Positions 1 through 64,000 of a stretch of DNA of 64,000 nt are shown here, piece by piece. Numbering within the stretch: position 1 is the first letter of the stretch; each line of letters opens with the position of its first letter. The position numbers and the translations under genes were made by a program. This DNA comes from Cenococcum geophilum (lineage: Eukaryota), in assembly GCA_050273025.1 (NCBI GenBank), contig CP158635.1:13082001-13146000 (forward strand), read 5' to 3'. The notes beneath the pieces are model-generated. The model was not told where the DNA came from. It saw nothing but the letters and a program-made list of their open reading frames with translations, and made no database searches.

Positions 1-1716
1 CTTTAGCTCTTAGGGCTTTAGGTCCTAGGGCTGTTTACTAGGTTAAAAGGTAAAGGGAATTATTAAGGAAGGATATCTAGTATATATAACCCGTTTTCCT
101 AGCGTCTAAAAGCTACTTAGATTAACTATTCTTCCAAATTAGTATTTAAGACGGCTTTTAGTATTACTTTACTAGAGTTAAAGTTAGGGGCTAAGTTTAA
201 TAGCAACTTTTAAGTATAAAGGCGATTACATATAGAGAATCTAGCCCGCTTATAATAATCGCTACTAAGTATAGTGCTCTAGTTGGACGTGCGTATAAAT
301 AAAATTAAAAGAGAAAGGTAAGACCGCTAAAGATAATACTTCGCAGTACGCTTTAGTTTTAATTTACTACTAATAGGCGCTAGCGATCCTTGCTACCCTA
401 TATACCTATAAACCTTATTACCCTTATTATTATCACTACTATTACTATCACTGCTATTGCTATCGCTACTATTACTATCCCTAGCGTTGTTATTATCTAT
501 ATTACCGCTATTATTGCTTCCATAGTTATAGTTTTTAGTATTACCTTTATCTACAACCTCGCTATCCTTAGCGTTATTACTATAATTATATTCTTTAGCT
601 AGGCTATTAATAAAATCGTCCAAAATTTAATTATAATTGTTATTAACCTTATTTTATAGTAATCTAATATCTAATCTAATATTATAAGAAGATAAAGATT
701 ACTAAAAGGAAGGGCTAGTAGACTATGTAGTAAAGGCCGCTCGCTCCTTAATACGTTTATCGCCATTATTAAGGCTAAGGGTAAAAGGGCTAGGAGGTAA
801 GGTCTTTTAGGGAGCTAGTAAGCTTTATTATTTCATAGGTTATAGGCTCTTACTACTCTTATTAATAGAAGTATTAGAGATATAATTAATATTATTTAGT
901 TATTTAATATAATTAAACCTCCGCTTTCTTAACTTCTAGGCTTCTAAAGACCCTTAATTAGTAGTAACTAATATTTTAAGCTTATGCCAGAATTACGGAA
1001 CGGTTTTAATGCGACGCCCCTCTACTAAATTATCCGTTTGGTTGCCGTCTGGCGTTAAAGGTATAGTATAATTATATATAGGTGCGCGTACCTCCTCTTT
1101 TAGCGCTTTTAATAAAGGCAGCTCCTTATTATTTTTATTATCCTTATTACTGCCATTATTCCTATTATCTACTAATTATTAGATAAGGCTATTATAAATT
1201 AAAAGGGAAAGCGTATACCTAATCTATAAGGTATTAGTTAATTATTAACTTCGCCAACTCCGTTAGCTTTATTATTAGTATTATTAGCTTTATTACCCTT
1301 AGCTTTTAAGTCTAAATCGGCTATATTATCTTTAATAACTATTAGATTTACTACTAGTTATTAAAACTATATATTTAGAACTGCTAGGGAAAGAGGGAGA
1401 GTAGTAGGGTAATTATTAGGATAATTACTAACTACTTCCTCTAGCGACTTAACTGTTATTTCTATCTCTATAGAAATCTTCCTTATTGTCCTTATTATCC
1501 TTATTATCCTTATAATACTTATTATAAGCTTTCTTATAATTATATATGCGGTCTATAGGCGCTTTATTAGATAAAATCTCTAAACTAAGATCCTAAGTAG
1601 AATAATATACTGTTAATTACCTAAGCTTATAATGCATCTTAACTTTATAGGAGGAAAAGAAGTACTCCCTTACTCCTCCTTTTAGGCTTACTGCTCGCGC
1701 TTTTCTTAGGGGCTAT
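1..1716 (-). pseudogene. RIP-degenerate spliced orphan gene 2 (basic N-terminus, acidic low-complexity body); its 3' end is not resolved and may lie off the left edge
   Basis: De-RIP start (M)APKKSAS.KPKRR.KG. A 73-bp intron (GTACTT...TTAG, 1665-1593) joins it in frame to an EDDEDDEDDEEDF-like exon. Further GTATAC and GTACGC...CAG introns appear near 1216 and 1091. The 393-623 ORF is a D/S-rich remnant. Confidence 0.5.
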
Positions 1717-1899
1717 AATTATATAGTGCTGAGATAAAGCTATTAATTTTTTAGGGGGACCAGTATAGAAATTGTTATTATTAAGTAAAATTTTAAAAGG
1801 GATTTAAAATGAAGATTAAGATAGTGCTAATGTTGTTATTATTATTAGAGTTACTATTACTTTATAGCTTTTAAAAGCTTTAGGGGGGAATTAAAGGTC

Positions 1900-3277
1900 T
1901 TTTTAAGTGCATATTAGTCCTCCCTTCGCTACTAGCTCTCGCCTATTACCCTTTACCTTTTACCCCTTATCTAGGTTTCTTATTAAATTAAAGTATTTAA
2001 TATATATGCCTCCGGTATAGACTAGGGTTAATTACTATTTATAGGGTAAGGTTTATAAGGGCTTAAATCCTAGCGCCTAATTAATACTCTTAGTAAATTG
2101 CGGTTAAACTATATCCGCCCGTCTAAGCTGGTATATTTAGCTTTAATACAGCCGTTACATCTAGCCCCTTATTAGGAGGTTAATAGTGCGAATTTTCTAC
2201 CCTTATTCCTTAGTAAAGGGCAGCACTAACATATCTATTTACTTCCCGATAATACTAACCTAGCTTATCTTTTACGCCACTTATATTAGTAGGTAAAGCC
2301 CTACTTATATATACGCGTTATAAGCTCTTTATAACGGAAGAAGGTAGTGTTTTTATTAGTGGTAAATAGGGCTCTTTAATACTAACTGCCTAGTGACGGA
2401 TACGCCTGCCACTTGTATAGTAATTATATACATATCTATAAATATACTAGGTAAAAGACTATATAAGGTACTACTTAATACTCGCCCTTTTAATATAGCT
2501 AGCTAGCGTTAGAGATTCCTTTATAGTTATACTACTAAACCACTATACGCCTAAAAGCTGCAACCTTTTAATTTTAATCTAGGTGGTTTCTACTATAGCC
2601 CTATAGCTTAGGAGTCTAGATTATTAATTCTTTACTACTCTACTACTAAGTAGTTAGGTAGAGCTAATAGCCCTTTAGCCCTAAACTAGTAGATTAAACA
2701 GCGTTTCCGAAATATCTATAGTAATATAACTATACTACTAGGTAGGTATATATGGCTACCTAGGCGATACTCTATATAATATCCGTTCGAATAATGCCTA
2801 ATATAGCCCCCTATAGCTATTTATAGCTATACTAATAGGGACTAAGTTATAAATTTTATAACTTAAGGTAACTTAGGGCTAATAGTACAGCTAATTTTGG
2901 GGAGAGGATGTCTATATAATTAAGTAGGGTTATTAGCTAAAATATAATAAAATATAAGGCCTATCTAGTGATATAAGGGGGCTTACGGCGGCGAGGGACT
3001 AGGTACTATTACTCTAGAAAGGAGACTCTTCTAGAAAAATAAAGTAGGTAGTATTACTAGCGTAGTAATTCCTATAGATCCCATTAATTAGCAGCTGCGG
3101 GTAGTAGCTCCTTAGAGGTAAAGAAATTACTTAAATAAAAGGGGGGAAAGCTCTAAATATTATAAATGCCTATACGCATAAGTGGGATAAGTCTCTTAAG
3201 GTTAGGCTACGGAAAGGATAAATAGTAATCGCTACTCTAGTAACGAGAGTAGAAAAAGCCGTTTTATCCGTTACCAT
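1900..3277 (-). pseudogene. RIP-degenerate orphan gene 1 (~440 codons, unknown product)
   Basis: ATG at 3277. One frame runs to ~1900 with only TAA/TAG (RIP-type) stops. Possible 75-bp intron 2986-2912 (GTAAGC, GCTAAT branch, TAG). No gag, pol or transposase motif recognised. Confidence 0.45.
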
Positions 3278-3310
3278 AAAGAAAGTATAAAAAAAGTTGT
3301 TATTAGAGAG

Positions 3311-3635
3311 TATAAGAGGCGCTATATTACTATTAGTCTAAGATATAGAAATTAAGGGAAGTAGTAGGGCTTATATATGCGCGGACCCTAATAGGGGAAT
3401 AAAATAGCTTAGGGGTGGAGCGAGGAGGTTTAACTAAGGTAATAATATCTAATAAGAGGGATGCGTGGCGTTAGGGAGGAAGAGAAGATAAAGAAGGGAA
3501 AGTAAAACGGCGAGAGGTGGACGCTTTTATATAATGAGGTCGAAGCACGGGCTAGGATAAAGCGGCGAGCCAATAAGCAAGGGCGTATTACCCGTAAAGG
3601 AAGCATCCATTTCCTAATATAGATTCACTCTTACA
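3311..3635 (-). repeat. LTR-like segment / promoter (325 bp)
   Basis: Ends TATAAGAG (de-RIP TGTAAGAG) and CTCTTACA form an 8-bp inverted pair. On the minus strand, TATATAAAAG at ~3524-3533 is followed by a CT-rich tract. No matching TSD. Confidence 0.5.
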
Positions 3636-3638
3636 AAT

Positions 3639-4792
3639 ATACCTATAAATATACTGCTCCTATCTATAAGACGACTAGGAAAAGTGGCTACTGTTACAGC
3701 ACCGTAACGGATCTAGTTAGGGGGCTCGCTTAAGCCTTAGTATATATATATAGACGTGTCCTTTTCCACCTTCTGCTCCTTATCTTAATATCTAGGTCTA
3801 TAGACTACTAATTATACAGGCTTGCATACGTTCTTTACGGCGCTCGTACCTTAATTAACTGAGTCGCTGTGACAGCTACCTTTAGCTAAGTTTACTATAA
3901 ATAATACAAGAAATAAATTAATAGGCGTAACGCCGTTCTACGTAACCTACGGATAAGACCCTTAACTTAGATTTAAACTATAATCTAAAATTAATATAAT
4001 AGGATCTATAATTAAAAGGATTTAACTAATTAACGTATATAACTTCGCTAATTAAATAAAGTAGTTAACGGAACTATTATAAAGTAAATTAGCGTACGCT
4101 TAAATAGTATAGAAATAGTATATAAATAAAGGATAAGCTATTACGTGGGACTTTAAGAAAGGTAATATAGTTTACCTAAATATATAAAACCTAAAGACTT
4201 AATAACCCTTAAAGAAACTAGACTAGAAGTTTGCGGGCCTATACTAAATTAAGAAAAAACTAAGCCTATATACTTATAAGCTTAAACTACTAACTAAGAT
4301 AAAAATATATTTAATGTTTTATATAAACTTACTGTAACCCTTAAAAGGTAAACCTATAACTCGCGAAGTGCTACTGCTACCTTCTATAATTATTAATAAT
4401 GGTAATAGTTCTTACTTTATTAACTTAATTAATAATATATAATAGAAGATATAGTCTAAATAATTTAAACTTCTTATTAAATAGAAAGGATATAAGATAT
4501 AAACCTAAGAACCTTATAAGTAAATTAAAACTAATATGCCTTCCCTGGTAAAAGAATTCTATAAAAACTATCCTTTACGGCCTACTTTAGCTAGATAAAC
4601 ACGATATAAAAGTAAATAATTGCTACCTAATATAAATACACGAAATATAATAGTAGGAAGCTTAAAATTAAAAAAAACTTAAAATATATTATGACGTTTA
4701 TAATACAATTACGTAACACGCAAGATATTAAGGAACTTTAACTACTAGTTAAAGTTATCTAATTAGTTAGATCTGCCTTACTAAGACCTACT
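3639..4792 (+). mobile_element. Gypsy-B fragment (integrase C-terminus, chromodomain, 3' UTR)
   Basis: De-RIP YCSYLQDDWEKWLPLAEF...GVTPFYATYG. Colinear with the reverse complement of ~47315-48280. Confidence 0.9.
3692..3874 (+). mobile_element. Solo LTR (183 bp)
   Basis: Termini TGTTACAGC...GCTGTGACA. 5-bp TSD GCTAC at 3687-3691 and 3875-3879. The host integrase frame is restored on removal. Confidence 0.93.
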
Positions 4793-7700
4793 TATTACGG
4801 ACGCTTTAAGTACAATATTATAACTACTAGGAGAGGAGTTAAAAGAAGCTAGTTGGTTAATATAAGTACGGTCTAGGATGGAGCCAATAGAATTATATAA
4901 TGAGGAATAGTAACTAAGGTCACATAATAAGCTCTATAAGCTCTGTAAGATCTATAAGAAACGTCTTATATACCTTATATACCTTACGTACCTCACGTAT
5001 AAGAAGGATTTCATAGAAGTACGGTTATATATTTAAGGACCCTTAGTCCCTACCTAGATAGTTCCTTCCTTATAGTAATTCTTAGAATATAATTAGAGTT
5101 AATCTGTTAGGTAACCACTTTACCAGTTATTATTACGTTATTAACTTTTTATAGCACCTATACACCTAGCCTATTAATAAGTTTACCGTAGTTCCTACTA
5201 TAAGGCTCCGTTATATAATTACTACCTAGTTATAGTCTTAGAAGTTAAACAATATGCCACCAAAAGCAGCCATAATAACGCTATTAACGGCAGTAACAAC
5301 CTTAGGGTCAGGTAATAACACTAGTATAATAGATATTAACTTACAACTAGTTACAGTCGGATAGTTATAGGCAATAGTTAATTAGTTAATAGATAATAAT
5401 AAGGCACTTAAAAATAGGGTTAACGGAATAAGAATAGCTAAGGTTAAGTTACCTTTAATTAAACAATTCTTAGAAGAGAGATTAAAGCTTAAAGGATTCC
5501 TTACGCAAATGCACTTTAAAATTATATAGGAAGGAGTAAAGTTAGCGACACCTATAGATTAAGTAGCGTATGTAGGATTATTCCTAACGGAAAGGGCGCT
5601 TAAATGGTTTAAACCCTACCTTATAAAAATATAAGATAATAGTATAACGACTACTAATTAGAAAGTATAATATATATTTATAAACTAAAATAGATTCGCG
5701 GAATAATTAATATAAATATTTAGGGACCCGGAAGTAACAGTAATAGTAGAAAGAAAGCTTTAGAACCTAATATAGCGAACCTTAGTAATTAAGTATATAA
5801 CGCAGTTTTAAACGTTAGCTATATAAGTTAAATAGAATAATAGGGCGCTTATAGCACAGTATAAACAGGGACTTAAAGTAAAAGTCTAGGATGTAATTAT
5901 TCTAATAGAAGATACGGATACCCTTAGGGAATTAATAAATTAAGCAATTAAAATTAATAATAAAATCTTCTAAAGAGAATAGGCTAAAAGAGGCTAGGAT
6001 AGAGTTCTATAGTTATATAAGGCGTAGAGTATATAACGACTAAAGCTAAATTAGAAACTATGGTATAGCGTAGAGCTAATAGACCTAAGCGGTACCAAAA
6101 AAACCTATAAGAGATAGGGAAAATAACTATAGAAACTTAAAAGTTAAGAATTAAGTAATTAAAGGACTAAGGAGTATAGGCTAAACTAAGGATCTTAATA
6201 GCAGAAGACGTTTAAGCGGACTCTATAGTAAAAGTAATAGTTTAAAAATAGAGCTTATATAAATTATGGAAAATAGGGTTATTTTACTAAAGACTATAAA
6301 AGTAGTTAGAGTTATTATATAGTAAAGGGAACTAGACTAATAGTATATAATATATACGTATAGAGGGATGATAGTACACTATAAGAAATAAAGGAATATT
6401 TAATCTAAAGTTTCGCGTTTTATTATAATAACGCATACTAAGTTTATAAAAACGCTAAATACGGCGTAAGCTATTAGCTATAAAAGCTAAAGTTAAAAGG
6501 ACTTAAGGGAACTATAAAGTTAGATAAAGAATAAGATTAACTCTATAAGCTAGATTAAAATATTATAGCAATATACGGATAAAGATTAGTAATAATAATA
6601 ATAGAGTTGGAGTACTTATTAATTAATAGTAATAAGAGAAAAAAAGAAACTAACTAGGAGTATCTAAACCTTAATAATATAATAAAAGTAGAGACTAAAA
6701 CTGCTATAGAGCAAGGTTTAGTAACGGGTATTATAATACCGTTAAATACGGTATCTATTACTTTATAAGACAAAAGGAGTAATATTTATAGGTAATTAAG
6801 TAAGTAGACAACTACTAGTGCTAGCTTACTACTTAATAAAGGTAAAAGGCTAAAGGCTTAAGATTCTTAGGACGAGATAAAAGATAACTAAAATTCTTAA
6901 GATAAGATAAGGTATGCTTAGGGACTTATAATAAATTATAACCGATAGAGTAGAGTAACGGCTTAGTTTAGTAATATATAAATAAGCTTAGGACGAAGTT
7001 TCCTAAAGGCATAAAACTCTTAAAGCGAGATAAGTAATATTTAAGACTCTTAAGATAAAATAAGAATACTAGTAAAGCCTAATTAAACTAAGGCTAGAGC
7101 GCAGCTTAAGAAAAAAGTAAGCTTAGGATTAAAGAATCTAAGGGACTAGGAATTTGGAGTATGAATAAGGACACCCATAAGTAAAAGGTAAGAGGCTTTA
7201 CTATAAATTAGAGAATCTATAATATAAATAGTAGTTAAACTAGGAGATAAATATATAGACCTAAAAGACTTATTAGGGGAATATAGCATTTAGCCTAAAG
7301 ATTAAAAAGTTAATACTATAATTAAAAAGTAAGAGAACTTTAAGGATCTAATTATAAGACATAAATAACGAGAAACTATAGATAAATTTAAAGTAAGAAT
7401 CCTTATATAGTAAGAATAAAAACTAAATATAAGATCTAGTAAACTAAGTTATATATAAGATAGAGTACCGGTACAAAAAATCACTAATAGGCTAAAAATA
7501 GGTATACTAAGAGCTAAGTAGCTTACTAAACTAGAAAATAAAGAGGATCTAGGGATTTTAACTAGGTTTAAGAAATGGCATATAAAAGGCTATTACAACA
7601 TAGTAATAAGAAGATACTTTCTTATAAATAGACCATATACACTCTAATAGCTATACTAGAGGTAGTATAGGCAAAGACATAATAATAAGTGGAAAGATTT

Positions 7701-8199
7701 CTATATATAGTTAGACGAGAAAATTATCCAAGACTACCTAATTATAGAAAAAGTAATAAATTATATTAAGGGAGCCTTAATTATAATGCTAAAGAATCTA
7801 GAAAAACAATTAGAGGACTAAAGAAGTAAAAGATGTATCTTAGTACCCGTAAATAAAGTTATAACGTTTAGATTAATATAATAAAGGTTAAAACTTAAGA
7901 ATAAAGATAAATTAAAAGTTAACCTAAAACACCTAGCACACTATATGTTAGCGACTTAGTCAATCAAGGCATGAGCACAGTAAGAAGGTCGCGCAAGCCT
8001 ATATAATTGGATTGTCTATAAACGAGGATCCAAAGCTAGAGAAAGGAAAGGGGAAGAATAGAAGCGCCGCTCAAAGTTATATACAATCCTCTAGTTATAT
8101 AATGGGAGTTTACAGCAATCTGCCGTATTCTGCCAGCTTTCTACCATATTCTGCCAGTGCCGTAATATTACCCCCCCCCCTCCGAAAAAGCCTGCCCTC

Positions 8200-11100
8200 A
8201 GGCTTTGTATATCCGTATTATATCTATAGGGTATTATCTTTATGCTCAATAGGTAGCTTATTATCTTCGCTATACTAGCACTCTATCCACTTGTCTAGAT
8301 ACTTTAGGGGTCCTGGTTTATTAGGGTATTAGTTATAAAACTCTTTAAGCTTCTAGGGGTAACCTATAAAGTTCTAGGTGGGGTACCAGGTTAGGTCTGG
8401 ATTGTAACCTTTCTATTAGATATGGTATTTTAGCGTTCCTCGTACTAGTTTATAGGCTAGTATTTTATTAACTTTTTATTCGTCGTCGCCATTAACTTAA
8501 ATCGGTAGTAGAGGCTTATTCTTTTATCCCGGTAGTAGGTTATTTGTAGCTTTCCGTAGCTTATCTAGTAAGAAAATAGGGTTGACTTTAATTGAGTCTG
8601 GGAGTTTAACCTTATATAAGTTGCCTTCTTTATTAAGGATCTTATACGGTCCTGCCATCTTATAGTCTAGCTTATGGCTAGGCCGTTCTGTCTTCTAGTT
8701 CTTTGTTGTAACCCAGACCTTATTGCCTACGGTAAAGTTAGGCTCGCGCCTGTGCTTATTTGCCTGCTATTCTATTGATTTTTAAGCCTTCTCTAGGTTC
8801 TTACGGGCTACCATCTATACTTCTTCTAGGCGTCTAGTATGCTGCTATACTTCCTCATAAGATAGTTTTTTGCGCACGGTCTCTGGTCCTTCTGGTCTCT
8901 CCCAGTCAAAGCTTATACGGGGTAAGTATCCCATTTCTAGCTGAATAGGTGCGAACCCCGTAGAGTTATAGGGTAGGGTTACCTAGGCGTAGTCCATTAT
9001 GGGTAGTAGTTTACCCCAGTTATCCTAAAAGTAGTTAATAAAGGGCCGGAGTCTCTAGTCTAAGTATTAATTTACAATCTCCGTCTAACCGTCTATCTGG
9101 AGGTGGTATGCTATAGAGAGCTTTAGCCTAACACCTAGGATCTAGGTAAACTCGTTCCAAAAGGCTAATATAAATTACGGCCCGCGGTTAGATATGATAG
9201 TATCTAGTAGTCTATAGATTTGGTAGATATAGTAGATATACAGTTAGGCCGCCTCTTTAGCATTAATATTCTTATAATAGGGGATTAAGAACGGGCGCTT
9301 GCCAAAGCGGTCGACTAGGATTATAACTATATTATATTTATCGCGGTCCGTAGGTAACTCGTGGAAGTCTATAGAGATATGCTGCTAGGGGCGTTCTGGT
9401 ATCGGGAGTAGCTTTAGTAGCCCTAGGGTCTTATCTCGTGGGATTGTAGACCTACGGCAGTCGTTACAGTTCTATATATAGCGGTTAATATCCGTAACTA
9501 TTCCGGGCTAGTAATATCGGTCACTAATAATTTTATAGGTCTTATTCTTTCTAGGGTGGGCCGTAGAGACCTAGGTATGTGCTTTGGTAATAAGCCGAGT
9601 CCGTAAGTTCTATCCCTTTACTACTACTAGCCGTTTCTAATGCTTAAGTAATCCGGTTTTAAGGGACTATGGGCTGGTAACGTTCTTTACCTTTTTACGG
9701 TACTCCTATAGAGAAGGGGCCGTACGGTTTATCTATAGCAATTTATTAATTAAGTTAAGTCCTAAAGGGTTAATAGGATATATCTTGGCGCCTAAGAAGT
9801 CTATATTTAGTTCTGCCTATATCCGGGGGTTAAGGTGCTCTAATTATAGTAGTATCTGAGTCCGTAATAAGATCTTTATAGCCGTCTGGTTACCTAGGTC
9901 TTATTTACGCCTTATAAAAGCATCCGCATAGTTTATAGCGCCTAGTCTATATATAATTAAGAAGTAAAACTAAGATAGGATATCCGCCTAGCGTGCCTAC
10001 CGGGCCGTAAGGGCCTTAATTATTATAAAGTATTCTAGGGCCTTATAATCCAAAACTACCTTAATAGACTTAGGGGTCCCTTTTAGCTGTACACGCCAGT
10101 GCTAAAAGCTAGAGATAATAGCCAGCATTTCTTTGTTATGGATATGGTAGTTTAGTTCGGCATCTATTATAGTCTTTAAATAGTATGCAATAGGGTGCTA
10201 TTCTCCGTCTAGTTGCTTCTGGGAAAAAATACTGGCTATTGCGCCGTCTAAGGCATTAGTTTTTAATATTAAGGGCTATTCTAGGTCAAAATGGGCAAGT
10301 AGGGGGGCCGATACCAGCCGTTTTTTAAGCTTAGTAAAGGCCTGCATATATATAGCGTTAAAGTGGAAGGGCTGGTCTTTCCTAGTAAGGCGGTTAAGAG
10401 GCTAGATAATTCTGCTATAGTTCTTAATAAAGCGTTGGTAGAAGTTATAGAAACCTAAAAATAATTATACCCCTTTTACGGTCCGTGGGGGTGTCCACTG
10501 GTTAATTACGGCTGTTTTCTCTGGGTCGGCCTTAATTCCGTCCGTGCTAATAATAAAACCTAGGTACTTTGTATGCTTAACACTAAATTCTAACTTCTTA
10601 ATATCGGCCTGGAGGCCAGCTTCCTGGAGCCATTATAGGACTTTATAGATATGCTCCTAATATTCCAATTTATTCTTAGAGTAGATTATAATATTATCTA
10701 GGTAGGCTGTGCAGAAGTCGTCAAGGTAGTTAAATAGTATGTTATTTATATACCGCTAATATATAGCCGGTCCGTTAGTTAGCCTAAAAGGAAGCACTTT
10801 ATATTTATATGTTCCGTAACGGGTTCGAAATATAGTAAGATCCTCTAATCTAGGGTCCATTCTAATCCGGTAAAAAGCCTAATGGATATCGAGCTTTGTA
10901 AAGATCTTAGCTCTGCTTATTTGGGCTAGAGTCTCATTAAGTAAGGGCAGTGGGTAGCGGTCCTTGCGGGTTATATTATTAAGTTTATGGTAGTCGATAT
11001 AGAAACGAAGCCCTCTATTTAGCTTCTTAATAAAGAGAATAGGTGAGTTAAAAGGGGCTTAGCTAGGCTTAATAAAGCCCTTATCTAGGTTATCGATGAG

Positions 11101-12300
11101 GTACTACTTTATAGCCTATAATTTAGCAGCAGACTGCTGATGGAGGGGGCTATAGCTAAGGGTGTCCTCCTTATCTGGCTTAATCTCGATCTTATAGTTA
11201 TATAGTTAGTAAGGCGGAAGCATGTCGGATACTGCCTTAGAGAATATATCTTTGAATTTCTAGTGTTAATAAGGCAGTTTCTGTTCGACCAGCTCCTTAT
11301 CCATAAGCTCGCTTTCCTATCCGCTAAGCTCGCTTTCCTTTTCCTTAATTATTTAATTAATTTTATATAAGCTAGTAGTAAAGGCAACGGTATTAGGTTA
11401 GACTAAGTTCTAGTAAAATCCTACGGCGCTAATGCAGCAGATATTAACCGGGGGAAGGTCCGTAGGTTTCTTTACAAACTTTTATTGGGCTGTATTTTAC
11501 GGTATAAGGTTTATAATCTTCCTCAGCTTACGTTCCATTTTCCGCAAGTTGTCCTTCTAGTCTATTAGTTTAGTATAGCGTCCGGTATTCCTAGCCTTTC
11601 TTTATAGCTGCGTAGGGCCTAAGTTCTCTATAGGGGGCTTAGCTAAGTTATTACTAATTTCCTGGGTCTCTAGTGCGGATAACGTAATATAGGTAGTCTA
11701 GGGGCGGCGTAGTATACAGGTCCGTTACTGATTGCGCTATATATCTTTCTTAAAGGCCTAGTCCCTACGTATGGCATCGGCCTAGTAAATAGTATTAATT
11801 AGGGGCCGTATAAGGTTCTCTATTATAATACTAATTTCTTTTATAAAGGAAGGGGTTAGGGGTAGAGACTCGGGCTAGACGAGCCATCTACTCCGTATAT
11901 TGAGCTATAAGCCTAAATAGGCTAGCCATTTTCTTTTTAAGATTATATTGTGGCTTCCCAGGTCCGTAATAAAAAAGGGGACGTTATACTACCTTCGTCC
12001 ATTAACGCGGAGGTAGATTCGTAAGATAGTCGTAATAGGTGGCCCTATTCTTCTGTTATAACCGCAAATAGGAACTAGTTTAGGCAGTTCTTCTAGGGGC
12101 GCATTTAAAAATTCAGCCAGCTTTACGGCGTACTACGTGTCTATTAAGGCAAAGGCATTTACTCTAGAGTTAGCTAAAGCAGAGGTTAAAACTTGGTATC
12201 CATTACGAAATAAAGTACAAGGGATAGTGCAGCTTCTTCCGCTAACTAGCTAACCTAGATTAACATATAACATATTAATTCCTTTTAACCTTAAAGAAGA
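8200..12300 (-). pseudogene. pol: Gypsy-D pol (PR-RT-RH-IN-chromodomain), RIP-inactivated; ends approximate
   Basis: De-RIP motifs GLRF(C)IDY, DRYPLPL, LPFGLTNGPA, YLDD, YHIHNKEMLA, SDRGPQF, AYHLQ.DGQTE and a chromodomain. Confidence 0.9.
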
Positions 12301-12324
12301 GTCTTCCTCTAGGGTTCCTCTTTT

Positions 12325-13610
12325 TCTAACTCTATGCTATCCTTCTGAGTTAACAGGACCTCGTTTGTCTTTACCGCTATTAGGCAGTCCTTTGCAAAGT
12401 AGTCTTTTTGGCCGTATAAAAAGTAAGCTCCTTAATTACTAAGGGCCTATTTACGAGGGTCGCTATAAGTAGGTCGGGTATGCGCCGGACCCATAGCAGG
12501 GCTAGCTACCGGATTAACGGCGGGCTATACAGCTGGTGCCGTAGGGGTTGTAGGTCGTGCCGGGGCACTACGGGCCGTTCTCGTGGTGCTTATAGTCTGG
12601 TTTAAAGAGTTTCTGGCTTTATACCGCTTAGCTCGTGCCTTAATTCGTTAGAGGCCTTAATTAATAGCCAGGCAGTAGTCCGTAAGTACCTTTAGCGTTT
12701 ATATAGTAGTAAAAACTAGCAGTACGGCGCGCTGTAGATCTAGGGTAAGCTTGTTAAAGAGGTCTGGCATTAGGTCTTTATGGGGAATACGGGCTTAGCC
12801 GGCTAGGTGCAGGAAGCGGGTTTAGAAGGCCAAAAAGGTCTCCGTTGTTTTCATGTTTAGGGCTGACGATGGTACTGGAGGAGTCCTCCACATGCGTTTC
12901 CTGCTTACATAAGCAGACTCCCTTTCCCGTTCGGTATCCGCGGCAACCACTTCGGTATCCGTAGTAGTCACCCCGAACCCCGTAGATATAGGCCTATATC
13001 AAGGCCTATATTCCTCGTAGTTAGATTCCATAGCTTCATTCATTCATTCAATATCATTCAGTTCATCAAGGGCTTTATAGTTAAGGCGGGCGTTTTGCGT
13101 CTTAAAGGGGTCCTTATAAATAGAAGATAGGTAGTCAATTATCTCTTCTCTAGAGAGGAAGGGATCTGCTAAGTCCTAAGTATATCGTAAACGTAGGTGC
13201 GTCTGCGCGTCCCCACCAGTGCGGCCAAAGACGTAGGCCATCTTAGCTCGAGTAGTAGGGAAGTGGTCCGCATTAACTTCGAGCTTATCTTGCAGTTAAA
13301 GCTTCCAATTGTTAAATATAGGGTCAGTTCCGTCTATAAGCAATAGGGGGTCGGCGACCTTCGCGGACCGCGACGATGCTAATGCTATACGTTAGGCTAG
13401 GGTCTTAAAGACCATAGCAAGCCTCTAAGTGTCTAATAACTCCTCACTAGGTGTAAGGGTGTCTCTGGTTTTAAGCAGCTCTTAAAGTCGTTTAATTTTG
13501 GCATTAGCTGCTGCGAGTTCTTCCTAGGGGGTCGAAACGGTGACTATTTTACTATTAGAGGTATTTGCGGGTCCTATAGCGGCTTTACCGGCTGCTGTGT
13601 TTCTTGGCAT
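12325..13610 (-). pseudogene. gag: Gypsy-D gag, RIP-inactivated
   Basis: Starts MPRNTAAGK. KMAYVFGRTGGDAQTHL capsid-like segment. CCHC knuckle ~12385-12427. Interrupted by the solo LTR at 12864-13068. Confidence 0.85.
12864..13068 (+). mobile_element. Solo LTR (205 bp), unrelated family
   Basis: Termini TGACGA...TCATCA. TSD AGGGC at 12859-12863 and 13069-13073. Confidence 0.88.
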
Positions 13611-15575
13611 AGTGGTAAGGGTATTAGGTAATTTCCGGTATTTATTTATTTTCTGGGGGTTTTGGTCCGTACGGGTCCTTTTAGTTATTTTATACATGTC
13701 CTTTTAGTTCTGTCCTGTCCTTATAGTCCTAGTAATATCCTTAGGGTCCTATCCTATATTCCTGTCCTGTTCGTGGTCCGTAGATATATTTAAGTTCCTT
13801 CTTAAGAAGAGAGAGTAGTTTGGAGCTTTAGATAATGTTAGCGACTTAGTTAATCAAGGCACGAGCACGGCAAGAAGGTCGCGCAAGCCTGTACGATTGG
13901 ATTGTCTATAAACGAGGATCCAAAGCTAGAGAAAGGAAAGGGGAAGAACGGAAGCGCCGCTCGAAGTTATATACAATCCTCTGGTCACGTAATGGCAGTT
14001 TGCGGCAATCTGCCGTATTCTGCCAGCTTTCTGCCATATTCTGCCAGTGCCGTAACACTATACGCTATTATAGATTGTATATATAGATAACATGTGTAAG
14101 ATATATAAAAATCCAAAAAAAAAGAATTAGAAATACTTTATAAGAATATATTAGGCGCTAGATAAGCAATAATATAAAAATGCTAAGTATATATATAGCT
14201 AGCATCTAGTAGAAGTTTAAAAGTTAAAAGACTTAATACTTTAACTAGAAAGATTCCTTATGGAAGAATACTTAGATAGATAATAGTAGTGGGAATATCT
14301 AGAGAATACGTGTCTATAGTATATTAAGGATAAAAAGCAAATAAAGTATTGGCTAAAGAATAAGTTAAATATACAAAGATCTAGCAGCTAATAGTTAGAA
14401 AAAGTAGAGGCCTATAAGACTAAAGAGAGCTAGTAGTAGGACCTTAGACCCTTAAAGGAATTTAAGAACAACACCTAAATTTACGAGTTAAATAGCAAGA
14501 TTAACAGTTTAAGGTATTAGTAGATAGTAAAGCAATAAGGAACCACATCTTACTAGCAATAATTAAAAGGATAGGGCTACCGCATAGACAGAAAAAGCAC
14601 CTATATTTACTAGTTATAATTTCAGAAGATCTAATAGCCTATAGAGGAGGTATTATTAACCTTAAAATAGGACCTATTTAGATAACTATTAAAGGAAGAT
14701 AAATCGGAATATCCTTTAATATATTACCATTAGGGAATAATAAGGCAGTGTTAGAAATGCCTTAGTTATAGGAATATAATCTAAAGATCAATTAGGTTAT
14801 AGGTTAGGTTAATATTAAAGATACTTAACGCCGTAAGATATAATAATAAACTAAGATAGTATAGTATTAAGTAGGGGCGACCTATAAAGAAACAGATAAA
14901 GAACTAAGTTATATACTAAAAAGATACCATAAGTACGGTAAGAAACTATAGTTACTAAAAAGTAAAAAGCTGTTAGAATATATAGTATAGGACTATAAGA
15001 TAGAATTAAAACTAGAAATAAGTCTAAAGTTCTTTCTAATCTATAAGCTTACTAAAGAAGAAGAGAGAGCACTAAAAGAGTTTATCTAGGAGAACTTATA
15101 AAAGGGATATATTAAACTATTACAGTTATTAGCAGGTTATCTAGTACTATTTATACTAAAGAAAACGGGAAACTTAGACTATGCATTAACTATAAATAGT
15201 TAAATAGCATTACTAAAAAGGATAGGTATCCTTTACCCTTAATTAGTAAAATCTAAGATAGAATCAGCAATACATAAATCTTTATAAAGATAGATCTAAG
15301 ATAGGCGTACCATTAGATTAGGATTAAGGAAGGCAACGAATAAAAGGCAGCCTTTAGGTTAAAGAAAGGACTATATAAACTAGTAGTAATACAGTTTAGG
15401 CTTATAAATACACTAGCAACGTTCTAGAAACGTATTAATAATATATTAAGAGAATACTTAGATAAATTTATTATAGTATACCTTAACAATATTATTATCT
15501 ATTTAATAAGTAAGAAAGAGCACGGAGAATATATTAAATAAGTTTTAAAGAGACTATAAGAAGAATAGATACTAG

Positions 15576-15672
15576 TAGGTATTATTCTATAATTACGTTC
15601 GCAATTTTAGTTTAACCGTCTATCTTTAAATAAAATGTAGTTAAGAGTTATATTTATATGCTTAATTATTTA
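15576..15672 (-). mobile_element. Short Gypsy-B integrase fragment at a rearrangement junction
   Basis: Matches ~48276-48371 (de-RIP LSTAFH.ETDGQTEIAN). Confidence 0.85.
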
Positions 15673-16068
15673 GGTCGCCACTATTTATACACCTCCTAAA
15701 TGATATTGTCAGATAATCTGTATTCTATGTGGCGTAGGACGTGCCAGACCTGCGGAGGATAGGCCGGATAGGCCTCTCGGATAATAGACCTATCAGCTAA
15801 TAGTATCCGGAGACTATCCGGATAGTCTCCGGATAGTCTTAGCAAAACCCCCTTAATATGCTTATACTTATAATGCGCCCCCCAATATTATATAAATAAT
15901 TTTTCTATTTATATAGATTAATCGAGCTTATAAAGCGCTTTAAAATGGTACCACTTTTATCTAAATATCCTAAGGATAACTAATATTATATAGATATAAA
16001 GCTTACAAGAGCTCTACGGAATAAGGCTTAGGGGGAGCCCCGCACGGAGCTCTACTAAAGCTCAGCAA

Positions 16069-16330
16069 AAGCTCTGCACGAAGCTCTGCACGAAGCTCTG
16101 CAGAAGTTCTGCGGAGGCCCTGTACGAAGCTCTGCGGAGGCTCTGCACGAAGCTCTGCACGAAGCTCTGCACGAAGCTCTGCGGAGGCTCTGCGCGAAGC
16201 TCTGCACGAAGCTCTGCACGAAGCTCTGCACGAAGCTCTGCACGAAGCTCTGCACGAAGCTCTGCACGAAGCTCTGCACGAAGCTCTGCACGAAGCTCTG
16301 CAAAAGCTCTGCATAAAGCTCTGCAAAAGC
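16069..16330 (+). repeat. 12-bp minisatellite (AAGCTCTGCACG)n, about 21 units
   Basis: Directly visible tandem array with no spacers. Degenerate units continue to ~16700. Confidence 0.97.
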
Positions 16331-16796
16331 TCTCCATAAAGCTCTACTTAAAGCCCTATTTAGATCTCTAAAGCTCTACTAATACGTAGCACTAATATAC
16401 TATAACGCTCTATATATATAGCTTTATATAAACCCTCTATAAGTAGAGCCTCTATATATAAAGCCTAGTACTAGCTATATTTATAGCGTTATATATATTT
16501 TTAATTAAATATTATTATATTATATAGAGGCTCTGCGTATAAAAGCTTTACATAAGGCTTTATACGAGGATCTGCACAAATCTCTACGTACGGAGGCTCT
16601 ACACGAAGCTTTGTGTACAGAGGCTCTACATAAAGCTCTACACGAAGCTCTACGTACGGAGGCTCTGCACGAAGCTCTACACGAAGCTCTGCACAAAGCT
16701 TTTATATGGAGCCTCCGTAGTAGACCCATCGTACACAGAACCGTCATACGCAGAACCGTTATACGCAGAGCCGTCGCGCAGAGCCTCCGTATACAC

Positions 16797-16860
16797 AGCT
16801 TCGTGCAGAGCTTCGTGCAGAGCTTCGTGCAGGGCTTCGTGCAGGGCTTCGTGCAGAGCC
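16797..16860 (-). repeat. Inverted copies of the same 12-bp unit
   Basis: About 5 units of (GCTTCGTGCAGA/G), the reverse complement of the 16069-16330 unit. Confidence 0.92.
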
Positions 16861-18497
16861 TCCACAGGGCTCCGTGAAGAGTCTCCGCAGAGTAAATTTC
16901 ACTAGTACTAGCCATATTTACAGCGTCGTACGATAGAAATAAAAGATAGTTTGGTATTGACTGCCCGGCTGATCGTCGGTCAGCGAAAAAATCACTTGTT
17001 CAGCCAGCCACCTGGGTCAGATTCGAGGATCTCCATAGCGCCACCAGCGCCAAGCTGTGGAGAGACGCGTATCAAGGGCCGCCCGCTGATCGAGCTGCTG
17101 ATCGACGCCGACCGTAGGGTAATTAGGGCCATTAGGGCCCCAAGTGTATATAAAAAAGTCCTCCCTACCTAATCCTTAATCGCGGTAGCACGTCTGCTAT
17201 TATACCTACTATACAAGATGGCGCTGACCAACCGCGTAGAGATTAATATCGCCAATAATGCCGAATTACGCGCTAACGCGTAGCATGTCCTCGCCCTTAC
17301 GCGTGCCGTAAGGCCTAAGAATACGTCTTTAACGTACGATCCAAAGTAGAAGGAGTTTAAGGTAATACCCCCCCCTTCCTAAAAGCATCGCGGCCCGTGA
17401 CTAACGCGTTGTCCGGCTTTAGGCCTTCTATAAACGGAAGCAGTACTGCGACAGCGATACCATTACAAAGGATAAGCTACTTCTTTTTCTTATTAAGGAG
17501 GTTATAAGCCGGCCCTTAAAAGGGAAGAGCTGTAAAGCCGACATCAACGTACCCTAAGAGGAGACGCGGCTCTTATAGCGGTTAGTTTGCGGCTATATTA
17601 CTACTCTAACGGACCTCTATTAGATGTAGAAAGCTATAGGAATAAACAGCCACCTATCTCCGCGGGAGAACAGCGTTAGGGAGTACCTAAAGACGCTATA
17701 GCGGAGGGATACGCAGCGCAAGAAAGAGCAGTTCGCCGACAAGGGTAGAGATACCCTTCTTAACAGCTATACTAAGGACGAGTTTTAGAGCGTCTGCCGC
17801 GAGCTCTAGGCTAGGGGCGCCGCCTCGTCCCCAAAGTGCTACTTCTATACGCTTATTAATATCCTACTAGGCCACTATATGCTTACCCACGGCAGCGATA
17901 GACGCTCCGCCGAGATCTTAAATCTATTTACCTTTAGGTTTAAAGGTAAAGGCCCTACGCGCTGTATGCCCTTAATATTTACTACATACATAGGCAAGTA
18001 GAACCAGCACGGCCGTCTTAAGACTATTAGGGCCCTACGGAACAGGAAGCCACTCGTTTACATACTTAGCGGGCTAGCTTTCTATCTCCTATACCGCTGG
18101 GATTTTAGTACGGAGCCGTTTTTAGACTTTAGTAGGCGCTTAGCATGGTATAATATACGCCTAATTAAGAGCGGTAGGGACCGCGAGGTGGCCCTCTTAT
18201 ATAACTTACAGCAAGATTAGGTCGTAAAGGCCTTCTAATATATCGGCGTCTTTTTAGAGAAGAAGACGTATATTAGGCGGAGCGCCGGCGCTAAGACGGC
18301 GGAGCTAAAGGGGGTCAGCGAGGACCAGATTCGGCGCGCTAGGAGGTAGAACCAAGAGCAGATCAGGGTTGTTTTGGATAATGCGAATAAGCGAGCATAA
18401 AATATCCTTTATCTAATAGAAAATGCATAAAATATCGCAATCGATAAGGATAAAAGTGCCCGTGCGGAGCTTTTCTACCCTAACTGGTAAGACTCCT

Positions 18498-18663
18498 GGC
18501 AGAATTCGGCAGAATTTAGTAGACTTAGCAGAATTTGGCAGATATTATAGATATTACAGATATTACGGATATTGCAGATATTGCGGATATTGCGAATACT
18601 GCGGATATTGCGTATATTGCGGATATTGTAGATATTGCGGATATTGTAGATATTGCGGGTATT
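18498..18663 (+). repeat. Tandem repeats in the hAT 3' region: GGCAGAATTC-like units, then ~14 x 9-bp GCGGATATT
   Basis: Directly visible, with RIP-type variants between units. Confidence 0.93.
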
Positions 18664-18729
18664 ACAGTACCTTTCCCCCCTAACTATATAGCTAAATACT
18701 TAGAGAAAAATTACCTATTTCTCTTATAG

Positions 18730-20798
18730 TTCTTCTCTGATGCTAATTCTTTAAACACTCTATTTTCTTAAGAGTTTTAGGATCTATCTGCATTCTCTCC
18801 TATAATACCATACGACGTCCTCCTAAAAAGACTCTTTCTGGCTTATCACTTATTACTAGAATTGAGAGAATTTTAATTGCCATAAGCGAGAGCTGTGGCC
18901 AGCGCTTTTATTGCTGTTCTTGAGACTACCACTAAAGTGTAGTTGTTGAAATCTTATATGGCGTCTTAGAGATAAAGTCCTTATACTTGTCTTAACTTTT
19001 TGGTCAAAACATTATGCTATTAAAATCCTTAGCAATCTTATTAAACTCGTTAAGGTCTTAAGCTAGAGCCAGCCTTTTATATAATAACATACTTCTGGGC
19101 GTAGAACTCCTATTCCAATATCTTTCCTAAAGCTCTTTAACGCTGTTAAGTGCAGGCTTACGCTACTCCTTCTTCTAAACCTGCTTAATATATCTCATAT
19201 AATGGGCTGGATAAAGAATAAGTATAGCGGCGTAAAGGGGCGAGTTATCTATTTTATAATAATATCTATTAAAGGTATTCCAAGTATTTTTAATGCGTTT
19301 AGAGAACTCCTTATTAGATATATGCTCCCTCTATTATATAATATTAGCTAAATTAAGAAATAAAAAGGGGGAATAAACTAACCTAGGATTTATTAAGGTG
19401 CTTAATTATAACATCTATTATAAAGAGTACATTCTTAAGCGTTGCTTTATGTCCTTGGCATTTTAGGGTTACCTAGTAGAATATCTAAAGAAAACTTTTT
19501 ATTATATAAAGCGCCTCCCAGTCCTTTGGACTAAGATAGTCCTTTTTAAATGTATTAAGGTTACGCTTAGTATACGTATTAAGGGCAGACTCTTTCTTAA
19601 TTGCTACGCTGAGCATAAAATACCAGCTATTCTATCTTATACGATTATTAAGTGGAATTCTTCTCCCTATAAGACTTTTAAACTCCCTTGTATAACTAGC
19701 TGAGCTATAGGTATATACGGTAATATTATAAAGCTTTCTAAGTGCGCTAAGTTTCCGAAATATATTACTTTTCTCTTTCTCCTCTTTTAGATCTAACTCT
19801 TTTCCTTTTACCTTATCTTCTTCGTACAACTTAATGTTATTAAGACTAATTAAGTTTTTAAAGAGGAAAGCCTGTATAGTAAGGTTAAGAATATAACCCT
19901 AATAGCGGATCCGTTGGTAGACGGAATTCCATTTAATTCCTTCTTCCTAAAGAAGCTAGTCGCTTATTGTACGACAGAGCTTATTATTTGCAGTATGGTT
20001 ATTAGATATAACGGCACCCAGCTTTCGCGTAATCCCGTAGTCCTTAAGCACTAGAAGGAGAGTATTCTATTACTTGTCCCTGCTATAGGAGGCTACCGTA
20101 CGGAGGCCGAGAAGAGCGTTTATAAGCTTTTCCTAACTATCTATAAAATGGCCGCAAATTGTAAGGAAAAGGTGATTATTTAGAGAGGTCCAGATATCGA
20201 TAGAGAGATAAATACTCGTTAGTGCAGACTGTAGCCTCTTTCGTACAATATCCTTTTGCAATAGCCATAAGTTATAGATCTTTTTACTAACTATCGAATA
20301 GGCTATAGTTATATAGCCGTCTACTTCAGGATTGATTGACTATAGAAGAACATGGAACTCTGGCCACTCAACTATCCGAAATGGTAAGTTTCGTACAACA
20401 ATTAATGTGACAAGGGCCTCATTAATAACTTCTTTATTTAGGACCGCTCGGAGTACTTCTAAATCTAGCTCTTCTGTCTTATTTTAAGATGACGCTTTAA
20501 GGTAAAGGTCTTTTAATTAATCCCGTATTGCTTCTTTTATACGACTAGTTTTAGGCTTAACTGTAATGCTATGCTTTAACGCCAAGTGGTTTCGGAAGTT
20601 GGAAGTTGACTATGCAGCGTATAACTCTGTATAGTGTTTATAATAGAATAAAAGACGGGCTTTTTTATTTTGTATAGGCTTATTACTGCCTAGTGGACGG
20701 GTATGCTCCTATGTCAAAAGAGCTAAGCGACCTCTTATATTTTTTAATTTAGAGGTATTAATAGAGTCGAGAGCTTCTAATTCCACTTTTGAAGTCAT
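18730..20798 (-). pseudogene. hAT transposase with BED finger, RIP-inactivated; 3' end approximate
   Basis: ATG at 20798. De-RIP BED finger (CKHC...NFRNHLALKH), SIDIWTS, RIRC.GHILNL, DNRTRWNSW and dimerisation motif WPQLSLMAI.ILSIP.MSDKPERVFSGGRR. Confidence 0.9.
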
Positions 20799-23700
20799 AT
20801 TTTGTACAATAATAAAGAAGAAGAAGGCGACTAAAAATTTATTTGGGGTATGCCAAGACTTATCGCGATAAGATTTATCCAAAACAACCCTGGAGCAGAT
20901 AGTAGGCTATTACTTAAACTCTCTCCCGCAAGAGTTTATAAGGTTAATAGCAGGACACCCCTCGTAAATAGGCTGCTTCGAAATCCGCCGTGCGGGTAGT
21001 ACGCTACCTAACGTACTATTATCGATAATATGGCCCGAACTGGACAAATAGAAGGGCCGTTTTGGCCCGCAGCTATACCAGATTAATAACCTTGCTGCTA
21101 TAGGGGTTATAAACCTTCTCTTTTACCTCCGCGAGGTCATTTTATAGGACTTAGTAACCCTCCGTAAGATATTCCTAAGCTATCTAGTATAGAGCCACCC
21201 TGTTTTTTAGTATAAGGCGTATAAGGCCTTCGCGTAGGATCTAGAGCCCTACCTATAGGAAGAGGAGGGGAGCCTAAATTAGCTATTAATTCTCTACTAG
21301 GCTATACCACTCCTTACTAACTAACTAAAAGCTCTATGTACTAAATATAAGTAGACAGCTAGCAAGGTTAAGGGCTTATTAGACTATCTAGATAAGTCCT
21401 AACGGGCCTAGTCTTTATAGCTTTAATTGCTAACGTCTAAAGGCCTTACATTTCGACTAGAAGCCCCTTTAGCTATAGCTGCGGCTACAGCTGCGGTATG
21501 GCCTTAAGGCCGGTCTACTAACCCCCCGCATCTACCTATAGAAGCGGCCCCTTTAGCTCTATCTATTACGGGATCTAGCAGATATACGTCCGCCCAGGCA
21601 AGCGCTATAGGCTCTCCTTCCCGTATAGCTTCGCTACTACCGCCGCCGCCACTACTATAGCCGCTACCGCAGCCGCTACCGCAGCCGCAGCTAGAGCCTA
21701 GGTCTGGGTCTCCACCTATATACTATATAAGCCGCGCGGTAAACTCCGTACGGGCCCTTTAGCGTAAGTAGACCGAAGGGCTAGGAGGTAATCCTTTTAT
21801 AGCAGCGCTAGATTCTAAATAGGGTAGTAGATAGCGGGCTAGCCGGCAAAAGGAGGTTTAATAGTACTCCCTACAGCTTAAGGTTATTAAGGAGATTAAG
21901 CGGGTCGCATAGGTCTAGAAGGTTAGCGAAGAAGCGGCTATATAGTAGGTTAATCTACGGCAGGAGCAGATACAGTGCTTACTAGATCAGCTTTATAAAC
22001 GGCTTTAAGCGGGTAGAAAAGCTTTAAAATAGTTATATATATAACTTCTAATAAGATACTAAGAGGTCCTCTATTAAAACCTTCGTCTATAGCCCCCTAG
22101 GGGCTCATTTTAGTGCCGTATAAGTTTGATGGGGTGCTTTAGGGTGCTTATACGATGGCGGCGCGTAACTTAAAACGCGAATATCTTCATCAACCCACGG
22201 CCGATTCTTACCATTCTAGTGCGAGTAGAAAGCGCTTAGCAAGCTCTACGCATAGCGCTCGACGGGTGTTGAGAGCGCGGTGTCGCTGGCAATTAAAAAT
22301 CGACTGTGGATATGGGGTAATATCTATAGTTGCTAAACGCACGGGCCTCCTCGCCTGCGTAATCGTGACTTAGCCGCTGATTTAGCTATATAAACGTAAC
22401 TGTGGATATACTATTGAAATTATACGGATGCTAAGCCTTATCTAGATATATCTAGATATTATCCGATATCCGGGCTATCCTCGGATAGGATTATTATCCA
22501 CCCGACCGGATAGGATAATCTATCCTCCGTAGGTCTAGGACGTGCACGAGTCACGTGCACGGGGCACGTGCATTGTAAATATCCTTATCTAAGCCCAGGG
22601 ACCCTAGGTCAAGAACTATTAATATTATCAATTAATTAACCCATTTTATTAATGAATAGCTCTATTAAACTATCTGACAGTTATAAGCCCGGTCCGCCGA
22701 CATAAGAAGCTTTTTAGCTATTACTTAATTATTTGAAGAAATTCTACCTTATTGTTAGACTCTGACACCTTATTGTTAAAGGACGCAGACTCTGACAAAA
22801 ATTCTACCTCAATCGTCACAGGACGAGATTCTACGAGATTTTATAAGATTCTATAAGTTTCCACCTTAATCGTTAAAGGACGATCTTAATAATAAGGACG
22901 ATCCTAATAATAAGGACGATCCTAACAACAAAATACTATCTTAATTCCTCCTTTGCCTATTAGTTAAATGACTCTACCGACATTGAGTTCGTTAACTACA
23001 ATTATCCTTAATAAGCCAGAAGACTGGGAATAATGGCTATAGCAACTCCGAGCCCTCGTGGATTAGCGAATTTGGGCCTACGTTGACCCAGATAATACAG
23101 CACCTTAATGAGGTCTACTATAAGAACCAGCCTATCTAGAAGTTATAGATTTCAATAAGAATGCAACCTTATATATATAGCTCTTGACGAATCAATAGAG
23201 AGCGTACAAGAACAGTAGATGATACTACGACTAGCATATAAAGTATTTCCTAAGATAGGAAGATTATCTTTAATAGATCTGCACCTAGATTACGTCTACA
23301 GTATTAATTTAGAAGGAGCTACTACTTAACCCTTCCCTTATAGTTAAAGAATGGTTATCTTAATTAAAGGAGAATACTAAACCTACCTTATTATTTGTTA
23401 GGAAGAAGGTATAACACTAATATATAGAAGCTTTTAAGGGGTTTATACACTTATTAAAATTAAATTAGTGGCTTGATTAATAGGAATACGTAATAGTACT
23501 AGGAGAGAAGTATAAAATATCCTAAATGTCTAATAGAATCTGACTTTAAGAATTAGTAAAAGTTATTTAACCTTTTAGCGATGCCTACTATATAAAGTAT
23601 ACTACCGAGTTAAATAACCCGTAGAAGTTAAGATCTTCTAAATACTGTAGAGTAGTAAAGGAGCTATAAGAAGGACTTAGAAGACCCTTAAAGAAAGCTA

Positions 23701-25079
23701 ATACTATTATAAGAGGGAGTACCTTTAATATAGACTTTATAGAGTAGGCTATTAAGGATTACTCTAATACTACTAAAGGTTTATAAAGAGGAAAGGCCTT
23801 AGTACGCAAGAGCCGCTTAAAGAGAGCTAGGACACTAGTGGATAAGAAGACGTTCTATAAGAAGCTAATACCTAAGTACCTAGCGTGCGGAATACGAGGA
23901 TACTCCCTTTAGGACTATTAGTATTTATTTAAAGATAAGAGACCTATAGGGGTTATAATCGAAGATATTTGTATTAAAAAGGCACTAAGGAAGGTAAAAT
24001 AAAATAAGGATCTTGCTGATCTAGTTACCATAATTAGACTTAAATAAGAAGACAAAGATTAATAACAATAAAATAAGAGTAAAAGAGTTCTATATCTTAA
24101 AGACATTACCTTCTATACGGACTTAAATAGAAGAATGTTACGGATAATAGACTATTAAATACGTCTAACTAGGAAGTCTATTAGCGTTTAATATAAGCCG
24201 ACTGCTACGCCGCCAACGGAAGCGCAAAATATCGTTAAGAGACGTTCGTCTAGACTTAAAAGGTAATGTATAACTATGGTATCTGTATCTAGGCCATCTA
24301 GGACCTATTAAGCTTTAAGGCCCTAAGACAACGGAATATTAAAACTGCAGCCTTGCTAAAAATTAAGCGTTAGGTCTTACGAAGGTTCTTAAATTAAAAT
24401 ATTAATAAACCCTATCTTAACGTCTATATTAACTAGACTAACCTTAAGGAAGTGTATATAAAAGACCTTAAAGAAAGCTTAAGAAGTAATTAAGGAGCTA
24501 AGTAAGGAATACTAAATAAGTACCCTTAGAGAGCTAAAATGGTTCCTAGGAATTTATATACTACACAATTATAGCTAGAGGCTCCTATAGCTATCACTTT
24601 ATCCCCCTCCTTAAGATCTAGTCCCTTAGATCTCTTAGCGTTATAGTACCGTTTTATTCTTTCTTATACCTTTTCCACTAATTCCATAAGGTCTGTATAA
24701 AGATTTATTAGTGTCTTTATTTTTTCTTTAGCTGTGCTACTTATTTTCTTCGCTTATTATAGTGATAATAATATTCTTAGCTTATATCCGTAATTTGCCT
24801 TAAATAGTGACGTGCCTATTCCTTCTTGCAGTGTTACATTATAATAATAATTCATTGCTTAACGTCTGATTTGGATCCCTATTAGGCCCACGCGGACTAC
24901 TCCTTATTTATATATGGGGAGAAAACTCTATTTAAGAAAATGAGAAAACCCCGTAATCTATCTCCCCGCCTTTTAGGACTCGCCTACTTAGCGCCTACAA
25001 GTCGCCTATAGTGCTCTACTACCTTACTATTTAACCTTTTTAGGAACTACTGCTGCCGTAATAAGCCTACGGACGCGCT

Positions 25080-28000
25080 AGTATTATAAACTATTACTCT
25101 ACTACTGTAGAGTTACTAGGGGGCACCTACTGCTCGCCCCCTTGCCTTTTATTACTATTTCCCTTATAACCCGGAACTGATTTAGTACATTTTAACTAAT
25201 AAGCCACTGGGTAACCGCCTTAAGGCCTTTTTATATTAAAAGCAGTATATTATAGTTCTCTGTGCTAGCTGCTAAAAGTATTATTTCTGTTACGGGACGG
25301 GGCAGTGGCTATAAGACGTATGTATTTGAGGAGTTTACAAGACGTTGCGCGATCGATCGTAAGGGTTGAGGGCGTAAGGAGGTGATATACCTACGCGTAG
25401 CTGACATAAGCTATACGCGAGGTATACGCAAGAGCACGGGGCTCTCCTATGGAGGCCCCTGCGGTGGAGTTCCGTAATACTACCCCCCCTCCTATAGAGG
25501 CGGAGCTCCGGTGACGCTGTGGTTACTATATATATATAGAAGGGACACTTAGGGTATAGAAAAGAAGAAAGGGGGGTATTACTAAAGGCTTAAAACAACG
25601 TTATGTGATAAGGCTTGGCATCTAAGAATCCGACTAATTAGACAACTTTAACCGCTGGTTAAAGTTCCTAGACATCTTAACAATATTCCGGTTATGTAAT
25701 CGCACTTTACCGCAATCTAATAGCAATTTAACGGTAATTTACCCCTACGTGGTAATATATAACGGTTTAACTCTATAAGGGCTTCTATAGAGGATTAGGT
25801 ATAAAATCTCTGCTTAGGCCCGGTTTCTATAGGTTCGCGTAGTAAAAGTCACTAATTAGATCCTTTGCATTTTTGAAGTCTTCCTATAGTTGCTATTCTG
25901 GCTAATCTATATTGAATCCTATATATATAGCTCTATAATAGAGCCGTCGTCCTCTGCCTTTGCTAAAGTATTTAGAGTTAATAATTCGTTTAACGGTCTA
26001 CTCCTTATGGTTCTTATCTTTATTCTTATCTCGGATTAGTACTAGTAGGGGTTTAGGCTATATCTACCCCGGTAAGGGGTTAGGCTAGTAAAGGTATAGT
26101 AGCTATAGGTAAAATACAGGCTATATTCCGCGGGTGGCTAGGGTAGGTGGGAGCTCTAGCTCGTATGCGGCTCCCCTATTAATAACTCGTTTAATTAGGT
26201 AGGGGCCGAGGTTCTTATAATCGAGTGACTTTATAGGCCTCTGCGTAGAGATATTATGTGTATCTAGCTATACCTAGTCGCCAACACGCATCTCTGGTGG
26301 TGGCGTTCTATAACAGTCGGCGAAGTAGGCCTACTTTGCTTAAGCCTAGGCCATTTCTCCCTTATAGTAGTTGAGTAGATTTTTTATGCGGTTTATATAC
26401 TGGTTGGTAAGTAGTATCTTAAGGCGTTTTCCATATGGTAGTTTCTTATTAATAGGTTTTAGTGGTTCTATGCTGGATTAGAAGTAATATCCCTTATTTG
26501 CGAAGAACGGGGTAAGTTCTATAGTAGTTAAGACGTAGTTATTTACTGCGAATTTACCTAGTAGGAGGTAATCCACCCAGTTATCTTAACTATAGGCGAC
26601 TACCTGTTATAGGTACGCTTTTATACTAGTATTAGCGTTTTCTGGTTGCCTAGCAGTTTCGTAATAAAAGGATATAGACATCTTAACGGAAATGCTAAGG
26701 CGTTGGCAGATTTGTCTCTATATATTAGAGCCGAACTATATGCTTTAGTTGGACGTAATCGAGTTAGGTAACCTATGTAATCGGTAGATTTCGCGGAAAA
26801 AGGCGTTAGTGATATCGCTGACGGCTACGCCTTTGGTTAGGACGTAGTGGCGCTCTTTTATAAGTCGGCATATTATTATAAGGGTGTTCTTATAGGTACG
26901 GCTATATCGCTTATAGGGTGGTAGGTCAATAATGAAATCTATGGCGATATCTGCCCATCGTTATATAGGTACTAGTAGAGGGTGCAGTAGTCCTTAGTAC
27001 TTTGTATTAAAGGCCTTAGCGCGCTTATAACTATAGTAGGCGCCTATAAAGCGTTTAACTAAGTCTATTATTTTAGGCCAGAAGTAGTATTGGCTAAGAA
27101 GCTTATAGGTTCCTCTTTTACCTGGGTGGCCGCTTAATCGGAGGTTATAGGCCATTTGGATTAGTTGCCGTTATAGATTTTTTAAGTTAGGGATAAATAG
27201 ATGGCCTCTATAATAGAGCCTATTCTCTTTTACTTTTAAGGCTGCCATATTAATCTAGCCTAAGCTTTAAAGTTTAGTCGGCAGTATACGGGCGCTAGCG
27301 GTCTTTGCGGTAATAAGTTAATATAGTAATGGGTTAATAGAGGTGTTATATACCGTAGTAATAAGCTTATTAATTTCGGGAGGTAATTTTAGTTCTGTGG
27401 TGTAGAGCTAAGGTATAGTTAGCTCTATTATAGGTAGCATACCTAGGGCCAAATTCCGTACTTTTAGGATCGTCTGTTGTTGGAACTAGTTGTAAGGGTT
27501 ATCTTTAGACTAAGGAAGGTCTTATAAGCGGCGTGTTAGGCTATTAGGCTTAGTACCTTATACTCCTAGCCTATATACGATTTTAAAGTTAAAACTAGAG
27601 AGGAACTTGTTCTAGCGTACTTAGCGTTAGTTTAGCTATTTTATAGTTATAAAGTACTTAAGGTTATAATAATCCGTAAGGACTTTAGTTGGCTAGTTAG
27701 GTTTTGCTAAGGAGAGTTCTAGTTAGAATTCCTTAAACGCTTATATAATTGTGAGAAGTTCCTTATTATAGATCTTATAGTTATATTCTTATAGTATAAG
27801 CTTAGATAAATAGAATATAACTAGGTAGAGGAGACCGTTATTACCTATCTAGGAGAGGATACCTGCGTTAACGTAGTCTGAGGAGTTAGTTTTAAGATAG
27901 AGTTATTATCCTGGTATAAAGTAAGCTAGGATAAGTGCTTTAGTAAAAGCATCTTTAAGGTCTTAGAACGCCTTCTCGTATTTAGGCGTCCAGATAAAAT

Positions 28001-31000
28001 ATAAATATGTTTTTCTTCCTTTTATAGAAAGGCCCTTTGTTTGCATTATTGCTATAAGTAGTGCTATAACACCTGAGAAGTTATATATAAATTTTTAATA
28101 AAAGTTGGTGAAACTAAGGAAAGCTTATACGTCTTTAATGCAGTTAGGGGTTTACCATTCGGTAATTATATGTACCTTCTTAGGGTCTATACAGACACCC
28201 TTAGTAGTAATAATTAGTTTAAGGTATTTTACTTCTGTAACTGAGAATTTGTACTTCTTTAAATTAATATAAAGTCCTATGTCCCTAAGGCGCTGTAGGA
28301 CCTTTTAAACGTGCTCAGTATGCTTAGAAGGGTTATTACTATAAATAAGTATATCGTCTAGGTACGCAGAGTAGAAGTCGTTAAGGTAGTCCTATAAGGC
28401 GTTATTAATATAGCTTTAAAAGCTGCCTAGGCCGTTATATACGCTAAAGGGTATAACGGTATATTTAAATTGGCCAAAGCGCGATATAAATGCGGTTTTC
28501 TATTTGTCACCTTCTCGTATTTAAAGGCGGTTAAAGGCGGCGATAATATCGAGCTTAGTATAGATTTTGGCTTAGCTAAGCCGCTTAAGAGTCTTACGTA
28601 TAAGTAGTATAGGGTATTAGTTCTTAATTGTAATAGCGTTAAGTCCTCTATAGTTAACGTAGAATTAAATACCTCCTCCTAGCTTCTTAGTAAGGAGGAT
28701 AGGAGCGGCTGCTAGGGACATGCTGGGGCGAATAAACCCTTTATTAAGGTGTTTGTTAATATACTTTTTAATAACTAGAAGTTCGTTTTTTAATATTAGG
28801 TAGGGTCTCTTATAGAGTAGCGTTTTTCCTTATTTAATATTAATGGTATAGTTATTAGGTTAATGTAGGGGGAGTATATCTGCGCTCTTTTATAAGCACA
28901 CGTTAATAAAGTTATGGTACCTTTTAGGGAGGAGCTTACGGAGTTCCTTATTAGTAAGTCCTTTTTTAAGCTTTATAAACTTCTTAAAGTCTAAAGGTAA
29001 AAGTCCATAGAGTTCTATGGGGGCATCGTTTTCTAAAAGGTTAACTATATCTATTCTGTTACTATAGAGGATATAGTTCTGTTCTTTATTAAGCTTATAT
29101 AGTTATAATTGGGAGGCTGCGGTAACAGTCTAGCCTTTCCTACGTGCTATATGGTAGAAGGCCGCGGCACTTATATAGTGGTAGTTGGTTATAGGTAGGG
29201 TAATAAGGGGTTCCTTAGGTTGGTATCCTAAGGAGTAGATAGAGGCGGCTAGGCTATATCCTAAGTAGGTCTCTCTACAGTATTTAGAGTTAAAGGTTAC
29301 TTCTCTCTTTTTCTAGTTAATGGTGGGGTTATATTATTTAAGCCAGTTTATTCTAAGGATAATAGGGTAGTTAGCAAGTAGTGTAATATAGGCCTAGAGT
29401 TCTTCCTGGTGCCTATTTATATCTAGGTGGAGTTATGCTATATAGGTAATCTTCTATGTGGTATAACTACTATTGGCAAGTTATAGGGCGCGGGCTTTAG
29501 TAAGGGGTAAGGTAAGTAGGTTATAAGTACACATAAATTAGGTATCTATAAATTTATTAGTAGCTCCGCAATTAATTATAGAACGGCTTTTATATTATTT
29601 TTTAGCAGTAGTTCCTATTACGGGTAAAACTATCTATTTCTGTCTATTTATCTTTACTAAGTTATCTATTAAGCAGGCCGATATATAGATCCCCTTATTA
29701 TTAGGGCGTCCCAACCTGCGACTTAGGGCTAGGACTTGGCGTTTTCCGTTTCCGTATCCAACTCTACCTCTATTACTGCGTCTTTATTTTATACAGTAGT
29801 GGCATATAGTAACGTATTTAGTGTTTAAGGTACTAGGTTAGATATTAGGCGGCAGCTGCTAAACCTAGCTATTAGGCAGTTTAGGCTATAGCTATAATAA
29901 CCTTCTTAACAATATTTATAGTAACGCTTTAGCTTCTAAAGTAGCTCGCGTTCTCCGTCTAGTAGCTTCTACGGGAAGGTTAGTATAGAAAGGTTAATAT
30001 TAGGACTAGTAGTATTACTTAGGGTAGTAGGCGTTAGTAGTTTAATAGGTCCGGAGGGCTTCTATAGGGAGGTCTTTAGGTAGGGGTTTGCAGTAGCGAT
30101 CTAATTTAGTTATTATTTAATCTTCTGTATAGCTGCTACTATATTATAAACATTATTATAGTTATAGCTAGCGGCTGCGTAACTAAGGTAATAAGTGACT
30201 TTTTTAAGGAGATCTTTCTGGTCTTTAGTATTGTCTTAGGTAAAGGCTCCGGTGTATTTCTGGAATTTAATATAAAACTCGTTAAATAATTTAGTGGGGC
30301 TTATCTTTAGGGTACGTAGTTTAGCTTCGTTAGTAGCTAGTAGGTTATAGTCGCGGTATATTAGGTTGAGATCGTTAAGGACTTCTTAGTAGGACTACTA
30401 CTTTTAGGGGCTATTAGTCTCCTATTAGGCGAAGAGTCTATTAAACGGTATACCCTTTATTCGCCCAATAATATAGCTAATCTTAGTATCTTTTATAGGA
30501 AAAAGGTAGGCGCTTTAAGTTAGTTTCTTATGGATTTATATCTTCTAGTGGCTATATTCTTTACAGTCTCCCTAGAAAACTAGGGGATTAAGGTAACGTA
30601 CATTAGACCCTATAGTAATAGCTTAGGTTTAGTCGTTATAGCTTTCGTTATCGCTTTAGTAGGGGTTCCTATTAGATAAGGCTGCTTGGCGCTAACCCTC
30701 CGTTAAGCGTTAAGTAGGTAAAGTTGCTAGGGGCGTAAAGACTTAAGTGGCGTTATATATAATAAAGAGGTATCTAGCGTTATTACAAATGTGCTTATTA
30801 AGCTAAGATTATAGGTATTTAATTATGCCTTCTCTTTTAGTGACCGTAGCAATAAGTGCGATCTCAGCCTTCTTTAACTATTAGATGTCGCGTTTAGACA
30901 CACGGAGGTCGTCTTCGGTTTCTTAACGCGTATTATTAGCGAGCGCCTCGCGAGCTTATAGGTCTTAGATAATATCGCGATCTTAGGCAGTACGCATCTT

Positions 31001-34000
31001 AGCTCATATAAGCTTTAGGTAGTAGTTCTATAAAAGGCGGTAGTATTTATTAGGTTCTTATACTACCATTTTTATAAACGTCTTGGCGTCTTGTATTTTA
31101 ATTTTAATAGGTAATAGCCCTTCCGCTTACTTATCCGTAGTTATATAGTTAATAAAAGATAAGACATTATTGGTGTCTATCTCCTTAGGGGTTAAGGCTA
31201 GGGCTGATAAATCAAATTCTCCTAGGATTAATTGGCGTCGTAGGTTAAGTATAGGTATTAGATTGTTCTTTAGGTTTAATATAATAGCTAGTAAGAAATA
31301 TTATTTTACTATTATAGGTTCCTTGGAAGTATAAAGTAAGGTAACTCGTAGGCACGCTACTTCTAGCAGCACCTATAGTATTACAGAGACGTAGAATTAG
31401 TTGTAGGCTGGGTGTCGGTAGTAAAAAGGCGCAACGTAATGTCACGGGACGGGGCAGTGGCTATAAGACGTATGTATTCGAGGAGTCTACAAGACGTTAC
31501 GCGATCGATCGTAAGGGTCGAGGGCGTAAGGAGGTGATATACCTACGCGTAGCTGACATAAGCTATACGCGAGGTGTATGTAAGAGCACGGGGCTCTCCT
31601 ATAGAGGCCCCTGCGGTAGGGTTCCGTGACAATTTCTTAATTAGTGCGTAGGGGGCATAGTAGTATTATATGTTTTAGTGTCTATTTTAGCTAGCTACAT
31701 TCGCATCTTAGGCTACTTACTAGGATACCCACCCAGTAAAGCCAATCTTTTAGTCCTATTATTCCTATTCTTAAGAGTGTTGCTATTATGTTTTCTGCCT
31801 TTATTAGGCCTTCTTAGAGCCCTTAGGTATTTACCCCCTATAGCGTTAACTATACTATAGCTTAGGTTTATCTTGCCTAAGTTAACCTCTATACCTTTAA
31901 CTCCTATTTACCTCTCTAGCGTTAGTCCAACCAGTATTATATTATAGTAGATGGTTTCCTAGCGTTCTTATATATTCTACTTTAGCTCCTTTCTCTATCT
32001 TACTATTATCTTTACTAACCTCTTATATGTCTCCCTTCCTCCTTTATATAGGCCTAGGCCCTAAAGCGGCACTATTCTTCTTCTGCTTTCTTTACCTGTT
32101 TCTCTAATATCTCTTCCCTACTTTAGGGTTATTGGTTTATTCTCCTATAGGGCACCCTAGGGTCCCTTTATAGTTTACTTAGGCGTATCTTAATATACTT
32201 TATAATATTAGAGTTACGTTTATTTTATATCCTTTATATTATAGCGGCTTTAATATATAACTATAGGGGGGGAATATTAGATTCCTTCTTAAGCAGTACT
32301 GTGGCCGTTCGCTTATACCCACCTATAATACTCTAGAGGTAGGCTATCTAGACCTTTTAAAGTAATTTAAGAAGTAATTTAGGGGGGCCCTTCTTAGTTT
32401 CTCTAATAGCCTAAATACTGGATCTATATGTTATGGTTGGCCGGATAACTGCTATATATAGTAGGCGTAACCTCTAGAAGTATGGACCCTATATAGAATT
32501 AACAATCCTAAATAAAGTAATGAACTGTGCTTGGCCTTTATAGGCCGCTTATGCCGTATATGCGCTTTACCAGAGCTTGCTGTCTACCTATACTCCTAAT
32601 ACCCTTAGGCCCTAAACTGGTTAACCCTTAAAGCCTTAGATATAAATTATATGCTAGAGATCTGCAAATTAGTTGTGTTTTTTTATAAAATAGATTAGCT
32701 AGTATTTCTCTAGTAAGAATTAGACTTTATAACGTTTTACCTATTCTATATAAGTGTTATAGGCTTTCTTTAGTGTTCTGTAATTCTTTGCGGCTGTTAG
32801 CCCGTATATAATTAGGTTTGTATTATTAATAAAGCTTATCCCCTAGGTCGCCCCTTCCTTAAAAGAGTTAAGTAGGTTGCTTATAAAGAAAAGGAAGAGT
32901 ATAGGTAAGAGGGGTAATCCTTATAGTATTTCTATTATAACTGTAATAGGGGGGCTCTAGTATCCGCTAAAGACTAGTAATGTTTTTTTCTGGCTTATAA
33001 ACCCTTAGATAAATTATATAATCTATTCTAGAAAGCCCTTTGCCCTAAGGATATATAGGAGGCGCTTATAGGGTATATTGTTATAGGCACTACTAATATC
33101 TAGGCTAAGTATTAATACTATAAAGTCCTTTTGTATCGCCTATGTAGATTTAATAGTAGTAGCGAGTAGCGTAAGTGCTAATAGTGTTAAGCGGTTCTTT
33201 CTTGCCCCTATTTAGCTTTATAGTAGTAAGGTATATTCCTCTACTATATCTACTATGCGTTCCGCTATTACCCTTTCTAAGATCTTACTAAGGGTATTTT
33301 CTAAGGCAATAGGGCGGTAGCTTTCTAGGATTAAGTAATCTGCTTTACCTTCTTTTTATAGGATAACCGTCGTTATAGATCTTCTAAGTCGTAGGTAGTA
33401 GCCTATAGTAAAGTATACTCTAGCTATATCTATAAGCTAAGGTGCTATAAGTGGCCTATAGGTTTTTAGGGCCTTATTTAGAATCCTATCTAGTCTTAGT
33501 GCTATATTGTTTAAAAGGCGGCTAATAGTTTTAGCCATTTCCTCTATTATTATATCGCTATTGACCCATAAGTAAGTTACTGGTGTTTTGCCTGTAATAT
33601 TACTAAGGTCTGCTAGAGCTAGTTAAGGGAAGAACCTTTCTATAAGGATCTTTACCTTTTTATTATTATTGTTTATAGCCTATAATTCTCCTACTCTTTA
33701 TAAGGGTAGTAGGTGTGGGTTTTCTGCTAGGCGCCCTACCTTTTTTTTTTATACCTATTTTGCTATAGCCTAAAGGCCCTTATTATAGGGGAGGCTTAGG
33801 TTAGAAGTATGCTTATTTATAAACCGTCTCTAGTTATTTCTTACTTTTTTTTTTAGGGTATTCTTTAGCTGGTTTTTTATGTTTTTATATTATCTCTTGT
33901 CTTTAGGGTTATGGCTACTTATATATTTCCTTTTTGCTTATTATTAGCTAGTAATTAGAACTGCGCATTATATAGACTATATGTGTTGTGTATAGGGGCC

Positions 34001-34900
34001 TAGTTTTAAGATCGGGCAGTGCTCTTTTAGCCTATTTTTAATTGCTGCCTAGATCCTTTCTAGTCTTTAGTTAATTTCCTTAGGGGTGGCTAATAAGCCT
34101 CGCTTATTTGGTATTAGGTGGATTTCTTCTAGGTCTTAAAGTTGTTGTTTAACTGCATTAAGGAAACTATCTATCTTAAGCTTCCTTATTGCGTATCTTT
34201 TTCTATTTAGTTGCGCTTTAGTATTTAGGTCTAGCTGTATCTAAATAGGGATATAGTTTAGGGTGAGTGCCTATTCTTTTTCAAGGTTATACCTTTTAAG
34301 TCTCTAATATAGGCCTTTGTCTATAAATATAAGGTTAATTATACTTCTAGTGGTGCCTTATTACTATATAATTGCTTTTAGGAGGGTGGCTAGCTTAAGG
34401 CCCTAGATATCTATAGCTCTTAATAGGCACTCTAACTATTAATCTGCAGTAATATAGATACCCCCCCACTATAGGTAGTGGAGGTTTATGTCTTCTAGTA
34501 GAATAAACTCTATACCTTTGGTTTTTAGTAAGCTTATTACTAATATAATATTCTCTATTTATAGGACCCCTTTAACCCTAGGGTTATATATATTAATAAT
34601 TTATACCAGTCCCCTATATATTTGGATTATTATAACTGTAATATCTAGGTTAACTACCTGCTATAATTATAAGGATAGGCTAATAGCCTTGCTAATTATA
34701 AAGCACATATGTATAGCTGCTTTTAGTTTATATAGGAGCTGGAATCCTTGGGGGCAGTATATTAATTATATAAAGGTATTGTAATACGGTTCTTATATAG
34801 TAAGGATATAATATTTCTCTAGGTCTAGACTATTTAGTAGAGGCCTTATAAGGTGGTGGTTTATGTTGCTGTAGTTATACTATATAATAGATAGGTAGCG
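25080..34900 (-). pseudogene. LINE ORF2 (APE endonuclease-RT), split by Gypsy-C; ends approximate
   Basis: De-RIP QYNC and AIQEP (~34790-34880), GKADYS.PESYRPIALENTL, SLDISGAYDN, GIPQGSPLSPILFLF and SFIDDT (~32830). Confidence 0.9.
25288..31631 (-). mobile_element. Gypsy-C, full-length chromovirus
   Basis: 192-bp LTRs at 25288-25479 and 31440-31631. TSD ATTTC (25283-25287 and 31632-31636). PPT ~25483. gag ~31258-29727, RT SAYLDD ~28360, integrase, chromodomain ~25900. Confidence 0.96.
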
Positions 34901-36574
34901 GACCCCCAGCGAGGGTCCTTTAACTCTTCTTTATTTCTTACTTCTTCTATTTCCACTTTCTCTAGGATATTTAGAGCTTTTATCTCTTATATCTATATCT
35001 TAGTTACTACTTATTTTATATAGAGCTTTCTATTCCTATATTTTATATTTTTATTAGCGCTTCTATATCTAAATCTGTTATTATTACCAGTTCTTCCCCT
35101 ATTCTTACTAGTTGGCTATATACCCTTTATAGGTTGGCTATAAATGTTATATTTACCGCATTAAGTCTAATTCTTAATTATCTTAGTCTTAAGCCTACTA
35201 TTGCTGTCTATAGGGGTCTTCCTATAGGGCGTCCTCTCCCTTATATCCCCTATAACCCTTATATCCCTAATTAGTTTAGTAATATTACACGGCGTTACTT
35301 CTAGCCTATTAAGGCTTGGGATAGCTGGCCTAGCCCTCTAGTATTAAAGGTAGGAAACGCTAGGAAGGCGCCTACGTCTCCCTAGCTTATTGCCTATTGT
35401 TTCTATTTATATAACCTGGCGTGTAGTTATTTCCGTAGCTATTAAGCCCTTGCCTTCTATCTCCTATATTTAATGCAGTTTTCTCTTTCCTATGCCTTAT
35501 ATATGCTTTAGTAGTAGTTCGCGTATTTTATTTAGTCTTAATTTAAGCAATGTCTTGTATTATAGGGGCCTATATAGTGGCCGCAGCATACCTATACTGC
35601 GTATATAGATTAGGTGTGTCCCTATTATATATAGCAATAGTATTATTTTAGGCGTAGTCTATAGTTATAGAGCCTTATATTATATATAAGGCCATTTATA
35701 ATTATTCCTTTTTAGATAAGGAGTTTTTGTATTCTTAGTATATATATACTAATAATAAGGGAGCTATACGTTTATCCGGCGTCTCCCTAGCAAGTCTCTA
35801 ACGACCCTTATATCCTCTCGTTGTTCTTATTATATACTTAGTTTATATTTTCCTGTTAAAGCTATTAGATTTAGGTGATTTTAAGTTCTAGTATAAGGCG
35901 TTCCGATTATCTTACTATCTCCTATATAATTACTATATTATTTACCTAGCGTCCCTTTTCTACCCTAAGGCTTATAGGAACCACTAGGACTTTAACTAGG
36001 TAATCCTTATAGAGTACTTTTATGCCAATATATTCTCCTAGCCTATCCTCTACCCTTATAGCTTATTCCTTTACCTATTAGTCCTTTAGGGTAACTCTAA
36101 TGTCTTCGCTCTTAAGGTATTAGACTATAATAGCGTTATAGACCTCTTTACGTATCTTTATAAGGACATCTATTTCTAATTATCCCCTAAGCCCCTCTAC
36201 TTATTCTATATTTAGTTATATTATAATTATATACCCAGTTATTAACTTAAGGGGGGTAGGTTCCCTGTGCTATAAAAGCGCAGCTATAGCGGCCTAGGTG
36301 CGGTTTACTAGTAAAGGGGAGTTATACTTATTTTTAATTTTACTTAGCCGTTAGAGGATTTAATTAAGGGTTTACTAAAGGGGCGCCTAAGGTTTACTAG
36401 ACTGGCGGAGCTATTCTACTAGCTGCATTAGTTTATTATAGCTAACGGTTACTCCCCTATAATTTTAAATACTAGACGTATCTAATAGGCTTTATATTTT
36501 ATTAGATGCCTTCTTAATAGAGGTATTTTCGCTTTATAGTATGGTATTTACCCGTCTTTATTATAGAGGGCCAT
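34900..36574 (-). pseudogene. LINE ORF1 (gag-like, Cys/His knuckles); 3' end approximate
   Basis: ATG at 36574. Knuckle remnants (CCGH...H.TRHC, NCI.(C)G..GH) at ~35420-35640. Confidence 0.75.
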
Positions 36575-38563
36575 TGCTAGGCGTAGTTCTAGCGGTCGCG
36601 CGTAAGTATAAGCCACCGTCGTTTGACGTGTGCCTCCCCTGCGATGCATGCATCTCAGGGGGATTCTCTGGGTGTTTTTTAGGGTTCTTTTGGTTGGTTT
36701 TGGTCTTTTTAGGCCGGGTGCAGCAAGAGCTCCTTTTTAGTGTTACATTATACGTAAACTATATAATTAGTAATAGCGATACCTAATTATTCTGCGCATA
36801 ATTAATATAATATCTTAGATACTATTCTAGTGTCTAATTTAATCTTTCCGTTTATTTATCCGTCTGCGGATAATATATAGTAGAAGTTACTGCTCTTACT
36901 TCCTACTCTGCTAAGAATACCTTCTAAAATCCTGCTATAAATCTTAGATCTCTATCTAATATAATTTTACTTAGTGCTCTATATCTTGCGAACACTTCTT
37001 TAATATAGATTTTAGTAATATCCTCCGCTGAGATTTCTTCTATACATACTACAAAGTAGCCCTATTTAGTTAACTTATCCACTATCCGCCCCACGGACTA
37101 TTTGCTTACGCTTATAGTCCTACATAGCTTAATAAAACACCGAGCTCAACGGAACACGAGCCCCACCACATGGTTTTAAAGCTATAGATTTCTACGTAGG
37201 CTATATATATACAGAAATCCTTGGTGGAGCACCTTAAGCAATAGCCTAGCTACAATCCTGCCAAATATTACGAGTCTGAGGCCCCTGCACGTTGTATAGC
37301 GTCCTCCTTTGCCTACTTCTTCATAGTATGTGCAGCCGCCCTACCTGCCTTCTCTGCTTCCTTTTGAACTCGTTGTAATACTTTAGGCCGTCCATCTACT
37401 ACAGATATTAAGCCTCCTTTTAAACAACCCGTTAGTCGGTTCTTTAACGCTTTGCGCGGGCGCGTACTACTACCTATATTAAATATAGGTCCTCCTCTAC
37501 CAATAAGTAAAGTATGGCATTCTTCCTAGCGCTCTAACACCGACGCGAAATCACGATTTGTCTTACTGGCTAAGTGTATCCTTTTAGTGTTTAATACACG
37601 AGTAACTATCCACTAGCTGCCACTAATTCTAATACAAAATCCAGACTTATTAAAGTTGTATTTGTTATATAGTAGAATACCCCATTACTCCTTTATATTC
37701 CTATATCGCGGCAAGATTATTTACAGTAGCTTAATTAATCTCTATAGGCTTTTGCTTAACCTTATATACTATTAGGTTTTATTTAAGAAATCTCTTAGTC
37801 CAGTTGCGTCTAAGAGTGCCGTTAAGCGCATGGAGCTTAAGGATACGCTGCGCGCAATTATGGACTTGATGGAACAGCTCGCCGACTTTAAGGCGGTCTA
37901 TTTAATTAATATAGGATAGGAGCATAGCCTTCTGGTGTTAATTAAGTATCTTATTACTGCTAGGCCTCTGCATCTTACTCTTAATGCCGTTAACGCGGTT
38001 ATAGATATATTTAAACGGCGCGTTATATAGGCGGGCTGCTAATTAAATATTAGGTGTTTTTATGCGTGATAACTTACGAAGTGCATCTTGCACGCGTATC
38101 TTAATAATTTCGGATTCTATAGGCATGGTTGTGGTAATTTAATTATATAAGGAAATAGGTAAGGCTTAATCTTAGGTATACGTTCCGTTAAACCCGGTGT
38201 TCCGTTAAGCTGCGTAGGACTATAAGCGTAAGCACGCAATGTCTTGTTCTTAGCGAGAGCTATATACCCTTAAATTTATATAGAATTTAACTTTTTACCA
38301 CACATGCAACCTTACCAAAAGGTAGCGCCGCACTTCAAAACTTACGCATACCCATCTTACCACCAAAAACAATCGATTTTCCAACTTTTAAGACCCAATT
38401 CCTACTGCCTAGCGAGCTTTAGGTGGATTTAATTGTCGTTTTACCCCCTTTCCCCTAACAGAAAATTCTTCTTAGGGGTGGTCCTAGCTTATAAGCGAGG
38501 CACGGACAGGAACACTAAACTACTACCACTACTACCACCACCAATACTAGGGGTCTAGTATTA

Positions 38564-39413
38564 ATAATAATTCTTCTTTAATTAATGTCTGATACGGATG
38601 CTATCTAGCCCCACGCAGACTACTCCGTACACAAGGGAAAAGTAATATTGACGGGAAAAAACCCTTGCTGCTGGGGGGGAGGAAAAGCCCTATAAGCCAC
38701 CTCAGTAGGATGAAAAACCCCGATTTGCCATGTCTGTCCGTAGCGGCGGCCCTACGGGTCTACGGCTACGTCCTGTCCTCCTTGGATGTTCGAACTCCTT
38801 GGGAACCACTGCTTCCTTCTCTAGCTTACCCTAGCTAGGGTTCACTACGTCCCAGCTAGGCCTTGCCAATTGATTGCCGTACTGCTGTTTCCCATATCTT
38901 GGCCATCCCCTGTATGCTATTTCTTGTCTGACCATTGCCATATACGCCATGCCTTCCCCCCCCTAGGGCCTATTAAAGGCGTAAGGGGGATTCATCCGTT
39001 CTAACCACCGTAATACTGATAAGCGAGCGGGATATTGTGTATTTGGGTATCTTTTATGCCTAGGCCCCAGCTAGGCCCTTTTTAAGGGTCACCACTCCAT
39101 CGAAAGAAGACAGGGAAAACCGTGGGTCGCAATCTAGGCTGCTAGGTAGTTAGGTAGTTATATATTAGCTAGTAATACAGTAGAGTTTAATATGCCTACT
39201 TATTTAGGCCTCTACCCCAGTTTTCTAGTACTTTGGTCCCAAACTATAAGCAGTTGGCTGCCACCACCAATTGCGGGGAATTTCACCAGTTCTTTTGGAT
39301 ATCTTATAACGGTATTACCTAAGTACCAGTCTACCCCCCAGTAGTCTGTATAAGAGTTTCCTCCTAAAGTTGGTACGCTTTCGCACGGCTTAGGAGCCTT
39401 CCATAGCCTCTAG
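38564..39413 (-). mobile_element. 850-bp LINE-tailed insertion (SINE-like or chimeric retroposon)
   Basis: 15-bp TSD AGGGGTCTAGTATTA (38549-38563 and 39414-39428). (ATT)n tail. Its 3' end resembles the LINE 3' end at 24844-25060. Confidence 0.82.
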
Positions 39414-39539
39414 AGGGGTCTAGTATTACTACTACCTTTAAAAACCTAATCTCCCCAGAAATCCTCTAGTAGGATTAGTAAGGAAAAAGGGAATAAGGGT
39501 AGTAAAGACTGAAACCCTCTACAAGCTACCAGCTACAAA

Positions 39540-41039
39540 ATGCCAAAAAATACTTAGGCTACTAAGCCTAAAAAAAAGCCTAAAAAGCCTCTTAGAGGCG
39601 AATACACTATAGAGACAAGTGGGCACGAACTCTTGTCTATACCCAACAGGCCCCAAAAACAACCTCCTATAGAAATAGATGATAGACAGTCTATATCTAC
39701 CTTTTCTCCCCCTTCTCCTTCTCCTAGCCTATTTAGGACAGGAGAAAAAAGAGGATATCCTTAGTCTTCTCCTGAAAAAGAAAACCAAAAACCTGCAAAA
39801 AAGACAATAAAACTAACAACTACTATGGCTGATATGCCTTCCTTTTCCCCTTCTCCAGACCAACATCTACGCTTCGCTCTAGATAGCCTAACTAAGGCCT
39901 ATATAGGGCTGGTAGAAGAAGAAGAAGAAGAAGAAGAAGAAAGAGAAGGAATAAAAGAACAAGTTGAAAAGCTGGTGTACTATACACGAAGCATTGTATT
40001 AGGAGAAGATCCCTTTACACAAGAAAAAGAAAAAGAAAAGGCAAACGATGTCCTAAAAGGACTAGTAGAAGAAGTAAGGGCTCTCCGTAAGGACGTAGCC
40101 CTTATTAAGGAAACTTACGCAGAGAGACTGAAGAGGGACTTCCCTTCTTCTTCGTCCCTCCTACCCTCCTCGTTACCACCTTCTACCCCTTCTCCTTCTA
40201 GTACGAGTTCTACTTCTACTAGAAGTAAGAAAAAGCAGCTATAAGAAAGGAAGCTAGTCCTAGTTACAGACAAAAAGGACTAACCTCTAAATATCTTCTC
40301 TATACAAAACAAAGTCAATTAACTATTTGCATTAAAACTGTAAGTAGAAAAGCCAGTACTAGCGTCTATAGCTAGAACTAGAGGAAAATAAAATATCCTC
40401 CTTACTACCACAGAAGAGTATAATGCAGATTTCCTAGTTAAATACAAGGATATTTAGCAAAACTACTTTACCTTCTAAAGAGAACAAAAACTAGAACTAT
40501 AGGTTTAGGTTATAGCCCATGGGGTTTCTACTCAACCTTTTTTAAAAGAGGGGGGCTCTAAGCTTCTAAAAGAAGAAATTGAGACCTTTAATCCTATAGG
40601 GATATAAGGACTACCTAGGTGGATCTTATCTAGGGAAAAAAGATACAATCCAGAAACCAGATTTGGCTCTATAGTTTTTACTATAGAGAGTAAAGAGAAA
40701 AGACAAGAAATCCTTAAACAAAAAGAGATTTTAATTGCAGGAGTAGCTACTAAGGTAGTAAAATACCTAGAAGTCTTTCCTACTACACAGTGTACTAGCT
40801 GCTAAAAATTTGGCCATATAGGAGACAGATGCTCTACTAGAGCTTATAGATATTGTGCGGCTACATATCTATCTAAAGACCACTTCTATTCTACCTGTAC
40901 AATAACGGGCAAGCCTTGTTAACATACTACTCCTCTTTACATCAATTGTAAAGGAAATCACTTTGCTAATAGTAAAGACTATGAGACTCTTAAAGCAGCT
41001 AAGCTAGTAGATACTAGCTTAGAAGATATAGAAGAATAG
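39540..41039 (+). pseudogene. LINE-type ORF1 (499 codons, single frame, RIP stops)
   Basis: ATG 39540 is in frame with the track ORF 39825-40244 and with the TAG at 41037. De-RIP VIAHGV, PRWI, QCTSC(Q)KFGH.GDRC, (C)RYCAATH, (C)INCKGNHFANSKD(C). Confidence 0.88.
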
Positions 41040-41773
41040 AAATAAATAGGGGTCTAGAAGGAGGCAGCTCCTACTAGGCTTTTAGTAAAAAGATATTAGA
41101 GAGCAAAAGGATAGAAACAAATTGTAAAAGGATAGGAATAGGTGTTAGGATTTCTTATAGTTTTTCCTACCGTTTTCTTATTACCGAAGAGTTGTAGTAA
41201 CTTAGTGCTTTACTAAGGAGCTGTAAACCCCTAGGGGTTTATAAACTACTAGGATATAGCTACTAGTACATATTAAGCTGCCCAAGAGGGATTTATATAT
41301 ATAAAACTATAGCGCTATAGCCTAGAGGCTGCATGCGTAGTATTGTACGTAGTATAATACAACGGATTTAAAAAATAAAATAAAAAAAAAGCGTAAGTGA
41401 ATAGTCCGTAGGGCGGATATTACTAAAATCGCGTTATGCTCCTATTTAGTAATAGGATCTCTTAACTTTAGTAACTTAATAATAAAGTCCTATAATATGA
41501 CCTCCTATAGTCTCTCTAGTATTTTAATAGGTTATAGCCCTCCGTATAGCTTATGCTTTATTAGTTTATTTCTTTAGCAATCTAAATACTTCTTTATCAC
41601 TTTTCTAGCATGCCCTAGATTCCGTCAATAATGTATTCTTTTTAAAGTCTTAACACTAAGCCTATTGCTCCGTTGTGTCCTTAAGTTATTCCCTTATAGA
41701 AATCTTCCATAAAATACTCTATTATGCTTTTTAGGATATACTTTACTTCTTAATTTTTATATATATCTATCTA

Positions 41774-42264
41774 CGTTAGGAAAAAATTTACTAGCATTTA
41801 GCGAGCACCTCGCTACACTTCGCCGCACTTCGCCGCATTAAAAACAGACCATAGGCATTAAGCAGCATCTAGATAGCTATATATTATATATTATAGAAAA
41901 AAAAATTATATTTAGATAGCGCATTGGATATAGTATATTATGTAATTTTTTTATATACATTACTTATAAATTATAGAAGTTATTTAACTTTTAATAAAAA
42001 AAAAAAAAGCAAAATTTTAATTTTTTTAATTTTTTAATTTTTTATTAAAAGTTAAATAACTTCTGTAATTTATAAGTAATATATATAAAAAATTACATAA
42101 TATACTATATCTAATGCGCTATCTAAATATAATTTTTTTTTCTATAATATATAATATATAGCTATCTAGATGCTGCTTAATGCCTATGGTCTGTTTTTAA
42201 TGCGGCGAAGTGCGGCGAAGTGTAGCGAGGTGCTCGCTAAATGCTGGTAATTTTTTTCCTAACG
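41774..42264. mobile_element. Foldback MITE (491 bp, ~227-bp near-perfect arms)
   Basis: 41774-~42000 is the reverse complement of ~42038-42264. TA TSD (41772-73 and 42265-66). The empty site matches ~53075-53100. Confidence 0.93.
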
Positions 42265-45200
42265 TATAAGTCTTCTAGCTATACTTTTAGAATTCTTTAT
42301 ACCTAAAAGCTCTTTAGTATTTCGTAAACTCTTTCTAATTTGTTATTCTCTTAAGTTACTACTAGTTTAGGGTAATTATATCTAATTAATCTGTCCTTAT
42401 CTCTGCGTAGTATTACTCCTAATAGTTTCTTATCGTTCTATAGTTTAGCTTTTTTGCTAAGTGCATCTACTCTTGCATTTTTAGTTCCCTTAGTGTACTA
42501 AATCTTAAAATAGTATTCTATAAGCATCTCTACCTATTTAACTTATTTATAATTAAGTTCTTTTGTTATTAGGAACCCCGTTAGGTTCTTATAATCTATT
42601 TTAACTATAAATAGTTTTTCTACACCTTATAAGAATGCTCTCTATTCCTTAAGTACTGCAATTATACTTAATAACTCTTTATTATAGACGTCGTAGTTTA
42701 ACTCTAGTAGTATTATTTTTTAACTATAATATGCTACTAGATGCTATATATTTTTATACTTCTATAGTAAATATACTCCTAATATAAAGTCTAATACGTC
42801 TATTTCTATAACCGTATCTAATCCTAGTTAGTAAATTTTAAGAATTAGCTCTTTGTTACGGACGCTTTAAATACAATACTACAACTACTAGGAAAGGAGT
42901 CGGAAGAAGCTAGTTGGTTAATATAAGTACGGTCTAGGATGGAGCCGATAGAACTATGTGACGAGGAATAGTAATTAGGTCACATAATATAATCTATATA
43001 ATCTATATAATCTATAAGATCTACTATAGAGCGAACAGAGCAGATAGAGCAGATAGAGCAACGACTTTCTTAAGAGTACGGTTATGTATTTAAGGACCCT
43101 TAGCCCCTACCTAGATAGTTCCTTTCCTCGTAGTAATTCTTAGAATATAATTAGAGTTAATCTATTAGGCAACCACTCCACCAGTTATTATTACGTTATT
43201 AACTATTCGCGCACCTATATACCTAGCCTATTAACAGAACCTACCGTAGTTTCTACTACAAGGTTCTATTATACAATTACTACCTAGTTACGGTCTAATA
43301 AGTCAAACAATATGCCACCAAAAGCAGCTACTACAACGCCATTAACGGCGGCAACTACTTTAAGATTAGGTAACGACACTAGTATAGCAGACACTAACTT
43401 ACAATAACCTGTAATAGTAGGGTAGTTATAAGAGATAGTTGACCGGTTAACGGAAAATAATATAATATATAAAAATAGGATTAACGGGATAGGCGTAGTA
43501 AAGATTAAGCTACTATTAATCAAACGATTCTTAGGAGAGAGATTAAAGCTTAAAGGATTCCTAACGTAAATGCACTTTAAGGTTTTATAAGAGGGAGCTA
43601 AGCTGCCCACGTCTATGGATTAAGTAGCGTACGTAGGATTATTCCTAATAGGAAGGGCACTTAAATAGTTCAAACCTTACCTTACGGAAATACAAGTAAA
43701 TAGAATAACGACTATAAACTAAGACGTATGGTTTATGTTCTTAAGCTAAAGCGGATTTGCGGAATAACTTATATAAATATTCGGGGACCTAGAAGTAATA
43801 GTAATAGTAAAAAAAAAGCTTTAAGACCTAACGCAGTAAACCTTAGCAATTAAGTACACAACGTAGTTCTAGACGCTAGCTATATAAGTTAAGTAGAATA
43901 ATAGGGCGCTTATAGCATAGTATAAACAAGAACTTAAAGTAAAAGTCTAAGATATAATTATTCTAATAGAAGATGTGGATACCCTTAGGGAATTAATAGA
44001 TTAAGCAATTATAATTAATAATAGGATCTTCTAAAGGGAATAGACTAAGAGAGGCTAGGATAAAGTTCTATAGTTATATAAGACGCAAAGTACGCAATAA
44101 CTAAAGTTAAATTAGAAACTATAGTATAGCGTAGAGCTAATAGACCTAAGTAGTACTAAAGAAACCTATAAAAGATGGGGAAAATAATTATAGAAACCTA
44201 GAAGTTAAGGACTAAGTAATTAAAGGACTAAGGAGTATAGGCCAAATTAAGGATCTTAGTAGTAGAAGACGTTTAAGCGGACTTTATAGCAAAAGCAATA
44301 GTTTAAAGACGGAGCTTATATAAATTATAGAAAATAGGGTTATTTCGCTAGAGACTATAAAAGTAGTTAGAGTTACTACGTAATAAAGGGAACTAGACTA
44401 ATAGTATATAATATACACGTATAGAGGGATAATAGTATACTATAAGGAACAAAAGAGTATTTAATTTAAAGTTTTGCATTTTATTATAATAACGCATACT
44501 AAGTTTATAAAGACGCTAAGTACGGCGTAAGCTATTAGCCATAAGAGTTAAAGTTAAGAGGACTTAAAGGAACTATAGAGTTAGATAAAGAATAAGATTA
44601 ACTCTATAAGCTAGATTAAGATATTATAGTAATATATAGACAAAGATTAGTAATAATAATAATAGAGTTAGAGTACTTATTAATTAATAGCGATAAGGGA
44701 AAGAAAGGAACTAACTAGGAGTATTTAAACCTTAATAACGCAATTAAAGTAGAAACTAAAACCGCTATAAAGCAAGGTTTAGTAATAGGTATTATAATAC
44801 CGTTGGATATAGCATCTATTACTTTATAAGACGGAAGGAGTAATATCTATAGGTAATTAAGTAAGTAGACGACTACTAGTGCTAGCTTACCACTTAATAA
44901 AGGTAAAAGGCTAAAGGCTTAAGATTCTTAAGACGAGATAAAAAACAACTAAGATTCTTAAGATAAGATAAGGTATGCTTAAGGACCTATAACGGATAAT
45001 AACCAATAGAGTAGAGCAATAGCTTAGTTTAGCAATATATAAATAAGCTTAGAACGAAGTTTCCTAAAGGCATAAGATTCTTAAGACAAGGTAAGTAAGA
45101 TTTAAGACTCTTAAAATAAAATAAGAATACTAGTAAAGCCTAGTTAAACTAAGGTTAGAGCATAGCTTAAGAAAGAAGTAAGCTTAAGATTAAAGAATCT

Positions 45201-48200
45201 AAGGGATTAAGAATTTAGAGTACGAATAAGGACACCCGCAAGTAAGAAGTAAAAGGCTTCGCTATAGATTAGAGAATCTGTAATATAAATAGCAGTTAGG
45301 CTAAGAGATAAATATATAGACCTAAAAGACTTACTAGGGGAATATAGTGTTCAGCCTAAAGATCGAAAAGTTAATACTATAATTAAGAAGTAAGAAAACT
45401 TCGAGGATCTAATTATAAGATGTAAATAATAAGAAACTATAGATAAGTTTAGAGCAAGAATCTTTATATAGCAAGAACAAAAACTAAATATAAAATCTAG
45501 TATACTAGGTTATATATAAGACAGAGTACTAGTATAAAGAATTACTAATAGGCTAAAAGCAGGTACGCTAAGAGCTAAGTGGCTTACCGAACTAGAAAAT
45601 AAAGAGGATTTAGGAATTCTAACTAGGTTTAAGGAACGGTATATAAAGGGCTGTTACAACGCAGTAATAAGAAGATAATTCCTTATGGATAAACTATATA
45701 TACTCTAATAGCTATACTAAAGATAGTATAGACAAAGATATAATAATAAGTAGGAAGATTTCTATATATAGTTAGACGAAAGAGTTATCTAGAACTACCT
45801 AATTACGGAAAAAGCAATGAATTATATTAAGGGAGCCTTAATTATAACATTAAAAGATCTAAAAGAATAATTAGAGGACTAGAGAAGCGAAAGATATATC
45901 TTAATACCCGCGAGCAAAGTTATAACATTTAGATTAATATAATAGAGGTTTAAACTTAAGGATAAGGACAAGTTAAAAGTTAACCTAAAACACCTAGCAC
46001 ACTATATGCTATTATAGATTGTATATATAAATGATATATATAAGATGCATAAAAACCTAAAAGAAAGAAACTAGAAATACCCTATAAGGATATATTAGGC
46101 GCTAGATAAGCAATAGTATAGAAATGCTAAGTATATATATAGCTAGCATCTAGTAGAAGTTTAAGAGTTAGGGGACTTAACACTTTAACTAGGAAGATTC
46201 CTTACGGAAGAATACTTAGACGGATAATAGTAGTAGGAATGCCTAGAGAATATGTATCTATAGTATATTAAGGATAAAAAGCGAATAAAGTATTGGCTAA
46301 AGAATAAGTTAAGTATATAAGGATCTAGCAGCTAATAGTTAGGAAAAGTAAAGGCCTACAGAACTAGAAAAAGCCAGTAGTAGAGCTTTAAACCCTTAAA
46401 GGAATTTAAGGACAACACCTAAATTTATAAGTTAAATAGTAAGATTAACAGTTTAAAGCGCTAATAGATAGTAGAGTAATAAGGAACTATATCTTACTAG
46501 TAGCAGTTAAAAGAATAGGGCTACTATATAGATAGAAAGAGCACCTATATCTACTAGTTATAATTTTAGGAGATCTAGTAGCCTACAGAGGAGGTATTAT
46601 AATCTTGAAATAGGACCTATTTAGATAACTATTAAAGGAAGATAAATTAAGATATCTTTTAATATATTACTATTAGGGAATAATAAGGCAGTATTAGGAA
46701 TGCCTTAGTTACAGAAATATAATCTAAAGATCGATTAGATTATAGGTTAGGTCAATATTAAAAATACTTAACACTATAAGATGTAACTATAAGGGCGCTA
46801 AGAGACTTTGGGGAAGATTTAAAGAAATAATATAAATTCTATCTAAATCTAAGGGTATATAGCTCTCGCTAAGAACAAGACGTTGCGTAAAGAAGAGAAG
46901 GGAATAACAAGAGAATTATATAATTAAATAGTTAGGGGCTTAGTGGTCAATGCGTGCGCATATACGCACGCGGTCTTTAACGGACTTTAGTAGAATTCGA
47001 TTAATCTAGTAGAATTTAGTAGAATTTAGTTAAAGCGTCGGAATTCATCTATTAAGTGTTTTACTAAAATATTCCTACTATAACTAGGCTAGTCCCATTA
47101 TAGTACCCCCCCTTTTAGCCGAAGGTCTAAATAATTTAAATAATTCAATTTTAGTTAAGACTTATAACTTATCGCGTGTTATATTTTCGCGTTAGGTGGT
47201 AGTATAGGGTTTTACTAGTTCTAATCATTAAGTAGGCTAATTAGGATTTTCTATACCTGGTATAGAAAATCGCTATTAGCTCGGTTAAGGCGGTAAGCCG
47301 AACTAATATTTTTATAGTAGGTCTTAGCAAGGCAAATCTAACCAATTAGATAACTTTAACCGCCAGTTAAAGTTCCTTAACATCTTGCGTATCACGTGAT
47401 CGTATTATAAACGTTGTAACGTATTTTAAGTTCTTTTTAATTTTAAGCTTCCTGCTATTATATTTCGTGTATTCGTATTAGGTGGCAGTTATTTACCTTT
47501 ATATTATATCCATCCAGCTAGAGTAGGCCGCAAAGGATAGTCTTTATAGAATTCTTTTACTAGGGAAGGCGCGTCAGTCTTAATCTAGTTATAGGTTTCC
47601 TAAGTTCGTGTTTTATATCCTTCCCACTTAATAAGAAGTTTAAATTGTTTAGATTATATTTTCTATCGCATATTATTAATTAAGTTAATAAAGTAAGAAC
47701 CATTACTATTATTAACAATTATAGGAGGTAGCGGTGGCACTTCGCGAGTTATAGGTTTACTTTTTAAGGGTTACAGTAAGTTTACATAGGATGTTAGATA
47801 TGTTTTTATCTTAGTCGGCAGTTTAAGCTTATAAGCGTATAGGCTTGGTTTCTTCTTGATTTGGTATAGGCCCACAAACTTCCAGTCTAGTTTCTTTAAG
47901 GGTCATTAAGTCTTTAGGTTTTATATATTTAGGTAAACTATATCACCTTCCTTAAAGTCCTACGCGGGAGCTCGTTTTTTGTTTATATGCCATTCCTATA
48001 CCATTTAAGCGTACGCTAATTTACTTTATAATATTTCCGTTAACTGCTTTATTTAATTAGCGAAGTTATACGCGTTAATTAGTTAAATCCTCTTAATTAT
48101 AGGTCCTGTTATATTAATTTCGGGTTATAGTTTAAATCTAAGTCGAGGGTCTTATCTGTAGGTTGCGTAAAACAGCATTACGCCTATTAATTCGTTTCTT

Positions 48201-48980
48201 ATATTATTTATAGTAAACTCAGCTAAAGGTAGCCACTTTTCCCAGTTATCTTATAGGTAGGAGTAGTATATTTATAAGTATTATTCTATAATCGCGTTCG
48301 CAATTTCGGTTTAACCGTCTATCTCTAGATAAAATATAGTTAAGAGTTATGTTTATATACTTAATTGTTTATATAACGTATGTGATGGGGTTATAAAGGT
48401 GACCCTAGTTATAACCGATTTGAAAATCAAAATTTACCAAAATGCTGATTTGGTGGTAAATAATTAGTAAAAGCTATTATAAATTATCGCATCATCCTTC
48501 CTGCGAATCCTTTGGTAAGCAGCTTCTTCTACTGCCTTCTTATCGGTCTCCTAAAGTTGCATAATAAAAGCTGTAGCTGTAGCTGTAGCGGCGGCTGCGG
48601 AGGACTCTTCCGCCCGCTTTTGGAGCGGTTAATTGTTTCCATGCCTTAATATACGCTAGGTAGACTCTAGGATACGTTACGTGGGCCGCAAAATACGCAC
48701 CTGTGCTTGCGCGTACGCTAGTTTAAAACTTCCTAGGCTTTTGCACAAGCTTCGGCGCCTTTATAAAGATTTTTTTTCGCTAGGCCGTTAAAGCTGCTTA
48801 CAGACGATCTTTGCATCTAGAGCACTCGGCCAGCAAGGCATGGCTTTAAGTTCTGTGCAAGGAAGTAACGTAGTTGACCAGGAAGCGAGCCACCCCACGT
48901 AGCGAGCCACACAAGAATATTCCTACCATTTTTTATTTCATAGCAAATTACACCAAAATCGAAAAGCCTCAGTATATTGC

Positions 48981-50200
48981 ATGATGGCAAATCAATCTTT
49001 GCCCTCTCGTAAAGCCGAAACCACCATATAAAATATTATATAAGATCTTTTTTTTAGTGTTGAGCCGTCAATTCGCAAGGCCTCTAGCGCCTATGGAGCA
49101 CCTAGATCTACCGTTAGACATTGTCTTACTAGCCATCTCCTACGACATAAAGCTTACCTAGGTTTATTATATCCGCTATAAGAATAGTAAATTACTAAAT
49201 AGCTCTATAGATATTAATCCTAGGATCCTCCGTTAAGGGCTTATATACTTTTAGAAATAGCTTATTCCCATTTAGGCGAAGGCTATACCTTAGGCAAGTA
49301 TTAGGGGCAAAGATTTGTTCAACGCCACGGTCTTAGTACTATACTAAGTTATTAGCTCGACTGTTAGAGAGCTTAGAATGGCGATCTAGCAGTTATATAT
49401 AATTAGTTTAGGTTCTTCCGTGCTATACGTAAGCGATATTAAATTAAGTATTTAAATTTTATCTATAACTTTAACGAAAAGGGGTTATTACTAGGCCTTA
49501 TATTAGTAGCCTAAGTAATTATATTAGGTAAGATATATAGGGAAAGGTTAAAAAATTAAATAGTTATATAGCTAGGTACTTGTAAGTCAGTATCTATAAT
49601 TAAAACGATTTACGCTAATAGCTCTCTACCGCCTACCTTCTTAATTTAGAAGACGTAATACTACTAGGAAGGATAGTATTAAATTAGTAAGTAAAATAAG
49701 AGCCTTCGCGGATATACGTACACTATATTCCCTAGTAAGTAGATAGATAACTCTTTAGGCCTATATTATATTAAACATTATAATAAATATACGAGACATC
49801 TTATAAAAGATTCTAACGGTAAAATATAGTAATATTGCCTACTTTTAATAGATAATTATTAGAGCTACCCTACCTGGCAATTTATTAAGTATACGCTCGC
49901 GCATAAAATTATCTTAGTAGCTTTACCACCTTATCCGACTTATAAGCTTTAACTACTAGATATAGGTTATTTTAGGCCACTTTCTTACTACTACGGGAAG
50001 TAAGTAGATACCTTCTATCGATATAGCCACTTAGGCGTTAATAAGGAATTTTTTAAAGCTCTACCCAAAGGCATATATATAGGTATTTACCCCTAATACA
50101 ACCTATAGCGCCTAGAAAGCTATAGGCCTTCTATCTTATAATTCTACTACTATCTTAGAGACTCTTACCCATATAAAGGTAAGTCTAATTTTAATTATAC
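48981..50200 (+). pseudogene. Fot1/pogo DDE transposase, RIP-inactivated; 3' end approximate
   Basis: De-RIP HTH, IYNFDEKG, IETICA, LL.D.H.SH and LPPH.THKLQPLDVG.FGPL. Confidence 0.9.
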
Positions 50201-50615
50201 TTATTAGGGTTTAGAACGGCTCTATTTAATATAGCGACGTTAAGTTCTAATAGAGTCATTAGTGTCTTTAGAGTGCGTAAAGTAGTAGGTATATTTAATT
50301 CCTTTATATCTTAGCTTTTAGAAGGCTCTATTATATATTTAGGTATAATCTATAGCCTATAAATAAGTAGATTAAAGGGTCGTTGATCCAGAAAGGGACG
50401 TCGCAGGAATATAGTAGTCGTCCGTGCCATTGGTCGGCGCGTAGGTCTATATCACTACTATAACGTAGTTAAATTAATTTAAGCAATATTAAGATCGAAA
50501 GAGTAATATAAAAGCTTTAATTTAGCCTATTTAAAATATATATAAGCTTGTTGTTAATTTTATTATAAATTGATCAAATATTACCTGTATGTGGCTCGCT
50601 ATATAGGGTGGCTCG

Positions 50616-53600
50616 TGTAACGGAACCTTGTAGTAGGAACTACGATGGGCTCGTTATTAGGCTAGGTATATAGGTGAAGCAAATTAAGTTAACAACGTAA
50701 TAGCAATTGGTGGAGTAGTTGCCTAACAGATTAACTTTAATTATATTCTGAAAATCACTATAAGGAAGGAACTATCTAGGTAGGGACTAAGGGTCCTTAA
50801 ATACACAACCGTACTCCTAAGAAATTCTCCTTATACGTAATGTACGTCTTATCTATATTAGACATAACGTCCCTTACGTTTAACACAGCCAATACGTTCA
50901 ACCATTATGTAATTTACTTACTATTCCTTGTTATATGGTTCCACGGGTTCTATCCTAGACCGTGCTTATATTAACTAACTAGCTTCTTCCAACTCTTCCC
51001 TAAGTAGTTGTAACATCGTACTTAAAGCGTCCGTAACACCATCTCCCTCCTCTTTATCTTCGTCCTTAAAGATACCTAGTATCTCTAAGTCGTTTACTAG
51101 AGGTGTGATATCTATTTAATTAATTTGGTTAATATTGTTACTTATAATACCTAAAGCAATTTCTTCTCTTTCTTAGGTTAAGCGTCGCCTCCGTACTATC
51201 TCTTTAATACTATCGCTAGGTGAAGTAATAGCGATTCCTTACTCTCGTTATGCGAAAGAGGGGTTAAGTTATATTACGATTGCGAGTTCTTCCGGTCGCC
51301 AACCTTCTTCTTATTTTAAATGCACTCACGCCAATATATGTTTATTATGTGACGTTTGTTCTACGTCCAATATTAAGTATACGCGTCCTATTACTCTTAA
51401 TAGTCTTTAAGTTCCCTAAGTAATTTATTATAGGGTCTCGTGTTTAATCTACCGCTGCAAAGCTTAATAGTGAGCTGGCTTCTGCGCTGCTTAAGGTTCA
51501 GCGTGCCTTAGAAGAGTCCGCACGTGTCCTTAAAGCTTAGCGTCTAGCTTACGCTTATCTTTAGCGTTTAGAACGTGTCCGTAAGAAAGTTTATTTAAAA
51601 AAGTGGAAGCTCGTTTAGTAAGGTCTTTAGGAGTTAGGTAATAAGAGAACTAACTCTCCTTCTATAGTATAGGAAACAACTCTAAGTAATTTAGTAGTTG
51701 CTCTTCCTGGGTCCCCTTTAGGTAACTCGTTCTTCAATAATTCCTCCTTATTAATATTACCTAACCTATTTTCTTCCAATACTCCTATACTTTTCCTATA
51801 GCGTTCTTTAAATTCTCTAGTGGCTCCTAGGTAGTTTTAGTATAGCCTATCCACTTAACCTTATACTATATTTTATTGTTAATATCCTCGTAACTAACGA
51901 TCTTTAAAACTTACTATTTATCTTCTTCTTATCCTCTATACGTGTCTGCTTCGTAAACTAGTGGCTTAATATTCCTATATGCTGGCTCTAGTATTGCGAT
52001 ATGCTATATAGGGTAGATCTTTATTTTAGCTGGTAGGTTTAACTTAAATATAACTAGTAAAATCCTCTATATAATTTTAAAAGGTCCTAATCTAACGTAG
52101 TTTAACTTCTTGCTTAATTATCAACTCTTAAAATTTTTGTATAGTAGCCATACTTTATCCCCCTCCTTAAGATCTAGTCCCTTAGATCTCTTAGCGTTAT
52201 AGTACCTTTTTATTCTTTACTGTACCACCTTAGCTATTTCTGTAAGGTTTGCATAAAGATTTATTAAAGTCTTTATTTTTTGCTTAGCTTTACTACTTAT
52301 TTTCTTTACTTGGCGTAGCAATAATAATATTCTTAGCTTATATCCGTAATTCGCCTTAAATAGTAACGTACCCATTCCTTCTTATAGTGTTGTATTATAT
52401 ATAAACTATATAACTAGTAATAGCGATACCTAATTATTTTGTACGTAATTAATATAATGCCTTAGATACTGCTCTAGTGTCTAATTTAATCTTTCCGTTT
52501 AACCGTCTGTCTGTAGATAATATGCGGTAAAAGTTACTGCTTAAACTCCTTATTCCGCTAAAAATACCTCCTAGAATACTGCTATAAATCTTAAATCTCT
52601 ATCTAATATAATTTTACTTAGTACTCTATATCTTATAAACACTTCTTTAATATAGATTCTAGCAACATCTTCCGCTAAGATTTCTTCCGTATAGGCTATA
52701 AAGTATCCCTACTTCGTAAGCTTGTCTACTATTACTAAGATTATATCGTAATCTTATCCGGTAATAGGGTCTCTTAATTTTAGCAACTTAATAATAAAGT
52801 CCTATAATATAACCTCCTATAGTCTCTCTGGTATTTTAACAGGTTATAGCCCTCTATATAGCTTATGCCTTATTAGTTTATTTCTTTAGTAATCTAGACA
52901 CTTCTTAGTAACCTTCCTAGCTATCCTCTAGATTCTGTTAATAATGTACTCCTCCTAGAGTCTTAATACTAAGCCCGTAGCTCCGTTGTGTCCTTAAGTT
53001 AGTCCCTTATAGAAGTCCTCTACGAACTGCTCTACTATGCTTCTTAGGATATACTTCGCTTCTCGGTTTTTATATATATCTAACTATAGGTCTTCTAGCT
53101 GTGCTTCTAGAATTCTTTATACCTAAAAGCTTTCTAGTATCTTATAGACTTTTTCTAACTTATTCTCTTAAGTTACTATAATTTTTAGATAATTATACCT
53201 AATTAGTCCATCTATATCCTTTCGCAGTAAAGCCCCTAATAGCTTATCGTTATTTTATAGTTTAGCCTTTTAACTTAACGCATTGGCTTACGTGTTATCT
53301 GTACCCTTAGTATACTAAATCTTAAAATAGTATTCTGTAAGCATCTCTGCCTATCTAACCTATCTTTAGTTAAGTTCCTTTATTGTTAGGAATCCTATTA
53401 GGTTTTTATAATCCGTCTTAACTATAAATAGTTTCTCTATACCTTGCAAGAATGCTCTTTATTTCTTTAGTACTATAACTATACCTAATAACTCCTTGTT
53501 ATAGATGTTATAGTTTAGTTCTAGTGGTATTATCTTCCGACTATAATATGCCACTGGATGCTATCTATCTAGATACTTTTATATAAAATATGCTCCTAGT

Positions 53601-56600
53601 GTAAAGTCTAATATATTTGTTTCTATAACCGTTTCTAGTCCTAGTTAATAGATCTTAAGAACTAGCTCCTAGGTGAATAACTCTTTAACTTTTTTAAAGA
53701 GTTCTTACTGTTCCTCTCCCTATACCTATAGTTCTTCTTTCTTTGTTAATCGCGTAAATAGTTTAATATCTTTTAACCATTACGCTATAAACCTTCTGTA
53801 ATAGTTGCAAAACCCTAGGAATAATCTTAACTACGTAACGTTCTCTAGTTCTTACTAATTTACTATAGCCTCAATCTTCTTTAGGTCTATACTGAGTTAG
53901 CCTAGTTTAATAATAAATCTAACAAAATCGGTCTTCCTAGTAAAGAACTCGCATTTCTTAATTGCTACTAGCATCTGTTCTTCTTATAGTCTCTTTAAGA
54001 CCCATTTAACGTGTTCTCCATACTCTTCCTCGTTTATTAAGTAGATAATAATATTATCGAGGTATACTATAACAAATTCATCTAAATATTCTCCTAATAT
54101 ATTGTTAATACACTTCTGGAACGTTACTAGTACATTTATAAGCCCAAATTGTATAACTAATGGTTTATATAGTCCTTTCTTTAACCTAAAGGCTGCCTTC
54201 TATTTGTCGCCTTCCTTAATCCTAATCTAATGGTATACCTATCTTAGATCTATCTTCGTAAAGATTTACACATTACCTATCCTATCTTAGATCTCGCTAA
54301 TTAAGGGTAAAGGATACCTATCCTTCCTAGTAATGCTGTTTAACTGTCTATAGTCGATACACAGCCTTAGTTTGCTATTCTTCTTTAGTATAAATAGTAC
54401 TGGATATCCTACTAATAACTGCAATGGTCTAATATATCCCTTTCGTAAGTTTTCTTAAATAAACTCTTTAAGTGCTCTACCTTCTTCTTTGGTAAGCTTA
54501 TAGATTAGAAAGAACCTTAAACTTATTCCTAGTTCTAATTCTATCTTATAGTCCTATGCTGTATACTCTAACAGCTTTTTACTCTCTAGTAACCATAACT
54601 TTTTACTATATTTGTGGTATCTTTTTGGTACATAACTTAATCCTTAATTAGTCTCTTTATATATCGCTCCGACTTAGTACCATACCATCTTAGTTTATTG
54701 TCGCATCTTGCGGCGTTATATGTCTCTAATATTGACCTAACCTATAACCTAATTAATCTTTCGATTATATTCCTATAACTAAGGCATTCCTAATACTGCC
54801 TTATTATTCCCTAATAGTAATATATCGAAAGACATCTCAACCTATCTTCCTTTAATGGTTAGCTGAATAGGTCCTATTTTAAGATTAATAATGCCTCCTC
54901 CGTAGGCTATCGGATCTCCTAAAATTGTTACTAATAGGTAAGGACATTCCTTCTGTCTATATGGTAATCCCATTCTTTTAACTGCTGCTAGTAAGATATA
55001 GTTCCTTATTGCTCCACTATCTATTAGCGCCTTAAACTGTTAATCCTACCATTTAATTCTTAGATTTAGGTGTCGTCCTTAAATTCCTTTAAGGGTCTGA
55101 GGCTCTACTACTAGTTCCCTCTGGTCCTATAGGCCTCTACTTTTCCCAGCTGCTGGCTACTAGATCCTATTTATACTTAGTCCGACTTAGGCCAATACTT
55201 AGTTCGCTTTTTGTCTTTAATATGCTATAGACAGGTATTCTTTAAATATTCCCACCATTGTCGTCTATCTAGGTATTTTTCTATAAGGAATCTTCCTGGT
55301 TAAAGTATTAAGTCCCCTTATTCTTAAACTTCTACTAGGTGCCAACCATACATATACTTAGCATTTCGATACTTTGCCTTATCCGTCATCTAATATATCC
55401 TTATTAAATACTTTCGATTTTTGTCCTTTAGTGTTCTATGCATATTACACGTATTATCCATACATGCTATCCACGATAGTGTGTAATATACTTAGTGTCT
55501 TGGGTTAACTCTTAGCTCGTCTTCATCCTTAAGTTTAAACCTTTCTTATATTAATCTAAGCGTTACAACTTTGTTCGTAGGTACTAAGATATACCTTTTA
55601 CTTCTCTAGTCCTCTAATTACTCCTTTAGATCTTTTAATATCATAATTAAGGCTCCCTTAATGTAAGTTATAGCCTTTTCTATAATCGGGTGGTCTTAGA
55701 CAACTTTTTCGTCCAGCTATATATAGAAATCTTCCCACTTATCGTTGTGTCGTTACCTATACCACTTTTAGTATAGTTACTTAAGTGTATACGGTTCGTT
55801 TGTAAGGAAGTATCTCTTTATTACTACATTATAACAGCCTTTAGTATATCGTTCTTTAAACCTAGTAGAAATCCCTAGATCCTCTTCTTGTTCCAGTTCA
55901 GTAAGCTACTTAGCTCTTAGTATGCCTATTCTAGGCCTATTAGTGACTCTTTATACTAGCGCTCTATCCCTTATACGTCCCAATGTACTAAATCTCTTGT
56001 CTAGTTTCTGTTCTTACCATAAGGTAATTCTTACCCTAAATTCCTCTATGGTTTCTTTTACATTACGTCTTACGAGTAGATCCTTAAAGTCTTCGTGCTT
56101 CTTAATCTTAGTATTAACTTTTTAATCTTTAGGCTAAACACTATATTCCCCTAGTAAGTCTTCTAGGTCTATATATCTGTCTCCTAATCTAATCGCTATT
56201 TGCGCTATAAATTCTCTAATCTATAAAGAAGCTCCTTACCTCTTGCTTATAGGTATCCTAATTCATACTCCAAATTCTTAATCCCTTAGATTCTTTAATC
56301 TTAAGCTTACTTCTAACTTAAGCTTAGCTCCAGCCTTAGTCCAACTAGGCTTTATTAGTGTCCTTATCTTATCTTAAAAGTCCTAGATCTTACTTATCTC
56401 GTCTTAAAAATCTTATACCGTTAGGAATTCTTATCCTAAGCTCATTTATATGTCTTTAAACTAAGCTGCTACTCTACTCCATCTATTTCTATTTATTATA
56501 GGTCTTTAAGCGTACCTTATCTTATCTTAAGAATCTTAGTCGTCTCTTATCTCGTCTTAAGAATCTTAAGCCTTTAGCCTTTAGCCTTTATTAAGTAGTA

Positions 56601-58643
56601 AGCTAGCACTAGCAGTTATCTGCTTACTTAATCGTCTCTAGATATTACTCCTTCCGTCTTATAAAGCAATGGATGCCGTATCCAACGGTATTATAATACC
56701 CGTTACTAAACCATGCTCTATAGCGGTCTCAGTCTCTGCTTCTATTACATTATTAAGGTTTAGATACCCCCAGTTAGTTCCTTTACTATCCTCGTCGCTA
56801 TTAATTAATAAGTACTCTAACTCCATTATTATTATTACTAATTATTATCTGCATATTGCTGTAATATCTTAATCCAGCTTATAGAGTTAATCCTATTCTT
56901 CGTCTAACTCTTAAGTCCCTTTAAGTCCTTTTAACTCTGGTTCTTGTGGCCAATAGCTTGCACTATACTTGGCGTCTTTATAAATTTAGCATACGTTATT
57001 ATAATAAAACGCGAAACTTCTAATTAAACACTCTTTTGTTCCTCGCAGTACACTATTATCCCTCTATACGTATATATCTCCTACTATTAGTCTGGTTCCC
57101 TTTATTATATAGTAACTCTAACCATCTTTATAATCCCTTATAAAATAACCTTATTTCTCGCAATTTATATAAGCTCTATCTCTAAACCACTAACTCTATT
57201 ATAGAGTCCGCCTAAACGTCTTCTGCTAATAAGATCCCTAGTTTAGCCTATACTCCTTAGTCCTATAATTACTAGATCCTTAACCTCTAGGTTTCCATAG
57301 TTTCTTACTCTATCTCTTATAGGCTTCTTTAGTACCGCTTAGGTCTATTAGCTCTGCGCTATACCATAGTTTCTAATTTGGCTTTTATTGTTGCGTATTC
57401 TGCGCCTTATATAACTATAGAACTCTATCCTGGCCTCTCTTAGCCTATTCCCTTTAGAAGATCCTATTATCGATCTTAATTACTTAATCTATTAATTCCC
57501 TTAGGGTGTCCGCATCTTCTATCAGAATAATTACGTCCTAGACTTTAGCCTTAAGTCCTTATTTATACTATGCCATAAGCGCCTTATCGTTCCATTCGAC
57601 CTATATTATAAGTATTTAAAACTATATCATATACTTAATTACTAAAGTTCGCTGTGTTAGGTCCTAAAGCTTCCTTTCTACTATAGTTGTTGCTTCTGGG
57701 TCCCTAAATATCTATATTAATTGTTCCGCAAATCCTGCCTAGCTAGAAAACACAAATCGTACCTCTTAATTAGTAGTAGTCATTCCGTTAGTCTGTATCT
57801 CTGTTAAGTAGGGTTTAAACTATTTAAGTGCCCAACCCATTAGGAATAGTCCTGCGTAGGCTATCTAATCCATTATCATAGCTAACTTAGCCCCTTCTTA
57901 CATAACTTTAAAATGCATTTGCGTTAGGAATTCTTTAAGCTTTAATCTCTCTCCTAAGAATCGTTTAATTAATAGTAACTTAACCTTTACTGCTCTAATT
58001 CCATTAAGTCTGTTTTTAAATATCGCATTATTTTCTATTAATCGATCCACTATTTCTTGTAATTGTCCTACTATCACAGGTTGTTGCGAGTTAGTATCCG
58101 CCATACTGGTGTCACCCCCTAACCTTAAAGTAGTTGCCGCCGTTAATGGCGTTATAGTGGCTGCTTTTAGTGGCATGTTATTCAACTCCTGTATTTGTTA
58201 CTATAACTAGGTAGTAATTGTGTAACGGAACCTTGTAGCAGGAACTACAATAGGCTCGTTATTAGGCTAGGTATATAGGTAAAGCAAATTAAGTCAACAA
58301 CGTAATAGCAATTAGTGGAGTGGTTGCCTAATAGATTAACTCTAATTATATTCTAAGAATCACTACAAGGAAGGAACTATCTAGGTAGGGACTAAGGGTC
58401 CTTAAATACACAACTATACTCCTAAGAAATTCTCCTTATACGTGATGTACGTCTTATCTATATTGGACGTGACGTCCCTTACGTTCAACATAGCTAACAC
58501 GTTTAACCATTATGTGACTTACTTACTATTCCTCGTTATATAGTTCCACGGGTTCCATCCTGGACCGTGCTTATATTAACTAACTAGCTTCTTCCGACTC
58601 TTCCCTAAGTAGTCGTAACATCGTACTTAAAGCGTCCGTAACA
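50616..58643 (-). mobile_element. Gypsy-A copy 2, full-length (8028 bp)
   Basis: 423-bp LTRs at 50616-51038 and 58221-58643. TSD GCTCG (50611-15 and 58644-48). PPT 51039-51060. gag ATG 58176, protease DSGA ~55015, YLDD ~54058, integrase, chromodomain ~51790-51900. Confidence 0.97.
51147..51834 (+). pseudogene. Antisense accessory gene of Gypsy-A: Zn2Cys6-type cluster + coiled coil, one intron
   Basis: Codons at 51240, 51249, 51270 and 51312 are TAC/TAT (RIP forms of TGC/TGT); 51321 TGC and 51348 TGT are intact. Spacing is C-x2-C-x6-C-x13-C-x2-C-x8-C. A 55-bp intron (51379-51433) joins it in frame to a helical, heptad-like exon. Confidence 0.75.
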
Positions 58644-60153
58644 GCTCGCTTCCTAGTCAACTACGTTAAGGAGAAAAGTCGATGTGTTGATGTTCAAAGC
58701 GGCAGTATATTTAGCTACCCTAAATGAGAAGGCGGTAATGTAAATCGGTTATAACTAGGGTCACCTTCATAACCCCATCACATACGTTAGGGCTTGCCAG
58801 AAGTCTAAAACGAACTAGCTTCTACAGTTAGATATTATTAAATTAGGAAGTTTATATAGCTTAAAGACGTGCTTAATAAAACATTCGGCTACTAATATTA
58901 TATTAATTAAGTCTATAGGAATCATATATCGCATTTTTATAAGACGGTTAATAACTACTATAACATTTATAAACCCATTACTATTAGGCAGGTCGACTAT
59001 AAAGTTAATTAAGATATCTCGCTATCTTTATATTAGAATTAGCAATAGTTAAAGTACTCCTTACTTCTTTATATAAGAGGTCTTTCTACGCACGTACATT
59101 CTATATACTCGAATGTATTTTCGTACATAGTCGTGCATTATAGGCCAGTAATATACTCGTTAGATAATCTTATAGGTTTTCGCATAGCCAGGGTGCTCTA
59201 CTATAGGGGAATTATATACAAATTTAAGTATCTTAAATTGTAAGGGTTTAGAATTCGGGACTACTATCTTCTATTAATAGTATAACCGATTATTGCGGAT
59301 TTCGCATTTAGTGAGTATAATATCCTTATATTACCATTTCCCTATTTAAATCGCTTTTATTATATCTGCTATCTAGGGGTCGTTCTTATATTCGTGCTTT
59401 ATTAATTTATTAATTTTTATATCCTACTTATTAAATTCCAATTCATTCCTATTAAGCTCCGCGTTTAGAAACATAGGGCGTAATTTCTTAAAGTATTTAG
59501 TGGGCAGTAGAATTTATAATTAATTTATAATCTGTTTATTAGAGGCGTTTATAGATAAGTCCTATAATTATTATATTAATAAGTTAGGCTTCTAATTAAG
59601 TTTACCAGGTTAGTATATAATCTTAAAGTTAAATTATAAAAGACATTCGGCCTAACGAATTTGGCGCTGCGTTAATTACTTTATAGTTATAAAGTACTAT
59701 CGGGTTTTATAGTCCGTTAATACGCGTATTAGGAATAATAATCCTTTAAGTTCTAGACGCTATTATTTAAAGCATCTAATAATTATAAGTAGTTCCTTAT
59801 TATATATCTTATAGTTTAATTTAGCAGGGGTAAGTTTCTAGGAGAGAAAGGCTACTAGGCGTAGCTCGCCGTTCTTATTATATTATGATAACACTCCTCC
59901 TAATACATAATTAGACAAGTCTGTTTTAATAATATATTTAAGGTCCGGATTAAAGTAGGTAAAAATTAGAGCAGTTATAAAATAATATTTTAGATTATTA
60001 AAAGCTTATTTACATTTAGTAGTCTATTTAAATCTTATATTCTTCCTTATTAAGTTTACTAATAGCTAAACAATTTTTAAGAAGTAATTAATAAATTAAT
60101 AATAGAAATTTGCAAATCCTAGAAATCCTTAAATATCTTATACACTACTAGGA

Positions 60154-60314
60154 TGTCACGGATTCCGGCCTGGCGGCCCTTAGCGAGCCTTGGCACCCCA
60201 CAGTATATAGAGTGCTGGTCCCTTCGCACCTCTTGCACCTTCGTGCAATATCCTGTCGTGTACCATAGTTAATGCTACGACCTTCACAGAGCCTCCTGAC
60301 CTCGTTCCATGACA
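60154..60314 (+). mobile_element. Solo LTR (161 bp), barely RIP-mutated
   Basis: Termini TGTCACGGA...TCCATGACA. TSD TAGGA (60149-53 and 60315-19). Central TATATAG followed by a pyrimidine-rich tract. Confidence 0.93.
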
Positions 60315-63300
60315 TAGGACTTTCCCAGTTTATAATTACAGCAATTTTCTTAGGGTCCATTTTAATTCTATTATAGGATATAATTAGGCCTAAGTATATA
60401 ACTTTAAACGTATAGAACTTACATTTCTTAATATTGCATTATAAGCCCGCGTCTTATAGGCGTTTAAGGACTATTTAAATATGCTTCTAATACTTAAAAA
60501 GCAAAGATAAATAGATTAAGATATTATTAATATACGCGGTAATAAATATATTAAGGAATTTATAAAGCGTATTATTAACGTATTACTAAAACGTACTAGG
60601 ACCGTTCTTTACACTAAATAGCATTACTAGGTATTTAAAAAGTCCCCATTATAAATAAAAAGCCGTATACTTTTCGTCTCCTTCGCGAACACGGATTTAA
60701 TTAAAGGTAGCAACTACGTCAAACTTTATAAAGTATTATACTTTTACTAAGCAGTTAAGCGTTTCTTAAAGCAGAGGAATTGGATATTGGTTTTAAATTA
60801 TAATCGCATTTAGGGCTTAATAATTAACACAGAACCTTAAGCCTCCTCTAGGTTTCTTAATAAATAGTATAGGTAAGGCGAATAGTAATTAACTAGGGCA
60901 AATAAATCCTTTCTCTAGGTGCTCTTTAAGGTATTATTATATTATTAGCAGCTCTTCTTATAATATACCATATAATAGGCCGAACTTTAGCGTTATACTA
61001 GGTTTAAGTTTTATCTTAAAATCGTGCTCATTTTAATATAGAGGTAGTTAGTTTCCGAATTATTTCTTAAACGTATTAATTAGATTATAATATTCTTTAG
61101 GTATAAGAGGTCGGGGGTTAATATATTGCTTCAGTTCTAACGCTTTCTTAATATCTTCTAGTATTATAGTAAAGATCTTATAGTCTTATTTTCTTACTAA
61201 CAAATAAAAGGGTGCGGCTTATATTATACGAATTTTAAGGGGTTTTAATATATTATCTTCGCATTCTTTACCACAATTAGCAGTTATAACTTTATCGTAT
61301 TAGTTTAGGGTTTATAGTAAGGGTAATTTATATTATATTAAATTCGAATAGTTGTGTACATATTTATAGGGCAAGTGGTATTTTAAATAATAACTTCGGC
61401 AGTAGGTTATACGGAATTTTAGTATTTCTTTAACCTAGCTAATTAAAGGGTTATATTATTTTAGCTATCTATATCTAAGTATTACCTTATAATGCTTTAA
61501 GGGTGTTATAAATAGGGAAACGTATTTAAGGTATTTGCCTATCCGCATCTTTACAAGAGCGTAGTGCGTTAGTTTACCATATATTAAAGGCTTACTATTA
61601 AAGCCTTATAGGCCTTAGGGCTTATTAAGTTTCTTTAAATTTAAGCGTTAAGTTTTTACGTAGTTTATATTAATAAAGCCTATACTAGTAGCTCCGCTAT
61701 TTATAAGGATTTATACTTCCTTCTATTTTCTAAGTATTTAAATTTCGCTGAGTATATTAAGGGAGTTATATTATATATCAGCGCTAAAAGAGCCTAGACA
61801 CTTATACTCTTCCACTTCTTATCCTAAGGCGCGACTTGGCCCTAAAACAACTCATTTTCCAAGTTAACTAAAGGTAAGATGCTTTATAGCAACCAAGTAT
61901 AATTTATAGAATAAGTATAATTTATAGAACGAGTGCGACTTAAGGACTAAGAGGAGCTACAGCGGACCTTTTTAAAAGGGTAAGTTTGGCAATCCCTTTA
62001 AATATATCCCTTTTTTCTACATCTAAAATATTCTCTATTTGCAGCTTATATTCTTTATTTGTTAGTTTTTAAGGGTGTATAGGATTAAGTAGCGTTAAGG
62101 TCCATAGGGTTATATATAGGGCTTTTAGGTCTTAAAAACGGATTGCGCTTTAGGGTATATACCAATTTTATAAAATTTTAAACGCAAGGTATAGTTAGCT
62201 TTAGAGAATAAGTTTATTTATTATATTAAAGGTCCTTATTAATTTGTTAATATATTATAGCAAATTTAGGTAAGTTCTTTAGTAGTTCTTTACCTACTAG
62301 CTATGCTCTAATTTTATCTAAAATAGCTTAATAGAGAGTAGTAACTTTAGCGGCTTTATTCTAATCTAGTTTACTAATAAGGCCTAAAAATTCCAAAAAG
62401 AAGCTAGTAAAGTCTCGGTTCCATTATTATAGGTTTTTAAGTTTAGTAATAGCTGTGTGTTTGCAGCTAGCGTTATTATACGTTCGTTCTAGTAGAGAGA
62501 TAAAGATTTTAAAATTAACGAAGGTGCCGTTACGGAAGAATAGGTCTATAGTTTATATAGCGACTTTACTTAAACGAGACATTCTATAGCTAATCTTACT
62601 AGCTTTAGTAGGGTATTGGTTATAGTTTATTAAAAGTTTAAGATAGAGCTTAGTTATAAAGGGATATAGGTTATTTTAATTTCCATTAAATATTAGAGGG
62701 TTAGGGAGCTTTTTAGATTTTGTAGTAGGTACTAGGTTTATTATAGGTACGGGTTAAGCTACCGTTACTAGTTTGGGGTTTATATTTAACAGGTTAGGTT
62801 CGTATATAGTTATTTTAATTTTGTTTATAGGTGTTACTATTAGGGTCTCTACTATAAGTACTTTAGGGTTACGGAGTTCTTCGCGGATTGCTCCTATTAA
62901 TTACTAGTGCTAAGATTCTAATATCACTCGGTATTAGGCCAAAGCATCTATAAAGGACTATTGTATTATAGTTAACTATTCCCTAACTAGGGCTATAATG
63001 CTTATAGTTAACGCGGAGGGTTCGAGTTCGTTTGCCATTTTAATAGTGGTTATTTTAATGTAACATAATATAAGGGCGCGAAGAGACTTTAGGGAAGATT
63101 TAAAGGAATAATATAAATTCTATCTAAATCTAAGGGTATATAGCTCTCGTTAAGAACAAGACGTTACGTAAAGAAGAAAAGGGAATAATAAGAGAATTAT
63201 ATAATTAAATAGTCAGGGGCTTAGTGGTCGATGTGTGCGTACGTACGCACGCGGTCTTTGACGGACTTTGGTAGAATTTAATTAATCTAGCAGAATTCGG

Positions 63301-64000
63301 CAGAATTTGGTCAAAGCGTCGGAATTTATCTGTCGAGTGTTTTACTGAGACATTCCTATTATAACTAGGCTAGTCCCGTTACAGTAATAACAAGCTAAGA
63401 TAATATAGTATTAAGTAGGAGTAACTTATAAAGAAACAGACAAAGGACTAAGTTATATACTAAAGAAATACCATAAGTATAGTAAGAAACTATAGTTACT
63501 AGAAAGTAAGAAGCTATTAAAATATATAGTATAGAACTATAAGATAGAATTAAAACTAGAAATAAGTTTAAGGTTCTTTCTAATTTATAAGCTTACTAAA
63601 GAGGAAGGAAGAGCACTAAAAGAGTTTATCTAAGAGAACTTATAAAAGGGATATATTAAACCATTATAGTTATTAGCAGGTTATCCAGTACTATTCGTAC
63701 TAAAGAAAAACGGGAAACTTAGGCTATGTATTAACTATAGATAGTTAAACAGCATTACTAGAAAGGATAGGTATCCTTTACCCTTAATTAGCGAAATCTA
63801 AGATAGGATTAGCAATATATAAATCTTTACAAAGATAGATCTAAGATAGGCGTACTATTAGATTAGAATTAAGGAAGGCAATAAATAGAAGGCAGCTTTT
63901 AGGTTAAAGAAAGAACTATATAAACTATTAGTAATATAGTTTAGGCTTATAAACGTACTAGCAACGTTTTAAAAACGTATTAATAATATATTAAGAGAGC

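Follow-up and report, generated by a model that had tools for sequence, protein, structure and literature searches.

In a degraded Ty3/Gypsy chromovirus, flanked on one side by the chromodomain end of pol and on the other by the polypurine tract (PPT) and 3' LTR, the window (the whole 64-kb stretch of DNA analysed here) very probably holds a dead copy of a genuine and conserved antisense protein-coding accessory gene, one that belongs to a family of such fungal elements. The gene occupies positions 51147-51801 of the + strand, where the letters read as the original prediction had given them; the LTR has its edge at 51038, and the pol core begins at 51800 (Table 1). That prediction had proposed an element-encoded regulator of the Gal4 type, and it stands in part: an antisense, spliced gene for a protein with six cysteines and a helix, killed by RIP, is what we recovered, while the canonical Gal4-type assignment did not hold. 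Its coding end also has to be moved from 51834 to a TAG stop at 51799-51801, since TAG is kept in 83 of 90 aligned copies (the remaining seven are unaligned there) and is the stop of the non-RIP'd copies as well.

The carrier is a chromovirus copy that spans 50615-58643 on the minus strand of the window. Membership in the Ty3/Gypsy chromoviruses follows from an upstream gag, a pair of LTRs, and the order reverse transcriptase (RT), RNase H, integrase, and C-terminal chromodomain, as read by Pfam on the pol and gag ORFs of L002, a non-RIP'd related locus whose pol core (residues 2-932) is 64% identical to the window (tblastn, match 54616..51800). The LTR edge at the PPT starts with TGTT on the minus strand, and in intact relatives the PPT stretch encodes acidic residues that close the pol frame. 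The marks of RIP are C>T and G>A changes in excess, a raised TpA/ApT ratio, and a lowered (CpA+TpG)/(ApC+GpT) ratio. The element has values of 1.62 and 0.51 for these two indices at a GC content of 0.334, and at sites where L002 and the second non-RIP'd locus L003 agree, 88 of 145 differences in the window were G>A or C>T, versus 17 in the reverse direction, so that both the indices and the mutation excess mark this copy as a RIP-mutated repeat. As predicted, the antisense gene extends at its 3' end into the chromodomain coding sequence, over the last ~10 chromodomain codons. The conserved C-terminal motif of the antisense protein sits opposite a chromodomain helix, and conservation at that spot may therefore serve pol.

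Table 1 Features of the chromovirus copy and of the antisense gene, in window positions
Feature	Position	Strand	Basis or remarks
3' LTR	50615..51038	-	424-base match, 92.7% identity to 58220-58643
Polypurine tract (PPT)	51039..51072	-	Reverse complement purine-rich; adjoins the 3' LTR edge from inside
Post-chromodomain pol tail	51040..51769	-	Overlaps the entire antisense gene; many RIP stops here, stop-free in intact relatives
Exon 1 (start position, basic and Ser-rich N-terminus, six-cysteine cluster)	51147..51378	+	Translation; relatives starting MP.. here
Six-cysteine module, C-x2-C-x6-C-x13-C-x2-C-x8-C	51240..51350	+	Codon survey of 90 copies
Intron, 55 bases, phase 1	51379..51433	+	Begins ATACGC, ends TAG; donor AT here, acceptor AG
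Exon 2 (coiled coil, acidic Ser/Pro-rich tail, conserved end ..SSNTPILFL)	51434..51801	+	Stop TAG
Chromodomain coding region of pol	51770..51916	-	Pfam Chromo at L002 pol residues 894-942, transferred through the tblastn match
Pol core (RT, RNase H, integrase, SH3, chromodomain), RIP-degraded	51800..54616	-	tblastn with the L002 pol core
5' LTR	58220..58643	-	Partner of the 3' LTR (LTR pair 92.7% identical)

The antisense gene in the window is a RIP-killed copy without function of its own. Translated on the + strand from 51147, it reads IPKAISSLS*VKRRLRTISLILSLGEVIAIPYSRYAKEGLSYITIASSSGRQPSSYFKCTHANICLLCDV..., and the second exon, in the frame set by the split codon T|GG, reads SRV*STAAKLNSELASALLKVQRALEESARVLKA*RLAYAYL*RLERVRKK... 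(asterisks mark stops). Under the standard code this frame has eight premature stops (at 51174, 51445, 51538, 51562, 51616, 51619, 51628, and 51670), the start position is ATA, and four of the six cysteine positions are tyrosine codons (TAC at 51240 and TAT at 51249, 51270, and 51312, next to intact TGC at 51321 and TGT at 51348). Pfam gave no relevant match and no Zn_clus on the window's own translation, the best being WRKY at E 0.098. The 64-kb window contains no second copy of the gene, with blastn and tblastn matches at 51029-51795 only.

Related DNA was retrieved from 75 metagenome loci, and 90 copies were aligned. Only four DNA copies are free of RIP, and one of these (L001) is frameshifted in exon 2. 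The three that cover exon 1 (L001, L002, and L003) all have an ATG start, six TGY codons, a GT donor, and an AG acceptor. The predicted reversal of RIP at the start, at four cysteine codons, and at the donor is thereby confirmed in every unmutated copy that could be read, and none of them has tyrosine at these positions. Across all 90 copies, the start codon was ATG in 15 and ATA in 71, and each cysteine position was either TGY or TAY exclusively, save for two to five gaps or misalignments per position.

The gene is one of a family. An exhaustive HMMER profile search of 1.84 billion proteins, with a query built from the window's exon-1 translation and one relative, recovered 116 relatives at E<=1e-3, of which 26 reached E<=1e-10, a family far beyond chance, and many of the relatives start with MP.. 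precisely at the position of 51147 in the window. Of the 76 gene copies that include a C-terminus, 75 have the pol chromodomain end on the opposite strand at a distance of no more than 300 bases; this fixed place, together with the 116 relatives, bears out the claim that the antisense gene is real and borne by the element. Intact relatives encode a product of ~200 residues with a basic N-terminus, the six-cysteine module, a helix of ~75 residues, and, last, an acidic tail rich in Ser and Pro whose end is conserved. Cluster look-ups labelled the relatives as "hypothetical protein" plus one "vacuolar-type H+-ATPase subunit I/STV1", which we took for a coiled-coil misannotation.

The gene has a single intron. 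Its donor was GT in 25 and AT in 63 of the 90 copies, the acceptor AG in 81 and AA in seven, and the length 55 bases in 85; an intron of 46-95 bases was kept in all 88 aligned DNA copies with a measurable length. It is established reasoning that an intron can persist in a retroelement when it is antisense to the genomic RNA, and this intron would have outlasted retrotransposition for that reason. Six non-RIP'd database proteins (P0122, P0140, P0142, P0145, P0146, and P0148) lack the intron and have the junction ..AEW|S[RQ]V.., as predicted, which together with GT and AG in the non-RIP'd copies places one intron exactly where it had been proposed. The source records of these proteins are JGI contigs of 921-1423 bases, and we infer that the intron-less sequences derive from spliced antisense transcripts. 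Sequencing reads from runs of the same organism were also placed on 51040-52300 at 80% likeness; the runs were one of raw RNA reads (X21), two of certain or possible RNA contigs, and one of DNA. The joint 51378/51434 appeared in none of the runs, and X21 placed 24 reads, with zero between 51126 and 51641; these data are uninformative rather than negative, because the window copy is RIP'd and its donor is mutated. Other read joints on this stretch came from single contigs each and at low likeness.

Having established the gene structure, we examined how its frame has changed among copies. Substitutions were summed over pairs of the four non-RIP'd copies (pairwise counts that are not independent of each other). 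For antisense codon positions 3, 2, and 1, respectively, the rates were 0.469 (106/226), 0.115 (26/226), and 0.271 (62/229) in exon 1 and 0.475 (340/716), 0.268 (192/716), and 0.208 (147/707) in exon 2. The intron was flat at 0.26-0.29 over all three positions, with no codon periodicity, and the chromodomain, as a control, gave 0.327, 0.122, and 0.040 at sense positions 3, 1, and 2. The periodicity thus tracks the antisense frame and, on crossing the intron, moves over by one base, which a spliced antisense frame alone predicts, and the transversion diversity across the 90 copies has the same pattern. Conservation of the frame, as the original prediction requires, extends outside the overlap with the chromodomain of pol. 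By this comparative measure, the antisense gene is shown to evolve under purifying selection in its own frame.

This pattern bears on two other accounts of the conserved frame. The locus might produce a non-coding antisense RNA, regulatory or small-RNA-generating, whose frame is never translated; antisense transcription is common in retroelements, and the antisense protein is known here from sequence alone. We consider this account very improbable, as selection on a protein is indicated by the codon periodicity of the antisense frame, the invariance of all six cysteines, the conservation of start and stop, and the need for splicing to restore the frame. Alternatively, a fragment of a host gene could have been captured once and carried passively since then, an account with which the Ascomycota hypothetical proteins that form the nearest Atlas clusters would agree, as would the occurrence of DUF3716-like domains (a domain to which the protein is weakly linked, see below) in cellular fungal genes too, going by the accessible part of one report (PMC10776026). 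Passive carriage is highly improbable all the same: the gene sits at one place in nearly every copy, it is present in elements that diverge by about 40-50% in the antisense protein, and purifying selection has been kept up.

Unexpectedly, in intact copies the same DNA is also open in the pol frame, a feature that the original prediction had not noted. The pol ORFs of L002 (3709..7437) and L003 (29..4069) stay open across the gene and the PPT and reach into the LTR, and the pol frame of L008 is open over exon 2. Across the gene, L002 and L003 have zero pol-frame stops, versus means of 5.0 and 4.5 in synonymous shuffles (5000 each), of which fractions of only 0.0012 and 0.002, respectively, had zero stops. 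We ruled out that the stretch separating pol from the PPT is non-coding spacer DNA, on the sense strand in particular, as both strands are open in intact copies. Could the region then be a long C-terminal Pol tail and nothing else, its antisense frame a shadow ORF without a product? The open frame and its rarity among shuffles are what this explanation would expect, and so is a short sense motif, ..ELFP..NPF.., that recurs in L001, L002, and L008. Several observations make it barely credible, however. The most variable site of exon 2 (antisense position 3) is sense position 2, the one that a constrained sense protein could least afford to vary, and the one-base shift at the intron is that of the spliced antisense frame. 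Between L002 and L003, the sense tail is less conserved (69.8% identity) than the DNA (82.9%), whereas the antisense protein is more so (85.3%). Moreover, intron-less relatives exist, and Pfam found no domain in the post-chromodomain pol tail of L002. We therefore keep to the antisense gene as the constrained product, and in intact elements both strands here are probably read.

What kind of protein the gene encodes was examined from its cysteine module, its domain matches, and structure models. The original prediction had placed six cysteines before a long helix, and both parts are upheld: the copy alignment gives the spacing C-x2-C-x6-C-x13-C-x2-C-x8-C (also in P0122, L002, and L003), and an AF2 model of the relative P0122 has a single helix at residues 77-151 with a pLDDT of 96-99. 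Confidence was low for the cysteine module itself, with a pLDDT of 56-72 in the first model and, when the domain was modelled by itself, 57.8 on average. Foldseek found no match to the PDB at E<=0.001, and a sequence profile search of the PDB returned Mediator subunit 9 as its sole match, at E=1. As a homodimer, the protein scored 0.45 versus 0.02 for the best of three controls, which supports binding without showing it. In calibration, 21 of 30 proteins solved as same-chain pairs came up to this mark, and none of 23 solved single chains did; among eukaryotic proteins, 17 of 29 solved pairs did so, but only one of the seven pairs that had no older solved relative, and none of 30 single chains. 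At least 66% of contacts are shared between the dimer runs, the partner pLDDT is at least 75, and the two helices run antiparallel (contacts 90 to 136 and 115 to 115). The helix is thus predicted to form a homodimer, and a dimerising coiled coil follows the cluster at the level of the model only.

The canonical Gal4-type reading would make this protein a Zn2Cys6 factor, i.e., a Zn_clus (PF00172) member that recognises CGG-type sites in the LTR and dimerises through a parallel coiled coil. Likeness to that class is real in layout, with six cysteines in two C-x2-C halves, a dimerising helix directly after them, and an acidic tail, and weak Zn_clus matches occur in five of 74 family members at E<=0.1 (best E 0.0063). 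The Zn2Cys6 rule is C-x2-C-x6-C-x(5-12)-C-x2-C-x(6-8)-C; a central loop of 13 residues exceeds its maximum by one, so the spacing comes near the rule and falls outside it. The best Zn_clus match, at 17.0 bits, is below the gathering score of 21, and of the 39 profile positions only 18-37 are matched, with the second half of the profile aligning to the N-terminal half of the module. In Gal4, a run of basic residues after the second cysteine contacts DNA, and the coiled-coil dimer is not antiparallel. Here, in contrast, the stretch after the second cysteine (AKEGLV) is without a basic run and the dimer model is antiparallel, and we consider membership in the Gal4 type improbable.

A better match for the module, as judged from profile searches, appears to be DUF3716 (PF12511), although both domains stay below their cut-offs. 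Against a cut-off of 22 bits, DUF3716 reached 20.1 bits with exon 1 of L003 (E 6e-4), 18.6 with L002, and 15.4 with P0141; these matches cover profile positions 3 or 4 to 59 of 59, i.e., essentially its full length, at E values of 6e-4 to 0.018, and were found in three of 74 members at E<=0.1. In a neighbouring Atlas cluster (score 0.77), 28% of the members carry DUF3716. The domain is fungal-specific and repeatedly located on transposable elements: the available part of one report describes the DUF3716 genes REP9-1 and REP9-2 as part of a class II transposon in Zymoseptoria tritici (PMC8232023). As far as the available text of two others goes, the DUF3716 bearer PSC58 of Fusarium is the orthologue of Neurospora NCU05718, which binds double-stranded TTAGGG directly, with that DNA binding not mapped to the domain (PMC10776026, PMC4650311). 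By analogy with these domains, we infer that the cysteine module would bind zinc and nucleic acid, and the small six-cysteine, coiled-coil protein is probably a nucleic-acid-binding regulator of the element. That it works in trans, with the DNA or RNA of its own element as target and LTR transcription or silencing as possible points of action, is a tentative proposal, to which we would give somewhat less than an even chance. All of these parts may be joined into one picture, in which ~690 bases are coding on two strands, Pol extends ~300 residues past the chromodomain through the PPT into the LTR, and, opposite to it, a spliced, dimeric DUF3716-type zinc protein would bind the element's own LTR or chromatin and set its transcription or its escape from silencing, with DUF3716 being a transposon-associated DNA-binding domain. 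Such a self-encoded regulator, analogous to retroviral antisense proteins, is conceivable, and we think the picture as a whole rather unlikely to be correct in every part.

LTR retrotransposons are mostly thought to require gag and pol alone. If our reading is true, an entire group of fungal elements carries a nucleic-acid-binding factor of its own, made of a zinc module and a dimerising helix, and this factor would bear on how the elements are switched on, silenced, and targeted. Such a gene is unseen by gene finders in RIP-rich genomes and otherwise bears only "hypothetical protein" labels, and would thus be systematically missed in the annotation of fungal transposable elements. The stop-free pol frame over the gene would further be a clean, long case of sense/antisense double coding in a eukaryotic mobile element, and the sub-threshold link suggests a possible function for the DUF3716 domain.

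Antisense proteins near a 3' LTR are known from retroviruses, in HBZ of HTLV-1 and ASP of HIV-1, of which HBZ is spliced and has a dimerising helix. The window gene is like them in its place near the 3' LTR and in being encoded on the strand opposite the genomic RNA, and like HBZ in its splicing and helix; it differs in having no sequence relationship to them and in its hosts, and the antisense LTR promoter of the window element is putative. In plants, antisense ORFs of this kind (aORF-3R) have been described from maize Grande, rice RIRE2, Silene Retand, and PvRetro13, and a review places them at the same location and in the same orientation, in most copies of a family, and conserved like other element genes (PMC7264820). 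The window gene shares the defining features of the group, i.e., it lies opposite gag-pol and between pol and the 3' LTR and is conserved as a protein in the 90 aligned copies, but plant carriers are mostly non-chromoviruses, and the window gene has a defined cysteine module with a coiled coil and overlaps the pol frame in full; the two are likened without a sequence relationship. Our search of the literature on antisense ORFs of Ascomycota chromoviruses or on DUF3716 gave no description of this protein family.

The closest parallel in fungi is brtn, reportedly described by Zhao et al. in 2011 (Virology 417:248) as an additional antisense gene of Boty-like Ty3/Gypsy elements in Botrytis cinerea and Sclerotinia. 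An antisense gene at the same place is therefore already published, and excerpts of the papers that cite brtn (PMC8365987, PMC7264820, PMC4227169, PMC5987419), the first two for brtn of Boty in this very place, portray a Gypsy element of fungi that has a chromodomain and, in the interval from pol to the 3' LTR, an additional gene in antisense orientation. The likeness drawn here to the window gene concerns position and orientation, as these citing papers describe them in the passages available; no match in our protein searches or cluster look-ups bore the name brtn. In the portion of one of these papers that was accessible, a Monilinia transcript matches both a truncated chromodomain Pol and BRTN (PMC5987419), which fits a gene abutting the chromodomain, as in the window element.

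Read on the forward strand from 51147, the window sequence agrees with the reading given in the original prediction: the cluster positions hold four Tyr and two Cys codons, the start position is ATA, the exon 1 frame is followed by a 55-base stretch that begins with ATACGC and ends with TAG, and heptad-like Leu, Ala, Glu, and Arg are frequent in the second frame beyond it. Family proteins end in ..SSDTP[VI]PF[LSP], which places the true stop of the window gene at TAG 51799-51801. This copy contains eight premature stops and is a pseudogene, and no second copy of the gene stretch was found within the window. Its surroundings (49-58 kb) are AT-rich and RIP-type (GC 0.30-0.37), the RIP indices of the element are 1.62 for TpA/ApT and 0.51 for (CpA+TpG)/(ApC+GpT), and the longest open frame at 44-54 kb is at most 57 codons (standard code).

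Features of the antisense gene and its element, with codon states in 90 aligned copies and substitution rates by codon position
Feature	Position	Strand	Observation
LTR pair of Ty3/Gypsy element	50615-51038 and 58220-58643	-	424 bases, 92.7% identical
Pol core	54616..51800	-	64% identity to pol of intact relative (L002)
Sense tail of pol, stop-free in the intact relatives	L002:3709-4700, L003:29-990, L008:1-470; window 51040-51769	-	
Chromodomain (control)		-	Rates at sense positions 3, 1, 2: 0.327, 0.122, 0.040
Exon 1	51147-51378	+	Rates at antisense 3, 1, 2 (wobble positions coincide): 0.469, 0.271, 0.115
Intron	51379-51433	+	Rate 0.26-0.29 at all positions, flat; length 55 bases in 85 copies
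Exon 2	51434-51801	+	Rates at antisense 3 (= sense 2) 0.475, antisense 2 0.268, antisense 1 0.208
Start codon		+	ATG 15, ATA 71
Each Cys codon		+	TGY or TAY only, besides 2-5 gaps/misalignments
Intron donor		+	GT 25, AT 63
Intron acceptor		+	AG 81, AA 7
Stop		+	TAG 83, remainder unaligned
Further fragments, same or close Gypsy family	14928-15583, 24595-24852, 36741-37085, 41418-42854, 63472-63999		49-68% identity to L002 pol core
LTR-end matches	4795-4928, 42854-42988		
Pol-like stretches, other distant Gypsy families	8368-11229, 26139-28916, 59577-61023		~27-35% identical to L002 pol core

The exon 1 translation of the window, read through TAA and TAG, served as the first query, and a word search with it gave two RIP-like relatives. 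A two-sequence profile built from this translation and one relative was then run exhaustively with HMMER against 1.84 billion representatives and matched 116 proteins at E<=1e-3. Nearly all of them are short RIP-like ORFs whose MP.. start coincides with the ATA of the window and which extend into the intron. One match, P0091, is not RIP-like and joins exon 1-like to exon 2-like sequence; searches with this protein and then with P0122 yielded a set of non-RIP'd proteins. In six of these (P0122, P0140, P0142, P0145, P0146, and P0148), ..SDAEW is joined to S[RQ]V.. exactly at the splice that had been predicted, while P0123 and P0141 read on beyond the last exon 1 codon, first through a Cys codon and then through the intron, the product expected of an unspliced GT donor. 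Two other database entries were unusual: the RIP-like P0027 has two tandem cysteine modules (HMMER matched two stretches), and P0147 is an exon 2 fragment whose source name, "vacuolar-type H+-ATPase subunit I/STV1", is probably a coiled-coil misannotation.

At the DNA level, metagenome contigs were scanned with an alignment of nine sequences, which recovered 75 loci, most of them RIP'd copies from a single metagenome. Of the 76 gene copies with a C-terminus, 75 have the chromodomain end of pol at most 300 bases away on the other strand. Because RIP runs G to A, the G at the variable positions of the start codon, cysteine codons, and splice sites is the older state, and the ATG, all six TGY codons, GT, and AG are present together in the related loci L001, L002, and L003. 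These three and L008 are not RIP'd (GC 0.45-0.48, RIP indices near neutral), and the elements in L002 and L003 look intact, carrying gag, RT, RNase H, integrase, SH3, and chromodomain. At sites where L002 and L003 agree, 88 of the 145 window differences are G>A or C>T. The L001 copy (L001:950-1618) has a 64-base intron, a frameshift in exon 2, and a pol split into several frames; it died without RIP.

The pol ORFs of L002 (3709..7437) and L003 (29..4069) have no stop after the chromodomain and run on for about 300 codons, spanning the antisense gene in full, then the polypurine tract, and entering the LTR; for this reason substitutions were counted for each codon position of both frames. Exon 1 varies least at antisense 2 (= sense 1), so its ranking of positions matches the antisense frame. 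Over the 55-base intron the pattern shifts by one base, which only a spliced antisense gene predicts. Transversions are not produced by RIP, and across the 90 copies the transversion diversity of exon 2 follows the same pattern (0.136 versus 0.065 and 0.070); by this measure the first 32 codons are also coding-like. Between L002 and L003, identity is 82.9% for DNA, 85.3% for the antisense protein, and 69.8% for the sense tail. Taken together, the codon-position patterns and these identities show that the antisense gene is protein-coding and under purifying selection; the window holds a dead copy of this conserved, intron-bearing gene.

The open pol frame was evaluated against a null in which the synonymous codons of the antisense gene were shuffled 5000 times per copy. 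The shuffles contained on average 5.0 (L002) and 4.5 (L003) pol-frame stops against none observed, and zero-stop shuffles made up only 0.12% and 0.2%, respectively, although the copies are related and the tests are thus not independent. Stops number 12 and 8 in the other two minus frames of L002, and 10 and 2 in those of L003; in the more distant L008 the pol frame is open over exon 2 too. No Pfam domain was found in the sense tail of the intact relatives. The tail is not conserved as a protein, yet its openness seems to be maintained, and Pol is likely translated through the antisense-gene region. A short sense-strand motif, ..ELFP..NPF.., occurs in L001, L002, and L008, opposite the variable part of the antisense protein.

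In intact relatives the product has about 200 residues. AF2 modeled P0122, with 30 relatives, as a single helix over residues 77-151 (pLDDT 96-99), with the cysteine module at only 56-72; modeling the domain alone from 74 sequences gave a poorer result (mean pLDDT 57.8), and at these values a comparison of folds would not be valid. The homodimer model of P0122 residues 28-152 scored 0.45, compared with 0.02 for the best of three controls. Among proteins of solved structure, 21 of 30 one-chain pairs and none of 23 single chains scored this high; for eukaryotic proteins the count was 17 of 29 solved pairs, including just 1 of the 7 that lack an older solved relative. At least 66% of contacts agreed between runs, partner pLDDT was at least 75, and the contacts are antiparallel (90 with 136, 115 with 115). 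The modeling supports a dimer but does not prove it.

Foldseek and PDB sequence searches with the family protein returned no match. The top Pfam match, over its full length, was DUF3716 (20.1, 18.6, and 15.4 bits versus a cut-off of 22; E 6e-4 to 0.018), and the nearest Atlas clusters are unnamed Ascomycota proteins, with a DUF3716-bearing cluster at a score of 0.77. Zn_clus matched by the second half of its profile only, and its best score, 17.0 bits, fell short of the cut-off of 21. The gene, intron, cysteines, and coiled coil that had been proposed are real, so the interpretation is borne out in part; by these profile matches the protein is not a member of the Gal4-type Zn_clus family, even though the layout of cluster, helix, and acidic tail works like a minimal Gal4-type factor. 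Published reports describe DUF3716 in two genes of a Zymoseptoria class II transposon (PMC8232023), and a Fusarium DUF3716 protein as orthologous to Neurospora NCU05718 (PMC10776026), which binds double-stranded TTAGGG directly despite having no annotated DNA-binding domain (PMC4650311).

We consider it possible, if somewhat short of probable, that the antisense protein is a nucleic-acid-binding regulator. Its transcript would start upstream of 51147, either within the 3' LTR or in its direction; the frame of P0140 is already open some 20 codons ahead of the start position, which puts the beginning of the transcript at that distance or more. The 55-base intron would then be removed, the product would dimerize via the long helix, and the zinc-bound cysteine module would bind nucleic acid, allowing action in trans on element copies. 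Reads and contigs of four runs matched to 51040-52300 showed no intron joint and almost no RNA on the gene, a result that is uninformative where the copy is RIP'd and its donor mutated.

This kind of gene is already known. Papers citing Zhao et al. 2011 (PMC8365987, PMC7264820, PMC4227169, PMC5987419) describe brtn, a gene that Boty-like fungal chromoviruses carry antisense between pol and the 3' LTR, with the same placement and orientation as the gene here; analogous antisense ORFs are mentioned for plant elements (PMC7264820). Literature searches on DUF3716 and on chromovirus antisense ORFs in Ascomycota gave no account of this architecture or of double coding. What is new is the set of protein features of this family and the open pol frame across the gene.

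None of the five other stretches in the window that belong to the same Gypsy family, or to a close one, contains the gene. In one DNA run (X1), 11,912 contigs match window 51040-52300 (1.26 kb) at 80% likeness or more, which means that this organism carries the element family in a very large number of diverged copies. The contig L002:1-7438 carries pol, LTR, and gag with protease in this order on one strand, and therefore represents either two tandem elements with one LTR in common or a multicopy element that was assembled in circularly permuted form.
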